A stretch of 37,451 nucleotides of DNA from Alphaproteobacteria bacterium (lineage in GTDB: Bacteria > Pseudomonadota > Alphaproteobacteria > UBA7887), in contig DASWHU010000042.1 in assembly GCA_036398035.1 (NCBI GenBank), forward strand, positions 1 through 37,451. The letters run 5' to 3'. A model generated the notes under the pieces. It was not told where the DNA came from. It ran no database searches and saw only the letters and a list, made by a program, of their open reading frames with translations. Shown one piece after another: positions 1 to 37,451 of the stretch. A program made the translations under genes and the position numbers. The stretch's first letter is position 1. Every line of letters begins with the position of its first letter.

Positions 1-174
1 TTCGAGGTCGCGATGGCGGCGCTCGCAACCCTGCGCACGCCGATCGACGCGTTCTTCGACCGGGTCACGGTCAACACCGAGGACGCGCGCCTGCGCGAGA
101 ACCGGCTGAGGCTCTTGTCGCAGATTCGCGCCTCGCTGGCGAGCGTCGCCGACTTCACCCGCCTCGAGGGCTGA
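1..174 (+). CDS. glyS: glycine--tRNA ligase beta subunit, C-terminal end (5' part outside the window)
   Basis: Frame 1 is open from base 1 to TGA at 172-174. The tail ...[26 protein letters not shown] resembles the GlyS C-terminus. glyS directly upstream of ppdK is a common alphaproteobacterial arrangement. Only 57 aa, recognised from memory. Confidence 0.55.
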
Positions 175-177
175 CTC

Positions 178-2849
<2,672 letters not shown>

Positions 2850-2850
<1 letters not shown>

Positions 2851-3191
2851 TGTCGGTCCGGCGCGCCGTCCTCGCCGTCATGCTCGCAGCGGCGCTGCAC
2901 GGCGCCCCGGCGGGCGCGGCGAGCCTCGAGGACGAGATGGGGCCGGAGCTGATCGCGCTCGCCGATGAGGTCGTGGCGAAGGTTGTCTACGGCATCGAGT
3001 ACGAGAACCTCAAGCCGCAGCAGTACGCGCGCGTGATCCGCGCCTGGGTCGACCACTACGGCGAGCAGGGGCGGATCACCAAGCGCCAGGGTGCGCTGAT
3101 CCAGACCTACGTCACCAAGATGGCGCTCGCCCACCGCCGCGGCGAGCCTTACGTTCCCTACGCCGAGCGCACGGCTCCGGGTGACGACTGA
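2850..3191 (+). CDS. small secreted hypothetical protein
   Basis: ATG at 2850 overlaps the ppdK stop (ATGA). N-terminus MSVRRAVLAVMLAAALHGAPAGAAS looks like a Sec signal peptide. No family recognised. The 3' end overlaps the convergent tag gene by 34 bp. Confidence 0.5.
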
Positions 3192-3784
3192 CCACGCTCG
3201 CGCCCGGCGAGCTCGGCGTGGCGGAAGCAGCCGACCAGGTGGTCGTTGACCATGCCGATCGACTGCATGAACGCGTACGTAATGGTCGGGCCGACGAACT
3301 TGAAGCCGCGCCGGCGCAGGTCCTTGGAGATGCGCTCCGACAGCGGCGTGCGCGCCGGGATGTCGGCGAGCCGGCGCCGGCGGTTGACCAACGGCGTGCC
3401 GTCGACGAAGTCCCACAGATACGAGTCGAGGCCGCCGCGCTCGGCGCGCACCGCCAGGGTCGCGCGCGCGTTGGCGATCACGGCCTCGATCTTGCTGCGG
3501 TTGCGGATGATGCGCGCGTCGGCCAGCAGCGCCGCCTGCTTGCGCGCGTCGTAAGCCGCGATGCGCCCGGCATCGAACTCGTCGAACGCGGCGCGATAGC
3601 CGTCGCGCTTGCGCAGGATCGTGAGCCAGCTCAGCCCGGCCTGCTGGCCTTCGAGCACCAGCATCTCGAACAGCCGCCGCTCGTCGTGCAGGGGTGCGCC
3701 CCATTCGCGGTCGTGATAGGCGAGATAGTCGGGCGCGCCGTCACCCCAGCCGCAGCGGCCGCGCCCGTCGCCGGCGTCGCCCAT
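3158..3784 (-). CDS. tag: DNA-3-methyladenine glycosylase I
   Basis: RCGW...YHDREWGAP near the N-terminus, then LVLEGQQAGLSW and VGPTITYAFMQSIGMVNDH, typical of Tag. Its start overlaps the ygfZ stop by 1 nt (TGATG on the minus strand). Confidence 0.9.
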   Translation of the reverse strand: MGDAGDGRGRCGWGDGAPDYLAYHDREWGAPLHDERRLFEMLVLEGQQAGLSWLTILRKRDGYRAAFDEFDAGRIAAYDARKQAALLADARIIRNRSKIEAVIANARATLAVRAERGGLDSYLWDFVDGTPLVNRRRRLADIPARTPLSERISKDLRRRGFKFVGPTITYAFMQSIGMVNDHLVGCFRHAELAGRERGQSSPGAVRSA

Positions 3785-4653
3785 CAGGCGTCGGCCCAGC
3801 CGGGCCTGAGCGGGGTGAGGCGGGCATCGCCCGCGACCAGCGACTGGCTGGTTTCGGCGGCCTTGTCGACGACCTCGAGGCGCAGCAGCGCGATGCCCTT
3901 GCCGTCGATCGACGAGCGCATGGTGCCGGCGTCGCCGCCGGCGAACAGGATCGGCGTTCCCGGCGCCGGCGGCGGGCCGTCGATGGCGACCGGCATCAGG
4001 CGCTTGCGCACCGTGCCGCGGTGCTTCTGGCGGGCGGTGTTCTCCTGGCCGACGTAGCAGCCCTTGGCGAAATCGACGCCGTGCAGCTCCTCGAAGTTGC
4101 TTTCCAGCAGGAACGACTTGTCGACCACCATGTCGCGGCTACCGTCGGGCACGCCGAGCGCGATCCTGAGCGATTCGTAGGCGTGTGCGCCGGCCGGCGC
4201 GTAGCCCGCGGCCTCGAGGCGCACGCCGGCGGTCGCGCGCGGCAGCACCGCGCGCCAGCCGAGAGCGGCGAGGCGAGGGTCCGGGAAGGCGGCGCCGTCC
4301 AGGTGCGCGAGCTCGGGCGTGCCGCGGTCCATCAAGGCGGCCACCAGGTAGCTCTCGGTGACGTCGGCGATGTCGATCCTGGCGCGCAGGCGGTAGATCG
4401 TGAGCCGGCGGATCAGGTCGCCGATGCGCGCGCGCTCGCAGTCGAGCGCGATGCCGTCGCCGAGCTCGAATACCAGGAAGTCGTGCAGATACTTGCCCTG
4501 CGGGCTCAGCAGGCCGGCGTAGACGGCGCGGCCGCGCGCCACCGCGGACACGTCGTTCGTGACCAGGCCCTGGAGGAAGCCGCGGGCGTCGTCCACCCCC
4601 GCCAGGCGCACCACGCCGCGCGTTTCCAGGATCGCATAGCTTCGCTCGCTCAT
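3784..4653 (-). CDS. ygfZ: folate-binding YgfZ-family protein (aminomethyltransferase-like)
   Basis: 289 aa with the signature KGCYVGQE motif and a GcvT-like N-terminal region (LLSPQGKYLHDF). Confidence 0.85.
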   Translation of the reverse strand: MSERSYAILETRGVVRLAGVDDARGFLQGLVTNDVSAVARGRAVYAGLLSPQGKYLHDFLVFELGDGIALDCERARIGDLIRRLTIYRLRARIDIADVTESYLVAALMDRGTPELAHLDGAAFPDPRLAALGWRAVLPRATAGVRLEAAGYAPAGAHAYESLRIALGVPDGSRDMVVDKSFLLESNFEELHGVDFAKGCYVGQENTARQKHRGTVRKRLMPVAIDGPPPAPGTPILFAGGDAGTMRSSIDGKGIALLRLEVVDKAAETSQSLVAGDARLTPLRPGWADA

Positions 4654-4714
4654 GCCCGCTGCCGCCGTCCGCGCGCCGCGCTCCGCCGTGACCTCGGCCG
4701 GCCGGCCGCCCGGT

Positions 4715-4736
4715 CTAGATAGGCCCTAGATAGGCC
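4715..4736. repeat. perfect tandem 11-bp direct repeat (ctagataggcc x2) in the divergent ygfZ/GT1 intergenic region
   Basis: Read directly: ctagataggcc at 4715-4725 and again at 4726-4736. Confidence 0.9.
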
Positions 4737-4805
4737 GCAGAGCCGGCGCGCGCAAGCGCGTGGCGGTTGCTGGCAATCGCCCAGGCGCAGTCGTATAACG
4801 CCGCC

Positions 4806-5837
4806 ATGCTGGTCACGTTCATCGACGACTCGCTTCCCTATGACGGCCATACCCCTACCAGCCAACCGCTCGGCGGCGCCGAGAAGTCGGTGGTCGGGCT
4901 CGCCACCTCGCTCGCCGGGCGCGGCCACGTGGTGCGGGTATTCAATGGCTGCACATTCCCGATCGTCGCCCACGGCGTCAGCTGGCAGCCGCTCCAGGAG
5001 TGCCGGACGTCGCGGACCGACTGGCTGGTCGTCCATCGCAAGCCCGCGCTGCTCGCCCGCATTGCAGACGCGGACCGGCGCGCGCTGCTGTTGTCGACGC
5101 CCGCCGGCTACCTGCTCAACCGCGACGAGCTCGGCGCGGTCAACCGCTCGAAGCCGGTGCTGGTGGTGCAGGGCATCGCCCATGCCTTCACCATCCCGGT
5201 GCCGTTGCAGAGCTACAGCTCGGTGACCTTGCAGCTCGGCGTCGGCGCCTCGTACCTGACCAGCGCGCCGATGGCGCCGAACGCGCCGCCGCACGCCGTC
5301 GCCACCACCCATCCGGCGCGCGGCCTCGACTGGCTGCTCACGCTGTGGTGCGAGAAGATCCAGCCGCAGGTGCCGGCGGCCGAGCTGCACCTCTACTCGG
5401 CGGTGCTCGACAAGGGTGCGCTCGGCGCGGCGGTGCCCGACAAGGTCGCACCGGTGCTCGCCCAGGCGCAGGCCGCGGCGGCGCAAGGCGTGCGCATCCT
5501 GCGGCCGGCGGCGGACCCGGAGATGGCCGATGCCTATCGCAAGGCGCGCGTCCACCTCTATCCGGGCAGCGCGCGCGACGTGCTGTGCAGCACGCTCGCC
5601 GAGTCGCAGGCGGTCGGGCTGCCGGCGGTGGCGCGGCCGCTGGGCGCGGCCGACGAGCGCCTCCGCAATGGCGTCACCGGCTACCTGGCGCCCGACGATG
5701 ATGCGTTCGCCAACCTTGCGGTGCGCATGCTCGATGACCGCGAGACCTTCGACCGGCTGAGCGCGCAGGCGCGGATGGCCACGCGCGGGCCGGACTGGGC
5801 GCGCGCCGCCGAGGAGCTGGAGCACGCGCTCAAGTGA
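4806..5837 (+). CDS. glycosyltransferase family 1 (GT4-like)
   Basis: GGAEKSVVGLATSLAGRGHVV near the N-terminus and a C-terminal E-x7-E-like region (STLAESQAVGLPAV...NGVTGYL). ATG at 4806 is preferred over the upstream alternative start at 4767. Confidence 0.8.
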   Translation: MLVTFIDDSLPYDGHTPTSQPLGGAEKSVVGLATSLAGRGHVVRVFNGCTFPIVAHGVSWQPLQECRTSRTDWLVVHRKPALLARIADADRRALLLSTPAGYLLNRDELGAVNRSKPVLVVQGIAHAFTIPVPLQSYSSVTLQLGVGASYLTSAPMAPNAPPHAVATTHPARGLDWLLTLWCEKIQPQVPAAELHLYSAVLDKGALGAAVPDKVAPVLAQAQAAAAQGVRILRPAADPEMADAYRKARVHLYPGSARDVLCSTLAESQAVGLPAVARPLGAADERLRNGVTGYLAPDDDAFANLAVRMLDDRETFDRLSAQARMATRGPDWARAAEELEHALK

Positions 5838-6796
5838 AGCTGTTGTTCATCACCGCCACCCGCATCGGCGACGCGGTGCTGTCGTCGGGCGTGCTCGACG
5901 CGCTGATCGCGCGCCATCCGGGCGCGCGCGTGACGGTGGCTTGCGGCCCGGCGCCGGCGCCGTTGTTCGCCGCGCTGCCCGGGCTCGATCGCCTGCTGGT
6001 GCTGGAGAAGCGGCCGCTCGCGGCGCACTGGCTTGCGCTGTGGCTGGCCGTTGCGCCGACGCATTGGGATTTGCTGGTCGACCTGCGCGACTCGGCGGTC
6101 TCGCGGCTGGTGCGTGCGCGCGCGCGCCGGATCCTTCGGGCGCGCGCGAACGGCGTCCACCAGGTCGAGCGGCTGGCGGATGCGGTCGGCCTCGAGACGC
6201 CGCCGGCGCCGCGGCTGTGGCTCGCGCCCGGGCACCGGCGCGCCGCGGCAGAGCTGCTCGGCGCCGGCGCGCCCGTGCTCGCTCTCGGGCCGACCGCCAA
6301 CTGGCGCGGCAAGCTGTGGCCGGCGGAGCGGTTCGTCGAGCTCGGCCGCCGGCTGACCGCGGCCGGCGGCCTCATTCCCGGCGCGCGCATCGCGGTGCTC
6401 GGCGCGCCGGCAGAGTGCGTGCTCGCCCAGCCGGTGGTCGACGGCCTGGCGCGCGAGCGCGTCATCGACCTGGTCGGCCGCGTCGACCTGCCGACCGCGG
6501 GCGCCGTGCTCGAGCGCTGCGATCTTTTCATCGGCAACGATTCCGGCCTGATGCACATCGCCGCCGCGGCGGGGATTGCGACGCTCGGCCTGTTCGGGCC
6601 GAGCCGCGACGAGCACTACGCGCCGTGGGGAGCGGCGTGCGCGGCGGTGCGCACGCCCGAGAGCTTCGACGAGCTGATAGGCACGCCCGGCTACGACCAC
6701 CGCACCACCGAAAGCCTGATGGGCTCGCTCGGCGTCGAGGCGGTGGAGGCTGCCGCGGGGCGGCTGTGGCAGCGCCGGCGCGCGGCGGCGTCGTGA
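5834..6796 (+). CDS. glycosyltransferase family 9 (heptosyltransferase-like, LPS core)
   Basis: MKLLFITATRIGDAVL start, WPAERFVELGRRL, and DLFIGNDSGLMHIAAAAG, typical of GT9. The GTG start overlaps the upstream stop (GTGA). Confidence 0.85.
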   Translation: MKLLFITATRIGDAVLSSGVLDALIARHPGARVTVACGPAPAPLFAALPGLDRLLVLEKRPLAAHWLALWLAVAPTHWDLLVDLRDSAVSRLVRARARRILRARANGVHQVERLADAVGLETPPAPRLWLAPGHRRAAAELLGAGAPVLALGPTANWRGKLWPAERFVELGRRLTAAGGLIPGARIAVLGAPAECVLAQPVVDGLARERVIDLVGRVDLPTAGAVLERCDLFIGNDSGLMHIAAAAGIATLGLFGPSRDEHYAPWGAACAAVRTPESFDELIGTPGYDHRTTESLMGSLGVEAVEAAAGRLWQRRRAAAS

Positions 6797-7569
6797 GCGC
6801 CGCACCGGCCCCGCGTTTGTCGGCGGTGGTCACCGCGCGCAACGAGGCGGACCAGCTCGCCGACTGCCTCGCCTGTCTGGCGCCGGCCGACGAGCTGGTG
6901 GTGGTGCTCGACCGCTGCACCGATGCCTCGCCCGAGATCGCCCGCGGGTTCACCGACCGGATCGTCGAAGGCGCGTGGGAGATCGAGGGCGATCGGCGCA
7001 ACGCCGGCATCGACGCCGCGCGCGGCGACTGGCTGCTCGAGGTCGATGCCGACGAGCGCGTGCCGGCGGCCCTGTTCGACGAGATCCGGGACGTGATCGC
7101 GACCGCGGCTCCGGGCTACTTCCTGGTCCCGTTCGACAACTATATCGGCGACCGCCTGGTCAAGTACGGCTGGGGCGCATCGTGGGGAGTGGGTGCGGCG
7201 CCCCGCCTGTTCTCGCGCGGCGCCAAGCGCTGGGGCGCGCAGCGTGTGCATCCCCGACTCGAGCTTCAGGGGCCGAAGCGGCGGCTCCGAACCCCGATCG
7301 CCCATCACGTCGACCGCAACCTCAACGACATGCTCGACCGCCTGAAGCGCTACACCGACGCCCGCGCCGCTGATTTGCGCGCATCCGGCGCGCCGCTGCC
7401 GCCGCTGCGCTCGGTCGCCCGGCGCAGCCTCGGGCGGTTCGTCAAGTGCTACGTCCAGCGCAAAGGCTATCGCGAGGGCGGCTGGGGGGTTGCGATCGCG
7501 GTGATGGCGGCGTTGTATCCGCTGCTCTCGCACCTCAAGGCGACGCTCGAAGGCGACCGGGACCGATAG
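6793..7569 (+). CDS. glycosyltransferase family 2 (LPS-core WaaE/KdtX-like)
   Basis: LSAVVTARNEADQLADCL and EVDADERV (DxD-like) are GT2 hallmarks. The GTG at 6793 overlaps the GT9 stop. The longer ORF-track entry starting at 5941 is an artefactual N-terminal extension. Confidence 0.8.
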   Translation: MSAAPAPRLSAVVTARNEADQLADCLACLAPADELVVVLDRCTDASPEIARGFTDRIVEGAWEIEGDRRNAGIDAARGDWLLEVDADERVPAALFDEIRDVIATAAPGYFLVPFDNYIGDRLVKYGWGASWGVGAAPRLFSRGAKRWGAQRVHPRLELQGPKRRLRTPIAHHVDRNLNDMLDRLKRYTDARAADLRASGAPLPPLRSVARRSLGRFVKCYVQRKGYREGGWGVAIAVMAALYPLLSHLKATLEGDRDR

Positions 7570-7574
7570 CGACC

Positions 7575-8627
7575 ATGCGTCTGTTGCAGGCCATCGCCGG
7601 CGCGCGCCACGGCGGCGCGGAGATCTTCTTCGCCCGGCTGGTCGCCGGCCTCGCCCGCGCCGGTGTGACTCAGCGCGTGCTCAGCCGCGCCGACGAGGCG
7701 CGCTCGGCGGCATTTCGCGCGCTTGGCATCGATCCGGTTCACCTCGCCTTCGGCGGCCTGCTCGACCGTGCCACCGGTCCCCGGTTCAGGCGCGAGATCG
7801 AGGACTTCCGGCCCGACGTGGTGCTGACCTGGATGAACCGTGCGACCTCGTTCTGCCCGCGCGTGACGCCCGCGATGCGGTTCGTCCATGTCGGCACCCC
7901 GCGCGGTTACTACAATGCCAAGCATTATCGCCGCTGCGACCGGCTGATCTGTGCCACCGAGGACATCGCCGGCTTCTACCTCGCGCGCGGCTGGGCGGCG
8001 GAGAAGGTGTGCTACATCCCCAACTTCGTGTGCCCGCAGGCGACGGCGCCGGTCGCGCGCGAGGAGCTGGAGACGCCCCGGGGCGTGCCGCTGGTCCTCG
8101 CCCTCGGCCGGCTGCACCAGAACAAGGCCTTCGACGTGCTGCTCGAGGCGATGACCCGTCTGCCGCGCCACTGGCTTTGGCTCGCCGGCGCGGGACCGCT
8201 GGAAAGGTCGCTGAAGCGCCAGGCGGAGCGGCTCGGCATCGCCGATCGGGCGAGGTTCCTCGGCTGGCGCACCGATGCCCCGGCGCTGCTCGCCGCGGCC
8301 GACGTGCTCGCCTGCCCGTCGCGCCACGAGCCGTTCGGCAACATCATCATCGAGGCCTGGGCCCAGGGCGTGCCGGTGGTGGCGGCGGCGAGCGAAGGTC
8401 CGGGGCGGATCGTGACCTCGGGCGTCGACGGCGTGCTGGTGCCGGTGGAGGACGCGCATGCATTCGCCCGCGGCATCGAGTCGGTCACCGGCGACGCGGA
8501 CCTCGCCGGCCGGCTGGTCGCGGCCGGGCGCGCCGCGCACGCCGCGGCGTACAGCGAGCCGGTCGTGGTCGGCAAGTACGTTGCGTATCTCGCCAACCTC
8601 GCCGAGGCGCGGACATGTGCGGCGTAG
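7575..8627 (+). CDS. glycosyltransferase family 1
   Basis: Starts MRLLQAIAGARHGGAEIFF. C-terminal PSRHEPFGNIIIEAWAQGVPVVA...VDGVLVP is typical of GT1. ATG at 7575. Confidence 0.85.
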   Translation: MRLLQAIAGARHGGAEIFFARLVAGLARAGVTQRVLSRADEARSAAFRALGIDPVHLAFGGLLDRATGPRFRREIEDFRPDVVLTWMNRATSFCPRVTPAMRFVHVGTPRGYYNAKHYRRCDRLICATEDIAGFYLARGWAAEKVCYIPNFVCPQATAPVAREELETPRGVPLVLALGRLHQNKAFDVLLEAMTRLPRHWLWLAGAGPLERSLKRQAERLGIADRARFLGWRTDAPALLAAADVLACPSRHEPFGNIIIEAWAQGVPVVAAASEGPGRIVTSGVDGVLVPVEDAHAFARGIESVTGDADLAGRLVAAGRAAHAAAYSEPVVVGKYVAYLANLAEARTCAA

Positions 8628-10399
8628 GGGGCGTGTTCACACGCGCCGTCGAGGGCCCGTCGGAGGCGGTCCTCGATGCGCTCGCCGAAGCGCTTGCCCA
8701 TCGCGGGCCCGACGGCCGCGGCCGCTATCGCGCGCGCGGCCTCGGCCTGGTGCACACGCGGCTTGCGGTCATCGACCTTCAGACCGGCGACCAACCGATC
8801 ATCGAGGCGGGCGCGCGCGCCGGCGGCGCGGCGATCATCGCCAATGCCGAGATCTACAACTATCTGGAGCTGCGCGAGCAACTGGACGGCATCGCGTTCG
8901 CGACCGCCTCGGACTGCGAGCCGCCGCTGCACCTGTACCGACGCCACGGCCTCGACTTCACCCACGCCTTGCGCGGCATGTACGCGCTCGCCATCCACGA
9001 CCCCGCCGCCAACGCGCTGGTGCTGGCGCGCGATCCGTTCGGCATCAAGCCGCTCTATTATGTCGAGCGTGCGGGCTATTTCGCCTTCGCCTCCGAGCCG
9101 CGGGCGCTGCTCGCCGCCGGGCTCGCCGAGCGCGCCGTCGATGCAGGGGCGCGCGACGAGACCTTGCAGCTCCAGTTCTCGACCGGGCGCGACACGGCCT
9201 TCCGCGACATCAAGCGGGTGCTGCCGGGCGAGACGATCGTGGTCAGCGACGGCCGGATCATCGACCGCCGCCGGCTGGCGGCGCTGCCCGAGGGCGGGCC
9301 GGTGGCGATCGAGGAGGGGGCGGCGCTCGCCGGTCTCGACGCCATGCTCGAGGAGACCGTCCGCCACCACCAGCGCGCGGACGTGCCCTTCGGCCTGTTC
9401 TTCTCGGGCGGCATCGACTCGACCGTGGTGCTGGCGGTGATGGCGCGGCTCAACGACCGGCCGGTGCGCGCCTACACGGCGGCCTTTCCGGGCACCGGCG
9501 TCGCCGACGAGCGCGACCAGGCGCGCAGCCTCGCGCGCGCTCTCGGCGCCGAGCATGTCGAGGTCGAGGTCACCGAGGACGCGTTCTGGCGAAGCCTGCC
9601 CGCAATCGCGGCCGCGGTCGACGATGCCTGCGCCGACTACGCGGTGGTGCCGAGCTTCGAGCTTGCCCGCGTCGCCGCGCGCGACCTCAAGGTGGTGCTG
9701 TGCGGCGAGGGCGGCGACGAGATTCTCGCCGGCTATGGCCGTTACCGCAGCGTGCTTCGCCCGCGCCTCCTGGGCGGGCGCGGCATGCGCATGCGCGGCA
9801 TGCTCGACGGGCTCGACCTGTTGCGAGGCCCGCCCGCGGCCTGGCGCGACGGCATCGTCGCCGCCGAGGCGACCGCGGCGCTGCCGGGACGCAGCCGGCT
9901 GCAGGTTGCCCAGGCCAGCGATTGCGCCGACTGGCTGCCCAACGACCTGCTGGTCAAGCTCGACCGCTGCCTGATGGCGCACGGGCTCGAAGGCCGCACG
10001 CCGTTCCTCGACCGGCCGTTCGCCGAGTTCGCGTTCCGGCTGCCGGACCGGCTGAAGATCAGGCACGGCCGCGGCAAGTGGCTGCTCCGGCGCTGGCTCG
10101 AATCCCACCTGCCGGCGGCGCACCCGTTCGCGCGCAAGCGCGGCTTCACCGTGCCGGTGGCCGAGTGGATCGCGCGCCAGGGCGACCGGCTCGGCCCGCT
10201 GGTCGCCGCCCAGCCGGGCATCGCCGAGCTGTGCCGGCCCGACGCGGTGCAGGCGCTGTTCCGCCGCCCCGGCAAGCGCCCGGGCTTCGCCGCCTGGACG
10301 CTGCTGTTCCACGCCTTGTGGCACGGCATCCACATCCAAGGCCTTGAAACGGAAGGCGATGTGTTCGAGGTGCTGGCCGCTTCCGCACGCGGCGACTAA
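8615..10399 (+). CDS. asparagine synthase (glutamine-hydrolysing)-like amidotransferase
   Basis: Starts MCG (Cys2 nucleophile). Ntn domain LVHTRLAVIDL...GDQP. PP-loop FFSGGIDSTVV. Overlaps the upstream GT1 by 13 bp. Confidence 0.9.
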   Translation: MCGVGGVFTRAVEGPSEAVLDALAEALAHRGPDGRGRYRARGLGLVHTRLAVIDLQTGDQPIIEAGARAGGAAIIANAEIYNYLELREQLDGIAFATASDCEPPLHLYRRHGLDFTHALRGMYALAIHDPAANALVLARDPFGIKPLYYVERAGYFAFASEPRALLAAGLAERAVDAGARDETLQLQFSTGRDTAFRDIKRVLPGETIVVSDGRIIDRRRLAALPEGGPVAIEEGAALAGLDAMLEETVRHHQRADVPFGLFFSGGIDSTVVLAVMARLNDRPVRAYTAAFPGTGVADERDQARSLARALGAEHVEVEVTEDAFWRSLPAIAAAVDDACADYAVVPSFELARVAARDLKVVLCGEGGDEILAGYGRYRSVLRPRLLGGRGMRMRGMLDGLDLLRGPPAAWRDGIVAAEATAALPGRSRLQVAQASDCADWLPNDLLVKLDRCLMAHGLEGRTPFLDRPFAEFAFRLPDRLKIRHGRGKWLLRRWLESHLPAAHPFARKRGFTVPVAEWIARQGDRLGPLVAAQPGIAELCRPDAVQALFRRPGKRPGFAAWTLLFHALWHGIHIQGLETEGDVFEVLAASARGD

Positions 10400-10501
10400 G
10401 CGTTTCGATCGCCGGGGCGACAGCGGCGGCGAAAGGGTTTATGCTCGCCGGACCGGCCGGGAGGGTATTGGCGCCCGCCGGCCGGCCGCGGCGGGGAAAG
10501 C

Positions 10502-11947
10502 ATGGTCGGTAGCAAGACGCAGGCGACGACGAAGCGCGGTTCGCGCCTGGTCGTGGTCTCCAACCGCGTCACCCCGGTGACCGCGCGCAAGGCGTTGGCC
10601 GGCGGCCTCGCCGCGGGCGTGCTCGCCGCGCTGCGCGACAGCGGCGGCATCTGGTTCGGCTGGAGCGGCGCGGTCAGCGAGCGGCCCGCCTCGGAGCCGG
10701 CCGCCCACAGCCACGACAAGATCACCTACCTGACCACCGACCTGTCGCCGCGCGAGTTCGAGGAGTACTACAACGGCTTCTCCAACCGCACCTTGTGGCC
10801 GCTGTTCCACTACCGGCTGGACCTGAGCGTCTTCGACCGCGTCCAGTACGAGACCTATCTGAGGGTCAACCGCCATCTCGCTAGCCGCCTGCTGCCCTAT
10901 CTCGAGTCCGACGACCTGATCTGGGTGCACGACTACCACCTGATCCCGTTCGCCGAGGAGCTGCGCAAGATGGGGGTGGGCGCGCCGATCGGGTTCTTCC
11001 TGCACACGCCGCTGCCGCCGGCCGACCTGCTGGTCGCGCTGCCGCGCCACGACAAGCTGCTGCGCTCGCTGTTCGCCTACGACCTGGTCGGCTTCCAGAC
11101 CGACAACGACGTGCGCAACTTCCGCGACTACATCCAGCGCGAGGCCAACGGACGGCTCGGCGAGGACGGCCTGTGCACGGCCTTCGGCCGCACCATCCGC
11201 GTCGGCGCGTTCCCGATCGGCATCGACGCCGAGGATTTCGCGGCCCTCGCCGACACGCCCGAGGCGGTGCGCCAGCGCCGCATCCTCGAGAAAAGCGTCG
11301 TCGCCCGCGACGTCATCATCGGCGTCGACCGCACCGACTACTCCAAGGGCCTGCCGAGCCGGCTGAAGGCGTTCGAGCTCCTGCTCGAGAACTATCCGGT
11401 CAATCGCGGGCGCGTCCATCTGCTCCAGATCACGCCGCCGTCGCGCGAGCACGTGCCCGAGTACGGCGAGATCCTGGCCGAGATCGAGGGCCTGTCGGGT
11501 CACATCAACGGCCGCTTCGCGGAGTTCGACTGGGTGCCGATCCGCTTCATCCACAAGGCGTACAACCGGCGCATCCTGTCCGGCTTCTTCCGCGCCTCGC
11601 GGGTCGGGCTGGTGACGCCGTTGCGCGACGGCATGAACATGGTCGCCAAGGAGTACGTCGCCGCCCAGGACCCGGACGACCCGGGCGTGCTGGTGCTGTC
11701 GCGTTTCGCCGGCGCCGCGCGCCAGATGGACCGCGCCCTGATCGTCAATCCCTATGACCTCAGTCAGGTCGCGGATGCGATCCAGGAAGCGCTCGAGATG
11801 CCGCTCGACGAGCGCCGGTCGCGGTGGCGGGCGATGATGGACGACCTCAAGCGCAACGACATCGAGCGCTGGCGCGCGAGCTTCGTCGAGGCGCTGCAGT
11901 CGGCATCGGCCGAGCTCGACCGGCCCGAGGAGACGGCGGCCGAGTAG
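10502..11947 (+). CDS. otsA: alpha,alpha-trehalose-phosphate synthase (GT20)
   Basis: LVVVSNRV, IWVHDYHL, GFFLHTPLPP and LVTPLRDGMNMVAKEY are OtsA/GT20 signatures. Confidence 0.92.
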   Translation: MVGSKTQATTKRGSRLVVVSNRVTPVTARKALAGGLAAGVLAALRDSGGIWFGWSGAVSERPASEPAAHSHDKITYLTTDLSPREFEEYYNGFSNRTLWPLFHYRLDLSVFDRVQYETYLRVNRHLASRLLPYLESDDLIWVHDYHLIPFAEELRKMGVGAPIGFFLHTPLPPADLLVALPRHDKLLRSLFAYDLVGFQTDNDVRNFRDYIQREANGRLGEDGLCTAFGRTIRVGAFPIGIDAEDFAALADTPEAVRQRRILEKSVVARDVIIGVDRTDYSKGLPSRLKAFELLLENYPVNRGRVHLLQITPPSREHVPEYGEILAEIEGLSGHINGRFAEFDWVPIRFIHKAYNRRILSGFFRASRVGLVTPLRDGMNMVAKEYVAAQDPDDPGVLVLSRFAGAARQMDRALIVNPYDLSQVADAIQEALEMPLDERRSRWRAMMDDLKRNDIERWRASFVEALQSASAELDRPEETAAE

Positions 11948-11955
11948 CTCATCGC

Positions 11956-12798
11956 TCAGCCGCCGATGGTCGACGACAGCGCCCGCCGGCCGAGCCACAG
12001 CACGAGCCACGCCAACCCCAACCCGACCGGCAGCGCCTGGATCACGAACGCCAGCCCGCCGACGCGCCAGCGGTCGCGCAGCCGGCGCCCGCCGCCGGCC
12101 GCGATCAGCGGCTCGAGCGCCGCGTCGTAGCGGAACTCGTTGGCCTGCAAGGCGAGGCCCGCAGCGAGCGCGGCATCGCCCCGGGCGGCGAACGCGCGCG
12201 CCTGGTGGGCGAGCAGCGCCGCGTTGGGCGCGGCCGGCTTGTCGCCGCCGGCGAGGTTGGTGGCTAGCGCGCGCAGGGTGTCGAGCGGCCCGCGCGGCAG
12301 GCTCCACCAGCCGAGCAGCCAGGTGTGGAGGCTCGCCCACAGCGCCACCCGGTCGGCGCAGCTGCGACAAAAGGCGCCTTCGATGACCTCGACTTGCGAC
12401 CGCGTCAGCCTGCCGGTCACCTTGCGCAGCCGGACGTAACGCGGCTGGGCGCTGACCGTGGCGCAGCGCCGGCAACGCACCGGCGCGTATCCGGTCTCGC
12501 GCGCCCGCGCGGGGCGGGCCGGGCCGGCGCGCGGCGCTTCCGCCTTGGTCTCGGCGGCCGGGCGCGCGCTCGACTCGAGGGTGCGGCACAGCGCGTCATA
12601 CTCGCCTCGCCGATGCGCATCGCTGAGCACGTGATAGGCCTCGGTGAGCGTGCGGAAGGTGGTGCCGTCGCCGGCGCCGCCGGTGTCGGGATGCATTTCC
12701 TTGGCGCGCGCGCGATAGGCGCGCTTGACCTCCGCCGCACTCGCCTCCGGCGTGATGCCGAGCGCCGCATAGTAGCCCTTGACGTCGCCGAGGCTCAT
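11956..12798 (-). CDS. J-domain protein with CxxC...CxxC segment and C-terminal hydrophobic helices
   Basis: N-terminal J domain (YYAALGITPEASAAEVKRAYRARAKEMHPD). CRRC...CRSC pair in the middle. Hydrophobic stretches (LWASLHTWLLGWW, GLAFVIQALPVGLGLAWLVLWL) in the C-terminal half. Confidence 0.8.
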   Translation of the reverse strand: MSLGDVKGYYAALGITPEASAAEVKRAYRARAKEMHPDTGGAGDGTTFRTLTEAYHVLSDAHRRGEYDALCRTLESSARPAAETKAEAPRAGPARPARARETGYAPVRCRRCATVSAQPRYVRLRKVTGRLTRSQVEVIEGAFCRSCADRVALWASLHTWLLGWWSLPRGPLDTLRALATNLAGGDKPAAPNAALLAHQARAFAARGDAALAAGLALQANEFRYDAALEPLIAAGGGRRLRDRWRVGGLAFVIQALPVGLGLAWLVLWLGRRALSSTIGG

Positions 12799-12822
12799 GC
12801 GCGCGGCGCGCGCGGCCGCGGC

Positions 12823-13563
12823 TCACGAGATGTACAGGCCGCCATTGATGTGGATCGTCTCGCCGGTGACGAAGCTCGCGAGATCGCTGCACAGGAACAG
12901 GATCACGTTGGCCACCTCCTCGGGCCGGCCGAGGCGCTTCATCGGCGTCAGCTGCATCAGCAGGTCGCCTTGGACCTTGAGCAGCGGCTGGATCAGCGGC
13001 GTGTCGATCAGGCCGGGCGAGACCGCGTTCACGCGCACGTTGCGCGGCGCGAGCTCGATCGCGATCGAGCGCGTCAGGCTGAGCACGCCGCCCTTGGCGG
13101 CCGAATAATGAGCATGCTGGAACGAGCCCCGATGCGCCGCCATCGAGGCGATGTTCACGATCGCGCCGCCGTCGCGGATGATGCGCTGGATCGCGCGGCA
13201 GAAGTGGAACGCGCCGTCGAGGTTGATGGCGATGGTCTGGCGCCATTGCGCGTCGGTCATGCCGGCGGTGAGCTGGTCGAGATAGAGGCCGGCGCCGGTG
13301 ATCAGGAAGTCGGCGCTGCCGAACCGCTGCTCGCACAGCGCGACGGTGGCCTCGACCGCGGCCGAGTCGGTGACGTCGCACCCGGTCGCGACCACGGTCT
13401 TGCCCGCAGGGTCGAGCCCGGCGGCGAAAGCGGCGATGCCGTCCCGGTCGAGGTCGCTCAGCACCATGCGCGCGCCGCAGCCGTGGAACGCGCGCGCGAT
13501 CGCGCGGGTGATGCCGCCGTTGGCCCCCGACATCACCATCACCTTGTCGCTGAAATCGAACAT
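12823..13563 (-). CDS. short-chain dehydrogenase/reductase (FabG-like)
   Basis: SGANGGITRA cofactor motif, catalytic YSAAKGG, and PGLIDTP. Confidence 0.9.
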   Translation of the reverse strand: MFDFSDKVMVMSGANGGITRAIARAFHGCGARMVLSDLDRDGIAAFAAGLDPAGKTVVATGCDVTDSAAVEATVALCEQRFGSADFLITGAGLYLDQLTAGMTDAQWRQTIAINLDGAFHFCRAIQRIIRDGGAIVNIASMAAHRGSFQHAHYSAAKGGVLSLTRSIAIELAPRNVRVNAVSPGLIDTPLIQPLLKVQGDLLMQLTPMKRLGRPEEVANVILFLCSDLASFVTGETIHINGGLYIS

Positions 13564-13620
13564 CCTGCCTTGCCCTCCCTTGAATATGGATGCCTCTGCG
13601 AGCCGTGACAGGGCGCCGCC

Positions 13621-14502
13621 TCAGCCGCGCTCCTCGCCGAGGAACGCCTCCAGGGCGGCGCGCATCGCGCGCTCGTCGGGATCGAAGCCGAGCCACAGCC
13701 GCAAGGCTTCGACGCCCTGGGCGATGATCCAGTCGACGCCGGTGCAGGCCGCCGCGCCGGCGGCGCGCGCCTCGCGGCACAGCCGGGTCGGCTCGGGCCG
13801 GTAGATGGCGTCGATCACGTCGAGGTCGGCGCGCAGCAGGTCTGCGGGCACCGGGGTCGAGTCGTTGTCGGGGTACATGCCGACCGGGGTGGCGTTGACC
13901 AACAGGGCGGCGCCGGCGAGCGCGGCGGCGAGCGACTCGCGCTCGGCGCCCGCGACCGTCACCGTCGTCGCGCCATGTTCAAGGTCCCCGGCCAATGCCT
14001 CGCCGCGCGCGGGCGTGCGGTTGGCGATGACCAGCTCGCCATAGCCTGCCCGGACCAGCGCCACCGCCGCCGCCCGCCCGGCGCCGCCGGCGCCGAGCAA
14101 TACTGCGCGCCCACGCGCCCGCGCGGGTAGCGTTGCGATGCAGCGCAGCACGCCGTCCACGTCGGTGTTGTGGCCGACCAGCCGCCGGCCAGCGCCGACC
14201 ACCACCGTGTTGACCGCTCCGGTGGCGCGCGCCGAGCCGGCGAGCTCATCGAGCATCGCCACCACCTGCGGCTTGAACGGGATGGTGATGCACAGCCCGA
14301 TGCAGCCCGCGGCGACCACGCCCGTGAGCGCGCGCTCGAGGTCCTCGGCCGCGGGCGAGAATGGCACGAACACCACGTCGAGGCCCGCCGCCTCGAGCGC
14401 GGCGTTGTGGATCAGCGGCGACAGCGCATGGCCGATCGGCCGGCCGAAGATCGCCAGCACGCGGGTCTTGCCGGTGATCGGCGGGCGCGCCGCGGCGCTC
14501 AT
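13621..14502 (-). CDS. aroE: shikimate dehydrogenase
   Basis: FGRPIGHALSPLIHN, ITIPFK, NTDVDG and GAGGAGRA motifs. ATG at 14502 is preferred over the Arg-rich extension to 14601. Confidence 0.85.
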   Translation of the reverse strand: MSAAARPPITGKTRVLAIFGRPIGHALSPLIHNAALEAAGLDVVFVPFSPAAEDLERALTGVVAAGCIGLCITIPFKPQVVAMLDELAGSARATGAVNTVVVGAGRRLVGHNTDVDGVLRCIATLPARARGRAVLLGAGGAGRAAAVALVRAGYGELVIANRTPARGEALAGDLEHGATTVTVAGAERESLAAALAGAALLVNATPVGMYPDNDSTPVPADLLRADLDVIDAIYRPEPTRLCREARAAGAAACTGVDWIIAQGVEALRLWLGFDPDERAMRAALEAFLGEERG

Positions 14503-14698
14503 GTCATTATCCGGCCGCCGGTGAAGGGGCGCTTGATCCGGTCGCTGACGGGATCGAAGGCGTGATCGGGGTTCCGCGGCATGGCGCGCGGACTGTGCCA
14601 CCGATCGGGGAGTATGTCATCCGGTCCGCCCGACGCGGGCCGGTCGCCGGTCGCCGGTCCGATCCGCCACGCTATATTGTGCTCACGCGGAGCTCGCC

Positions 14699-16453
14699 AT
14701 GCCCGGTTCGTCGCAGCAATCCTGGAGCCTGATCTATTTCGCCATCGGCGGCGGGTTCGCGCTCGCGTTCCTGGTCGCCATCCTCGCGCTCAGCCGGGCG
14801 CGCGCCCGGCCGTATTGGCTGTTCGCGGTGCTCGCGGTGCCGGTCGTCGCCCTGTTCGCCAATCCCGACTGGCGCCTGTATTCCGCCCACGCGCTGTACC
14901 ACTACAGCATCGTCTACCAGATTTTCGAGCATGGCGTGCCGCCGTCGCTGCCGCTGGCCGCGGGCGTCGACCTCAAGTATTTCTATGCCATTCATTTCGT
15001 CATCGCCCAGCTGATGAGGCTGTTCGCCTTCCCGCCCGCCTGGGCGTTCGCGACCCTGGGCGTGGCGTGCCTGTTGGCGATGGTGCTGGTGCTCGACCGC
15101 CTGGCGCGACGCGTCTCGGACGACATTCCCTACCGCTGGCTGGTGCTGACCGTGATCCTGTTCGGCTCGGCGGTGCTGGTCGGCGATCCGATCGGCCGCG
15201 CCCTGGCGAACACGGGCGTGATCGTACGCGAGGGGCGCCTCGACCTGCTGCACAAGTTCATCGACATCAACAACAACCAGCTCGGCCTGGTGCTGTACGC
15301 GCTGGCGTTCCTGGGCCTGGTCAACCTGGTGGGCGAGGGCGGGCGCGAGCGCGCCGGCCTGGTCCAGTTCGCCACGGGCTACGTGCTCGCCGGCGTGTTC
15401 TATCCGCCGGCCTGGCTCGGGGTGTGCATCGCGGCGGCGGTCGCAGTCGGCCAGATGGTCGCGCTCACGCGGCCGATCCCGTGGCGCAAGATCGCGCAAC
15501 TGTCGGCGATCGGCGTGGTCGGCCTGGCGGTGCTCGCGCCGTGGCTCCTGTCGCTGACCGTCGGCAAGTCCGCCGACAGCGCGATCCGCCCGACCCTCGG
15601 CCTGCTCGCGCGCAACGCGCCGATCCTGGCCGCGGCGCTCGCCGTTCCCGTGCTGCTCGCGCTTTACAAGTCGGAGCTTCTGGTCAGGCACTTTCGGGAG
15701 CGGCCGCGGCTGTTCGGGTTTCTCGCGCTGTCGATGATCGTGCTGCAGGCGGCGTTCCTGCTCGTCTACCTGCCGACCGATGCCGAGTACAAGATGATCA
15801 ACTTCGCCTCGGTGCCGCTGGGCTTGATGTTCGCGCTGGTGCTGCGCCAGATGTTCGACCAGGTGCGCGTGTTGGCGACCGTGGTGCTGTTCCTGGTGCT
15901 GCTGCCGTTCAGCCAGAAGATCGGCACCTATCTGGTGTTCGGCTGGCCGGTGTCGGACCCGGCGACCACGGCGGGACGCTACATTGTCGACCGGGTGCCC
16001 GCGCAGCAGGCGCTCTACCAGTGGATCGCCGCCGAGTCGCCCGACGACGCGGTGTTCATCGACAGCTACGTGACCGTGCCGGCGTTCGCCAGGCGGCCGC
16101 TGCTGATCGGCACCGAGTTCCGCCGCGAGCGCGGCGAGCTCCACGTCGCCGGCGAGATGGGCTTGCGCAAGGACGGCTGGGGACCTGTGATCGACCTCAT
16201 GTTGCAGATCAACGGCGTCGATCCCGACCTCGCCGCGCGGCGGCTTGCCATCGCCGGCGAGTTCCTGGCCGAGACCGACCGGCGGTTGTCCGACGAGGTG
16301 TTCGCCGCCTTGCGCGGCGAGGTCCCGGGCCGCCCCGTCTACGTCGTCGCGCGCCACGGCGCGGTGATCACCCGGCTCGCCCGCGACCGGCGCTTGACCT
16401 CGGTGTTCCAGAACCGGGCGGCGACGCTGTTTCGGATCGCCGCCGCCGGCTGA
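14699..16453 (+). CDS. polytopic inner-membrane protein with C-terminal soluble domain (possible GT-C-fold glycosyltransferase)
   Basis: 584 aa. About a dozen hydrophobic helices over the first ~400 aa, then a hydrophilic domain. First gene of a same-strand trio with two GT39-like genes. No family motif recognised. Confidence 0.6.
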   Translation: MPGSSQQSWSLIYFAIGGGFALAFLVAILALSRARARPYWLFAVLAVPVVALFANPDWRLYSAHALYHYSIVYQIFEHGVPPSLPLAAGVDLKYFYAIHFVIAQLMRLFAFPPAWAFATLGVACLLAMVLVLDRLARRVSDDIPYRWLVLTVILFGSAVLVGDPIGRALANTGVIVREGRLDLLHKFIDINNNQLGLVLYALAFLGLVNLVGEGGRERAGLVQFATGYVLAGVFYPPAWLGVCIAAAVAVGQMVALTRPIPWRKIAQLSAIGVVGLAVLAPWLLSLTVGKSADSAIRPTLGLLARNAPILAAALAVPVLLALYKSELLVRHFRERPRLFGFLALSMIVLQAAFLLVYLPTDAEYKMINFASVPLGLMFALVLRQMFDQVRVLATVVLFLVLLPFSQKIGTYLVFGWPVSDPATTAGRYIVDRVPAQQALYQWIAAESPDDAVFIDSYVTVPAFARRPLLIGTEFRRERGELHVAGEMGLRKDGWGPVIDLMLQINGVDPDLAARRLAIAGEFLAETDRRLSDEVFAALRGEVPGRPVYVVARHGAVITRLARDRRLTSVFQNRAATLFRIAAAG

Positions 16454-16462
16454 CGGGCGAAC

Positions 16463-18076
16463 GTGAAGCCCGACACGCTCGCGCGTTTCGCCGCGCCGCA
16501 GGGGATCGGAGTCGGCCGTGCCGCCCGCCCGGCGCTCGCGCTCGCCGGCGTGGTCGCCCTTGCCGCGGTCGCCCGCATCTGGGGTCTCGACCGGCATTCG
16601 CTGTGGCTCGACGAGGCGTTCAGCTATCACTACTCGGGCCTGTCGCTGCACGACATCTGGCGGGCGATGCCGCTCTACGAGAGCCACCCGCCGGTCTACT
16701 TCACGATCCTCAAGGCCTGGCGGGCGGCGTTCGGCGACGGCGAGGCGGCGATGCGCGGCCTGTCGGTGGCGGCCGGCACGGCCACGGTGGCGCTGGTCTA
16801 TCTGCTCGGCCGCCTTGCCGGCGGGCGGCGAGACGGGCACCGGATCGGGGCGTTCGCGGCGCTGCTGTTCGCGATCTCGCCGCTGCACCTCGACTTCGCC
16901 CAACAAGCGCGGCCCTATGCCCTGATCATACTTGCCACGGCAACCACCTTGTGCGGGGTCGCCTGGCTGCTGCGACATCCGGCGGTCGCCCGCTCGCCGT
17001 GGCTCGGCCTCGCGGCGATGCGCGCCCACCCGCGGCGCGCGCCGCTGCTGCGCCGCGGCCTCGCCGCCTGGGCGGCGACCGCGCTCGGCGTTGCGGCGGC
17101 ACTGTGGCTGCACGACACCGTGCTCGTGTATGCGGCCGCCCTGGGTTTGTTCGGGCTGTGGCTCGCCTGGCGCTGGGGCTGGCCCAGGTCCTTCGTCGCT
17201 AACCTGATGATCGCGGGCGCCGCCGCGCTGGCGCTGTGGCTGCCGTTCCTGCCCACCTTCGCCGTCCAGCTCGCCGGCGTGTCGCGTGCGTTCTGGATGC
17301 CTGACCTGACCTGGCAGGCGGCGCTGGCGCCGGTCGGCTTCCTGATGGACGTCCGCTTCGTCCGCCCGCTCACCGCGGCGCCGGTGCTGGTGTTGCTGGC
17401 GCTCGCCGGCGCCCGCGGCGTCGCCGGCCGGTCGGGGGCGCCGATGGCCGCGCTGCTGATCGGCGTCGCGGTTGCCGGCTACGGCCTGATGCTGCTTTTC
17501 TGCCTGCTCGTGCAGACAGTGCTGGTCGAGCGGACCCTGATCTGGATGAGCGTGCCGTTGCTGGTGCTGGTCGCGGCGGGCGTGGTCGGCCTCGAGCGGC
17601 GGGCGCTGCGCGCCGCCTCGGCCGTGGTCGTTCTCGGCTTCTCGATCTGGGGCGCGCTGGTCTTTCAGCTTGCCTATCAGCGCGAGCCTTGGCGCGACAT
17701 CGCCGCCCGCATCGGCGGCCAAGCCGTCGCCGGCGACGTGGTGGTCGTGATGCCCAACAGCCTGGCGCTGCCGCTCGCCTACTATCGCGACCGGCTGGGC
17801 GATCAGGTCGCGGTGCACGCCATGCCCGCGGCGTTCCCCGAGATCAGCCCCGACCGCGCCTATCCGACCAGCGTGCTGGCCGAGCCCGCGTTCGTGCGCG
17901 CGGACCTGCCCGCGCTCGATGCGGCGATCGCGGGCGCCGGCAGCGTCTGGGTGATCACGCGCCTGGACGATATCTTCGATCCCGACCGGCTGGTGCTCGG
18001 CCACATGCGCCAAGTCAGGACCGAGACCGAGCACTGGCCGGTCAGCGGCTATCTGCACGTCCACAGGTTCAGATAG
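16463..18076 (+). CDS. GT-C membrane glycosyltransferase (GT39/GT83, ArnT/PMT-like)
   Basis: LWLDEAFSY...HPPVYF...GDGEAAMRGLSVAAG matches the N-terminal periplasmic-loop region typical of proteins annotated as glycosyltransferase family 39. Many TM helices. Paralogous to the next gene. Confidence 0.75.
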   Translation: MKPDTLARFAAPQGIGVGRAARPALALAGVVALAAVARIWGLDRHSLWLDEAFSYHYSGLSLHDIWRAMPLYESHPPVYFTILKAWRAAFGDGEAAMRGLSVAAGTATVALVYLLGRLAGGRRDGHRIGAFAALLFAISPLHLDFAQQARPYALIILATATTLCGVAWLLRHPAVARSPWLGLAAMRAHPRRAPLLRRGLAAWAATALGVAAALWLHDTVLVYAAALGLFGLWLAWRWGWPRSFVANLMIAGAAALALWLPFLPTFAVQLAGVSRAFWMPDLTWQAALAPVGFLMDVRFVRPLTAAPVLVLLALAGARGVAGRSGAPMAALLIGVAVAGYGLMLLFCLLVQTVLVERTLIWMSVPLLVLVAAGVVGLERRALRAASAVVVLGFSIWGALVFQLAYQREPWRDIAARIGGQAVAGDVVVVMPNSLALPLAYYRDRLGDQVAVHAMPAAFPEISPDRAYPTSVLAEPAFVRADLPALDAAIAGAGSVWVITRLDDIFDPDRLVLGHMRQVRTETEHWPVSGYLHVHRFR

Positions 18077-18083
18077 GCGCCTG

Positions 18084-19667
18084 GTGGGCGGCATGGCCGA
18101 GATCGTGACAGCGGGCGCAAGCGCGCGCCGGACCACCGTCGCGCTGGCGGCCCTGGTCGCCGTCGCGGCGGCGCTGCGCGCGTGGGGGCTCGAGCGGCAG
18201 TCGCTGTGGATCGACGAGGCTTACGCGTACTGGTTCAGCAGCCAGTCCCTGCACGATTTGTGGCAGGTCTTTCCCGCCCACCACAACCACCCGCCGCTGT
18301 TCATGACCATGATGAAGGGCTGGCGCTGGCTGCTCGGCGACGGCGAGGCGGCGATGCGCAGCCTGTCGGTGGTGCCGAGCGTGCTGACCGTGCCGGTGGT
18401 CTTCGTCATGGGCCGGCTCGCCGGCGGGGCCGCGCGCGGCGCGCAGACCGGGCTGCTCGCGGCGCTGGTCTTCGCGCTGTCGCCGTTGCACATCGACTAC
18501 GCGCAGCAGGCCTACGTCTACACCTGGTTCACCCTCGGCGCCGGCCTGTCGCTCGCCGGCGCATTCTGGCTGCTGGTTCATGCTCGCGCGGCGGAGCGCC
18601 CGTGGCTCGACCTGCGGCGGGACACGCACCGTGCCGGCGAGGCGCGGGCAACCGGCGCCTGGGCGGCGACGGTGATCGGCTCGGCGCTCGCGCTGTGGAT
18701 GCACAATGTCGCCGTCGTCTACGTCGCCGCGCTCGGCCTGTCGGCGGCCTGGATCGGCTGGCGCGACGGCAGGCCGCGCTGGTATTTCGCCAACCTCGTC
18801 CTGGCCGGGCTTGCCGTGCTGGCGGTCTGGTCGCCGTTCGCGGCCAAGTTCGCGGCCCAGGTCGGGGTCGTCTCGGGAAACTTCTGGGTCGAGGACGTCA
18901 CCCTCGCCTCGGCGCTGCAGTTCATCCCGTTCCTGTTCGAGATCCGCTTCACCTGGCCGATCAAGGGCTCGGTGCTGCTGGTCCTGCTCGCCGCGCTCGG
19001 CCTGTTCGCGATCTCGCGCTGGGGGCGGCGCGACCTGACCCGGCTGATGCTCGGCGTGGCCGGCCTCGCCTACGCGCTGCTGCTCCTGTACTCGCTGCTG
19101 GTGCAGTCGATCCTGGTCGACCGGCTGCTGATCTGGGTCAGCCTGCCGTTCTATGTCGCGGTGGCCGCGGGATTGGTCGCGATGCGCCGGCGCTGGCTGA
19201 GGGTGCTGCTGGTGGTCGCGATCGTCGCCCTCAGCCTGCAGGGCTACGTCAACTACCAGAGGGGATTCGAGCGCGAGCCGTGGCGCAACATCGCCGCTCA
19301 CCTCGCCGAGCATGCAGGCCCCGACGACGTGGTCGTGAACCTGCCCAACGACAACGTGATTCCGCTCGCTTACTATCTCGACGCCGGCGGTGGCTCGCTC
19401 AAGCTCGTCGGGCTGCCGGTGCCGTACCCCTCCTTCGATGAGAGCCGGTTGAGCCCGGTCGGCGTGATCTTCACCCCGGCGGTCGAGGCGGCGGACCTGG
19501 CGCGGCTCGACGAGGTGACCGAGGGGGCGGCGGCGGTGTGGTACGTCGCGCGCGAGACCCGCCTGTTCGACCCCGACCAGATCGTGCTCCACCATTTGCA
19601 GAAGACGCGCCGGCTCGCCTGGCATTGGCCGGTGCGCCAGCACATCGACGTCTACTGCTTCGAGTGA
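18084..19667 (+). CDS. GT-C membrane glycosyltransferase (GT39/GT83-like), paralogue of 16463-18076
   Basis: LWIDEAYAY...HPPLFM...GDGEAAMRSLSV and REPWRNIAAHL align by eye with the previous gene (REPWRDIAARI). GTG at 18084 or ATG at 18093 could be the start. Confidence 0.75.
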   Translation: MGGMAEIVTAGASARRTTVALAALVAVAAALRAWGLERQSLWIDEAYAYWFSSQSLHDLWQVFPAHHNHPPLFMTMMKGWRWLLGDGEAAMRSLSVVPSVLTVPVVFVMGRLAGGAARGAQTGLLAALVFALSPLHIDYAQQAYVYTWFTLGAGLSLAGAFWLLVHARAAERPWLDLRRDTHRAGEARATGAWAATVIGSALALWMHNVAVVYVAALGLSAAWIGWRDGRPRWYFANLVLAGLAVLAVWSPFAAKFAAQVGVVSGNFWVEDVTLASALQFIPFLFEIRFTWPIKGSVLLVLLAALGLFAISRWGRRDLTRLMLGVAGLAYALLLLYSLLVQSILVDRLLIWVSLPFYVAVAAGLVAMRRRWLRVLLVVAIVALSLQGYVNYQRGFEREPWRNIAAHLAEHAGPDDVVVNLPNDNVIPLAYYLDAGGGSLKLVGLPVPYPSFDESRLSPVGVIFTPAVEAADLARLDEVTEGAAAVWYVARETRLFDPDQIVLHHLQKTRRLAWHWPVRQHIDVYCFE

Positions 19668-21013
19668 GCCTCCGCCGCGAACCCGGCCTCCGGCACGTAG
19701 TAGGCGGACATCGCCGCCATGCGCACGGGACGCTCCTCGCCCGGGACCGGGTGGGTGTTGACGTACTCCCAGACGACCGTGCCGGAGGCGAGGTCGATCT
19801 CGACGATCTGGCCCTGGTCGGCGAGCGCAACCAGGGCGCGGCGGCCGTCCGGGTGCAGGTCGATATGCCCGGCGAACACCGTTGCGAACCGGCCCGCGCC
19901 GCTGCCGCCCGGCACCGGATAGACGGTGCGCACCGCATTCGTCGCCAGGTCGATCTCGACCAGGCGGCTCAGGTTCTCGGGGTCAAGCCCGCCCTTGTTG
20001 TCGAAGGCGAGGACTTTGTTCGCGCCACTGAATCGCGGGCTGTGCTGCGCCAGCGTCCGCCCGGCGAGCAGCCACTTGACCCGGCCCGAGGTGCCGTCGA
20101 GCACCGCCAGCGCGTTGCTGGTCCGCAGCGAAACCAACAGGTCGCCCGCGGCGAGGCCCGGATATTCGGACGCGAGCCGGGGGGAAAGCACGCGCACGTC
20201 GTTGAGGTGGGTCGGGTCGCACTGCTCGGAGGCGAGCGCCTCCGCGTGATGAAGCAGGCCCGGATAATCGGCCGCGAGCAGGGCCTTCAGGACCGGCAGC
20301 TCCCTGAGCAGCCGCCCGTCGGCGTCGAGCACCTTGATCTCGTCGTCGTAGACGAAGCCGGTCTCGCAGGTGATCTCGACGCCGCCGCCGAGCGCTACCG
20401 GCGCCGGCGCCAATCGTTGCGACGGCACATAAATGCGCCCCCCTTCGTCGAGCGAGAACCAGTGATGGCTGAGGTTCTGCTGCCGCCATAGCAGATTCCC
20501 GGCCTTGTCCAGCTTGGCAATGCCGATGGCGTAGGGGAATGCGCTCGAGCTCTGGTAGGAGACGAGCAGGTCGCCGTTCGCGAACAGGTGCAAGCCCATC
20601 GGCACCAGCCGGTCGAGCGGCCCGGCCCCGGCCTCGCGCGCGCGCTCGCCCCACAGCAGGTCGAGGTCGAGCGGCCAGGCGTGCACGACGCGCCCTTGCC
20701 GGTCGATGATCCAGGCGAGGCAGCCCTGCTCCGGGCACTCGCTCATGAGCTCGTAAGGGCCGCCCCCGACCAGGATCAGGTGATCGTTTTCGGTAGCATT
20801 TCCGTGTGCAATGACAGTTGGTTGTGAGTAGTCCTTATCATATCCCATGAACACAGTCGGCTGCCCGACGCCGAGCGCGGGAAGAAGCGCCCGGAGCGCC
20901 AGGCGGGCGTCCCGGAACTGCCGGTACGGGAACACCTCGAAGGTCGTGGTCGTGGCCGCGCCGGCGATGAAGGCGAGCGCGCACAGGCCGATCAGGAACA
21001 CCGCGCGCGCCAT
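19652..21013 (-). CDS. arylsulfotransferase (ASST)-like beta-propeller protein with N-terminal membrane anchor
   Basis: Start MARAVFLIGLCALAFIAGAA (ATG at 21013) is a signal-anchor. CDPTHLNDVRVL, GDLLVSLRTSNALAVLD, VLAFDNKGG and IVEIDLASGTVVWEY resemble ASST-family repeats. The Arg-rich extension to 21235 is rejected. Confidence 0.6.
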   Translation of the reverse strand: MARAVFLIGLCALAFIAGAATTTTFEVFPYRQFRDARLALRALLPALGVGQPTVFMGYDKDYSQPTVIAHGNATENDHLILVGGGPYELMSECPEQGCLAWIIDRQGRVVHAWPLDLDLLWGERAREAGAGPLDRLVPMGLHLFANGDLLVSYQSSSAFPYAIGIAKLDKAGNLLWRQQNLSHHWFSLDEGGRIYVPSQRLAPAPVALGGGVEITCETGFVYDDEIKVLDADGRLLRELPVLKALLAADYPGLLHHAEALASEQCDPTHLNDVRVLSPRLASEYPGLAAGDLLVSLRTSNALAVLDGTSGRVKWLLAGRTLAQHSPRFSGANKVLAFDNKGGLDPENLSRLVEIDLATNAVRTVYPVPGGSGAGRFATVFAGHIDLHPDGRRALVALADQGQIVEIDLASGTVVWEYVNTHPVPGEERPVRMAAMSAYYVPEAGFAAEAHSKQ

Positions 21014-21038
21014 CCGCCCTCGCTCGTTTCCGGCGGCG

Positions 21039-22145
21039 TCACACAGCGCGCGCGTCGCCGGCCGCGTGCGCGGCATCGGCGGCGTATCCGAGCCGCCGCG
21101 CGACCGCGTCCGTCGCCGCGGCGATCGCCTGCCGCTCGTGGTCCGAGAAGTCGGGCCGGTAATAGTCCGGGCGATGCAGCCGGCGGGCCTGGGCCTCGAC
21201 CAGTGCCGCGCCGGCCTCCAGCCGGCAATGCGCATACACCGCTCGCAGCGTCGTCTCGGGCCGGTCGCACAGGTCCTCGTAGCGGACGATCATGGTCGCC
21301 TCGGCCAGACCCGGGTGGGCGCCGATGCGGTCGAGGACGAAGCCGTACACCTGCGCCCATTGCAGCGCGTAGCCGGCGGCGTCCTCGCCCGCGGCCCACA
21401 GGCGGCGCACCTCGTCCGCCGCGCCGCGATCGCCGAGCTCGAGCGCGCGCCGGTCGAGCCCGAACTCGAAATGCCGCAGCCTCTGCATGTGCGCGAGGAT
21501 GCGCGCATCGCGCTGCTCCTCGCGGCAGAACAGGCGGTGCTGCTTGACCAGTGACGCGACATGGGCCTCGGGGTGGCGGACGGGGATGACGAAGCGCGCA
21601 TCGGGGAACAGCTCGTAGAGGTAGCCCAGCCGGGCGACGTGGTAGTTGTTCTTCGCCACGTACCGGCGGCCGCCGCGCACCAGCAGGATCTTGCGCAGGT
21701 GGTCGCGGTAGAAGCGGTCGAACGCGGCATCCCGGTCCGCGAAGCGTTGGTTCCAGAGCACCTCCTCGAACGCTTCCGGGCTTTCGGGCGTGACCAGCAG
21801 GCCGTCCTTGTGCGCCCGCTCGACGGGCTCCGCCGCGCGCCGCGGGACCAGCTCCAGGAACGCGTTCCACCACAGCGGCACCTGGATCGGCGGGACGTCG
21901 CGGTAGCTGTGGGTCGCCACCTCGGGATGCGCTGCCAGCACCTCCAAGAGGATCGTCGATCCGGCGCGCGCGAGCCCGGTCACGTAGATCGGGCCGACGA
22001 TGGGGATCGCCTCGAGCCGGGCCGCGTACCATCGGCTTTCCAGCGCCGCGAGACGCGTCAGGAGGCCGTGCGCGCGCTCGACGAGGGCGCCGAACCGGTG
22101 GCGGCTCGCCGACATCTCGATGGCGTTCGGTGGCGTTTCGGACAT
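21039..22145 (-). CDS. PAPS-type sulfotransferase family protein
   Basis: IYVTGLARAGSTILLEVL matches the 5'-PSB loop of Sulfotransfer_3-type proteins. No signal peptide. Lies 25 bp upstream of the ASST-like gene on the same strand. Confidence 0.7.
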   Translation of the reverse strand: MSETPPNAIEMSASRHRFGALVERAHGLLTRLAALESRWYAARLEAIPIVGPIYVTGLARAGSTILLEVLAAHPEVATHSYRDVPPIQVPLWWNAFLELVPRRAAEPVERAHKDGLLVTPESPEAFEEVLWNQRFADRDAAFDRFYRDHLRKILLVRGGRRYVAKNNYHVARLGYLYELFPDARFVIPVRHPEAHVASLVKQHRLFCREEQRDARILAHMQRLRHFEFGLDRRALELGDRGAADEVRRLWAAGEDAAGYALQWAQVYGFVLDRIGAHPGLAEATMIVRYEDLCDRPETTLRAVYAHCRLEAGAALVEAQARRLHRPDYYRPDFSDHERQAIAAATDAVARRLGYAADAAHAAGDARAV

Positions 22146-22295
22146 CGACCGCGTGCGTGGGACGGTGCCGGCGGCAACCGTGGGCCGGACCTAGAGCCCA
22201 ATCTAGCCCGGTCCCGGCCGATGTCCACGCATGCTGGGCCGCGCGGTCCTCGGCGGCTATCATCGCGGCCGGCGAGCGACAACGGGGAGGAGACG

Positions 22296-22583
22296 ATGGC
22301 GGCCTATCTGATCGCGCAGATCGAGGTGACCGACCAGGAGGCGTTCGATGCTTACCGGGCCAAGGTGCCGGCGACGATCGCGAAGTATGGCGGGCGTTAC
22401 CTGGTCCGGGGCGGGGCGATCACGACGCTGGAGGAAAGCCCGCCCAAGCCGCGCGTGATCGTGCTCGAGTTCGAGTCGGTGGCGGCGGCGAGGCGCTGGT
22501 ACGAGTCGCCGGAGTATCGGCCATTGATCCCGATGCGCCGGAGGGCCGCCGACGGGCCGGTGATGATCGTCGAGGGCGCCTGA
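22296..22583 (+). CDS. DUF1330 domain protein
   Basis: 95 aa: MAAYLIAQIEVTDQEAFDAYRAKV...YGGRYLVRGG. GGGGAGGAG Shine-Dalgarno a few nt upstream of ATG 22296. The long ORF-track extension from 21561 is rejected. Confidence 0.8.
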   Translation: MAAYLIAQIEVTDQEAFDAYRAKVPATIAKYGGRYLVRGGAITTLEESPPKPRVIVLEFESVAAARRWYESPEYRPLIPMRRRAADGPVMIVEGA

Positions 22584-22596
22584 TCGGCAGCAACGA

Positions 22597-22627
22597 GGGG
22601 CGCTTCCCGGCTTGAGGGAAGCGCCCC
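22597..22627. terminator. bidirectional stem-loop between the convergent DUF1330 and hsp20 genes
   Basis: Perfect 12-bp stem: ggggcgcttccc (22597-22608), 7-nt loop, gggaagcgcccc (22616-22627). No clear U-tract on either side. Confidence 0.55.
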
Positions 22628-22670
22628 GTTCCGCTGCGCCCGGGCCCTGGCCCGGCGCTTGGTTCCGTGC

Positions 22671-23135
22671 TCAGGCGGCCTTGCCGCCCTCGATCACCTT
22701 GTGCGTGCCGGCCTCGGCGCCGATGGCGATCTTGCGCGGCCTCTTCTCCACGGGAATCTCGCGCGACAGCTCGACATGGAGCAGCCCGTTCTCAAGCTTG
22801 GCGCCGCTGACCTTGATGTGGTCGGCAAGCTGGAACCTGCGCTCGAACGCGCGCGTCGCGATGCCGCGGTGCAGGAAGGTGTGCCCGGCGTCCTCGCCCG
22901 CGATGCGGCCGGAGACCACCAGCATCTCGTCGGTGACGGTGACGTCGAGCTCGTCCTCGCCGAAGCCGGCCACCGCCATGGTGATCCGGTAGGTGTCCTC
23001 GTCGAGCTTCTCGATGTTGTAGGGCGGATAGCCGGTGCCGCCGTCGAACGCCTGCGACGCCTCCTCGAGCATCCGGTTGAGGCGGTCGAAGCCGACGGTG
23101 GTGCGGAACAGGGGGGTAAGGTCGAAGGTACGCAT
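22671..23135 (-). CDS. small heat-shock protein, Hsp20/IbpA family
   Basis: Alpha-crystallin domain YPPYNIEKLDEDTYRITMAVAGFGEDELDVTV...LVVSG...GLLHVEL. ATG at 23135 is preceded by GGAGGA. Confidence 0.92.
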   Translation of the reverse strand: MRTFDLTPLFRTTVGFDRLNRMLEEASQAFDGGTGYPPYNIEKLDEDTYRITMAVAGFGEDELDVTVTDEMLVVSGRIAGEDAGHTFLHRGIATRAFERRFQLADHIKVSGAKLENGLLHVELSREIPVEKRPRKIAIGAEAGTHKVIEGGKAA

Positions 23136-23232
23136 CACATATCCTCCAGTGAGCAATATGTTGCCTGGGGCCCGCCGACGGCGCAGCCCCTTACGATCAT
23201 TGCCCGCGGGCCCGAATTGGCGCCCGCCGGCG
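23136..23232 (-). promoter_or_regulatory. ROSE-like RNA thermometer in the hsp20 5'-UTR
   Basis: Minus-strand RNA ...CAUAUUGCUC-ACUG-GAGGAUAUG-UG-AUG. The UUGCU anti-SD pairs with the SD GGAGGA, leaving one G bulged, as in ROSE elements. Two GC-rich hairpins lie upstream in the ~100-nt leader. Confidence 0.6.
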
Positions 23233-23290
23233 ATCTTCAGATAAGCATCTCGGCGTCGTATTCAAGGGTTCGGACGGGCCAATTCGGGCC
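23209..23290. repeat. 13-bp perfect inverted repeat bracketing the hsp20 promoter
   Basis: ggcccgaattggc at 23209-23221 and its exact reverse complement gccaattcgggcc at 23278-23290. Confidence 0.9.
23239..23266 (-). promoter_or_regulatory. RpoH (sigma-32)-type promoter of hsp20
   Basis: Minus strand reads CTTGAA-N15-CTTATCT (equivalently CTTG-N17-CTTAT). This fits the alphaproteobacterial RpoH consensus CTTG-N17-CYTATNT. Confidence 0.55.
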
Positions 23291-23554
23291 GCTTCCGCCG
23301 GCCTCTTCAAAACGGAGTACAATCGCCATTACATTGTGTAATTATATAAGAATATAAGGCGTATTTAATATATTAGAATAAGTTAAATCCGAGCGGTTTC
23401 TCCGCTCCACCCGAGGCCGTGCGGCAACGTACCGGCCGGACCGGAGTTGTCGGCCTGGACACGGACTCCGCGTGCGGGCAAGGTGGCGCGCCCCGACGTC
23501 GGGGCCAAGACCGGAACTTGCGGGAGGGGGCAGTTGGCAAGACCGTTGCGCGCC

Positions 23555-24343
23555 ATGATCCGCCGGCGCGAGCCCGCGTTCGGCACCTTCGTCGGCGAGT
23601 TCGACACCCCGGGCATGGGCCACATCCTCGCTGCCGCGGGCTGCGACTTCGCGTTCCTCGACATGGAGCATTCCGGGCTGACCTTGGCCTCGGTCAAGGG
23701 CGCGGTGCGCCATTACGAGGCCGCCGGCGTGGCGCTGATCGTGCGCCCGCCGTCGAAGGCCTACGACCACATCGCGCGGGTGCTCGACACCGGCGCCGAG
23801 GGGGTGTGCCTGCCCTGCGTCGGCAGCGCCGAGGAGGCGCGCGCGATCGTCGCTTCCGCCAAATACCCGCCCGCGGGCGAGCGCGGCATCGGCCTCCAGC
23901 TCGCCCACGACAACTACGTCCGCGGCGAGGTCGCCGCCAAGCTCGCCGCCGCCAACCGGCGGAGCTGCGTGGTGCTGCAGATCGAGTCGGCAGAAGGCGC
24001 CGAGAACGCCGACGCCATCGCCGCGGTGCCGGGGGTCGATGCGTTGTGGATCGGCCACTACGACCTCAGCGCCTCGCTCGGCATCGCCGGCCAGTTCGCG
24101 CATCCCGATTTCCTGGCCGCGGTGCGCCGCGCCATCGACGCCTGCAAGCGGCACCGGCGCGGGCTCGGCATGGTGGTCGGCTCGCCTGAGCAGGGCCTCG
24201 ACATGATCGGCGCCGGCTTCAACCTGATCGCCTATTCGGGCGACGTGTGGCTGTTGCGCGACGCGCTCAGCGCCGGTATCGATGCGATGCGCGACGGCGC
24301 CCGCGTGCGCCTGGGCGCGGAAACCGGCAGGGGCAAGGCATGA
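23555..24343 (+). CDS. HpcH/HpaI-family 2-keto-3-deoxy-acid aldolase
   Basis: FGTFV...AAAGCDFAFLDMEHSG...LIVRPP...VLQIESAEG...IGHYDLSASLG is typical of the family. ATG at 23555 is preferred. The stop overlaps an ATG (ATGA at 24340-24343). Confidence 0.88.
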   Translation: MIRRREPAFGTFVGEFDTPGMGHILAAAGCDFAFLDMEHSGLTLASVKGAVRHYEAAGVALIVRPPSKAYDHIARVLDTGAEGVCLPCVGSAEEARAIVASAKYPPAGERGIGLQLAHDNYVRGEVAAKLAAANRRSCVVLQIESAEGAENADAIAAVPGVDALWIGHYDLSASLGIAGQFAHPDFLAAVRRAIDACKRHRRGLGMVVGSPEQGLDMIGAGFNLIAYSGDVWLLRDALSAGIDAMRDGARVRLGAETGRGKA

Positions 24344-24372
24344 GCAAGTTCCGGGTCGCCATCTCGGGCGAC
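24249..24372 (+). repeat. left copy of the 124-bp direct repeat (aldolase 3' end plus first 33 nt of the dehydrogenase)
   Basis: Hand alignment with 31049-31172: identical except at 24267, 24269 and 24331. The offset is exactly 6800 bp. Confidence 0.95.
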
Positions 24373-24411
24373 TCCCTTGCGGTCGCGCTCCCCGGCGATC
24401 CCGTGAAATAG
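24340..24411 (+). pseudogene. orphan 5' fragment of the D-2-hydroxyacid dehydrogenase gene
   Basis: MSKFRVAISGD is identical to the start of the intact gene at 31140. It then diverges and stops after 23 codons. Confidence 0.8.
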
Positions 24412-24472
24412 GCGCCGGCCGCACGCGTCAGTCGCGACAATGATCGAGCGACCGCGTCACGGCGCCAGCGGT

Positions 24473-24709
24473 TCAGCGATCGATCCGCCGTCCGCTTCCA
24501 TCAGGCGCGCGGCCGCGATCGGGTGCATCGATGCACCAGGGCTCCATCGCCGTGCGCACCACGAGCATTACCCCGAACAGCTCCGGGTTGAAGATCTGGT
24601 TGGCCGCGGTGGACAGGATCCCCTGCTCGCAGTAGTGCGGCTTCGCGCCGTCTCCGGCGCAGGCGCAAAGGAGTGCTACCGACAGAGTGATCAAGACGCG
24701 ACAATTCAT
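24473..24709 (-). CDS. small predicted lipoprotein (78 aa)
   Basis: MNCRVLITLSVALLCAC has an atypical lipobox (LCAC). Two further Cys in the mature part. Weakest call of the five. Confidence 0.4.
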   Translation of the reverse strand: MNCRVLITLSVALLCACAGDGAKPHYCEQGILSTAANQIFNPELFGVMLVVRTAMEPWCIDAPDRGRAPDGSGRRIDR

Positions 24710-24790
24710 CGCCCGCGCGCTGCTGCACGACCGGTCCGCGACCTCGACCGGCGGGCCTGCGGCACACGCGCGCCGGACTCCCAAGGCGCG

Positions 24791-25129
24791 CTACCCGCAT
24801 ACATGATCCTCGACGTCCTGGGAGGCGAGGCCGATCAGGAATCCCATCGGCGCGAAAAACACCCCGGCGATTGCCATCAGGGGGTAGTTGGCAGGATTGC
24901 ATGCGAACACGTCGCCGTTCGCACACGCCTCGGCCATGTCGTCCATGGTCGCGAAGAAACCCATCGAGAACTCGGCCGCGGCCTCGACCCTTCCGCAGGA
25001 CTCCGCCTGTTGCGGGGAGTCGGCCGCAATGCTCGCGGTGTTAGGCTCTGTGCTGGCGCACCCCGAGACCATCAAAGCCGAGGCGAGAATTGAAAGGCCA
25101 AAGCGAGTCGTCGTGAAAAGCTGAATCAT
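24791..25129 (-). CDS. small predicted lipoprotein (112 aa) with C-terminal hydrophobic segment
   Basis: MIQLFTTTRFGLSILASALMVSGC has lipobox VSGC. GGAGGA lies upstream of ATG 25129. Four further Cys. The segment YPLMAIAGVFFAPMGFLIGLA is hydrophobic. Confidence 0.6.
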   Translation of the reverse strand: MIQLFTTTRFGLSILASALMVSGCASTEPNTASIAADSPQQAESCGRVEAAAEFSMGFFATMDDMAEACANGDVFACNPANYPLMAIAGVFFAPMGFLIGLASQDVEDHVCG

Positions 25130-25295
25130 GGCAGTCCTCCATTTCAACTTGGATCGCCGGGTTGCACTGCAATGCAGGACTCATCCAGCACATCGCGTTC
25201 TCCGCCGTCCTCCCCCATCTCATGCCGCACGCCGGCCGCGGCTACAAGCCATAGCGAAGAGACCATCGAACTGTCATCGTCAAGCCGGGTCGGTG

Positions 25296-25628
25296 TTATT
25301 CGCTGATGTCATGGCCTTTCTCGCGAAGACAGTCCTTGAACGTCTCCTCATAAGCCCGATCTTCCGCGGACGCCGCATACTCTAACGTGAGCCAGGCGCC
25401 GAGGCCGCCGGTCAGAATCGCAATCGTCTCTGCCTCGTCTGACATTTCGGCAACCCTGTCGAAGGCGGCTCTACGGGCTCGCGCTTGGCATTCGCTCTTG
25501 TGAACTTCAGAGATGTCTTCCGGGGGTGAATAGGAGAACCGCTCATCCCCGGCGGGCCGCGCAAAGGCGCAACCGCTCACGGCATAGGCAGTCAGAACAA
25601 CTGCAATGCCACAGCTAAGTCGCGTCAT
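25296..25628 (-). CDS. small predicted lipoprotein (110 aa)
   Basis: MTRLSCGIAVVLTAYAVSGC has lipobox VSGC. Two further Cys. The C-terminal AYEETFKDCLREKGH resembles a motif common in small proteobacterial lipoproteins. Confidence 0.6.
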   Translation of the reverse strand: MTRLSCGIAVVLTAYAVSGCAFARPAGDERFSYSPPEDISEVHKSECQARARRAAFDRVAEMSDEAETIAILTGGLGAWLTLEYAASAEDRAYEETFKDCLREKGHDISE

Positions 25629-25729
25629 GCCATGACCAACCGAGGAACGCAAGCGCAGCGCTCGGGGATGTCCCGCGCAGCCTGAACGCAACTGCTTGGG
25701 TTGACTCTCGTGACATTGCAACATGTTTG

Positions 25730-26206
25730 CTACATCCTTTTCCCGAGGACGACTTCTCCGGTATCCGCGTCCTCCATCCATACGAACGACGTGTACCCAG
25801 GGTGGGACCAACAGAAAATCGGAAAGCACGTGTCCTCCTCAACGTTGTAGGTTCGGCCCGCCAATAGGTTGACTTCACCAACTGCCAAGGCAGTGGTACT
25901 CTTTCGTCCCCTGTGTCGAAGGCTGATGTAGTATGTACCCGGCAGAAGCATAATCTTATTGGGGAAATCAAACGTGCTGGCCGCCCCGGACGGTGCCGAA
26001 TAAATTTTTTTGCTCTCGGAATTTATCCATGTCACGCAACTCCAGCACCCCGCACCCTGATCGATGATTGCGACCTCGTTCTCGGGGCGAGGTGTGCCGT
26101 CGTAGGCGCTCAACTCCGGGCCGGCGTGATTCCAGTACACTCCGCAACCCGACACGCACAGGGTCGCGAGGATAAGAACGCTCCTTGAAAGGGCCGAGCG
26201 AAGCAT
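25730..26206 (-). CDS. predicted lipoprotein (158 aa), possibly DUF2846/PEGA-like beta-sandwich
   Basis: MLRSALSRSVLILATLCVSGC has lipobox VSGC. LLPGTYYISL...LLAGRTYNVE pattern. Four further Cys. Confidence 0.65.
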   Translation of the reverse strand: MLRSALSRSVLILATLCVSGCGVYWNHAGPELSAYDGTPRPENEVAIIDQGAGCWSCVTWINSESKKIYSAPSGAASTFDFPNKIMLLPGTYYISLRHRGRKSTTALAVGEVNLLAGRTYNVEEDTCFPIFCWSHPGYTSFVWMEDADTGEVVLGKRM

Positions 26207-26312
26207 TATTCACCTCCTGACAGTCGCCGGGCCGTCGGCGCTCGAAGCGGCTTCGCGAGCGATGAGCGGCCGGCGATTAAGGCGATGGCCAAGGGCCTTG
26301 CGATCGAGCGGT

Positions 26313-27005
26313 TCACGGCTGCGCCCCACCATAAGGTCGGTCGCTGGTGCGCAATTCCGCCGCGATCTGGTCGTCGGCGATCACGGCGGACTGCTTCTGC
26401 TGCTCGAGCTCGGCGAGACTCCGGTCCGAGGCCGCCTTCAGGGCGGCCTTGTTGTCCTCGCAGTCGTTCCTGGTCTGGCGGCCAGCCGAGGCTTGCGCGC
26501 AGCTCCGGTCAAATTGCTCCTCGACGAGCCTGAACTTGGCTTCGATGTCCTCGGCGCGCGTGGCAAAGAACCGGTCGCGGGCCTCCGCGGTGGGGAAGCT
26601 CGCAGGATACAAGGCAAATCGAACCGTCTCCGGATACTCGCTCATCGAGCCCGAGGCCGCGTCGACGACGAGGCCGACTCCGCCGCCGAGGAGCCCGAAC
26701 AGAATGTTCCCCGCCGCCCAGCCGGAGGTGCCCGAGGCAACGGTCTGGCGGGTATCCAGGTAGCCGTCGCGGGTGCAGGCGATCTCAAGGCCATTGGCGC
26801 TCTTGCTGATCTGGATCGTGCCGGGCGTGCTGCTCACGGCGCCGACCATCGCTCCGTCGCGCGAGATCTCGCATTTGGCGCGGCCCGGGTCGGTGGCGAC
26901 CGTAAAGGGCTGCGTCGACCCTTTGACCACCGTCGCGCAGGCGTGCAGGAACGGGGCGGCAAGGATGACGAGCGCGACGGCGAGGACATTGGTTTGCCGG
27001 CTCAT
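26313..27005 (-). CDS. predicted lipoprotein (230 aa) with Gly-zipper and coiled-coil-like tail
   Basis: MSRQTNVLAVALVILAAPFLHAC has lipobox LHAC. GNILFGLLGGGVGLVVD is a glycine zipper. Four further Cys. The start overlaps the radical SAM stop (ATGA at 27002-27005). Confidence 0.7.
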   Translation of the reverse strand: MSRQTNVLAVALVILAAPFLHACATVVKGSTQPFTVATDPGRAKCEISRDGAMVGAVSSTPGTIQISKSANGLEIACTRDGYLDTRQTVASGTSGWAAGNILFGLLGGGVGLVVDAASGSMSEYPETVRFALYPASFPTAEARDRFFATRAEDIEAKFRLVEEQFDRSCAQASAGRQTRNDCEDNKAALKAASDRSLAELEQQKQSAVIADDQIAAELRTSDRPYGGAQP

Positions 27006-28567
27006 GATGTCGGCCTCCTGTTGTCGGACGGCCCGCAGGCCACACTGGGAATCCCGAAATGGCGCCGCTCGCTGCGCGCGTCCGGATCGACGTCGTCGGC
27101 CACGTCGTCATGCAGGGCGCCGTGCGCGTCGCTGACCATGGTCGGGCGGAAGTACGCCTCGAAGCGCGCCGGCAGGCGCATGAACGGCCGGTACAGCGGA
27201 TCGAGCTCCTCGGTGCTGGCGAGGTAGGTCCGGCGCGGGCGGCGCAGCCGCAGCCTGAGCGGCGAGGACGCGAACGTCTCGTTGCTGATCAACGCGCTCG
27301 TGACCATGGCGGCGAACAGCTGCAGCGGCGTCAGCCGGCGCCGATAGTGGCGGAGGAAACGGACCGCGTGTCTCAGCACGCGCGTGCGATAGCCGCGCAA
27401 GGACGGCAGGTCGCGGGCGAACCCTACCGCCTCCTCAAGCCGGTCGAGCGACCGCAGCGCCAAGGTCACTCCGTCGAGATCGCGCAACCTGACATGCGGC
27501 AGGAGCCGATGCTGAGCCAAGCAATCGTAAAAGTACGGCGTGCCGAGCAGAGGGATGGACAGGGTGAAGTACGCCGGCAGCGTGATCGTCGGCGTGTCCA
27601 GCAGCAGCCCGATCTCGGCCCTCAGCTTCTCGAGGCGGCGTACGCTTGGATCGAGCATGATGCCGTAGCTGAACAGCACGCCCGCCTCGAGGCAGGTTCG
27701 GATCATCTCCAGCTGGGGCACCACGGTGCTGTGGCGCTTGTTGTGGGCGCGCAGGGTCTCCGCGTCGAGGGACTCGACGCCGCTGAACAGCGACTGGCAT
27801 CCCGCCTCGCGCACCAGATCGAGGTTCTCGCGGCGGGCGAAGAAGTCGCCCGTGACCAGCGCCGACCAGCCGTCGATCCGTCCGCTGCGATAGAAGTCGC
27901 GAAGCAGGGCGACGCGGTCGAGGAAGAACCTGCGGTCGTTGCCATAGAAATTGTTGTCGATCAGGACGATCTGCTTTTTGCCTACCGCCTCGATCTGGCG
28001 CTTCAGGTAGTCGATCTCGTAGTGCCGGTAACGGCCGCCTTCGCCCGTGAGCGAGCAGAAGCCGCAGCGGAAGTTGCAGTTGCGGCTCGACTCGACGTAA
28101 GCGACCAGGCGGTGCGGGTCGGCGAGATCGAAGCGGGGGAACATCTCCTCGGCGACGTGGGCGGGGCCGAGCGCATCGCGCGCCACCTCCTGAAGGGCCT
28201 CGATGTCGCCGGTGCACGGATAGTCGAAGAAGCGCGCCGCCCGCCGGGGCAGGGCGCGGATCGCCGGCCCGCCGGCGGCGACGATCACGCGCGGATTGAG
28301 TGTCCGGGCGTAAGCGGCCAGATGCAGCATCCGGTCGAACGACGAGGTCACGCCCGTGAGCACCAGCAGATCGGGCGAGCCGAGTAGGGCGGCGTCGTGG
28401 AGCGGGCCGCTGTATTGCTCGTTGTAGAGACGGACCTCAGTGGTCGAGCGCTCGAACGCGCCCGCCAGGAAGACGTGTCCCATCGCGCGCGGCACGCGGT
28501 GCGGGCTGCCGGCCGTCCGCCGGTACTCGTCGAAGAAGGCGTTGACCACCAGAACGCGCTTGCCCAT
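27002..28567 (-). CDS. B12-binding-domain radical SAM protein (class B)
   Basis: The N-terminus VLVVNAFFDE...LLVLTGVTSSF...VIVAAGGP is B12-binding-domain-like. SSRNCNFRCGFC is the CX3CX2C cluster motif. SLFSGVES. Long C-terminal extension. 521 aa, no signal peptide. Confidence 0.88.
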   Translation of the reverse strand: MGKRVLVVNAFFDEYRRTAGSPHRVPRAMGHVFLAGAFERSTTEVRLYNEQYSGPLHDAALLGSPDLLVLTGVTSSFDRMLHLAAYARTLNPRVIVAAGGPAIRALPRRAARFFDYPCTGDIEALQEVARDALGPAHVAEEMFPRFDLADPHRLVAYVESSRNCNFRCGFCSLTGEGGRYRHYEIDYLKRQIEAVGKKQIVLIDNNFYGNDRRFFLDRVALLRDFYRSGRIDGWSALVTGDFFARRENLDLVREAGCQSLFSGVESLDAETLRAHNKRHSTVVPQLEMIRTCLEAGVLFSYGIMLDPSVRRLEKLRAEIGLLLDTPTITLPAYFTLSIPLLGTPYFYDCLAQHRLLPHVRLRDLDGVTLALRSLDRLEEAVGFARDLPSLRGYRTRVLRHAVRFLRHYRRRLTPLQLFAAMVTSALISNETFASSPLRLRLRRPRRTYLASTEELDPLYRPFMRLPARFEAYFRPTMVSDAHGALHDDVADDVDPDARSERRHFGIPSVACGPSDNRRPTS

Positions 28568-28681
28568 CGCACCTCACCCCAGTTCGCGCGTCGCCCATGC
28601 CCGGCCGGCGCCACTTGCCACGTGCGGAGAGTCTTCCCGGGCGCCGTCATGGTGGCGTACGCTGGCGCCGCCGCACGGCGT

Positions 28682-28715
28682 CAAATCCTCGTCAGGGCGG
28701 CGCAAATCCGGGTCA
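28682..28715. promoter_or_regulatory. candidate regulator-binding direct repeats in the divergent promoter region
   Basis: caaatcctcgtca (28682-28694) and caaatccgggtca (28703-28715). 11 of 13 positions identical, start-to-start spacing 21 bp (two helical turns). Confidence 0.35.
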
Positions 28716-28817
28716 CCGCCGCGCAGCGTCGGCACTCGCGGGCCGAGAAACCCCGTTTGCCCAAGCCCCGCCCGGGGGTAAGCTTGAGCGCCGTCGCCGA
28801 AGGGCGCGAGACAAGGG

Positions 28818-30971
28818 GTGGCGAATCACGTGGCGATAGCGGGCGTTTCCGTACGGCTGCTCGGCAGGCTCGAGGTCCGTTCATGCGAGGGGGCCGAGAT
28901 CCCCGTGCCCGGTCGAATGGCCCAGGCGTTTCTCGGTTACCTCGCCGCGCATTCGGAGCTGGCTGAGGGCCGCGAGACCCTTGCCGGCTTGTTCTGGGGC
29001 GACCGCTTTCGTGACCAGGCGCGCCACAGCCTGCGCCAGACCGTGCTGGTGTTGCGCAAGGCTTTCGAGGATGCGGGAGCGCAGGCGCTGGCGGCCGACG
29101 CCCATAGCGTCGCGCTCGACCCCGCAGTCGTCACGGTCGACGTGCAGCGTTTTCGGGCGCTCGCTGCCAGCGAGCAACGCGCCGACCTCGACGAGGCCTG
29201 CGCCCTCTATCGCGGTGAACTCTTGGCCGACGTGTCAGTGCGAGCGGACGGCTTCACCACTTGGCTCGACCGCGAGCGCGAGCAGCTGCGACAGCTGGCC
29301 GCGGACGCGTTCATGCGCCTCGCCCGGCTCGAGGCCGCGGAAGGCGCCCACGATGCCGCCATTGCCGCCGCCACTAGGGCGCTCGCGATCGAGCCGGCAC
29401 TTGAGGACTGTCATCGCGAGCTGATGCGCCTCTACCGGCTTCAGGGCAACCGATCGGCGGCTTTGCGCCAGTACCAGGCATGCGTCGAGGCGTTGCGGCG
29501 CGAGCTCGATGTCGACCCTGACCCGGCCACGGTCCGTCTGGCCGACGAGATCCGGGCCGCCAGGGACACGCCGCCGCCGACCGCGACCGGCGGGTCGACG
29601 CAGCCCGCCCAGCCGTCGCAGTGGCGCACTTGGCTGCCGTCGCGCCGTTGGCGGCGGCTGTCGCCCTACCTCGCCGGCGGCCTGCTGCTGCTGCTCGGCG
29701 CGATCGGCGGAGTGGCGCTACTGACCGGCGTCGAGCGCGTGCGCGAGGAGGCGCGCCAGGAGCGGATGCTTTTCCCGCTGCCGGCGCAGCCCTCGATCGT
29801 GGTCTTGCCGTTCAAGAACCTGAACCGCGACCCGGCCTATCAGGTGATGGTCGACGGCATGACCGAAGAGATCACCGCCGCGCTGTCGATGGTCTCGGAG
29901 ATGTTCGTGATCGCGCGCACCACCGCTCTCACCTACCGCGACCGGGCGGTCGACGTGCGCGAGGTGGCCGAGGAGCTCGGCATCCGCTACGTGCTCGACG
30001 GTGCAGTTCAGGTCGAGGAGGACCGCTTGCGCGTGCTGGTCGAGCTGGTCGACGCGATCGAGAACCGCCAGGTGTGGACGCACCGCTACGAGCGTGAGAT
30101 GACCAGCCTGTTCGAGATCAACGACGACATTACCCTCGAGGTGGTCACCGGCCTTCAGGTCCAGATTACCGAGGGCGAGCAGGACCGGATCTCCTTGGTG
30201 CACGGCACCGACAACCTGCAAGCCTGGCTGGTCGCCGGGCGCGCCCTCCAGCACCTTAGGCGCCTGACGCGCGAGGACAACGCGCGCGCCCGCGGCCTGT
30301 ATAGGCAGGCGATCGCCCTCGACCCGTCCTATCCCGGCGCCTACGACGGGCTGTCCTGGACCTATTTCATCGACGCCCGCTTCGGCTGGACGGAACGGCC
30401 CGACGAGGCCATTCGCCAGGCCGGCGAGCTCGCTCAGCGCACGCTCGAGCTGGACCCGGAGCGGCCGGCGACTTACGCCCTGCTGGGGGGCGTCCAGCTG
30501 ATGCTCGGCAACCACGACCAGGCGGTGGCGCTGGCCGAGAAGGCGGTCGAACTCAGCCCGAGCGGCGCCGACGTGACCGCGATCCTCGCCTTGATCCTGA
30601 CCTATGTCGGCGACTACCGGCGCAGCGTCGCGCTGTTTCAACGCGCGATGCGGCTCAGCCCCTCCTATCCCGACTGGTATCGCTGGTCGTTGGGGCGGGC
30701 CTATCGGCTGCTCGGGCGCCATCGCGATGCCGAGGCCACGCTCGCTTTCGAGGCGACGGAAGCCGGCGGCTCGATCGCGCCGCTGGTCGAGCTCGCCGCG
30801 ACCTATGCCGAGTTCGGCAAGATGCGCGAGGCGCGCCAGGTCGCCCGGCGGGTGGCGGCGGTGGCGCCCGGCTTTTCGGCGACCGCCTGGACGCGCATGC
30901 CGCCGCACCGCGACCAGGCGACCGCCGCCGCCGAACGCGCCGCCCTGATTCGCGCCGGACTTCCCGAGTAG
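28818..30971 (+). CDS. membrane-spanning SARP/BTAD-family transcriptional regulator with periplasmic TolB-N-like and TPR domains
   Basis: N-terminal wHTH plus BTAD (VRLLGRLEV..., LFWGD...ARHSLRQTVLVLRKA, VDVQRF, ...CHRELMRLYRLQGNRSAALRQYQ). One TM (LAGGLLLLLGAIGGVALLTGV). SIVVLPFKNLNRDP...DGMTEEITAALS module. C-terminal TPR-like repeats. Confidence 0.8.
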   Translation: MANHVAIAGVSVRLLGRLEVRSCEGAEIPVPGRMAQAFLGYLAAHSELAEGRETLAGLFWGDRFRDQARHSLRQTVLVLRKAFEDAGAQALAADAHSVALDPAVVTVDVQRFRALAASEQRADLDEACALYRGELLADVSVRADGFTTWLDREREQLRQLAADAFMRLARLEAAEGAHDAAIAAATRALAIEPALEDCHRELMRLYRLQGNRSAALRQYQACVEALRRELDVDPDPATVRLADEIRAARDTPPPTATGGSTQPAQPSQWRTWLPSRRWRRLSPYLAGGLLLLLGAIGGVALLTGVERVREEARQERMLFPLPAQPSIVVLPFKNLNRDPAYQVMVDGMTEEITAALSMVSEMFVIARTTALTYRDRAVDVREVAEELGIRYVLDGAVQVEEDRLRVLVELVDAIENRQVWTHRYEREMTSLFEINDDITLEVVTGLQVQITEGEQDRISLVHGTDNLQAWLVAGRALQHLRRLTREDNARARGLYRQAIALDPSYPGAYDGLSWTYFIDARFGWTERPDEAIRQAGELAQRTLELDPERPATYALLGGVQLMLGNHDQAVALAEKAVELSPSGADVTAILALILTYVGDYRRSVALFQRAMRLSPSYPDWYRWSLGRAYRLLGRHRDAEATLAFEATEAGGSIAPLVELAATYAEFGKMREARQVARRVAAVAPGFSATAWTRMPPHRDQATAAAERAALIRAGLPE

Positions 30972-31048
30972 TCCTAGCAGGCCGGGGGCTTGGCGATCCC
31001 ATCGCCCTTCGAGACGCCGCCACACGAATCGTCACATGCACGGTGCTC

Positions 31049-31143
31049 GGCTGTTGCGCGACGCGCCCGGCGCCGGTATCGATGCGATGCGCGACGGCGC
31101 CCGCGTGCGCCTGGGCGCGGAAACCGGCAGAGGCAAGGCATGA
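31049..31143 (+). pseudogene. orphan 3' fragment of the HpcH aldolase gene
   Basis: In-frame translation LLRDAPGAGIDAMRDGARVRLGAETGRGKA* equals the aldolase C-terminus apart from 2 residues. No upstream coding continuity. Confidence 0.8.
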
Positions 31144-31172
31144 GCAAGTTCCGGGTCGCCATCTCGGGCGAC
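31049..31172 (+). repeat. right copy of the 124-bp direct repeat
   Basis: See the left copy. This copy provides the start of the intact dehydrogenase gene. Confidence 0.95.
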
Positions 31173-32180
31173 CTTCTCAAGGACGACGGCACTCCGGCGA
31201 TCCCCGAGTTCGACCTGTCCCGGCTCGAGCGCGAGGCCGACGTCGAGTATGCCTACGTGGGGCGTGGCCCGGTGCTCGATGCGGGCGAGCTCGAGGACTT
31301 CGACGCCCTGATCCTGATGATGCCGCGCTTCGCGCCGGCTAGCGTGCCTAAGAGCGGCCGCCTGGCGGTGGTCGCGCGCGGCGGCGTCGGCTACGACACG
31401 GTCGACGTCGCCGCCTGCACCGAGGCCGGGATCGCGCTGGTCATCACGCCCGATGCGGTGCGCCGGCCGGTGGCGGTGATGGTGATCACCTTCATGCTGG
31501 CGCTGTCCGGGCACCTGTTCGCGCTCGACCGCATCACCCGCAAGGGGCCGTGGCGGGCGCGCACCGACTACATGGGGGTGGGGCTGATCGGGCGCACCTT
31601 CGGCCAGATCGGCATCGGCAACATCGGCGCCGAGACCTTGCGGCTGGCGAGGCCGTTCGGGCTCGAGCTGATCGCCCACGACCCGTATGTCGACCCGTCC
31701 ATCGCCAAGGACCTCGGCGTCAGGCTGGTCGATATGGAGACCGTGTTCCGCGACAGCGACTTCCTGTCGGTGAGCTGCCCGCTCAACGACGAGACCCGCG
31801 GCCTGGTCAACGCCCGGCGGCTCGCGCTGATGAAGCCAACCGCGTTCCTGATCAACACCTCGCGCGGGCCGGTGGTCGACCAGAGGGCGCTGACCGACGC
31901 GCTCAGGCGGCGGGCGATCGCCGGCGCCGGGCTCGACGTGCTGGAGAAGGAGCCGCCGGACCCCGCCGACCCGATCCTCACCCTCGACAACGTCATCGTC
32001 ACCCCGCACGCGCTGTGCTGGACCGACCAGATGTTCGCGACCATGGCGGAGAAGGACATCGACGCCTGCCTCGCCGTGATGCGCGGGCGGGCGCCGCAGA
32101 ACGTGGTCAACAAGGCGGTGCTGGATTCGCCGCGTTTTACCGACAAACTCACGGCCTACCGGAACGCATTCGGCAAGTAG
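31140..32180 (+). CDS. D-isomer-specific 2-hydroxyacid dehydrogenase family protein
   Basis: GQIGIGNIGAE (GxGxxG), INTSRGPVVDQRAL, GAGLDVLEKEP and TPHA motifs. ATG at 31140 corresponds to the coupled start seen at 24340. The ORF-track start at 30990 is rejected. Confidence 0.88.
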   Translation: MSKFRVAISGDLLKDDGTPAIPEFDLSRLEREADVEYAYVGRGPVLDAGELEDFDALILMMPRFAPASVPKSGRLAVVARGGVGYDTVDVAACTEAGIALVITPDAVRRPVAVMVITFMLALSGHLFALDRITRKGPWRARTDYMGVGLIGRTFGQIGIGNIGAETLRLARPFGLELIAHDPYVDPSIAKDLGVRLVDMETVFRDSDFLSVSCPLNDETRGLVNARRLALMKPTAFLINTSRGPVVDQRALTDALRRRAIAGAGLDVLEKEPPDPADPILTLDNVIVTPHALCWTDQMFATMAEKDIDACLAVMRGRAPQNVVNKAVLDSPRFTDKLTAYRNAFGK

Positions 32181-32213
32181 GGCGCCGGCTCTCGTTGAGG
32201 CACGAGTTGCAAA

Positions 32214-32328
32214 CCTCATGCTTCGAGACGCCCGCTTTGCGGGCTCCTCAGCATGAGGTGAATTGGAGTCAAGGGTGTTTAGAGCCTCATCCTGAGGAGG
32301 GCCTCAGGCCCGTCTCGAAGGATGAGGC
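32214..32328. repeat. pair of inverted REP-like palindromic units
   Basis: Unit 1 (32214-32258): cctcatgct...agcatgagg, with an inner gcccgc-ttt-gcgggc stem. Unit 2 (32284-32328): gcctcatcct...aggatgaggc. cttcgagacg in unit 1 is inverted as cgtctcgaag in unit 2. Matches a repeat type widespread in alphaproteobacterial intergenic regions. Confidence 0.7.
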
Positions 32329-32367
32329 GGGCAACCGCATTTTGTGATTCGAAGTATCGTGGTGCAG

Positions 32368-34503
32368 ATGAGCGGCCTGCGCGACCTGACGCCGTTGCTG
32401 AAGCCGAGGTCGGTGGCGATCATCGGCGCGACGCCCGACGCGCGCCGCCCGGGCGGCCGGCCGCTCGACTACCTGCGCCGGTTCGGCTTCGCCGGGCCGA
32501 TCTATCCGGTCAACCCGCGCTATCGCGAGATCGCCGGCGTGCGCTGCTACGCGAGCGTCGCCGACATCGCCGAGGCGCCCGACATGGCGGTGGTCTCGGT
32601 GCCGGCGGCGGCGACCCTGGACGCGGTGCGCGACTGTCAGCGCGCAGGCGTGCCGGCGATGACCATCTACACCTCGGGCTTCGGCGAGACCGGCGCAGAA
32701 GGCAAGGCGCTCGAGGCCGAGCTGATCGCGCTCGCCGAGGCCAAAGGCACGCTGATCTGCGGGCCCAACTGCCAAGGGGTGGCCAACTTCCACGACCGCA
32801 TGGTCGCCAACTTCACCTCGGCGCTCGCCAACGAGGGGATCGATGCCGGCGGCATCGGCTTCGTCAGCCAGAGCGGCCTGTTCGCCGGCATCGTCACCGC
32901 CGAGTTCCGCCGCCGCGGGCTCGGCCTCGGCTATCTGGTGTCGAGCGGCAACGAGGCGGTGGTCGACTTCGCCGACGTGCTCGCGTTCATGGCCAGGGAC
33001 GAGCGCATCCGGGTGGTCGCCGGCTACCTCGAGGGCGTGCGCGACGGGCGCAAGCTCGCCGAGGCGGCGGCGGTGGCGCGCGAGTTAGCCAAGCCGGTGG
33101 TGCTGATCAAGGTCGGCCGCTCGCAGGACAGCGCCGCGGCTGCGGCCTCGCACACCGGTGCGCTCGCCGGCGCCTACGCGGTCTACGCCGCCGCGCTCGC
33201 CCAGTGGGGCATCCTCGAGGCCGACTCGATCCCGGAGCTGTTCGACCTGATCGAGACCTTCGCGGTCGGCGCGCGGCCGGCGCGCGGCGACCGGGTCGGC
33301 GTGATCACCAACTCGGGCGGCATCGGCGTCTATTGCGCCGACAAGGTGCGCGAGTGCGGCCTCACGATGGCGAGCTTCGCCAGCGGCACGGTCGAGGCGC
33401 TGAAGGCGCGCCTGCCCGCCTTCGGCTCGGCGCGCAACCCGGTCGACTTCACGCTGCAGGCCTACACCGACCCCGAGTCGGTCGGCGCGCATCTGAGGAA
33501 CGTGGTGCTCGATGACGGCGTCGACGTGGCGCTCGCCTTCTTCGGCATCCAGCTGCTCAACGTCGATGCGGTGGTCGACCAGGTCGCGGCGGCGAATGCG
33601 CTCAACGACAAGCCGGTGCTGGTCGGCTGGATGCTGGGCGATGCGTCCGGCCCGCCGCGCCTGCGCGCCGCCGGCATCCCGTGCTTCGACGACCCGCTGG
33701 CGGCGATCAAGGCGGCCAAGGCGCTGGTCCGTCAGGGGCGGATCGCCGCGACCGCAGCCGCGACGCGAACGCCCCATGCGATGGATGCGGCAGCGGCGTT
33801 GGTCGCCGGGCACGCGCCCGGCGCGCTCAGCGAAAGCGAGGCGCGCGCGGTGCTCGCGGCGGCCGGGATCGCGCCGGTGCCGGGCGCGCGGGCGGCCGAC
33901 GCCGAGGCCGCGGTGGCGGTCGCGCGCGAGATCGGCTACCCGGTGGTGCTCAAGGTCGACTCGCCCGACATCGCCCACAAGACCGAGGCCGGCGGCGTCG
34001 CGCTCGATGTCCGCGACGACGACGGCGTGCGCGCGGCCTTTGCGGCAATCACGGCGGCCGCCCGCGCGCATGTGCCCAAGGCGCGCATCCGCGGCGTCGG
34101 CGTCTACCGCATGGTGCGGGGCGGGGTCGAGATGATCTGCGGGCTGAGCCGCGATCCGGCGTTCGGGGCGGTGGTCCTGGTCGGCAGCGGCGGCATCCTG
34201 GTCGAGGTGATCGAGGACACCGCCCTCGGGGTCGCGCCGCTGGAGGAGGCCGATGCCGAGCGCATGATTGCCTCGCTCAAGGGTGCCGCGCTGCTCGCCG
34301 GCGTGCGCGGCCGCCCGCCCGCCGACACGCGCGCGCTGACCGAGGTGCTGCTCAGGCTGTCCGACCTCGCGCGCGCCTGTCCGGCCATTGCCGAGCTCGA
34401 CATCAACCCGTTGCTGGTGCTGCCCGAGGGCAAGGGCGCGCTTGCCGCCGACGCGCTGATCACCCTCGGCGGCGAGGCCGGTCGAAAGGCCGACTCCAAA
34501 TGA
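32368..34503 (+). CDS. ADP-forming acyl-CoA synthetase (acetate--CoA ligase family: CoA-binding, ligase-CoA and ATP-grasp domains)
   Basis: RSVAIIGAT...IYPVNPRY...GPNCQG in the N-terminal domains. C-terminal ATP-grasp (GYPVVLKV...HKTEAGGV). ATG at 32368 is preferred over GTG at 32344. Confidence 0.88.
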   Translation: MSGLRDLTPLLKPRSVAIIGATPDARRPGGRPLDYLRRFGFAGPIYPVNPRYREIAGVRCYASVADIAEAPDMAVVSVPAAATLDAVRDCQRAGVPAMTIYTSGFGETGAEGKALEAELIALAEAKGTLICGPNCQGVANFHDRMVANFTSALANEGIDAGGIGFVSQSGLFAGIVTAEFRRRGLGLGYLVSSGNEAVVDFADVLAFMARDERIRVVAGYLEGVRDGRKLAEAAAVARELAKPVVLIKVGRSQDSAAAAASHTGALAGAYAVYAAALAQWGILEADSIPELFDLIETFAVGARPARGDRVGVITNSGGIGVYCADKVRECGLTMASFASGTVEALKARLPAFGSARNPVDFTLQAYTDPESVGAHLRNVVLDDGVDVALAFFGIQLLNVDAVVDQVAAANALNDKPVLVGWMLGDASGPPRLRAAGIPCFDDPLAAIKAAKALVRQGRIAATAAATRTPHAMDAAAALVAGHAPGALSESEARAVLAAAGIAPVPGARAADAEAAVAVAREIGYPVVLKVDSPDIAHKTEAGGVALDVRDDDGVRAAFAAITAAARAHVPKARIRGVGVYRMVRGGVEMICGLSRDPAFGAVVLVGSGGILVEVIEDTALGVAPLEEADAERMIASLKGAALLAGVRGRPPADTRALTEVLLRLSDLARACPAIAELDINPLLVLPEGKGALAADALITLGGEAGRKADSK

Positions 34504-34684
34504 ATGATTAACAATCAAACGATCACGGCACCCCACGTCACGTCTTGTCAGTCCCGCTTTCGAGCGTGTGAAGGAATCGGGAGATTGCCCGGATTTGTGG
34601 CCAGCCCGAGCACGGGGGGTAAGGATGAGGAGACTTTGAGTTTCGGTTCGCGGCTGGATCATGGGCGTTGCCTCGCGGGCGTGA

Positions 34685-34942
34685 TCATGCTGCGACGAGC
34701 GGGCGCGGCAGCCAGCGCCGCCAGCCGAGCGCGATGCCGCGGCGGATATCGTGGGCGATGGCGTGCAACAGCGCCGCGCATCGGACTTTGTCCAGTCCGC
34801 GCGGACGGAAGCGATGCAGGCCGTGGTTCTTGAAGTCGGCATTGACGGTCTCGATCCGGCGGCGCCGCCGGTTGACGGCTTTGCCGTCCTCGCCGGCCAT
34901 GCGCGCCCGCCTCTCCGTCAGGGTTGCCGGCTCCTTGCTCAT
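34685..34942 (-). pseudogene. C-terminal fragment of an IS5/IS1182-superfamily DDE transposase
   Basis: The 85-aa ORF ...MAGEDGKAVNRRRRRIETVNADFKNHGLHRFRPRGLDKVRCAALLHAIAHDI resembles the conserved transposase C-terminus (EEGK...R...E.VF...K...G.RRF..RGL.KV). No catalytic N-terminal part is present. Confidence 0.5.
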
Positions 34943-35119
34943 CGGCCTCGCCAGTCCGGCCTCGTTGCGCCGTCTCTTGCGGCAACGCCGCGAGCCTGGT
35001 CCGCACCGCCGCGGCCCGGCTCTCGACCCCGCGCGCCGGCCACCTCGCGCGCCGCCCGCCCGGGCCGGTCGCAGCGGGCGGTACCGGCACCGGCCGGTCC
35101 TGGTGTAAGGTCCATCCGT

Positions 35120-35206
35120 GCCCGCTTGGCGGAACTGGTAGACGCACGGGACTTAAAATCCTGAGGCCCTCGGGCCGTGTCGGTTCGAATCCGGCAGCGG
35201 GCACCA
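35120..35206 (+). tRNA. tRNA-Leu (anticodon UAA), class II with long variable arm, CCA encoded
   Basis: Acceptor stem GCCCGCU/AGCGGGC. D stem GCG/CGC. Anticodon stem CGGGA/UCCUG with loop CUUAAAA. Variable hairpin GGCCCUCGGGCC. T arm GUCGG-UUCGAAU-CCGGC. 3' ACCA. Confidence 0.95.
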
Positions 35207-35334
35207 GCGCAGGCGACCGGTCGGAGACACTGCCATCACCTGACTTTTGCACCACACCGGCGGGGTGCCTTGACGGGTCAGTGCCTGACCAGGGCACAGG
35301 CGGTCGATTTCGAAAGGAGAGCTCGCCGCCGAAC

Positions 35335-35415
35335 CGCCTTTCTCGGGATGCCGTGCAGGCCGAGCAGGTGACGGTGATCGCGGACGCCGGCTACTCCAAC
35401 GGCAAGCGGGGGTGA
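35335..35415 (+). pseudogene. short transposase scrap (DDE-region-like VIADAGYSNG)
   Basis: The frame ends ...AEQVTVIADAGYSNGKRG*. The ADAGY motif is typical around the second catalytic Asp of IS4/IS5-type transposases. Very short. Confidence 0.3.
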
Positions 35416-35495
35416 CGATGAAGGTGGCGCGACGGGCCGTCTTCTTTCCAAGATGAAGCCCCATTTTGGGCCAGGCTCTAGGCGGGCCAGAGGGT

Positions 35496-36146
35496 ATGGC
35501 AGCAGCAGTGGAGATCGTCGCCGGGTTCCGGGCGCTCGCGACCAGCACCATCGGCAACGTCCTCGACGAGCTCGGGGTGGGCGGCCTGATCGTCAATTTG
35601 CGGCCGCTGGTCGCGAAGCGCCCGTTCTGCGGCCCGGCGGTCACCGCGCAGGAGACTCACGGCCCGTTCGGGAGCTATGCGCCCGAGGACTTCCGGGTCG
35701 GCGCGATCCTCGATGCCGCCGGCGCGGGCGATGTGTTGGTGATCGCCAACGACGGCGCGCAGGTCTCGACCTGGGGCGGCCTCGCCTCGCTCGCCGCCAA
35801 GCGCAAGGGCATTGCCGGCGCGGTGATCGACGGCGGCGCGCGCGACGCGGACGAGATCGAGGCGTGCGGCTTCTCGGTCTATGCCCGCCACCTGGTGGCG
35901 ACGGGCGGGCGCAAGCGCATCCGTGTCGACGCGATCGGCGTGCCCGTCGTGGTCGACGGCGTCGCGGTCAGCCCCGGCGACATCATCGTCGCCGACTCGA
36001 CCGGCATCGCCTGCGTGCCGGCCGCCGCCGCGGAACAGGTCCTGCGCCTCGCGCGCCAGTTCGACGCCAACGACCGCGCCTCGGCGAAGCTGCTCGATCA
36101 GGGCCTCAGCCTCGCCGACGCCATGCGCCGCTACGACACGATCTAG
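35496..36146 (+). CDS. RraA-family protein (RNase E regulator / 4-hydroxy-4-methyl-2-oxoglutarate aldolase family)
   Basis: TSTIGNVLDELG, GDVLVIANDG, WGGLASLAAKRKGIAGAVIDGGARD, and DGVAVSPGDIIVADSTG. Confidence 0.85.
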   Translation: MAAAVEIVAGFRALATSTIGNVLDELGVGGLIVNLRPLVAKRPFCGPAVTAQETHGPFGSYAPEDFRVGAILDAAGAGDVLVIANDGAQVSTWGGLASLAAKRKGIAGAVIDGGARDADEIEACGFSVYARHLVATGGRKRIRVDAIGVPVVVDGVAVSPGDIIVADSTGIACVPAAAAEQVLRLARQFDANDRASAKLLDQGLSLADAMRRYDTI

Positions 36147-36254
36147 CGCACGCCGCCGGCCGCGTACGCCTTCCTGCCCGGATCACGTCAAGGGAAAGAG
36201 GTCAGGCTCGGAAAACGGGTTCGTTCGACGGCAAGACCGTCGCAACCTCCCGCG

Positions 36255-36692
36255 TCAGGGCTGCTGGATCGACTGGATGTAGTACACGAGCTCCAGCACG
36301 CGCGCCCGCACCCAAAATTCGTTTGATTCGTCGGGTCCATATTCGGACACATACTGCCGCATGTAGCGGTCGCCCCAGACCGGCATGTCTCGATCGCCAT
36401 GCGCGGCCACCTCGGCGCGCCCGTCGATAACTTGCAACACCCGATCGAACGGAAATACGCCCCCGTTGTTCTTGGCGAGTTGGGTCAGATCGCCGGGATC
36501 CATGCCTTTAAAGAGCCTCATCAGAAAACCCGCGCCCTTGCCGTCGACGCCGTGGCACGACGCGCAGGAGTTTCTGAACTCGCCTGCGCTCGGTTCGAGG
36601 TTCATCCGCACGTCCTGCGCGCTCGCCGAAGCCGTCGGGATCAGGATCAGCGCGGCCGCCGCCGCAAAAGCGCGATGTAACGGGCTCATCAT
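36255..36692 (-). CDS. class I c-type cytochrome
   Basis: Signal peptide MMSPLHRAFAAAAALILIPTASASA. Haem motif CASCH. A Met (DMPVWG) lies downstream as the likely sixth ligand. Confidence 0.85.
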   Translation of the reverse strand: MMSPLHRAFAAAAALILIPTASASAQDVRMNLEPSAGEFRNSCASCHGVDGKGAGFLMRLFKGMDPGDLTQLAKNNGGVFPFDRVLQVIDGRAEVAAHGDRDMPVWGDRYMRQYVSEYGPDESNEFWVRARVLELVYYIQSIQQP

Positions 36693-36870
36693 GTTTGGGC
36701 ACCTTACGACATGCTCATCATCGTTGCGCTTAAGGCTCCTCGCAATCGCAAGGAGTGTCCTTAATGTGTGTTAATCAGGCATTCCCCAACTGGCTTTCCC
36801 TTGGTGATGCAATGGCCGGCACGCGGGGATAGCCAGGGCTCTCTTGTCTCCGGTTCGCGTCGGATGCCAA

Positions 36871-37002
36871 GTGCCGGCCTCTGCGGCAGAGGATGTGCTC
36901 AACCTCGCGCGTCGGTTCGACGCCAATGATCGCACCTCGGCGAAGCCGCTCGATGAGAAGCTCAGCCTCGCCGAGCCCATGCGCCGCTTCGACGCGATCT
37001 AG
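36871..37002 (+). pseudogene. 3' remnant of a second RraA-like gene
   Basis: VPASAAEDVLNLARRFDANDRTSAKPLDEKLSLAEPMRRFDAI* aligns with the C-terminus of the intact gene (VPAAAAEQVLRLARQFDANDRASAKLLDQGLSLADAMRRYDTI*). 93 of the last 114 nt are identical by hand alignment. Confidence 0.7.
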
Positions 37003-37451
37003 CCCCGCTTGGTGCGGGCGAAGAACTTAGCCATGGCGGCTTGGGGCTCGCCCGACTCGTAAGCCGCGCGCTGGAGGGGGACAGCGGCCTCGAACACCTC
37101 GTCGAAGCCGGCCTGGGTCATCTGGCGCAGGCGCCGCTTGGTGAGCCGCAGCGCATTCGGCGGCTTGGCGGCGAGCTCGCGCACCGCGGCGCGCGCCTCA
37201 TCCAGCACCTCCGCGGCCGGCACCAGCCGGGTCAACAGGCCGAGCCGCAAGGCCTCCTCGGCCTCGACCAGGCGGCCGGTCAGCGCCAAGTCGCGGGTCT
37301 GGGCGTGGCCCAAAGTGAGGCTCATCAGGTGCACGCCGATGACGCTTGCCAGGCCGGCGTTGATCTCGGGCTGGCCCATGCGCACCCCGGCATGGCCGAT
37401 GCGCAGGTCGCACAGCAGCGCGAGCTGGTAGCCCGCGCCCGCGGCGACGCC
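36999..37451 (-). CDS. enoyl-CoA hydratase/isomerase family protein (N-terminus outside the window)
   Basis: The frame is open to the window edge. GVAAGAGYQLALLCDLRIG...GQPEINAGL is the crotonase active-site region. The stop shares the CTAG at 36999-37002 with the RraA remnant. Confidence 0.85.
   Translation of the reverse strand, partial: GVAAGAGYQLALLCDLRIGHAGVRMGQPEINAGLASVIGVHLMSLTLGHAQTRDLALTGRLVEAEEALRLGLLTRLVPAAEVLDEARAAVRELAAKPPNALRLTKRRLRQMTQAGFDEVFEAAVPLQRAAYESGEPQAAMAKFFARTKRG

Follow-up and report, generated by a model that had tools for sequence, protein, structure and literature searches.

The window analysed here, the whole 37,451-nucleotide stretch of DNA, encodes three neighbouring enzymes on the plus strand: an HpcH/HpaI-family aldolase (23555..24343; Pfam PF03328, E 2.7e-31), a D-isomer-specific 2-hydroxyacid dehydrogenase (31140..32180; Pfam PF02826 and PF00389) and, 3′ of the dehydrogenase, an ADP-forming acyl-CoA synthetase identified by Pfam (32344..34503). 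Between the aldolase and dehydrogenase genes lie 6,676 bp of other DNA (24373..31048), flanked on each side by one copy of a direct repeat. The left copy (24249..24372, plus strand) comprises the final 95 nt of the aldolase gene, the ATGA overlap and the initial 33 nt of the dehydrogenase gene; the right copy (31049..31172, plus strand) holds an orphan aldolase 3′ stub together with the dehydrogenase gene's own 5′ end and native ribosome-binding region.

A repeat search and alignment reproduced the repeat described in the first-pass annotation: 124 nt, identical at 121/124 positions, with a start-to-start spacing of 6800 and mismatches at offsets 18, 20 and 82 (positions 24267, 24269 and 24331). 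Compared with the left copy, the right copy differs non-synonymously at two of these positions and synonymously at the third; among the differences is a Leu-to-Pro change within the conserved DAL motif. The left copy is identical in sequence in L001, L042, L043, L072 and L073. A window-wide search found this pair, present in two copies, to be the only long near-identical repeat within the 37.4-kb window, which excludes a chance origin.

Both target genes are intact. The aldolase, whose TGA stop (24341-24343) lies inside the left copy, aligns over its full length with orthologues in L046 (87% amino acid identity) and L002 (73%), and the 346-residue dehydrogenase, which starts in the right copy, aligns over its full length with that of L002 (72% amino acid identity). 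The remaining halves of the two repeat copies form an orphan dehydrogenase 5′ stub of 23 codons and a stop (24340..24411, plus strand; translation MSKFRVAISGDSLAVALPGDPVK) and the orphan aldolase 3′ stub (31049-31143, plus strand; translation running to LLRDAPGAGIDAMRDGARVRLGAETGRGKA and a stop). These translations and full-length alignments agree with the earlier reading of the repeat content, the two intact genes and the two stubs. The right junction also creates a 35-codon mini-ORF in the aldolase frame, read from the translation (31036..31143, plus strand), which begins at an ATG within the insert edge (31036) and terminates at the ATGA that overlaps the start of the dehydrogenase gene. 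It has no clear Shine-Dalgarno sequence upstream; it could conceivably be functional.

The first-pass annotation had proposed that an insertion splits a translationally coupled aldolase/dehydrogenase pair, a proposal that a search with the joined flanks can check. The joined flanks aligned across the junction as a single HSP with L046 (84% nucleotide identity) and with L002 (75%), the closest empty-site relatives found. Each has one junction copy and a start/stop overlap (ATGA in L046, GTGA in L002), and ATGA also occurs in the more distant L010. The 6,676 bp are absent from both the L046 and L002 sites. The aldolase gene is followed directly by the dehydrogenase gene in L006, L009, L021, L049, L054, L057, L059 and L063, and in L002 and L063, both of which have the empty site, the acyl-CoA synthetase gene likewise lies downstream of the dehydrogenase gene. 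No empty-site allele was found among strains at ≥99% identity. As judged by comparison with these closer and more distant empty sites, the structure is a true insertion, and the translationally coupled pair that it splits was ancestrally adjacent, as had been proposed.

The window and most of its relatives are metagenome assemblies, in which repeats can cause mis-joins, and an assembly artefact or chimeric contig could in principle produce such a structure. However, both junctions are spanned by three independently assembled contigs from different samples – the window, L001 (ERZ27256875) and L072 (ERZ27256989) – that are colinear at 99.3-99.5% identity and share the same three repeat-copy differences. 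Their strain-specific SNPs are spread over the flanks and the insert, and the k141 in the contig names suggests that the final k-mer exceeded the repeat in length. Another five contigs either cover one of the junctions or end within the left copy, and the insert is carried by 8/8 near-identical contigs. We therefore regard an artefact as extremely improbable.

The insertion had been described as 6.8 kb long; the event is real, but the insert proper measures 6,676 bp (24373-31048). It appears to be horizontally acquired or mosaic DNA. Its GC content is 67%, compared with 70.6% for the whole window, and its genes have a GC3 of 63-90%, compared with 93-95% for the flanking genes. The conserved core of the insert encodes a B12-binding-domain radical SAM enzyme of an unnamed family (27002..28567, minus strand; Pfam PF04055 and PF02310) and, divergently, a BTAD plus TPR transcriptional regulator (28830..30971, plus strand; Pfam PF03704 and TPR families). 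The radical SAM enzyme falls under the cut-offs of every NCBIfam family. It has 879 homologues, the best of which outside its own cluster is 69% identical, and no donor locus for the insert was found. The divergent pair is conserved in L037-L041 and L076; in other Alphaproteobacteria it lies at unrelated positions in the chromosome and is not flanked by repeats.

Five small predicted lipoprotein genes (24473-24709, 24791-25129, 25296-25625, 25730-26206 and 26313-27005, minus strand) lie 3′ of the radical SAM gene in the same orientation. Their translations show lipobox cysteines (LCAC, VSGC three times and LHAC) after N-terminal signal peptides, and their GC3 of 63-86% is the lowest of the insert. 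None of the five matched a family in Pfam, NCBIfam or PADLOC, and they are absent beside the radical SAM homologues at the four loci checked (L037, L041, L076 and L077).

Direct repeats that restore the ends of a target gene are typical of integrase-mediated islands. The repeats here likewise rebuild the target gene ends, and the lower GC3 marks the insert as foreign. The two copies could thus be attL and attR, produced by a tyrosine or serine recombinase that acted in trans or has since been deleted, as in an integrase-less cis-mobilisable element. Pfam, NCBIfam and PADLOC scans of the insert ORFs (24373-31048), however, identified no integrase, transposase or relaxase domain, in agreement with the first-pass annotation, and no recombinase remnant was seen. 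Intergenic gaps in the insert are at most ~285 nt (~105 nt if the start at 25625 of the 110-aa lipoprotein is right), so the coding density is too high for a decayed recombinase gene to fit. Nor does the target lie in a tRNA or tmRNA gene – the sole tRNA of the window is at 35120-35206 – and the segment of identity is long and lineage-specific, in contrast to a conserved att core. The insert lacks terminal repeats of its own, whether inverted or direct, and its ends carry no arm-type motifs; 67% of random window controls score as high as the best inverted alignment of the two ends. In addition, ~15 other loci with an adjacent aldolase/dehydrogenase pair all lack an insertion at the junction, and the right-junction pattern is absent from the viral contigs scanned. 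Site-specific integration is accordingly, in our judgement, very unlikely.

The right copy shares 97.6% identity with its left partner, compared with only 76% and 66% for the orthologous junctions. These values support the earlier suggestion that the repeats derive from the target, and indicate that the duplicated segment is the recipient lineage's own fast-evolving sequence. They also bear on the origin favoured in the first-pass annotation, integration of a circular element that was either attP-like or of Campbell type. We found no evidence specific to either version: no element was present at the junction in the other genomes examined, and the radical SAM/BTAD core occurs elsewhere without flanking repeats. 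Because the repeat is the lineage's own sequence, a circle would need to have taken the segment from the same site at an earlier time, which moves the problem of the first duplication without solving it. The circular-element model is thus possible but unsupported.

In its Campbell form, a circle carrying the cassette and one junction copy would have recombined with the chromosomal junction through RecA; the circle could be a copy excised between the repeats in a cell of the same lineage, or a non-replicating plasmid. The topology of the product matches exactly, with one target copy per side, 124 bp is sufficient for RecA-dependent recombination, and the 2.4% difference between copies could reflect divergence between donor and recipient strains. 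It has also been hypothesised that DNA can cycle through excision, amplification and re-entry by way of such repeats (PMC2853133). How the first circle gained the lineage's own 124-bp junction is nevertheless left unexplained by this model. Moreover, the insert contains no plasmid, replication or transfer genes (Pfam, NCBIfam), no related plasmid was found (the best plasmid matches are 65% identical and cover the radical SAM gene only), and the search of strains at ≥99% identity yielded no possible recipient. We consider a Campbell-type crossover unlikely, though less so than site-specific integration.

Short sequences at the junctions may offer further clues. The 13-mer CCCCGGCGATCCC in the left stub (24390-24402) is identical to the dehydrogenase orthologue in L046, and the local-alignment score of the stub tail is equalled by 1.3% of random window segments. 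The tail (24373-24402) may therefore keep a scrambled remnant of dehydrogenase nt 34-65, in which case the original duplication may have been ~155 bp rather than 124 bp. The 9-mer TCGGGCGAC ends the repeat exactly and occurs again 4 nt before the repeat start (24236 and 24364, 128 bp apart), and GGCGATCCC has three occurrences near the junctions. The coincidences of these two motifs might point to a more specific mechanism.

One such mechanism has two steps: a microhomology-mediated tandem duplication of the junction between the TCGGGCGAC copies, followed by insertion or recombination of foreign DNA into the redundant joint. A path of tandem duplication and then recombination has been proposed for similar structures (PMC3457768), and by our reasoning a 128-bp tandem duplication would spare both genes and yield a dispensable joint. 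On the other hand, two independent rare events would be required at the same few bases, GTGT (the 4 nt expected at the joint) is absent ahead of the right copy, and the search found no genome that carries the tandem duplication alone. The 9-mer encodes Ser-Gly-Asp by preferred codons in both genes and its recurrence may be coincidence. We give the two-step path as little credence as site-specific integration.

We instead lean, by a modest measure, towards a one-step, recombinase-independent insertion in which host repair or replication duplicated the target, in the ancestor of the population. In a single event, 6.7 kb of horizontally acquired or mosaic DNA would have entered the aldolase/dehydrogenase junction independently of any insert-encoded recombinase, bringing in the radical SAM/BTAD-regulator pair and the five small lipoprotein genes. 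At least 124 bp, and possibly ~155 bp, of the recipient's own sequence would have been duplicated, leaving one copy on each side of the insert. Two joining routes seem most likely. A fragment could have been captured at a break whose ends overlapped by ~124 nt, for example at two offset nicks, the overhangs then being filled in and joined. Alternatively, replication could have switched template at 24372, continued along the donor and returned to the chromosome 124 nt upstream. Differences between the two repeat copies would have accumulated since. The insertion presumably survived because the duplicated stretch covers the stop codon of the aldolase gene as well as the ribosome-binding site and start codon of the dehydrogenase gene, so that both genes are complete; under this explanation the two leftover stubs would be non-functional.

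The insertion probably altered transcription. As noted in the first-pass annotation, the dehydrogenase now sits behind the regulator gene of the insert on the same strand, and we find the spacing to be 168 nt. The dehydrogenase and acyl-CoA synthetase genes appear to be severed from the aldolase promoter by 6.8 kb that include a convergent operon, and they are probably now transcribed either from a local promoter or by read-through out of the regulator gene. No terminator was predicted between the regulator gene and the dehydrogenase, which fits read-through.

The footprint had been called unusual in the first-pass annotation, but it has already been described, as a rare one, under the term insertion with long target duplication (Nobusato et al. 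2000, Gene 259:99; Furuta et al. 2010, NAR, PMC2853133). The class is defined by an insert of <20 kb, target repeats of >30 bp (46-423 bp in published cases), a relative with an empty site and the absence of any other mobile element, and its repeats often cover translation starts or stops, leaving target genes intact (PMC2853133). The present insert appears to be of this known kind: it is 6,676 bp long, has an atypical base composition and carries no integrase, transposase or other mobility gene; its 124-nt repeats duplicate a sequence that is single-copy at the empty sites of L046 and L002, and they cover a stop and a start codon with both target genes intact. The exception is the cargo. Published cases mostly carry restriction-modification genes, which were a screening criterion and the basis of a mechanistic proposal linking the process to DNA breakage by these enzymes (PMC2853133). 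The present cargo instead encodes lipoproteins together with the radical SAM enzyme and the BTAD/TPR regulator, and Pfam, NCBIfam and PADLOC gave no restriction-modification or defence matches in the insert. The pattern has also been recognised for ‘other DNAs’ (PMC3457768), so restriction-modification cargo is not strictly defining for the class.

With no nuclease in the cargo, the proposed self-inflicted double-strand breaks cannot apply here. This weakens the idea that restriction enzymes must break the target, and points to host repair or replication. More broadly, it is conceivable, though we hold it to be rather doubtful, that insertion with long target duplication is not peculiar to restriction-modification systems but a general host-driven route for fixing foreign DNA that lacks mobility genes, the ~124-155-bp duplication being the direct product of the joining reaction (for example, fill-in of a widely staggered break with end-joining, or a replication template switch). 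If so, the resulting repeats could permit reversible excision or amplification of the cassette. Assembled several times over and with filled and empty sites both available, the locus is a clean natural case of recombinase-free gene insertion, and its well-defined junctions should be useful for designing tests of the class mechanism. It also illustrates how a translationally coupled pair can tolerate an insertion – the stop codon of the first gene is rebuilt by the duplication, as are the ribosome-binding site and start codon of the second – at the probable cost of rewiring the downstream genes to new transcriptional control.

Other systems share parts of this architecture. Campbell integration gives the same product topology, with one homologous copy per side, but needs a pre-existing circle bearing the recipient's own junction, and neither such a molecule nor plasmid functions were detected here. 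Transposons and insertion sequences are likewise flanked by direct target duplications. These are typically 2-14 bp, or 19-26 bp for IS1630 (PMC2853133), in contrast to the 124 bp of the present duplication, which is accompanied by neither terminal inverted repeats nor a transposase. Integrase-mediated islands and their integrase-less cis-mobilisable derivatives also have direct repeats that restore interrupted gene ends around foreign DNA. Unlike these islands, the present insert has no recombinase gene and no tRNA or other conserved target; its repeat is lineage-specific coding sequence and not a conserved att core, and the site is not reused in other genomes. From the published insertions with long target duplication it differs, beyond its cargo, in its host, an uncultured, high-GC alphaproteobacterium, and in its target, an overlapping ATGA stop/start within an operon.

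The window contains a 124-nt direct repeat, with copies at 24249-24372 and 31049-31172 that are spaced 6,800 bp apart and differ at three positions (24267, 24269, and 24331). In the left copy, the 3'-terminal 95 nt of an HpcH/HpaI aldolase gene (23555-24343) run through the ATGA stop/start overlap into the opening 33 nt of a D-2-hydroxyacid dehydrogenase frame; this frame then enters unrelated sequence and reaches a stop at 24411. The right copy carries an orphan aldolase 3' end and then the beginning of an intact dehydrogenase gene (31140-32180). The repeat's spacing, mismatches, and gene content are all as described in the first-pass annotation. The window has no further long, near-identical repeats. 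Two other direct repeats were observed – one of 188 nt (16638-16825 and 18241-18428; 71% identity) and one of 133 nt (36015-36147 and 36871-37003; 81% identity, 856 bp apart). The former falls within three tandem ORFs of ~530-580 amino acids (14699-19667), one with a PMT_2 glycosyltransferase match, that are probably tandem paralogues; the latter sits in the window's lower-GC end, past a tRNA-Leu(TAA) gene (35120-35206).

An insertion splitting a coupled gene pair had been proposed for this locus, along with a search of the joined flanks for an empty site. That search returned a single HSP running through the junction in each of two relatives, L046 (84% nucleotide identity) and L002 (75%), confirming the proposal. 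L046, a 1.4-kb JGI contig, is the closest relative recovered (aldolase 87% and dehydrogenase 82% amino acid identity), and its aldolase adjoins its dehydrogenase with an ATGA overlap. L002, an alphaproteobacterial MAG (73% and 72%), joins the two genes through a GTGA overlap, has the same acyl-CoA synthetase after the dehydrogenase, and is syntenic upstream too. The aldolase is also directly followed by the dehydrogenase in nine more distant loci. This adjacency with a single junction indicates that the coupled state is ancestral and that 24373-31048 (6,676 bp) is inserted DNA. No insert genes were found within 10 kb of the aldolase in L002, among the closest empty-site relatives; the only fetched locus with any insert-gene similarity was the more distant L054, where a weak BTAD/TPR match (36% amino acid identity) lies ~2 kb upstream of the aldolase. 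We rejected an ancient local duplication, or native neighbours joined by tandem duplication, because the window has no second insert-gene copy and the aldolase and dehydrogenase are adjacent in relatives.

The filled site is not an assembly artefact. Three contigs from different samples – the window, L001 (ENA ERZ27256875), and L072 (ENA ERZ27256989), at 99.3-99.5% identity – span both junctions colinearly, supporting both repeat copies as the first-pass annotation had asked to be checked. Strain-specific SNPs are distributed across flanks and insert, and each repeat copy is invariant across the three contigs, including the same three inter-copy differences. Five more contigs (two JGI samples, one ENA sample, and two Logan runs) reach one junction or end within the left copy, and the site is filled in every contig of at least 99% identity that extends to it. 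Since these strains share the insertion, it is older than their split. Elsewhere between strains, we observed a 12-nt indel beside an HSP20 gene (CGGCGTTCGGTT, present in L001, at window position 22653) and a SNP cluster at 21308-21317 (window versus L001). The near-identical contig L073 (sample ERZ27256991) departs from the window right after the CTAG at 30974-30977, six bases beyond the regulator stop codon, and a Logan contig (L074) also breaks there. We considered L073 as a second, alternative insert junction and rejected it, as the CTAG instead begins 135 nt of unrelated sequence containing a short ORF (L073:1-135; MRKGVVVAVSAADRTRLEAVVA...). This sequence has no plasmid-database match and is probably a strain-specific mobile-element insertion (an insertion sequence).

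The two repeat copies are 97.6% identical over 124 columns, whereas junction orthologues over the same columns are 76% (L046) and 66% (L002) identical. On these identities, the extra copy is the lineage's own DNA rather than a conserved attachment site imported from outside. The three inter-copy differences fit divergence after duplication: one is a Leu-to-Pro change within the conserved DAL motif of the right-copy aldolase stub, the second retains the outgroup base in the right copy and is changed in the left, and the third is synonymous. A lineage-specific repeat argues against site-specific integration by an integrase that was lost or acted in trans; we also found no recombinase remnant and no recurrent use of the site.

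Within the compact insert, five small minus-strand ORFs encoding signal peptides and lipobox cysteines (24473-27005) lie downstream of a minus-strand radical SAM gene with a B12-binding domain (27002-28567), and a plus-strand BTAD/TPR regulator (28830-30971) diverges from the latter. Domain searches of the insert revealed no integrase, transposase, relaxase, restriction-modification, or defence domains, in agreement with the first-pass annotation on the first three. Non-coding margins of 100 nt and 77 nt bound the insert, its ends carry no inverted or direct repeats above random expectation, and the window's sole tRNA is 4 kb from the insertion site. Several readings were rejected: a transposon (the insert's own termini bear neither inverted nor direct repeats), cargo for defence or restriction-modification (no matches), a plasmid origin (plasmid matches are limited to distant homology, 65%, between the radical SAM gene and Ensifer and Sinorhizobium replicons), and a phage origin (the right junction is unmatched in viral contigs).

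Conserved copies of the divergent radical SAM/BTAD pair in other Alphaproteobacteria occupy unrelated positions in the chromosome, where neither flanking repeats nor these lipoproteins accompany them. We therefore rejected the pair as a recurrently mobile cassette, and the insert looks mosaic. Four lipoprotein genes have a GC3 of 63-79% and the remaining three insert genes reach 86-90%, against 93-95% for the aldolase, dehydrogenase, and synthetase. The five lipoprotein genes, with GC3 far below their neighbours', have no detected family and are absent from four other radical SAM loci searched. The radical SAM enzyme belongs to an unnamed B12-type family with 60-70% identity across many uncultured Alphaproteobacteria and is consistently paired with the divergent regulator (window 27002-30971; L037-L041 and L076). 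In one such locus (L041), genes for lipid modification surround the pair: a desaturase, another radical SAM gene, an acyltransferase, and a CDP-alcohol transferase.

Short motifs recur near the junctions. The 9-mer TCGGGCGAC, encoding Ser-Gly-Asp in aldolase and dehydrogenase alike, forms the exact end of the repeat (24364-24372 and 31164-31172) and occurs again at 24236-24244, 4 nt before the repeat start and 128 bp away; it may be microhomology relevant to the duplication, or coincidence. The occurrences at 24236 and 24364 suggest a two-step path in which a microhomology-mediated 128-bp tandem duplication came first. This path would require the same bases to undergo two rare events, and the GTGT joint it predicts is missing. 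About 20 nt beyond the repeat, the left-stub tail carries CCCCGGCGATCCC, near register with the dehydrogenase motif and identical to L046. The tail's alignment score is equalled by 1.3% of random segments, and the original duplication may have been ~155 bp with a scrambled 20-nt patch. Neither the scrambled 21 nt that follow the left copy nor the 19 nt that precede the right copy has a template within the window, and no homology extends leftward from the right copy, where the score is below random expectation. GGCGATCCC has four copies in the window (chance expectation ~1.3), three of them within 60 nt of the repeat copies: 24394-24402, 31196-31204, and 30992-31000, the last 57 nt ahead of the right copy and belonging to a small palindrome, GGCGATCCCATCGCC.

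The dehydrogenase and synthetase genes are presumably cut off from the aldolase promoter by the convergent operon. As the first-pass annotation held, the dehydrogenase is uncoupled from the aldolase and placed behind the regulator gene, 168 nt away with no predicted terminator between. A 35-codon mini-ORF created at the junction (31036-31143) still ends in the ATGA overlap and has no obvious ribosome-binding site.

The same annotation had favoured integration of a circular element. A Campbell crossover, in which a circle carrying the junction segment recombined into the chromosome, gives the same product topology and could spread an existing insertion within a population. It leaves the first duplication unexplained, however, and neither a circle nor plasmid functions nor a recipient strain with an empty site were seen. 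Circular integration is not supported over simpler alternatives.

Insertions with long target duplication (ILTDs) are a published class in which inserts <20 kb lie between target-derived direct repeats >30 bp (reported range 46-423 bp), with the site empty in a relative and no other mobile element; their repeats often cover a start or stop codon, leaving target genes intact, and restriction-enzyme DNA breakage was suggested to take part (PMC2853133). Sharing the insert size, target-derived repeats, empty-site relative, and absence of a mobile element, the insertion at 24373-31048 with its 124-nt repeats is, from sequence comparison, most likely an ILTD. We favour one of two putative routes to it: capture where a break was widely staggered, its ends being filled in and then sealed by end joining, or a replication template switch returning 124 nt behind its departure point. 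To keep both genes whole, a duplication has to cover the stop of the aldolase together with the start and ribosome-binding site of the dehydrogenase, and selection for intact genes would account for the odd-looking target. Unlike most published cases, the insert's cargo includes no restriction-modification genes and no nuclease, making a host process more likely than restriction-enzyme breakage. The locus would represent a new, non-restriction-modification case of the known ILTD class.

What the first reader, a model, noticed from the sequence alone, without database searches (positions are those of the whole stretch)
24473..28567. Orphan module: B12-binding radical SAM enzyme heading a string of five cysteine-paired lipoprotein genes
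The 521-aa protein (27002-28567, minus strand) has a cobalamin-binding-type N-terminal domain and a CNFRCGFC (CX3CX2C) cluster, with no signal peptide. Its stop overlaps (ATGA) the start of a 230-aa lipoprotein gene. Four more same-strand ORFs follow (158, 110, 112 and 78 aa). All five open with a signal peptide ending in a lipobox (LHAC, VSGC, VSGC, VSGC, LCAC). Beyond the lipidated Cys, every predicted mature protein has an even number of cysteines (4, 4, 2, 4, 2), which suggests disulfide-bonded periplasmic proteins. None of the usual partners of class B radical SAM enzymes is present. There is no RiPP precursor, peptidase or ABC exporter, and no hopanoid, bacteriochlorophyll, phosphonate or antibiotic genes. 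I cannot assign the module to a described system. Two hypotheses, both inference: the enzyme modifies an envelope lipid or lipoprotein component before export; or the set is an accessory envelope-remodelling or protection module switched by the adjacent membrane regulator.
Basis: partly seen in the sequence, partly recalled or inferred. Interest (0 to 1): 0.8.

Follow-up and report, generated by a model that had tools for sequence, protein, structure and literature searches.

The report
Radical SAM islet with lipoprotein cargo
A 6.8-kb inserted DNA islet carries a widespread but uncharacterised radical SAM enzyme with its own membrane-bound regulator, and the five small lipoprotein genes behind it are add-ons found only in this species, not partners in a conserved system.

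Summary

The proposed "rSAM plus lipoprotein module" is not a conserved unit.
- None of 84 loci around rSAM relatives (81 distinct; 39-69% identity) holds a homologue of any of the five lipoproteins.
- None of 34 loci of the Lp230 family holds the rSAM.

What is conserved is the rSAM plus a neighbouring signal-transduction protein. In the window this is the divergent SARP-transmembrane-TPR regulator. A tandem TGACG repeat with an 11-nt period, resembling a SARP box, lies in the intergenic region and is conserved in seven related loci.

Regulator, rSAM and lipoproteins together form a 6.8-kb low-GC insertion flanked by 124-nt direct repeats. It splits an aldolase-dehydrogenase pair that is contiguous in relatives.

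Three lipoprotein genes are well supported (Lp230, Lp158, Lp112). Two are weak (Lp110, Lp78).

The rSAM chemistry is unknown, and the family matches no curated subfamily. Overall this is a useful lead on an uncharacterised enzyme family, not a new system.

The parts
24249..24372 (.). Left copy of the 124-nt direct repeat. It covers the last 95 nt of the aldolase gene plus the first 30 nt of the dehydrogenase ORF.
   Evidence: the repeat finder D1: 98% identity, 6800-nt spacing. Alignment. Both copies are present in every strain contig that spans them.
24473..24709 (-). Lp78: 78-aa putative lipoprotein (LLCAC) with 2 mature Cys. Weakly supported gene.
   Evidence: ORF. Called by public annotations as 78 or 73 aa. 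GC3 0.78. No Shine-Dalgarno site. No homologue in any fetched locus. Identical in six strain contigs.
24791..25129 (-). Lp112: 112-aa lipoprotein (MVSGC) with 4 mature Cys.
   Evidence: GGAGG Shine-Dalgarno site. One homologue at 64% identity on a 2.2-kb contig. GC3 0.79.
25296..25628 (-). Lp110: 110-aa ORF with an AVSGC lipobox and 2 mature Cys. Doubtful as annotated.
   Evidence: GC1 0.62 versus GC3 0.63, so no frame signal. No Shine-Dalgarno site. Only one source aa; others call the last 49 codons.
25730..26206 (-). Lp158: 158-aa lipoprotein (CVSGC) with 4 mature Cys, all-beta. Member of a small family that is not in Pfam.
   Evidence: 68 representative clusters at E<=1e-3. The lipobox Cys is invariant in the 22 aligned sequences, and the CxxC and C...C pairs are largely conserved. 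AlphaFold2 pLDDT 90.9; no PDB fold match (best E 0.18). AGGAGG Shine-Dalgarno site. GC3 0.68.
26313..27005 (-). Lp230: 230-aa lipoprotein. It has an N-terminal beta-rich domain with a Cys pair, a conserved GNILFGLLGG..G..VD.ASG glycine-rich segment, and a helical tail with a second Cys pair. Its start overlaps the rSAM stop.
   Evidence: ATGA overlap and AGGAGG. Homologues carry LGAC or LGGC lipoboxes; the first Cys pair is invariant in them. 34 genome loci, none with the rSAM. GC3 0.86.
27002..28567 (-). Radical SAM enzyme, 521 aa, with class-B-like architecture: a Rossmann B12-type N-domain, a CX3CX2C barrel, and a conserved C-terminal domain of about 200 aa. It belongs to an uncharacterised family.
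   Evidence: Pfam. NCBIfam: best hit 50.8 bits against a cut-off of 600. 879 homologues; beyond its own cluster the best are 58-69% identical. Alignment A2. Model and Foldseek search.
28676..28725 (-). Tandem TGAC(G)-containing repeats with a period of about 10.5 nt, read toward the rSAM gene. Putative SARP operator and -35 region.
   Evidence: Direct repeat at 28682-28702 and 28703-28723. TTTGACGC-N5-TGACG occurs once, on the rSAM strand, in each of L003, L006, L010, L011, L081, L118 and L119. Two TGACG blocks 11 nt apart are invariant in the 8-sequence alignment.
28818..30971 (+). Membrane-anchored one-component regulator. It has a SARP module (winged helix plus BTAD, residues about 13-252), one transmembrane helix (about 284-306), and a C-terminal sensor of about 400 aa with TPR repeats, inferred to be periplasmic.
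   Evidence: BTAD E 1.7e-25 plus TPR families. Colinear match to EmbR 2fez over residues 13-252. A single hydropathy peak. Weak matches to CadC and HilA. Orthologues lie next to rSAM orthologues.
31049..31172 (.). Right copy of the 124-nt direct repeat, continuous with the intact dehydrogenase gene (31140-32180).
   Evidence: Aldolase and dehydrogenase are contiguous in L085, L087, L090 and L106.

Best explanation
The region is a 6.8-kb genomic islet (24373-31048 plus one repeat copy). It is inserted between an HpcH-type aldolase gene and a 2-hydroxyacid dehydrogenase gene that originally overlapped.

Core of the islet: a two-gene unit that is conserved in other Alphaproteobacteria.
- A ToxR/CadC-like SARP regulator. 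Its DNA-binding domain is cytoplasmic, it has one membrane helix, and its TPR sensor is periplasmic.
- A divergently transcribed radical SAM (rSAM) enzyme with a B12-type domain.

Proposed mechanism (inferred):
- The regulator senses an envelope or periplasmic cue.
- It binds the tandem TGACG repeats upstream of the rSAM gene and activates that promoter.
- In this species the transcript probably runs on into five lipoprotein genes. The first is translationally coupled to the rSAM through the ATGA overlap.

The lipoproteins are lineage-specific passengers of mixed origin. They are unrelated to each other, and four of them have much lower GC3 than the rSAM. They are not substrates or partners in a conserved system.

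Shown: the anatomy, the insertion, the conserved regulator-rSAM pairing, the repeat motif, and the lack of any rSAM-lipoprotein co-occurrence elsewhere.
Inferred: regulator binding, co-transcription, periplasmic topology, and any chemistry of the rSAM.
For: Islet:
- 124-nt direct repeats at 98% identity.
- GC 58-67% inside the islet against 70-74% in most of the window.
- Aldolase and dehydrogenase are contiguous in the nearest relatives.
- The same structure is present in six strain-level contigs from different samples.

Conserved core:
- BTAD-TPR regulators lie next to the rSAM in L006, L010, L011, L013, L081, L118 and L119, and close by in others.
- Across phyla, 39 of 81 loci hold a signalling protein near the rSAM. 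In 38 of these 39 it lies within 3 kb, although the flanks extend 8 kb, and in 23 within 400 bp.
- 0 of 23 control loci hold such a protein.

Operator: TTTGACGC-N5-TGACG occurs once per locus, on the rSAM strand. The window copy is at 28678-28723.

Passengers:
- 0 of 84 rSAM loci hold a homologue of any lipoprotein.
- 0 of 34 Lp230-family loci hold the rSAM or any other of the lipoproteins.
- One Lp230 homologue sits beside unrelated genes.
- The five are not paralogues.
- GC3 is 0.63-0.79 for four of them, against 0.86-0.90 for Lp230, the rSAM and the regulator.

Coupling: ATGA overlap plus AGGAGG. No terminator-like site lies on the minus strand of the string.
Against: - No expression data exist. 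Gaps of 81-166 nt between the lipoprotein genes could hold their own promoters.
- The islet has no integrase or transposase, so how it inserted is unexplained.
- In L003 the same repeat sits upstream of a CapA/MFS/methyltransferase operon, not the rSAM. The regulator's target is therefore not fixed.
- One close rSAM relative (P0003, 69% identity) has no neighbouring regulator.
- The window's repeat differs from the consensus: two of its four units are degenerate.
- Absence of lipoprotein homologues was tested with tblastn at E<=1e-3, so very divergent analogues would be missed. In four loci a different lipoprotein (TatT) follows the rSAM directly.
Confidence: 0.6

Rival explanations
1. The radical SAM (rSAM) enzyme and the five lipoproteins form one functional system. 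The enzyme modifies a lipid or a lipoprotein component in the cytoplasm, and that component is then used or carried by the exported, disulfide-bonded lipoproteins.
For: - Same strand, with an ATGA overlap and a strong Shine-Dalgarno site for the first lipoprotein.
- The whole set is inherited together in six strain contigs.
- In four other lineages a lipoprotein gene (TatT) also follows the rSAM directly.
- Lipid and acyl-CoA genes lie near the rSAM in Acidobacteriota.
Against: - No homologue of any of the five lies in 84 rSAM loci.
- The rSAM is absent from 34 Lp230-family loci.
- The closest rSAM relatives are followed by unrelated genes.
- Four of the five have a different base composition from the rSAM.
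- Putative lipobox ORFs are not clearly enriched downstream of rSAM relatives.
Confidence: 0.12
2. Unrelated neighbours. The lipoprotein genes have their own promoters and have nothing to do with the rSAM or its regulator. They would be a small array of horizontally acquired envelope proteins, for example orphan immunity or inhibitor proteins against periplasm-acting toxins, that landed in the same islet.
For: - Low and varied GC3.
- Families that are sparse or have no detected relatives.
- Lp158 relatives occur in tandem with other lipoprotein genes on other contigs.
- Intergenic gaps of 81-166 nt.
Against: - Lp230 overlaps the rSAM stop codon and has rSAM-like GC3.
- No sigma-70-like promoter or terminator was detected in the string, though this is a weak test.
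- No similarity to any PADLOC family or any solved fold supports an immunity role.
Confidence: 0.2
3. RiPP-like system. The B12-type rSAM modifies one of the small ORF products, or an unannotated peptide, as a precursor.
For: - Weak NCBIfam similarity to RiPP C-methyltransferases.
- One relative (L118) lies near a LanB-like dehydratase fragment.
Against: - The candidates carry Sec/lipoprotein signal peptides rather than leader peptides.
- No conserved small ORF flanks the rSAM across the family.
- No peptidase or exporter is present.
- The family is very conserved (about 50% identity across phyla), unlike typical tailoring enzymes.
Confidence: 0.03

Closest known systems
Class B (cobalamin-dependent) radical SAM enzymes and their B12-domain relatives: OxsB, TokK, CysS, MgmA, and AprD4, which lacks cobalamin
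   Same: - N-terminal Rossmann B12-type domain, followed by a CX3CX2C partial TIM barrel and a C-terminal domain.
- Foldseek E 6e-13 to 1e-8, with alignments of about 400-570 columns.
- Pfam Radical_SAM plus a weak B12-binding match.
   Different: - Sequence identity is only 12-17%.
- Every curated subfamily model scores far below its cut-off: PhpK 50.8 against 600, HpnR 33.8 against 650, ladderane 26.6 against 360, HpnJ 18.8 against 577, BchE 20.9 against 481.
- The best structural match, AprD4, has a B12-like domain that does not bind cobalamin (my own knowledge of the AprD4 literature). Cobalamin use by this enzyme is therefore open.
- The substrate is unknown.
SARP regulators (EmbR, AfsR, ActII-ORF4) and ToxR/CadC-type membrane-bound one-component regulators
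   Same: - Winged helix plus BTAD, colinear with EmbR.
- Tandem short direct repeats with an 11-nt period next to the target gene, as is typical of SARP boxes (established knowledge).
- A single transmembrane helix with an extracytoplasmic sensor, as in CadC and ToxR.
   Different: - Classical SARPs are cytoplasmic actinobacterial regulators of antibiotic gene clusters. This one is alphaproteobacterial and membrane-anchored.
- Its sensor is a large TPR domain.
- It is paired with a single enzyme gene.
TPR-protein-associated TRAP transporters (TatT lipoprotein with DctP and DctQM)
   Same: - In 13 rSAM loci a TatT TPR lipoprotein (PF16811, E 7e-74) and TRAP components lie nearby.
- In four of these loci TatT directly follows the rSAM. 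That echoes the 'rSAM then lipoprotein' layout in the window.
   Different: - None of the window's lipoproteins is related to TatT.
- The window has no TRAP genes.
Small integrase-less genomic islets flanked by direct repeats
   Same: - Flanking 124-nt repeats, deviating composition, and an uninterrupted site in relatives.
   Different: - There is no integrase, transposase or tRNA target.
- The repeat is a duplicated gene junction. This fits a single crossover with a circular DNA better than transposition.

Membership tests
Radical SAM superfamily | CX3CX2C motif that binds the [4Fe-4S] cluster, set in a partial TIM barrel | tested here: met
   PF04055 E 1.2e-14. C164, C168 and C171 are invariant in 40 orthologues. 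The barrel in the model matches rSAM structures.
Class B cobalamin-dependent radical SAM enzymes | N-terminal cobalamin-binding Rossmann domain | tested here: inconclusive
   PF02310 scores 27.6 bits, below the 32.1 cut-off. The fold is present, but the best match is AprD4, whose domain binds no cobalamin; OxsB, TokK and CysS, which do, come next.
Class B cobalamin-dependent radical SAM enzymes | Bound cobalamin and cobalamin-dependent chemistry | not testable with these tools
   This needs UV-visible spectroscopy or mass spectrometry of purified protein, plus activity assays.
Known lipid-modifying B12-type rSAMs (HpnP/HpnR, HpnJ, ladderane rSAM, BchE) | Score above the curated NCBIfam cut-off for the family | tested here: not met
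   HpnR 33.8 against 650, HpnJ 18.8 against 577, rSAM_ladder_B12 26.6 against 360, BchE 20.9 against 481. HpnP did not appear among the matches.
RiPP maturase radical SAM systems | An adjacent precursor peptide gene, usually with a peptidase or exporter | tested here: not met
   No small ORF of 18-80 aa is conserved beside the rSAM beyond closely related genomes. No peptidase or ABC gene lies in the islet.
Bacterial lipoproteins (Lgt/LspA substrates) | Signal peptide ending in a lipobox, with Cys at position 15-35 | tested here: met
   Lp158, Lp110 and Lp112 carry VSGC, and Lp78 carries LCAC; all four pass the pattern scan. Lp230's LHAC fails strict patterns, but its homologues have LGAC or LGGC at the aligned Cys. 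SignalP and LipoP were not available.
Bacterial lipoproteins (Lgt/LspA substrates) | Evidence that each ORF is a real gene | tested here: inconclusive
   Good for Lp230, Lp158 and Lp112: homologues and Shine-Dalgarno sites. Weak for Lp110 and Lp78.
SARP-type regulators | OmpR-like winged helix followed by a BTAD domain | tested here: met
   BTAD E 1.7e-25. Residues 13-252 align colinearly with EmbR residues 14-259.
SARP-type regulators | Tandem direct repeats with an 11-nt period at the target promoter | tested here: met
   Actual binding was not tested.
   0 of 84 rSAM loci and 0 of 34 Lp230-family loci. Three close rSAM relatives show other downstream genes.
Genomic island | Flanking repeats, deviating composition, and an empty site in relatives | tested here: met
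Genomic island | An integrase or other mobility gene | tested here: not met
   Pfam hits inside 24373-31048 are limited to the rSAM and the regulator; the lipoprotein ORFs have none.
Anti-phage defence systems (PADLOC) | A match to any PADLOC model | tested here: not met
   No hit for the rSAM, the regulator or the five lipoproteins.

The most novel reading that the evidence does not exclude
The radical SAM (rSAM) family may be the enzymatic half of an undescribed two-component unit that recurs across at least five phyla. Its partner is a signal-transduction protein of one of two kinds:
- A membrane-anchored SARP, OmpR-type regulator or Ser/Thr kinase with a periplasmic TPR sensor.
- A cytoplasmic kinase or cyclase fused to an AAA_16 STAND module.

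The family also recurs near TatT-TRAP transporters, Amidohydro_2 proteins and acyl-lipid genes. On this reading the enzyme would make or modify a hydrophobic or envelope-derived small molecule that these sensors and transporters handle. In Acidobacteriota it could bear on lipid pathways that are still unassigned; the enzyme that makes iso-diabolic acid in aerobic Acidobacteria is still unknown (PMC13159169).
Probability: 0.2. Interest if true: 0.65.

Novelty: new member of a known kind. Interest (0 to 1): 0.33.

Why it matters
- The eye-catching feature, an rSAM heading five cysteine-paired lipoproteins, is an accident of one lineage. It should not be pursued as a new envelope-modification system.
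- What remains useful is a large, highly conserved radical SAM family with no assigned function: 879 detected homologues and about 50% identity across phyla.
- This family keeps the same kind of neighbour, a signalling protein, in many lineages. In Alphaproteobacteria it also has a recognisable operator.
- Orthologues with a cyclase-STAND partner sit on chromids of culturable Ensifer adhaerens, Microvirga and Sinorhizobium. The function is therefore directly testable by genetics.

Tried and rejected
- PADLOC scan of the islet proteins and two partner proteins. Nothing for the islet; only generic kinase and cyclase hits for the partners.
- Sequence search of the rSAM against PDB. Only marginal RimO hits.
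- Rfam scan for a cobalamin or other riboswitch upstream of the rSAM. Only a distant tRNA-Leu was found.
- Promoter and terminator consensus scan. Uninformative.
- dN/dS from six strain contigs. Too few substitutions (0-8 per lipoprotein gene) to judge selection.
- Paralogy among the lipoproteins. Only a marginal Lp110-Lp112 match that starts within the signal peptides.
- Search for a conserved precursor peptide. None.
- Similarity between the regulator's TPR sensor and TatT. None.
- Fold search of the confident Lp158 model. No match.
- Pfam scan of the Lp158 family. No family.
- Genome scan with Lp158. No relative retrieved. Contexts of its metagenomic relatives lie on contigs too short to exclude an rSAM.
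- Conserved neighbours of the Lp230 family. None.
- Literature searches for this rSAM family with TPR, STAND, TatT or BTAD partners. Nothing relevant.
- Mss or Tes identity was considered. The weak GDGT-MAS fold match (E about 1e-3) and the published statement that Acidobacteria lack mss give no support for it.
- Annotated plasmid record for Ensifer. No features were held, so I analysed the DNA directly.

Full report
OBSERVATION

The 521-aa protein (27002-28567) matches Pfam Radical_SAM at E 1.2e-14. Its match to B12-binding is weaker: 27.6 bits, below the gathering score of 32.1. The three cysteines of CNFRCGFC (C164, C168, C171) are invariant in an alignment of 40 orthologues. An AlphaFold2 model built from that alignment is confident (pLDDT 85.8, pTM 0.87). 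Its best matches among solved structures are radical SAM (rSAM) enzymes with a B12-type domain: AprD4, OxsB, MgmA, CysS and TokK. These score E 6e-13 to 1e-8 at only 12-17% identity. The protein has no hydrophobic segment.

The rSAM stop codon and the start of the 230-aa gene overlap as ATGA. An AGGAGG lies 8 nt upstream of that start. The five downstream ORFs begin with signal-peptide-like N-termini that end in LHAC, VSGC, VSGC, VSGC and LCAC. After the lipidated Cys they contain 4, 4, 2, 4 and 2 cysteines.

ARE THE FIVE SMALL ORFS GENES?

Three are well supported.
- Lp230 has homologues with canonical LGAC or LGGC lipoboxes at the aligned cysteine. The first Cys pair is invariant in them, and they share a GNILFGLLGG..G..VD.ASG segment. 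An alignment-based scan found 34 further loci, mostly in Alphaproteobacteria.
- Lp158 belongs to a family of 68 representative clusters in an exhaustive HMMER search. In the 22 sequences I aligned, the lipobox Cys is invariant and the CxxC and C...C pairs are largely conserved. Its model is confident (pLDDT 90.9, all-beta) but matches no solved fold. The family is not in Pfam.
- Lp112 has one homologue at 64% identity.
- All three have good Shine-Dalgarno sites.

Two are weak.
- Lp110 shows no frame-specific GC3 signal (GC1 0.62, GC3 0.63) and has no Shine-Dalgarno site. Only one source annotates it as 110 aa; others call just its last 49 codons.
- Lp78 has no Shine-Dalgarno site.
- Neither has a homologue in any locus I fetched.

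All five ORFs are intact in six strain-level contigs. These contigs carry too few substitutions to measure selection. The five proteins are not paralogues of one another.

THE REGION IS AN INSERTED ISLET

A 124-nt direct repeat at 98% identity lies at 24249-24372 and 31049-31172. It consists of the last 95 nt of the HpcH aldolase gene plus the first 30 nt of the 2-hydroxyacid dehydrogenase gene. In each copy the ATG of the dehydrogenase ORF overlaps the aldolase-type stop as ATGA.

The 6.8 kb between the repeats holds exactly three things: the five lipoprotein ORFs, the rSAM and the regulator. GC content there is 58-67%, against 70-74% in most of the window.

In the nearest available relative (L085), and in three more distant genomes, the aldolase gene is followed directly by the dehydrogenase gene. 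Six contigs from other samples, 99.2-99.7% identical to the window, carry the same islet; each contig that spans a repeat position carries that repeat.

No integrase or transposase lies inside the islet.

Codon composition suggests a mosaic. GC3 is 0.86-0.90 for Lp230, the rSAM and the regulator, 0.63-0.79 for the other four ORFs, and 0.92-0.95 for the flanking genes.

IS "rSAM PLUS LIPOPROTEIN STRING" A CONSERVED MODULE?

No.
- The rSAM family is large: 879 homologues at E<=1e-5. Beyond the window's own cluster, the best listed hits are 58-69% identical.
- I fetched 80 genome loci with 8-kb flanks, spanning Alphaproteobacteria, Acidobacteriota, Gemmatimonadota, Planctomycetota, Desulfobacterota and Leptospirales. 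I also fetched four near-identical places from metagenomes.
- tblastn with the five lipoproteins found nothing in any of these 84 loci.
- Three of the closest relatives (68-69% identity) are followed by unrelated genes: an RrnaAD-like methyltransferase, a SnoaL-like protein, or small unknown ORFs.
- Putative lipobox ORFs are not clearly enriched downstream of the rSAM (0.045 versus 0.033 per kb).
- The reciprocal test agrees. None of the 34 Lp230-family loci holds the rSAM or any of the other lipoproteins within 6 kb, and that family has no conserved neighbour at all. One metagenomic Lp230 homologue lies beside glyoxalase, glutaredoxin and BolA genes.
- One genome (CAXXKO01) has the rSAM on one contig and three Lp230-like genes on other contigs.
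- Relatives of Lp158 occur on short contigs in tandem with other lipoprotein genes.

WHAT IS CONSERVED WITH THE rSAM?

I clustered all ORFs from the 81 distinct loci. The dominant neighbour is a signalling protein, present in 39 loci. It lies within 400 bp of the rSAM in 23 of them and within 3 kb in 38, although the flanks reach 8 kb. Control loci fetched with the dehydrogenase had none (0 of 23). That control is weak, because its taxonomic mix differs.

Two kinds of partner occur.
- Membrane-anchored proteins that share the window regulator's C-terminal TPR sensor. Their N-terminal output differs: SARP/BTAD in Alphaproteobacteria, OmpR-type Trans_reg_C in Acidobacteriaceae, and Ser/Thr kinase in Pyrinomonadaceae.
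- Large cytoplasmic kinase-AAA_16 or cyclase-AAA_16 STAND proteins. These are often encoded immediately upstream on the same strand, for example in Microvirga, Bosea, Roseovarius and Gemmatimonadota.

Ten rhizobial chromids carry a relative at 45-47% identity: eight from Ensifer (seven of them E. adhaerens), one from Microvirga lotononidis and one from Sinorhizobium chiapasense. I checked the layout in one of them, Ensifer adhaerens pCasidaAA. There the order is an Amidohydro_2-like gene, a cyclase-AAA_16 protein, then the rSAM.

Less frequent neighbours are these:
- A TatT TPR lipoprotein with DctP and DctQM TRAP components, in 13 loci. TatT directly follows the rSAM in L002, L019, L024 and L062.
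- Amidohydro_2, in 10 loci.
- An AMP-binding enzyme (13 loci), enoyl-CoA hydratase (8), fatty-acid desaturase (4), and BcrAD_BadFG/DUF2229 proteins (7). All of these lie within Acidobacteriota or Leptospirales, where shared ancestry cannot be separated from functional linkage.

THE REGULATOR AND ITS LIKELY OPERATOR

The window's regulator (28818-30971) has three parts.
- A SARP module. BTAD scores E 1.7e-25, and residues 13-252 align colinearly with EmbR.
- A single hydrophobic helix at about residues 284-306.
- A C-terminal region of about 400 aa with TPR repeats, which gives weak matches to CadC and HilA.

I therefore read it as a ToxR/CadC-like membrane-bound one-component regulator with a periplasmic sensor. 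The topology is inferred.

The 250-nt gap between the regulator and the rSAM contains a tandem repeat. Comparison with orthologous gaps shows TTTGACGC-N5-TGACG. This pattern occurs exactly once, on the rSAM strand, in each of L003, L006, L010, L011, L081, L118 and L119. In the 8-sequence alignment, two TGACG blocks 11 nt apart are invariant.

An 11-nt period of short direct repeats next to the -35 region is the classical layout of a SARP box (established knowledge). Binding itself was not tested.

In L003 the box precedes a CapA/MFS/methyltransferase operon instead of the rSAM, so the regulator's target can differ between genomes.

HOW IT MOST LIKELY WORKS

- An envelope cue acts on the periplasmic TPR sensor.
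- The SARP domain then binds the repeats and activates the rSAM promoter.
- In this lineage the transcript continues into Lp230, which is translationally coupled, and probably into the four further ORFs. No terminator-like site lies on that strand.

The chemistry of the enzyme cannot be assigned. Every curated subfamily model scores far below its cut-off: PhpK, HpnR, HpnJ, the ladderane rSAM, BchE and the RiPP methylases. No precursor peptide is conserved beside the gene. No riboswitch is present. PADLOC finds nothing.

Cobalamin use is also open. The best structural match, AprD4, has a B12-like domain that does not bind the cofactor (my own knowledge of that literature).

COMPARISON WITH WHAT IS KNOWN, AND NOVELTY

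The enzyme is a new, uncharacterised member of the rSAM enzymes that carry a B12-type domain. The regulator is an unusual membrane-anchored SARP. The lipoproteins belong to sparse families of unknown function, or have no detected relatives.

A recent review of lipid-modifying rSAM enzymes lists Tes, Mss, Gms, GrsA/B, Gmm, Cds, HpnH/J/P/R, Jaw5 and the ladderane enzymes (PMC13459092). The models available for these families do not match this protein. The paper that identified Mss notes that aerobic Acidobacteria lack mss and must use another route to iso-diabolic acid (PMC13159169). The presence of this family in Acidobacteriota near acyl-lipid genes is compatible with a lipid role. That is only a lead.

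I found no paper linking this family to TPR, STAND, TatT or BTAD partners.

VERDICT

The proposed rSAM-lipoprotein system is not supported, but the link to the adjacent regulator is. The lasting value is a tractable lead on an unassigned, widely conserved rSAM family that travels with signalling proteins. Interest is modest.

Noticed in passing
window 24249-24372 and 31049-31172: A 124-nt direct repeat (98% identity) brackets regulator, rSAM and lipoproteins. It duplicates the aldolase/dehydrogenase gene junction. No integrase lies inside, so the insertion mechanism is unexplained.
   Followed up: yes
window 28676-28725; L003 12949-12966; L006 6197-6214; L010 2683-2700; L011 5301-5318; L081 7905-7922; L118 4203-4220; L119 5720-5737: A conserved tandem TTGACG-type repeat with an 11-nt period lies next to the SARP regulator gene. 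It is oriented toward the rSAM, except in L003, where it precedes a CapA/MFS/methyltransferase operon.
   Followed up: yes
L043, L050, L056, L079, L048, L059, L020, L017, L057; L154 (Ensifer adhaerens pCasidaAA 1565071-1584507): rSAM orthologues lie immediately beside, and on the same strand as, kinase-AAA_16 or cyclase-AAA_16 STAND proteins of 1100-1400 aa. In Rhizobiales an Amidohydro_2 gene is also adjacent. These hosts are culturable.
   Followed up: partly
L002 9505-10452; L019 3740-4669; L062 9649-13455; also L008, L024, L027, L035, L039-L041, L044, L045, L055: A TatT TPR lipoprotein with DctP and DctQM TRAP transporter genes recurs near the rSAM in 13 loci from four phyla. In four of them TatT starts 12-167 nt after the rSAM stop.
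   Followed up: partly
L012 1695-4534: A second, different radical SAM protein (514 aa) and an MFS transporter lie directly upstream of the family rSAM on the same strand.
   Followed up: no
L118 2-2053: A LanB-type lantibiotic dehydratase N-terminal domain protein sits next to the BTAD regulator-rSAM pair in one close relative. A small methyltransferase lies downstream of that rSAM.
   Followed up: no
L035, L040, L055 and relatives, 3-6 kb downstream of the rSAM: BcrAD_BadFG double-ATPase and DUF2229 proteins lie downstream on the same strand in seven Acidobacteriaceae loci. I recall this domain set from plasmalogen/ether-lipid synthases such as PlsA and Ger; I did not test that resemblance.
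   Followed up: no
window 25296-25628: Lp110 has equal GC1 and GC3 and no Shine-Dalgarno site. Annotation pipelines disagree on its start (110 aa versus 49 aa). It may be a decaying or mis-called gene.
   Followed up: partly
rSAM residues C118, C257, C292, C349 (window 27002-28567): Four cysteines outside the CX3CX2C motif are nearly invariant in 40 orthologues. They might bind an auxiliary Fe-S cluster. I could not inspect the model coordinates to check.
   Followed up: no
window 14699-22145: Upstream of the islet lies a cluster of envelope and glycan genes: a PMT_2-type glycosyltransferase, two unassigned proteins of about 530-580 aa, an arylsulfotransferase-like protein and a Sulfotransfer_3 protein. 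It may be a sulfated-glycan or glycolipid locus.
   Followed up: no
window 35120-35206: A tRNA-Leu(TAA) gene lies about 4 kb from the islet. It is not at either islet boundary.
   Followed up: no
L117 2-1004: Two Lp158-family genes lie in tandem and are followed by another lipoprotein-like ORF. This family tends to sit in small lipoprotein arrays.
   Followed up: partly
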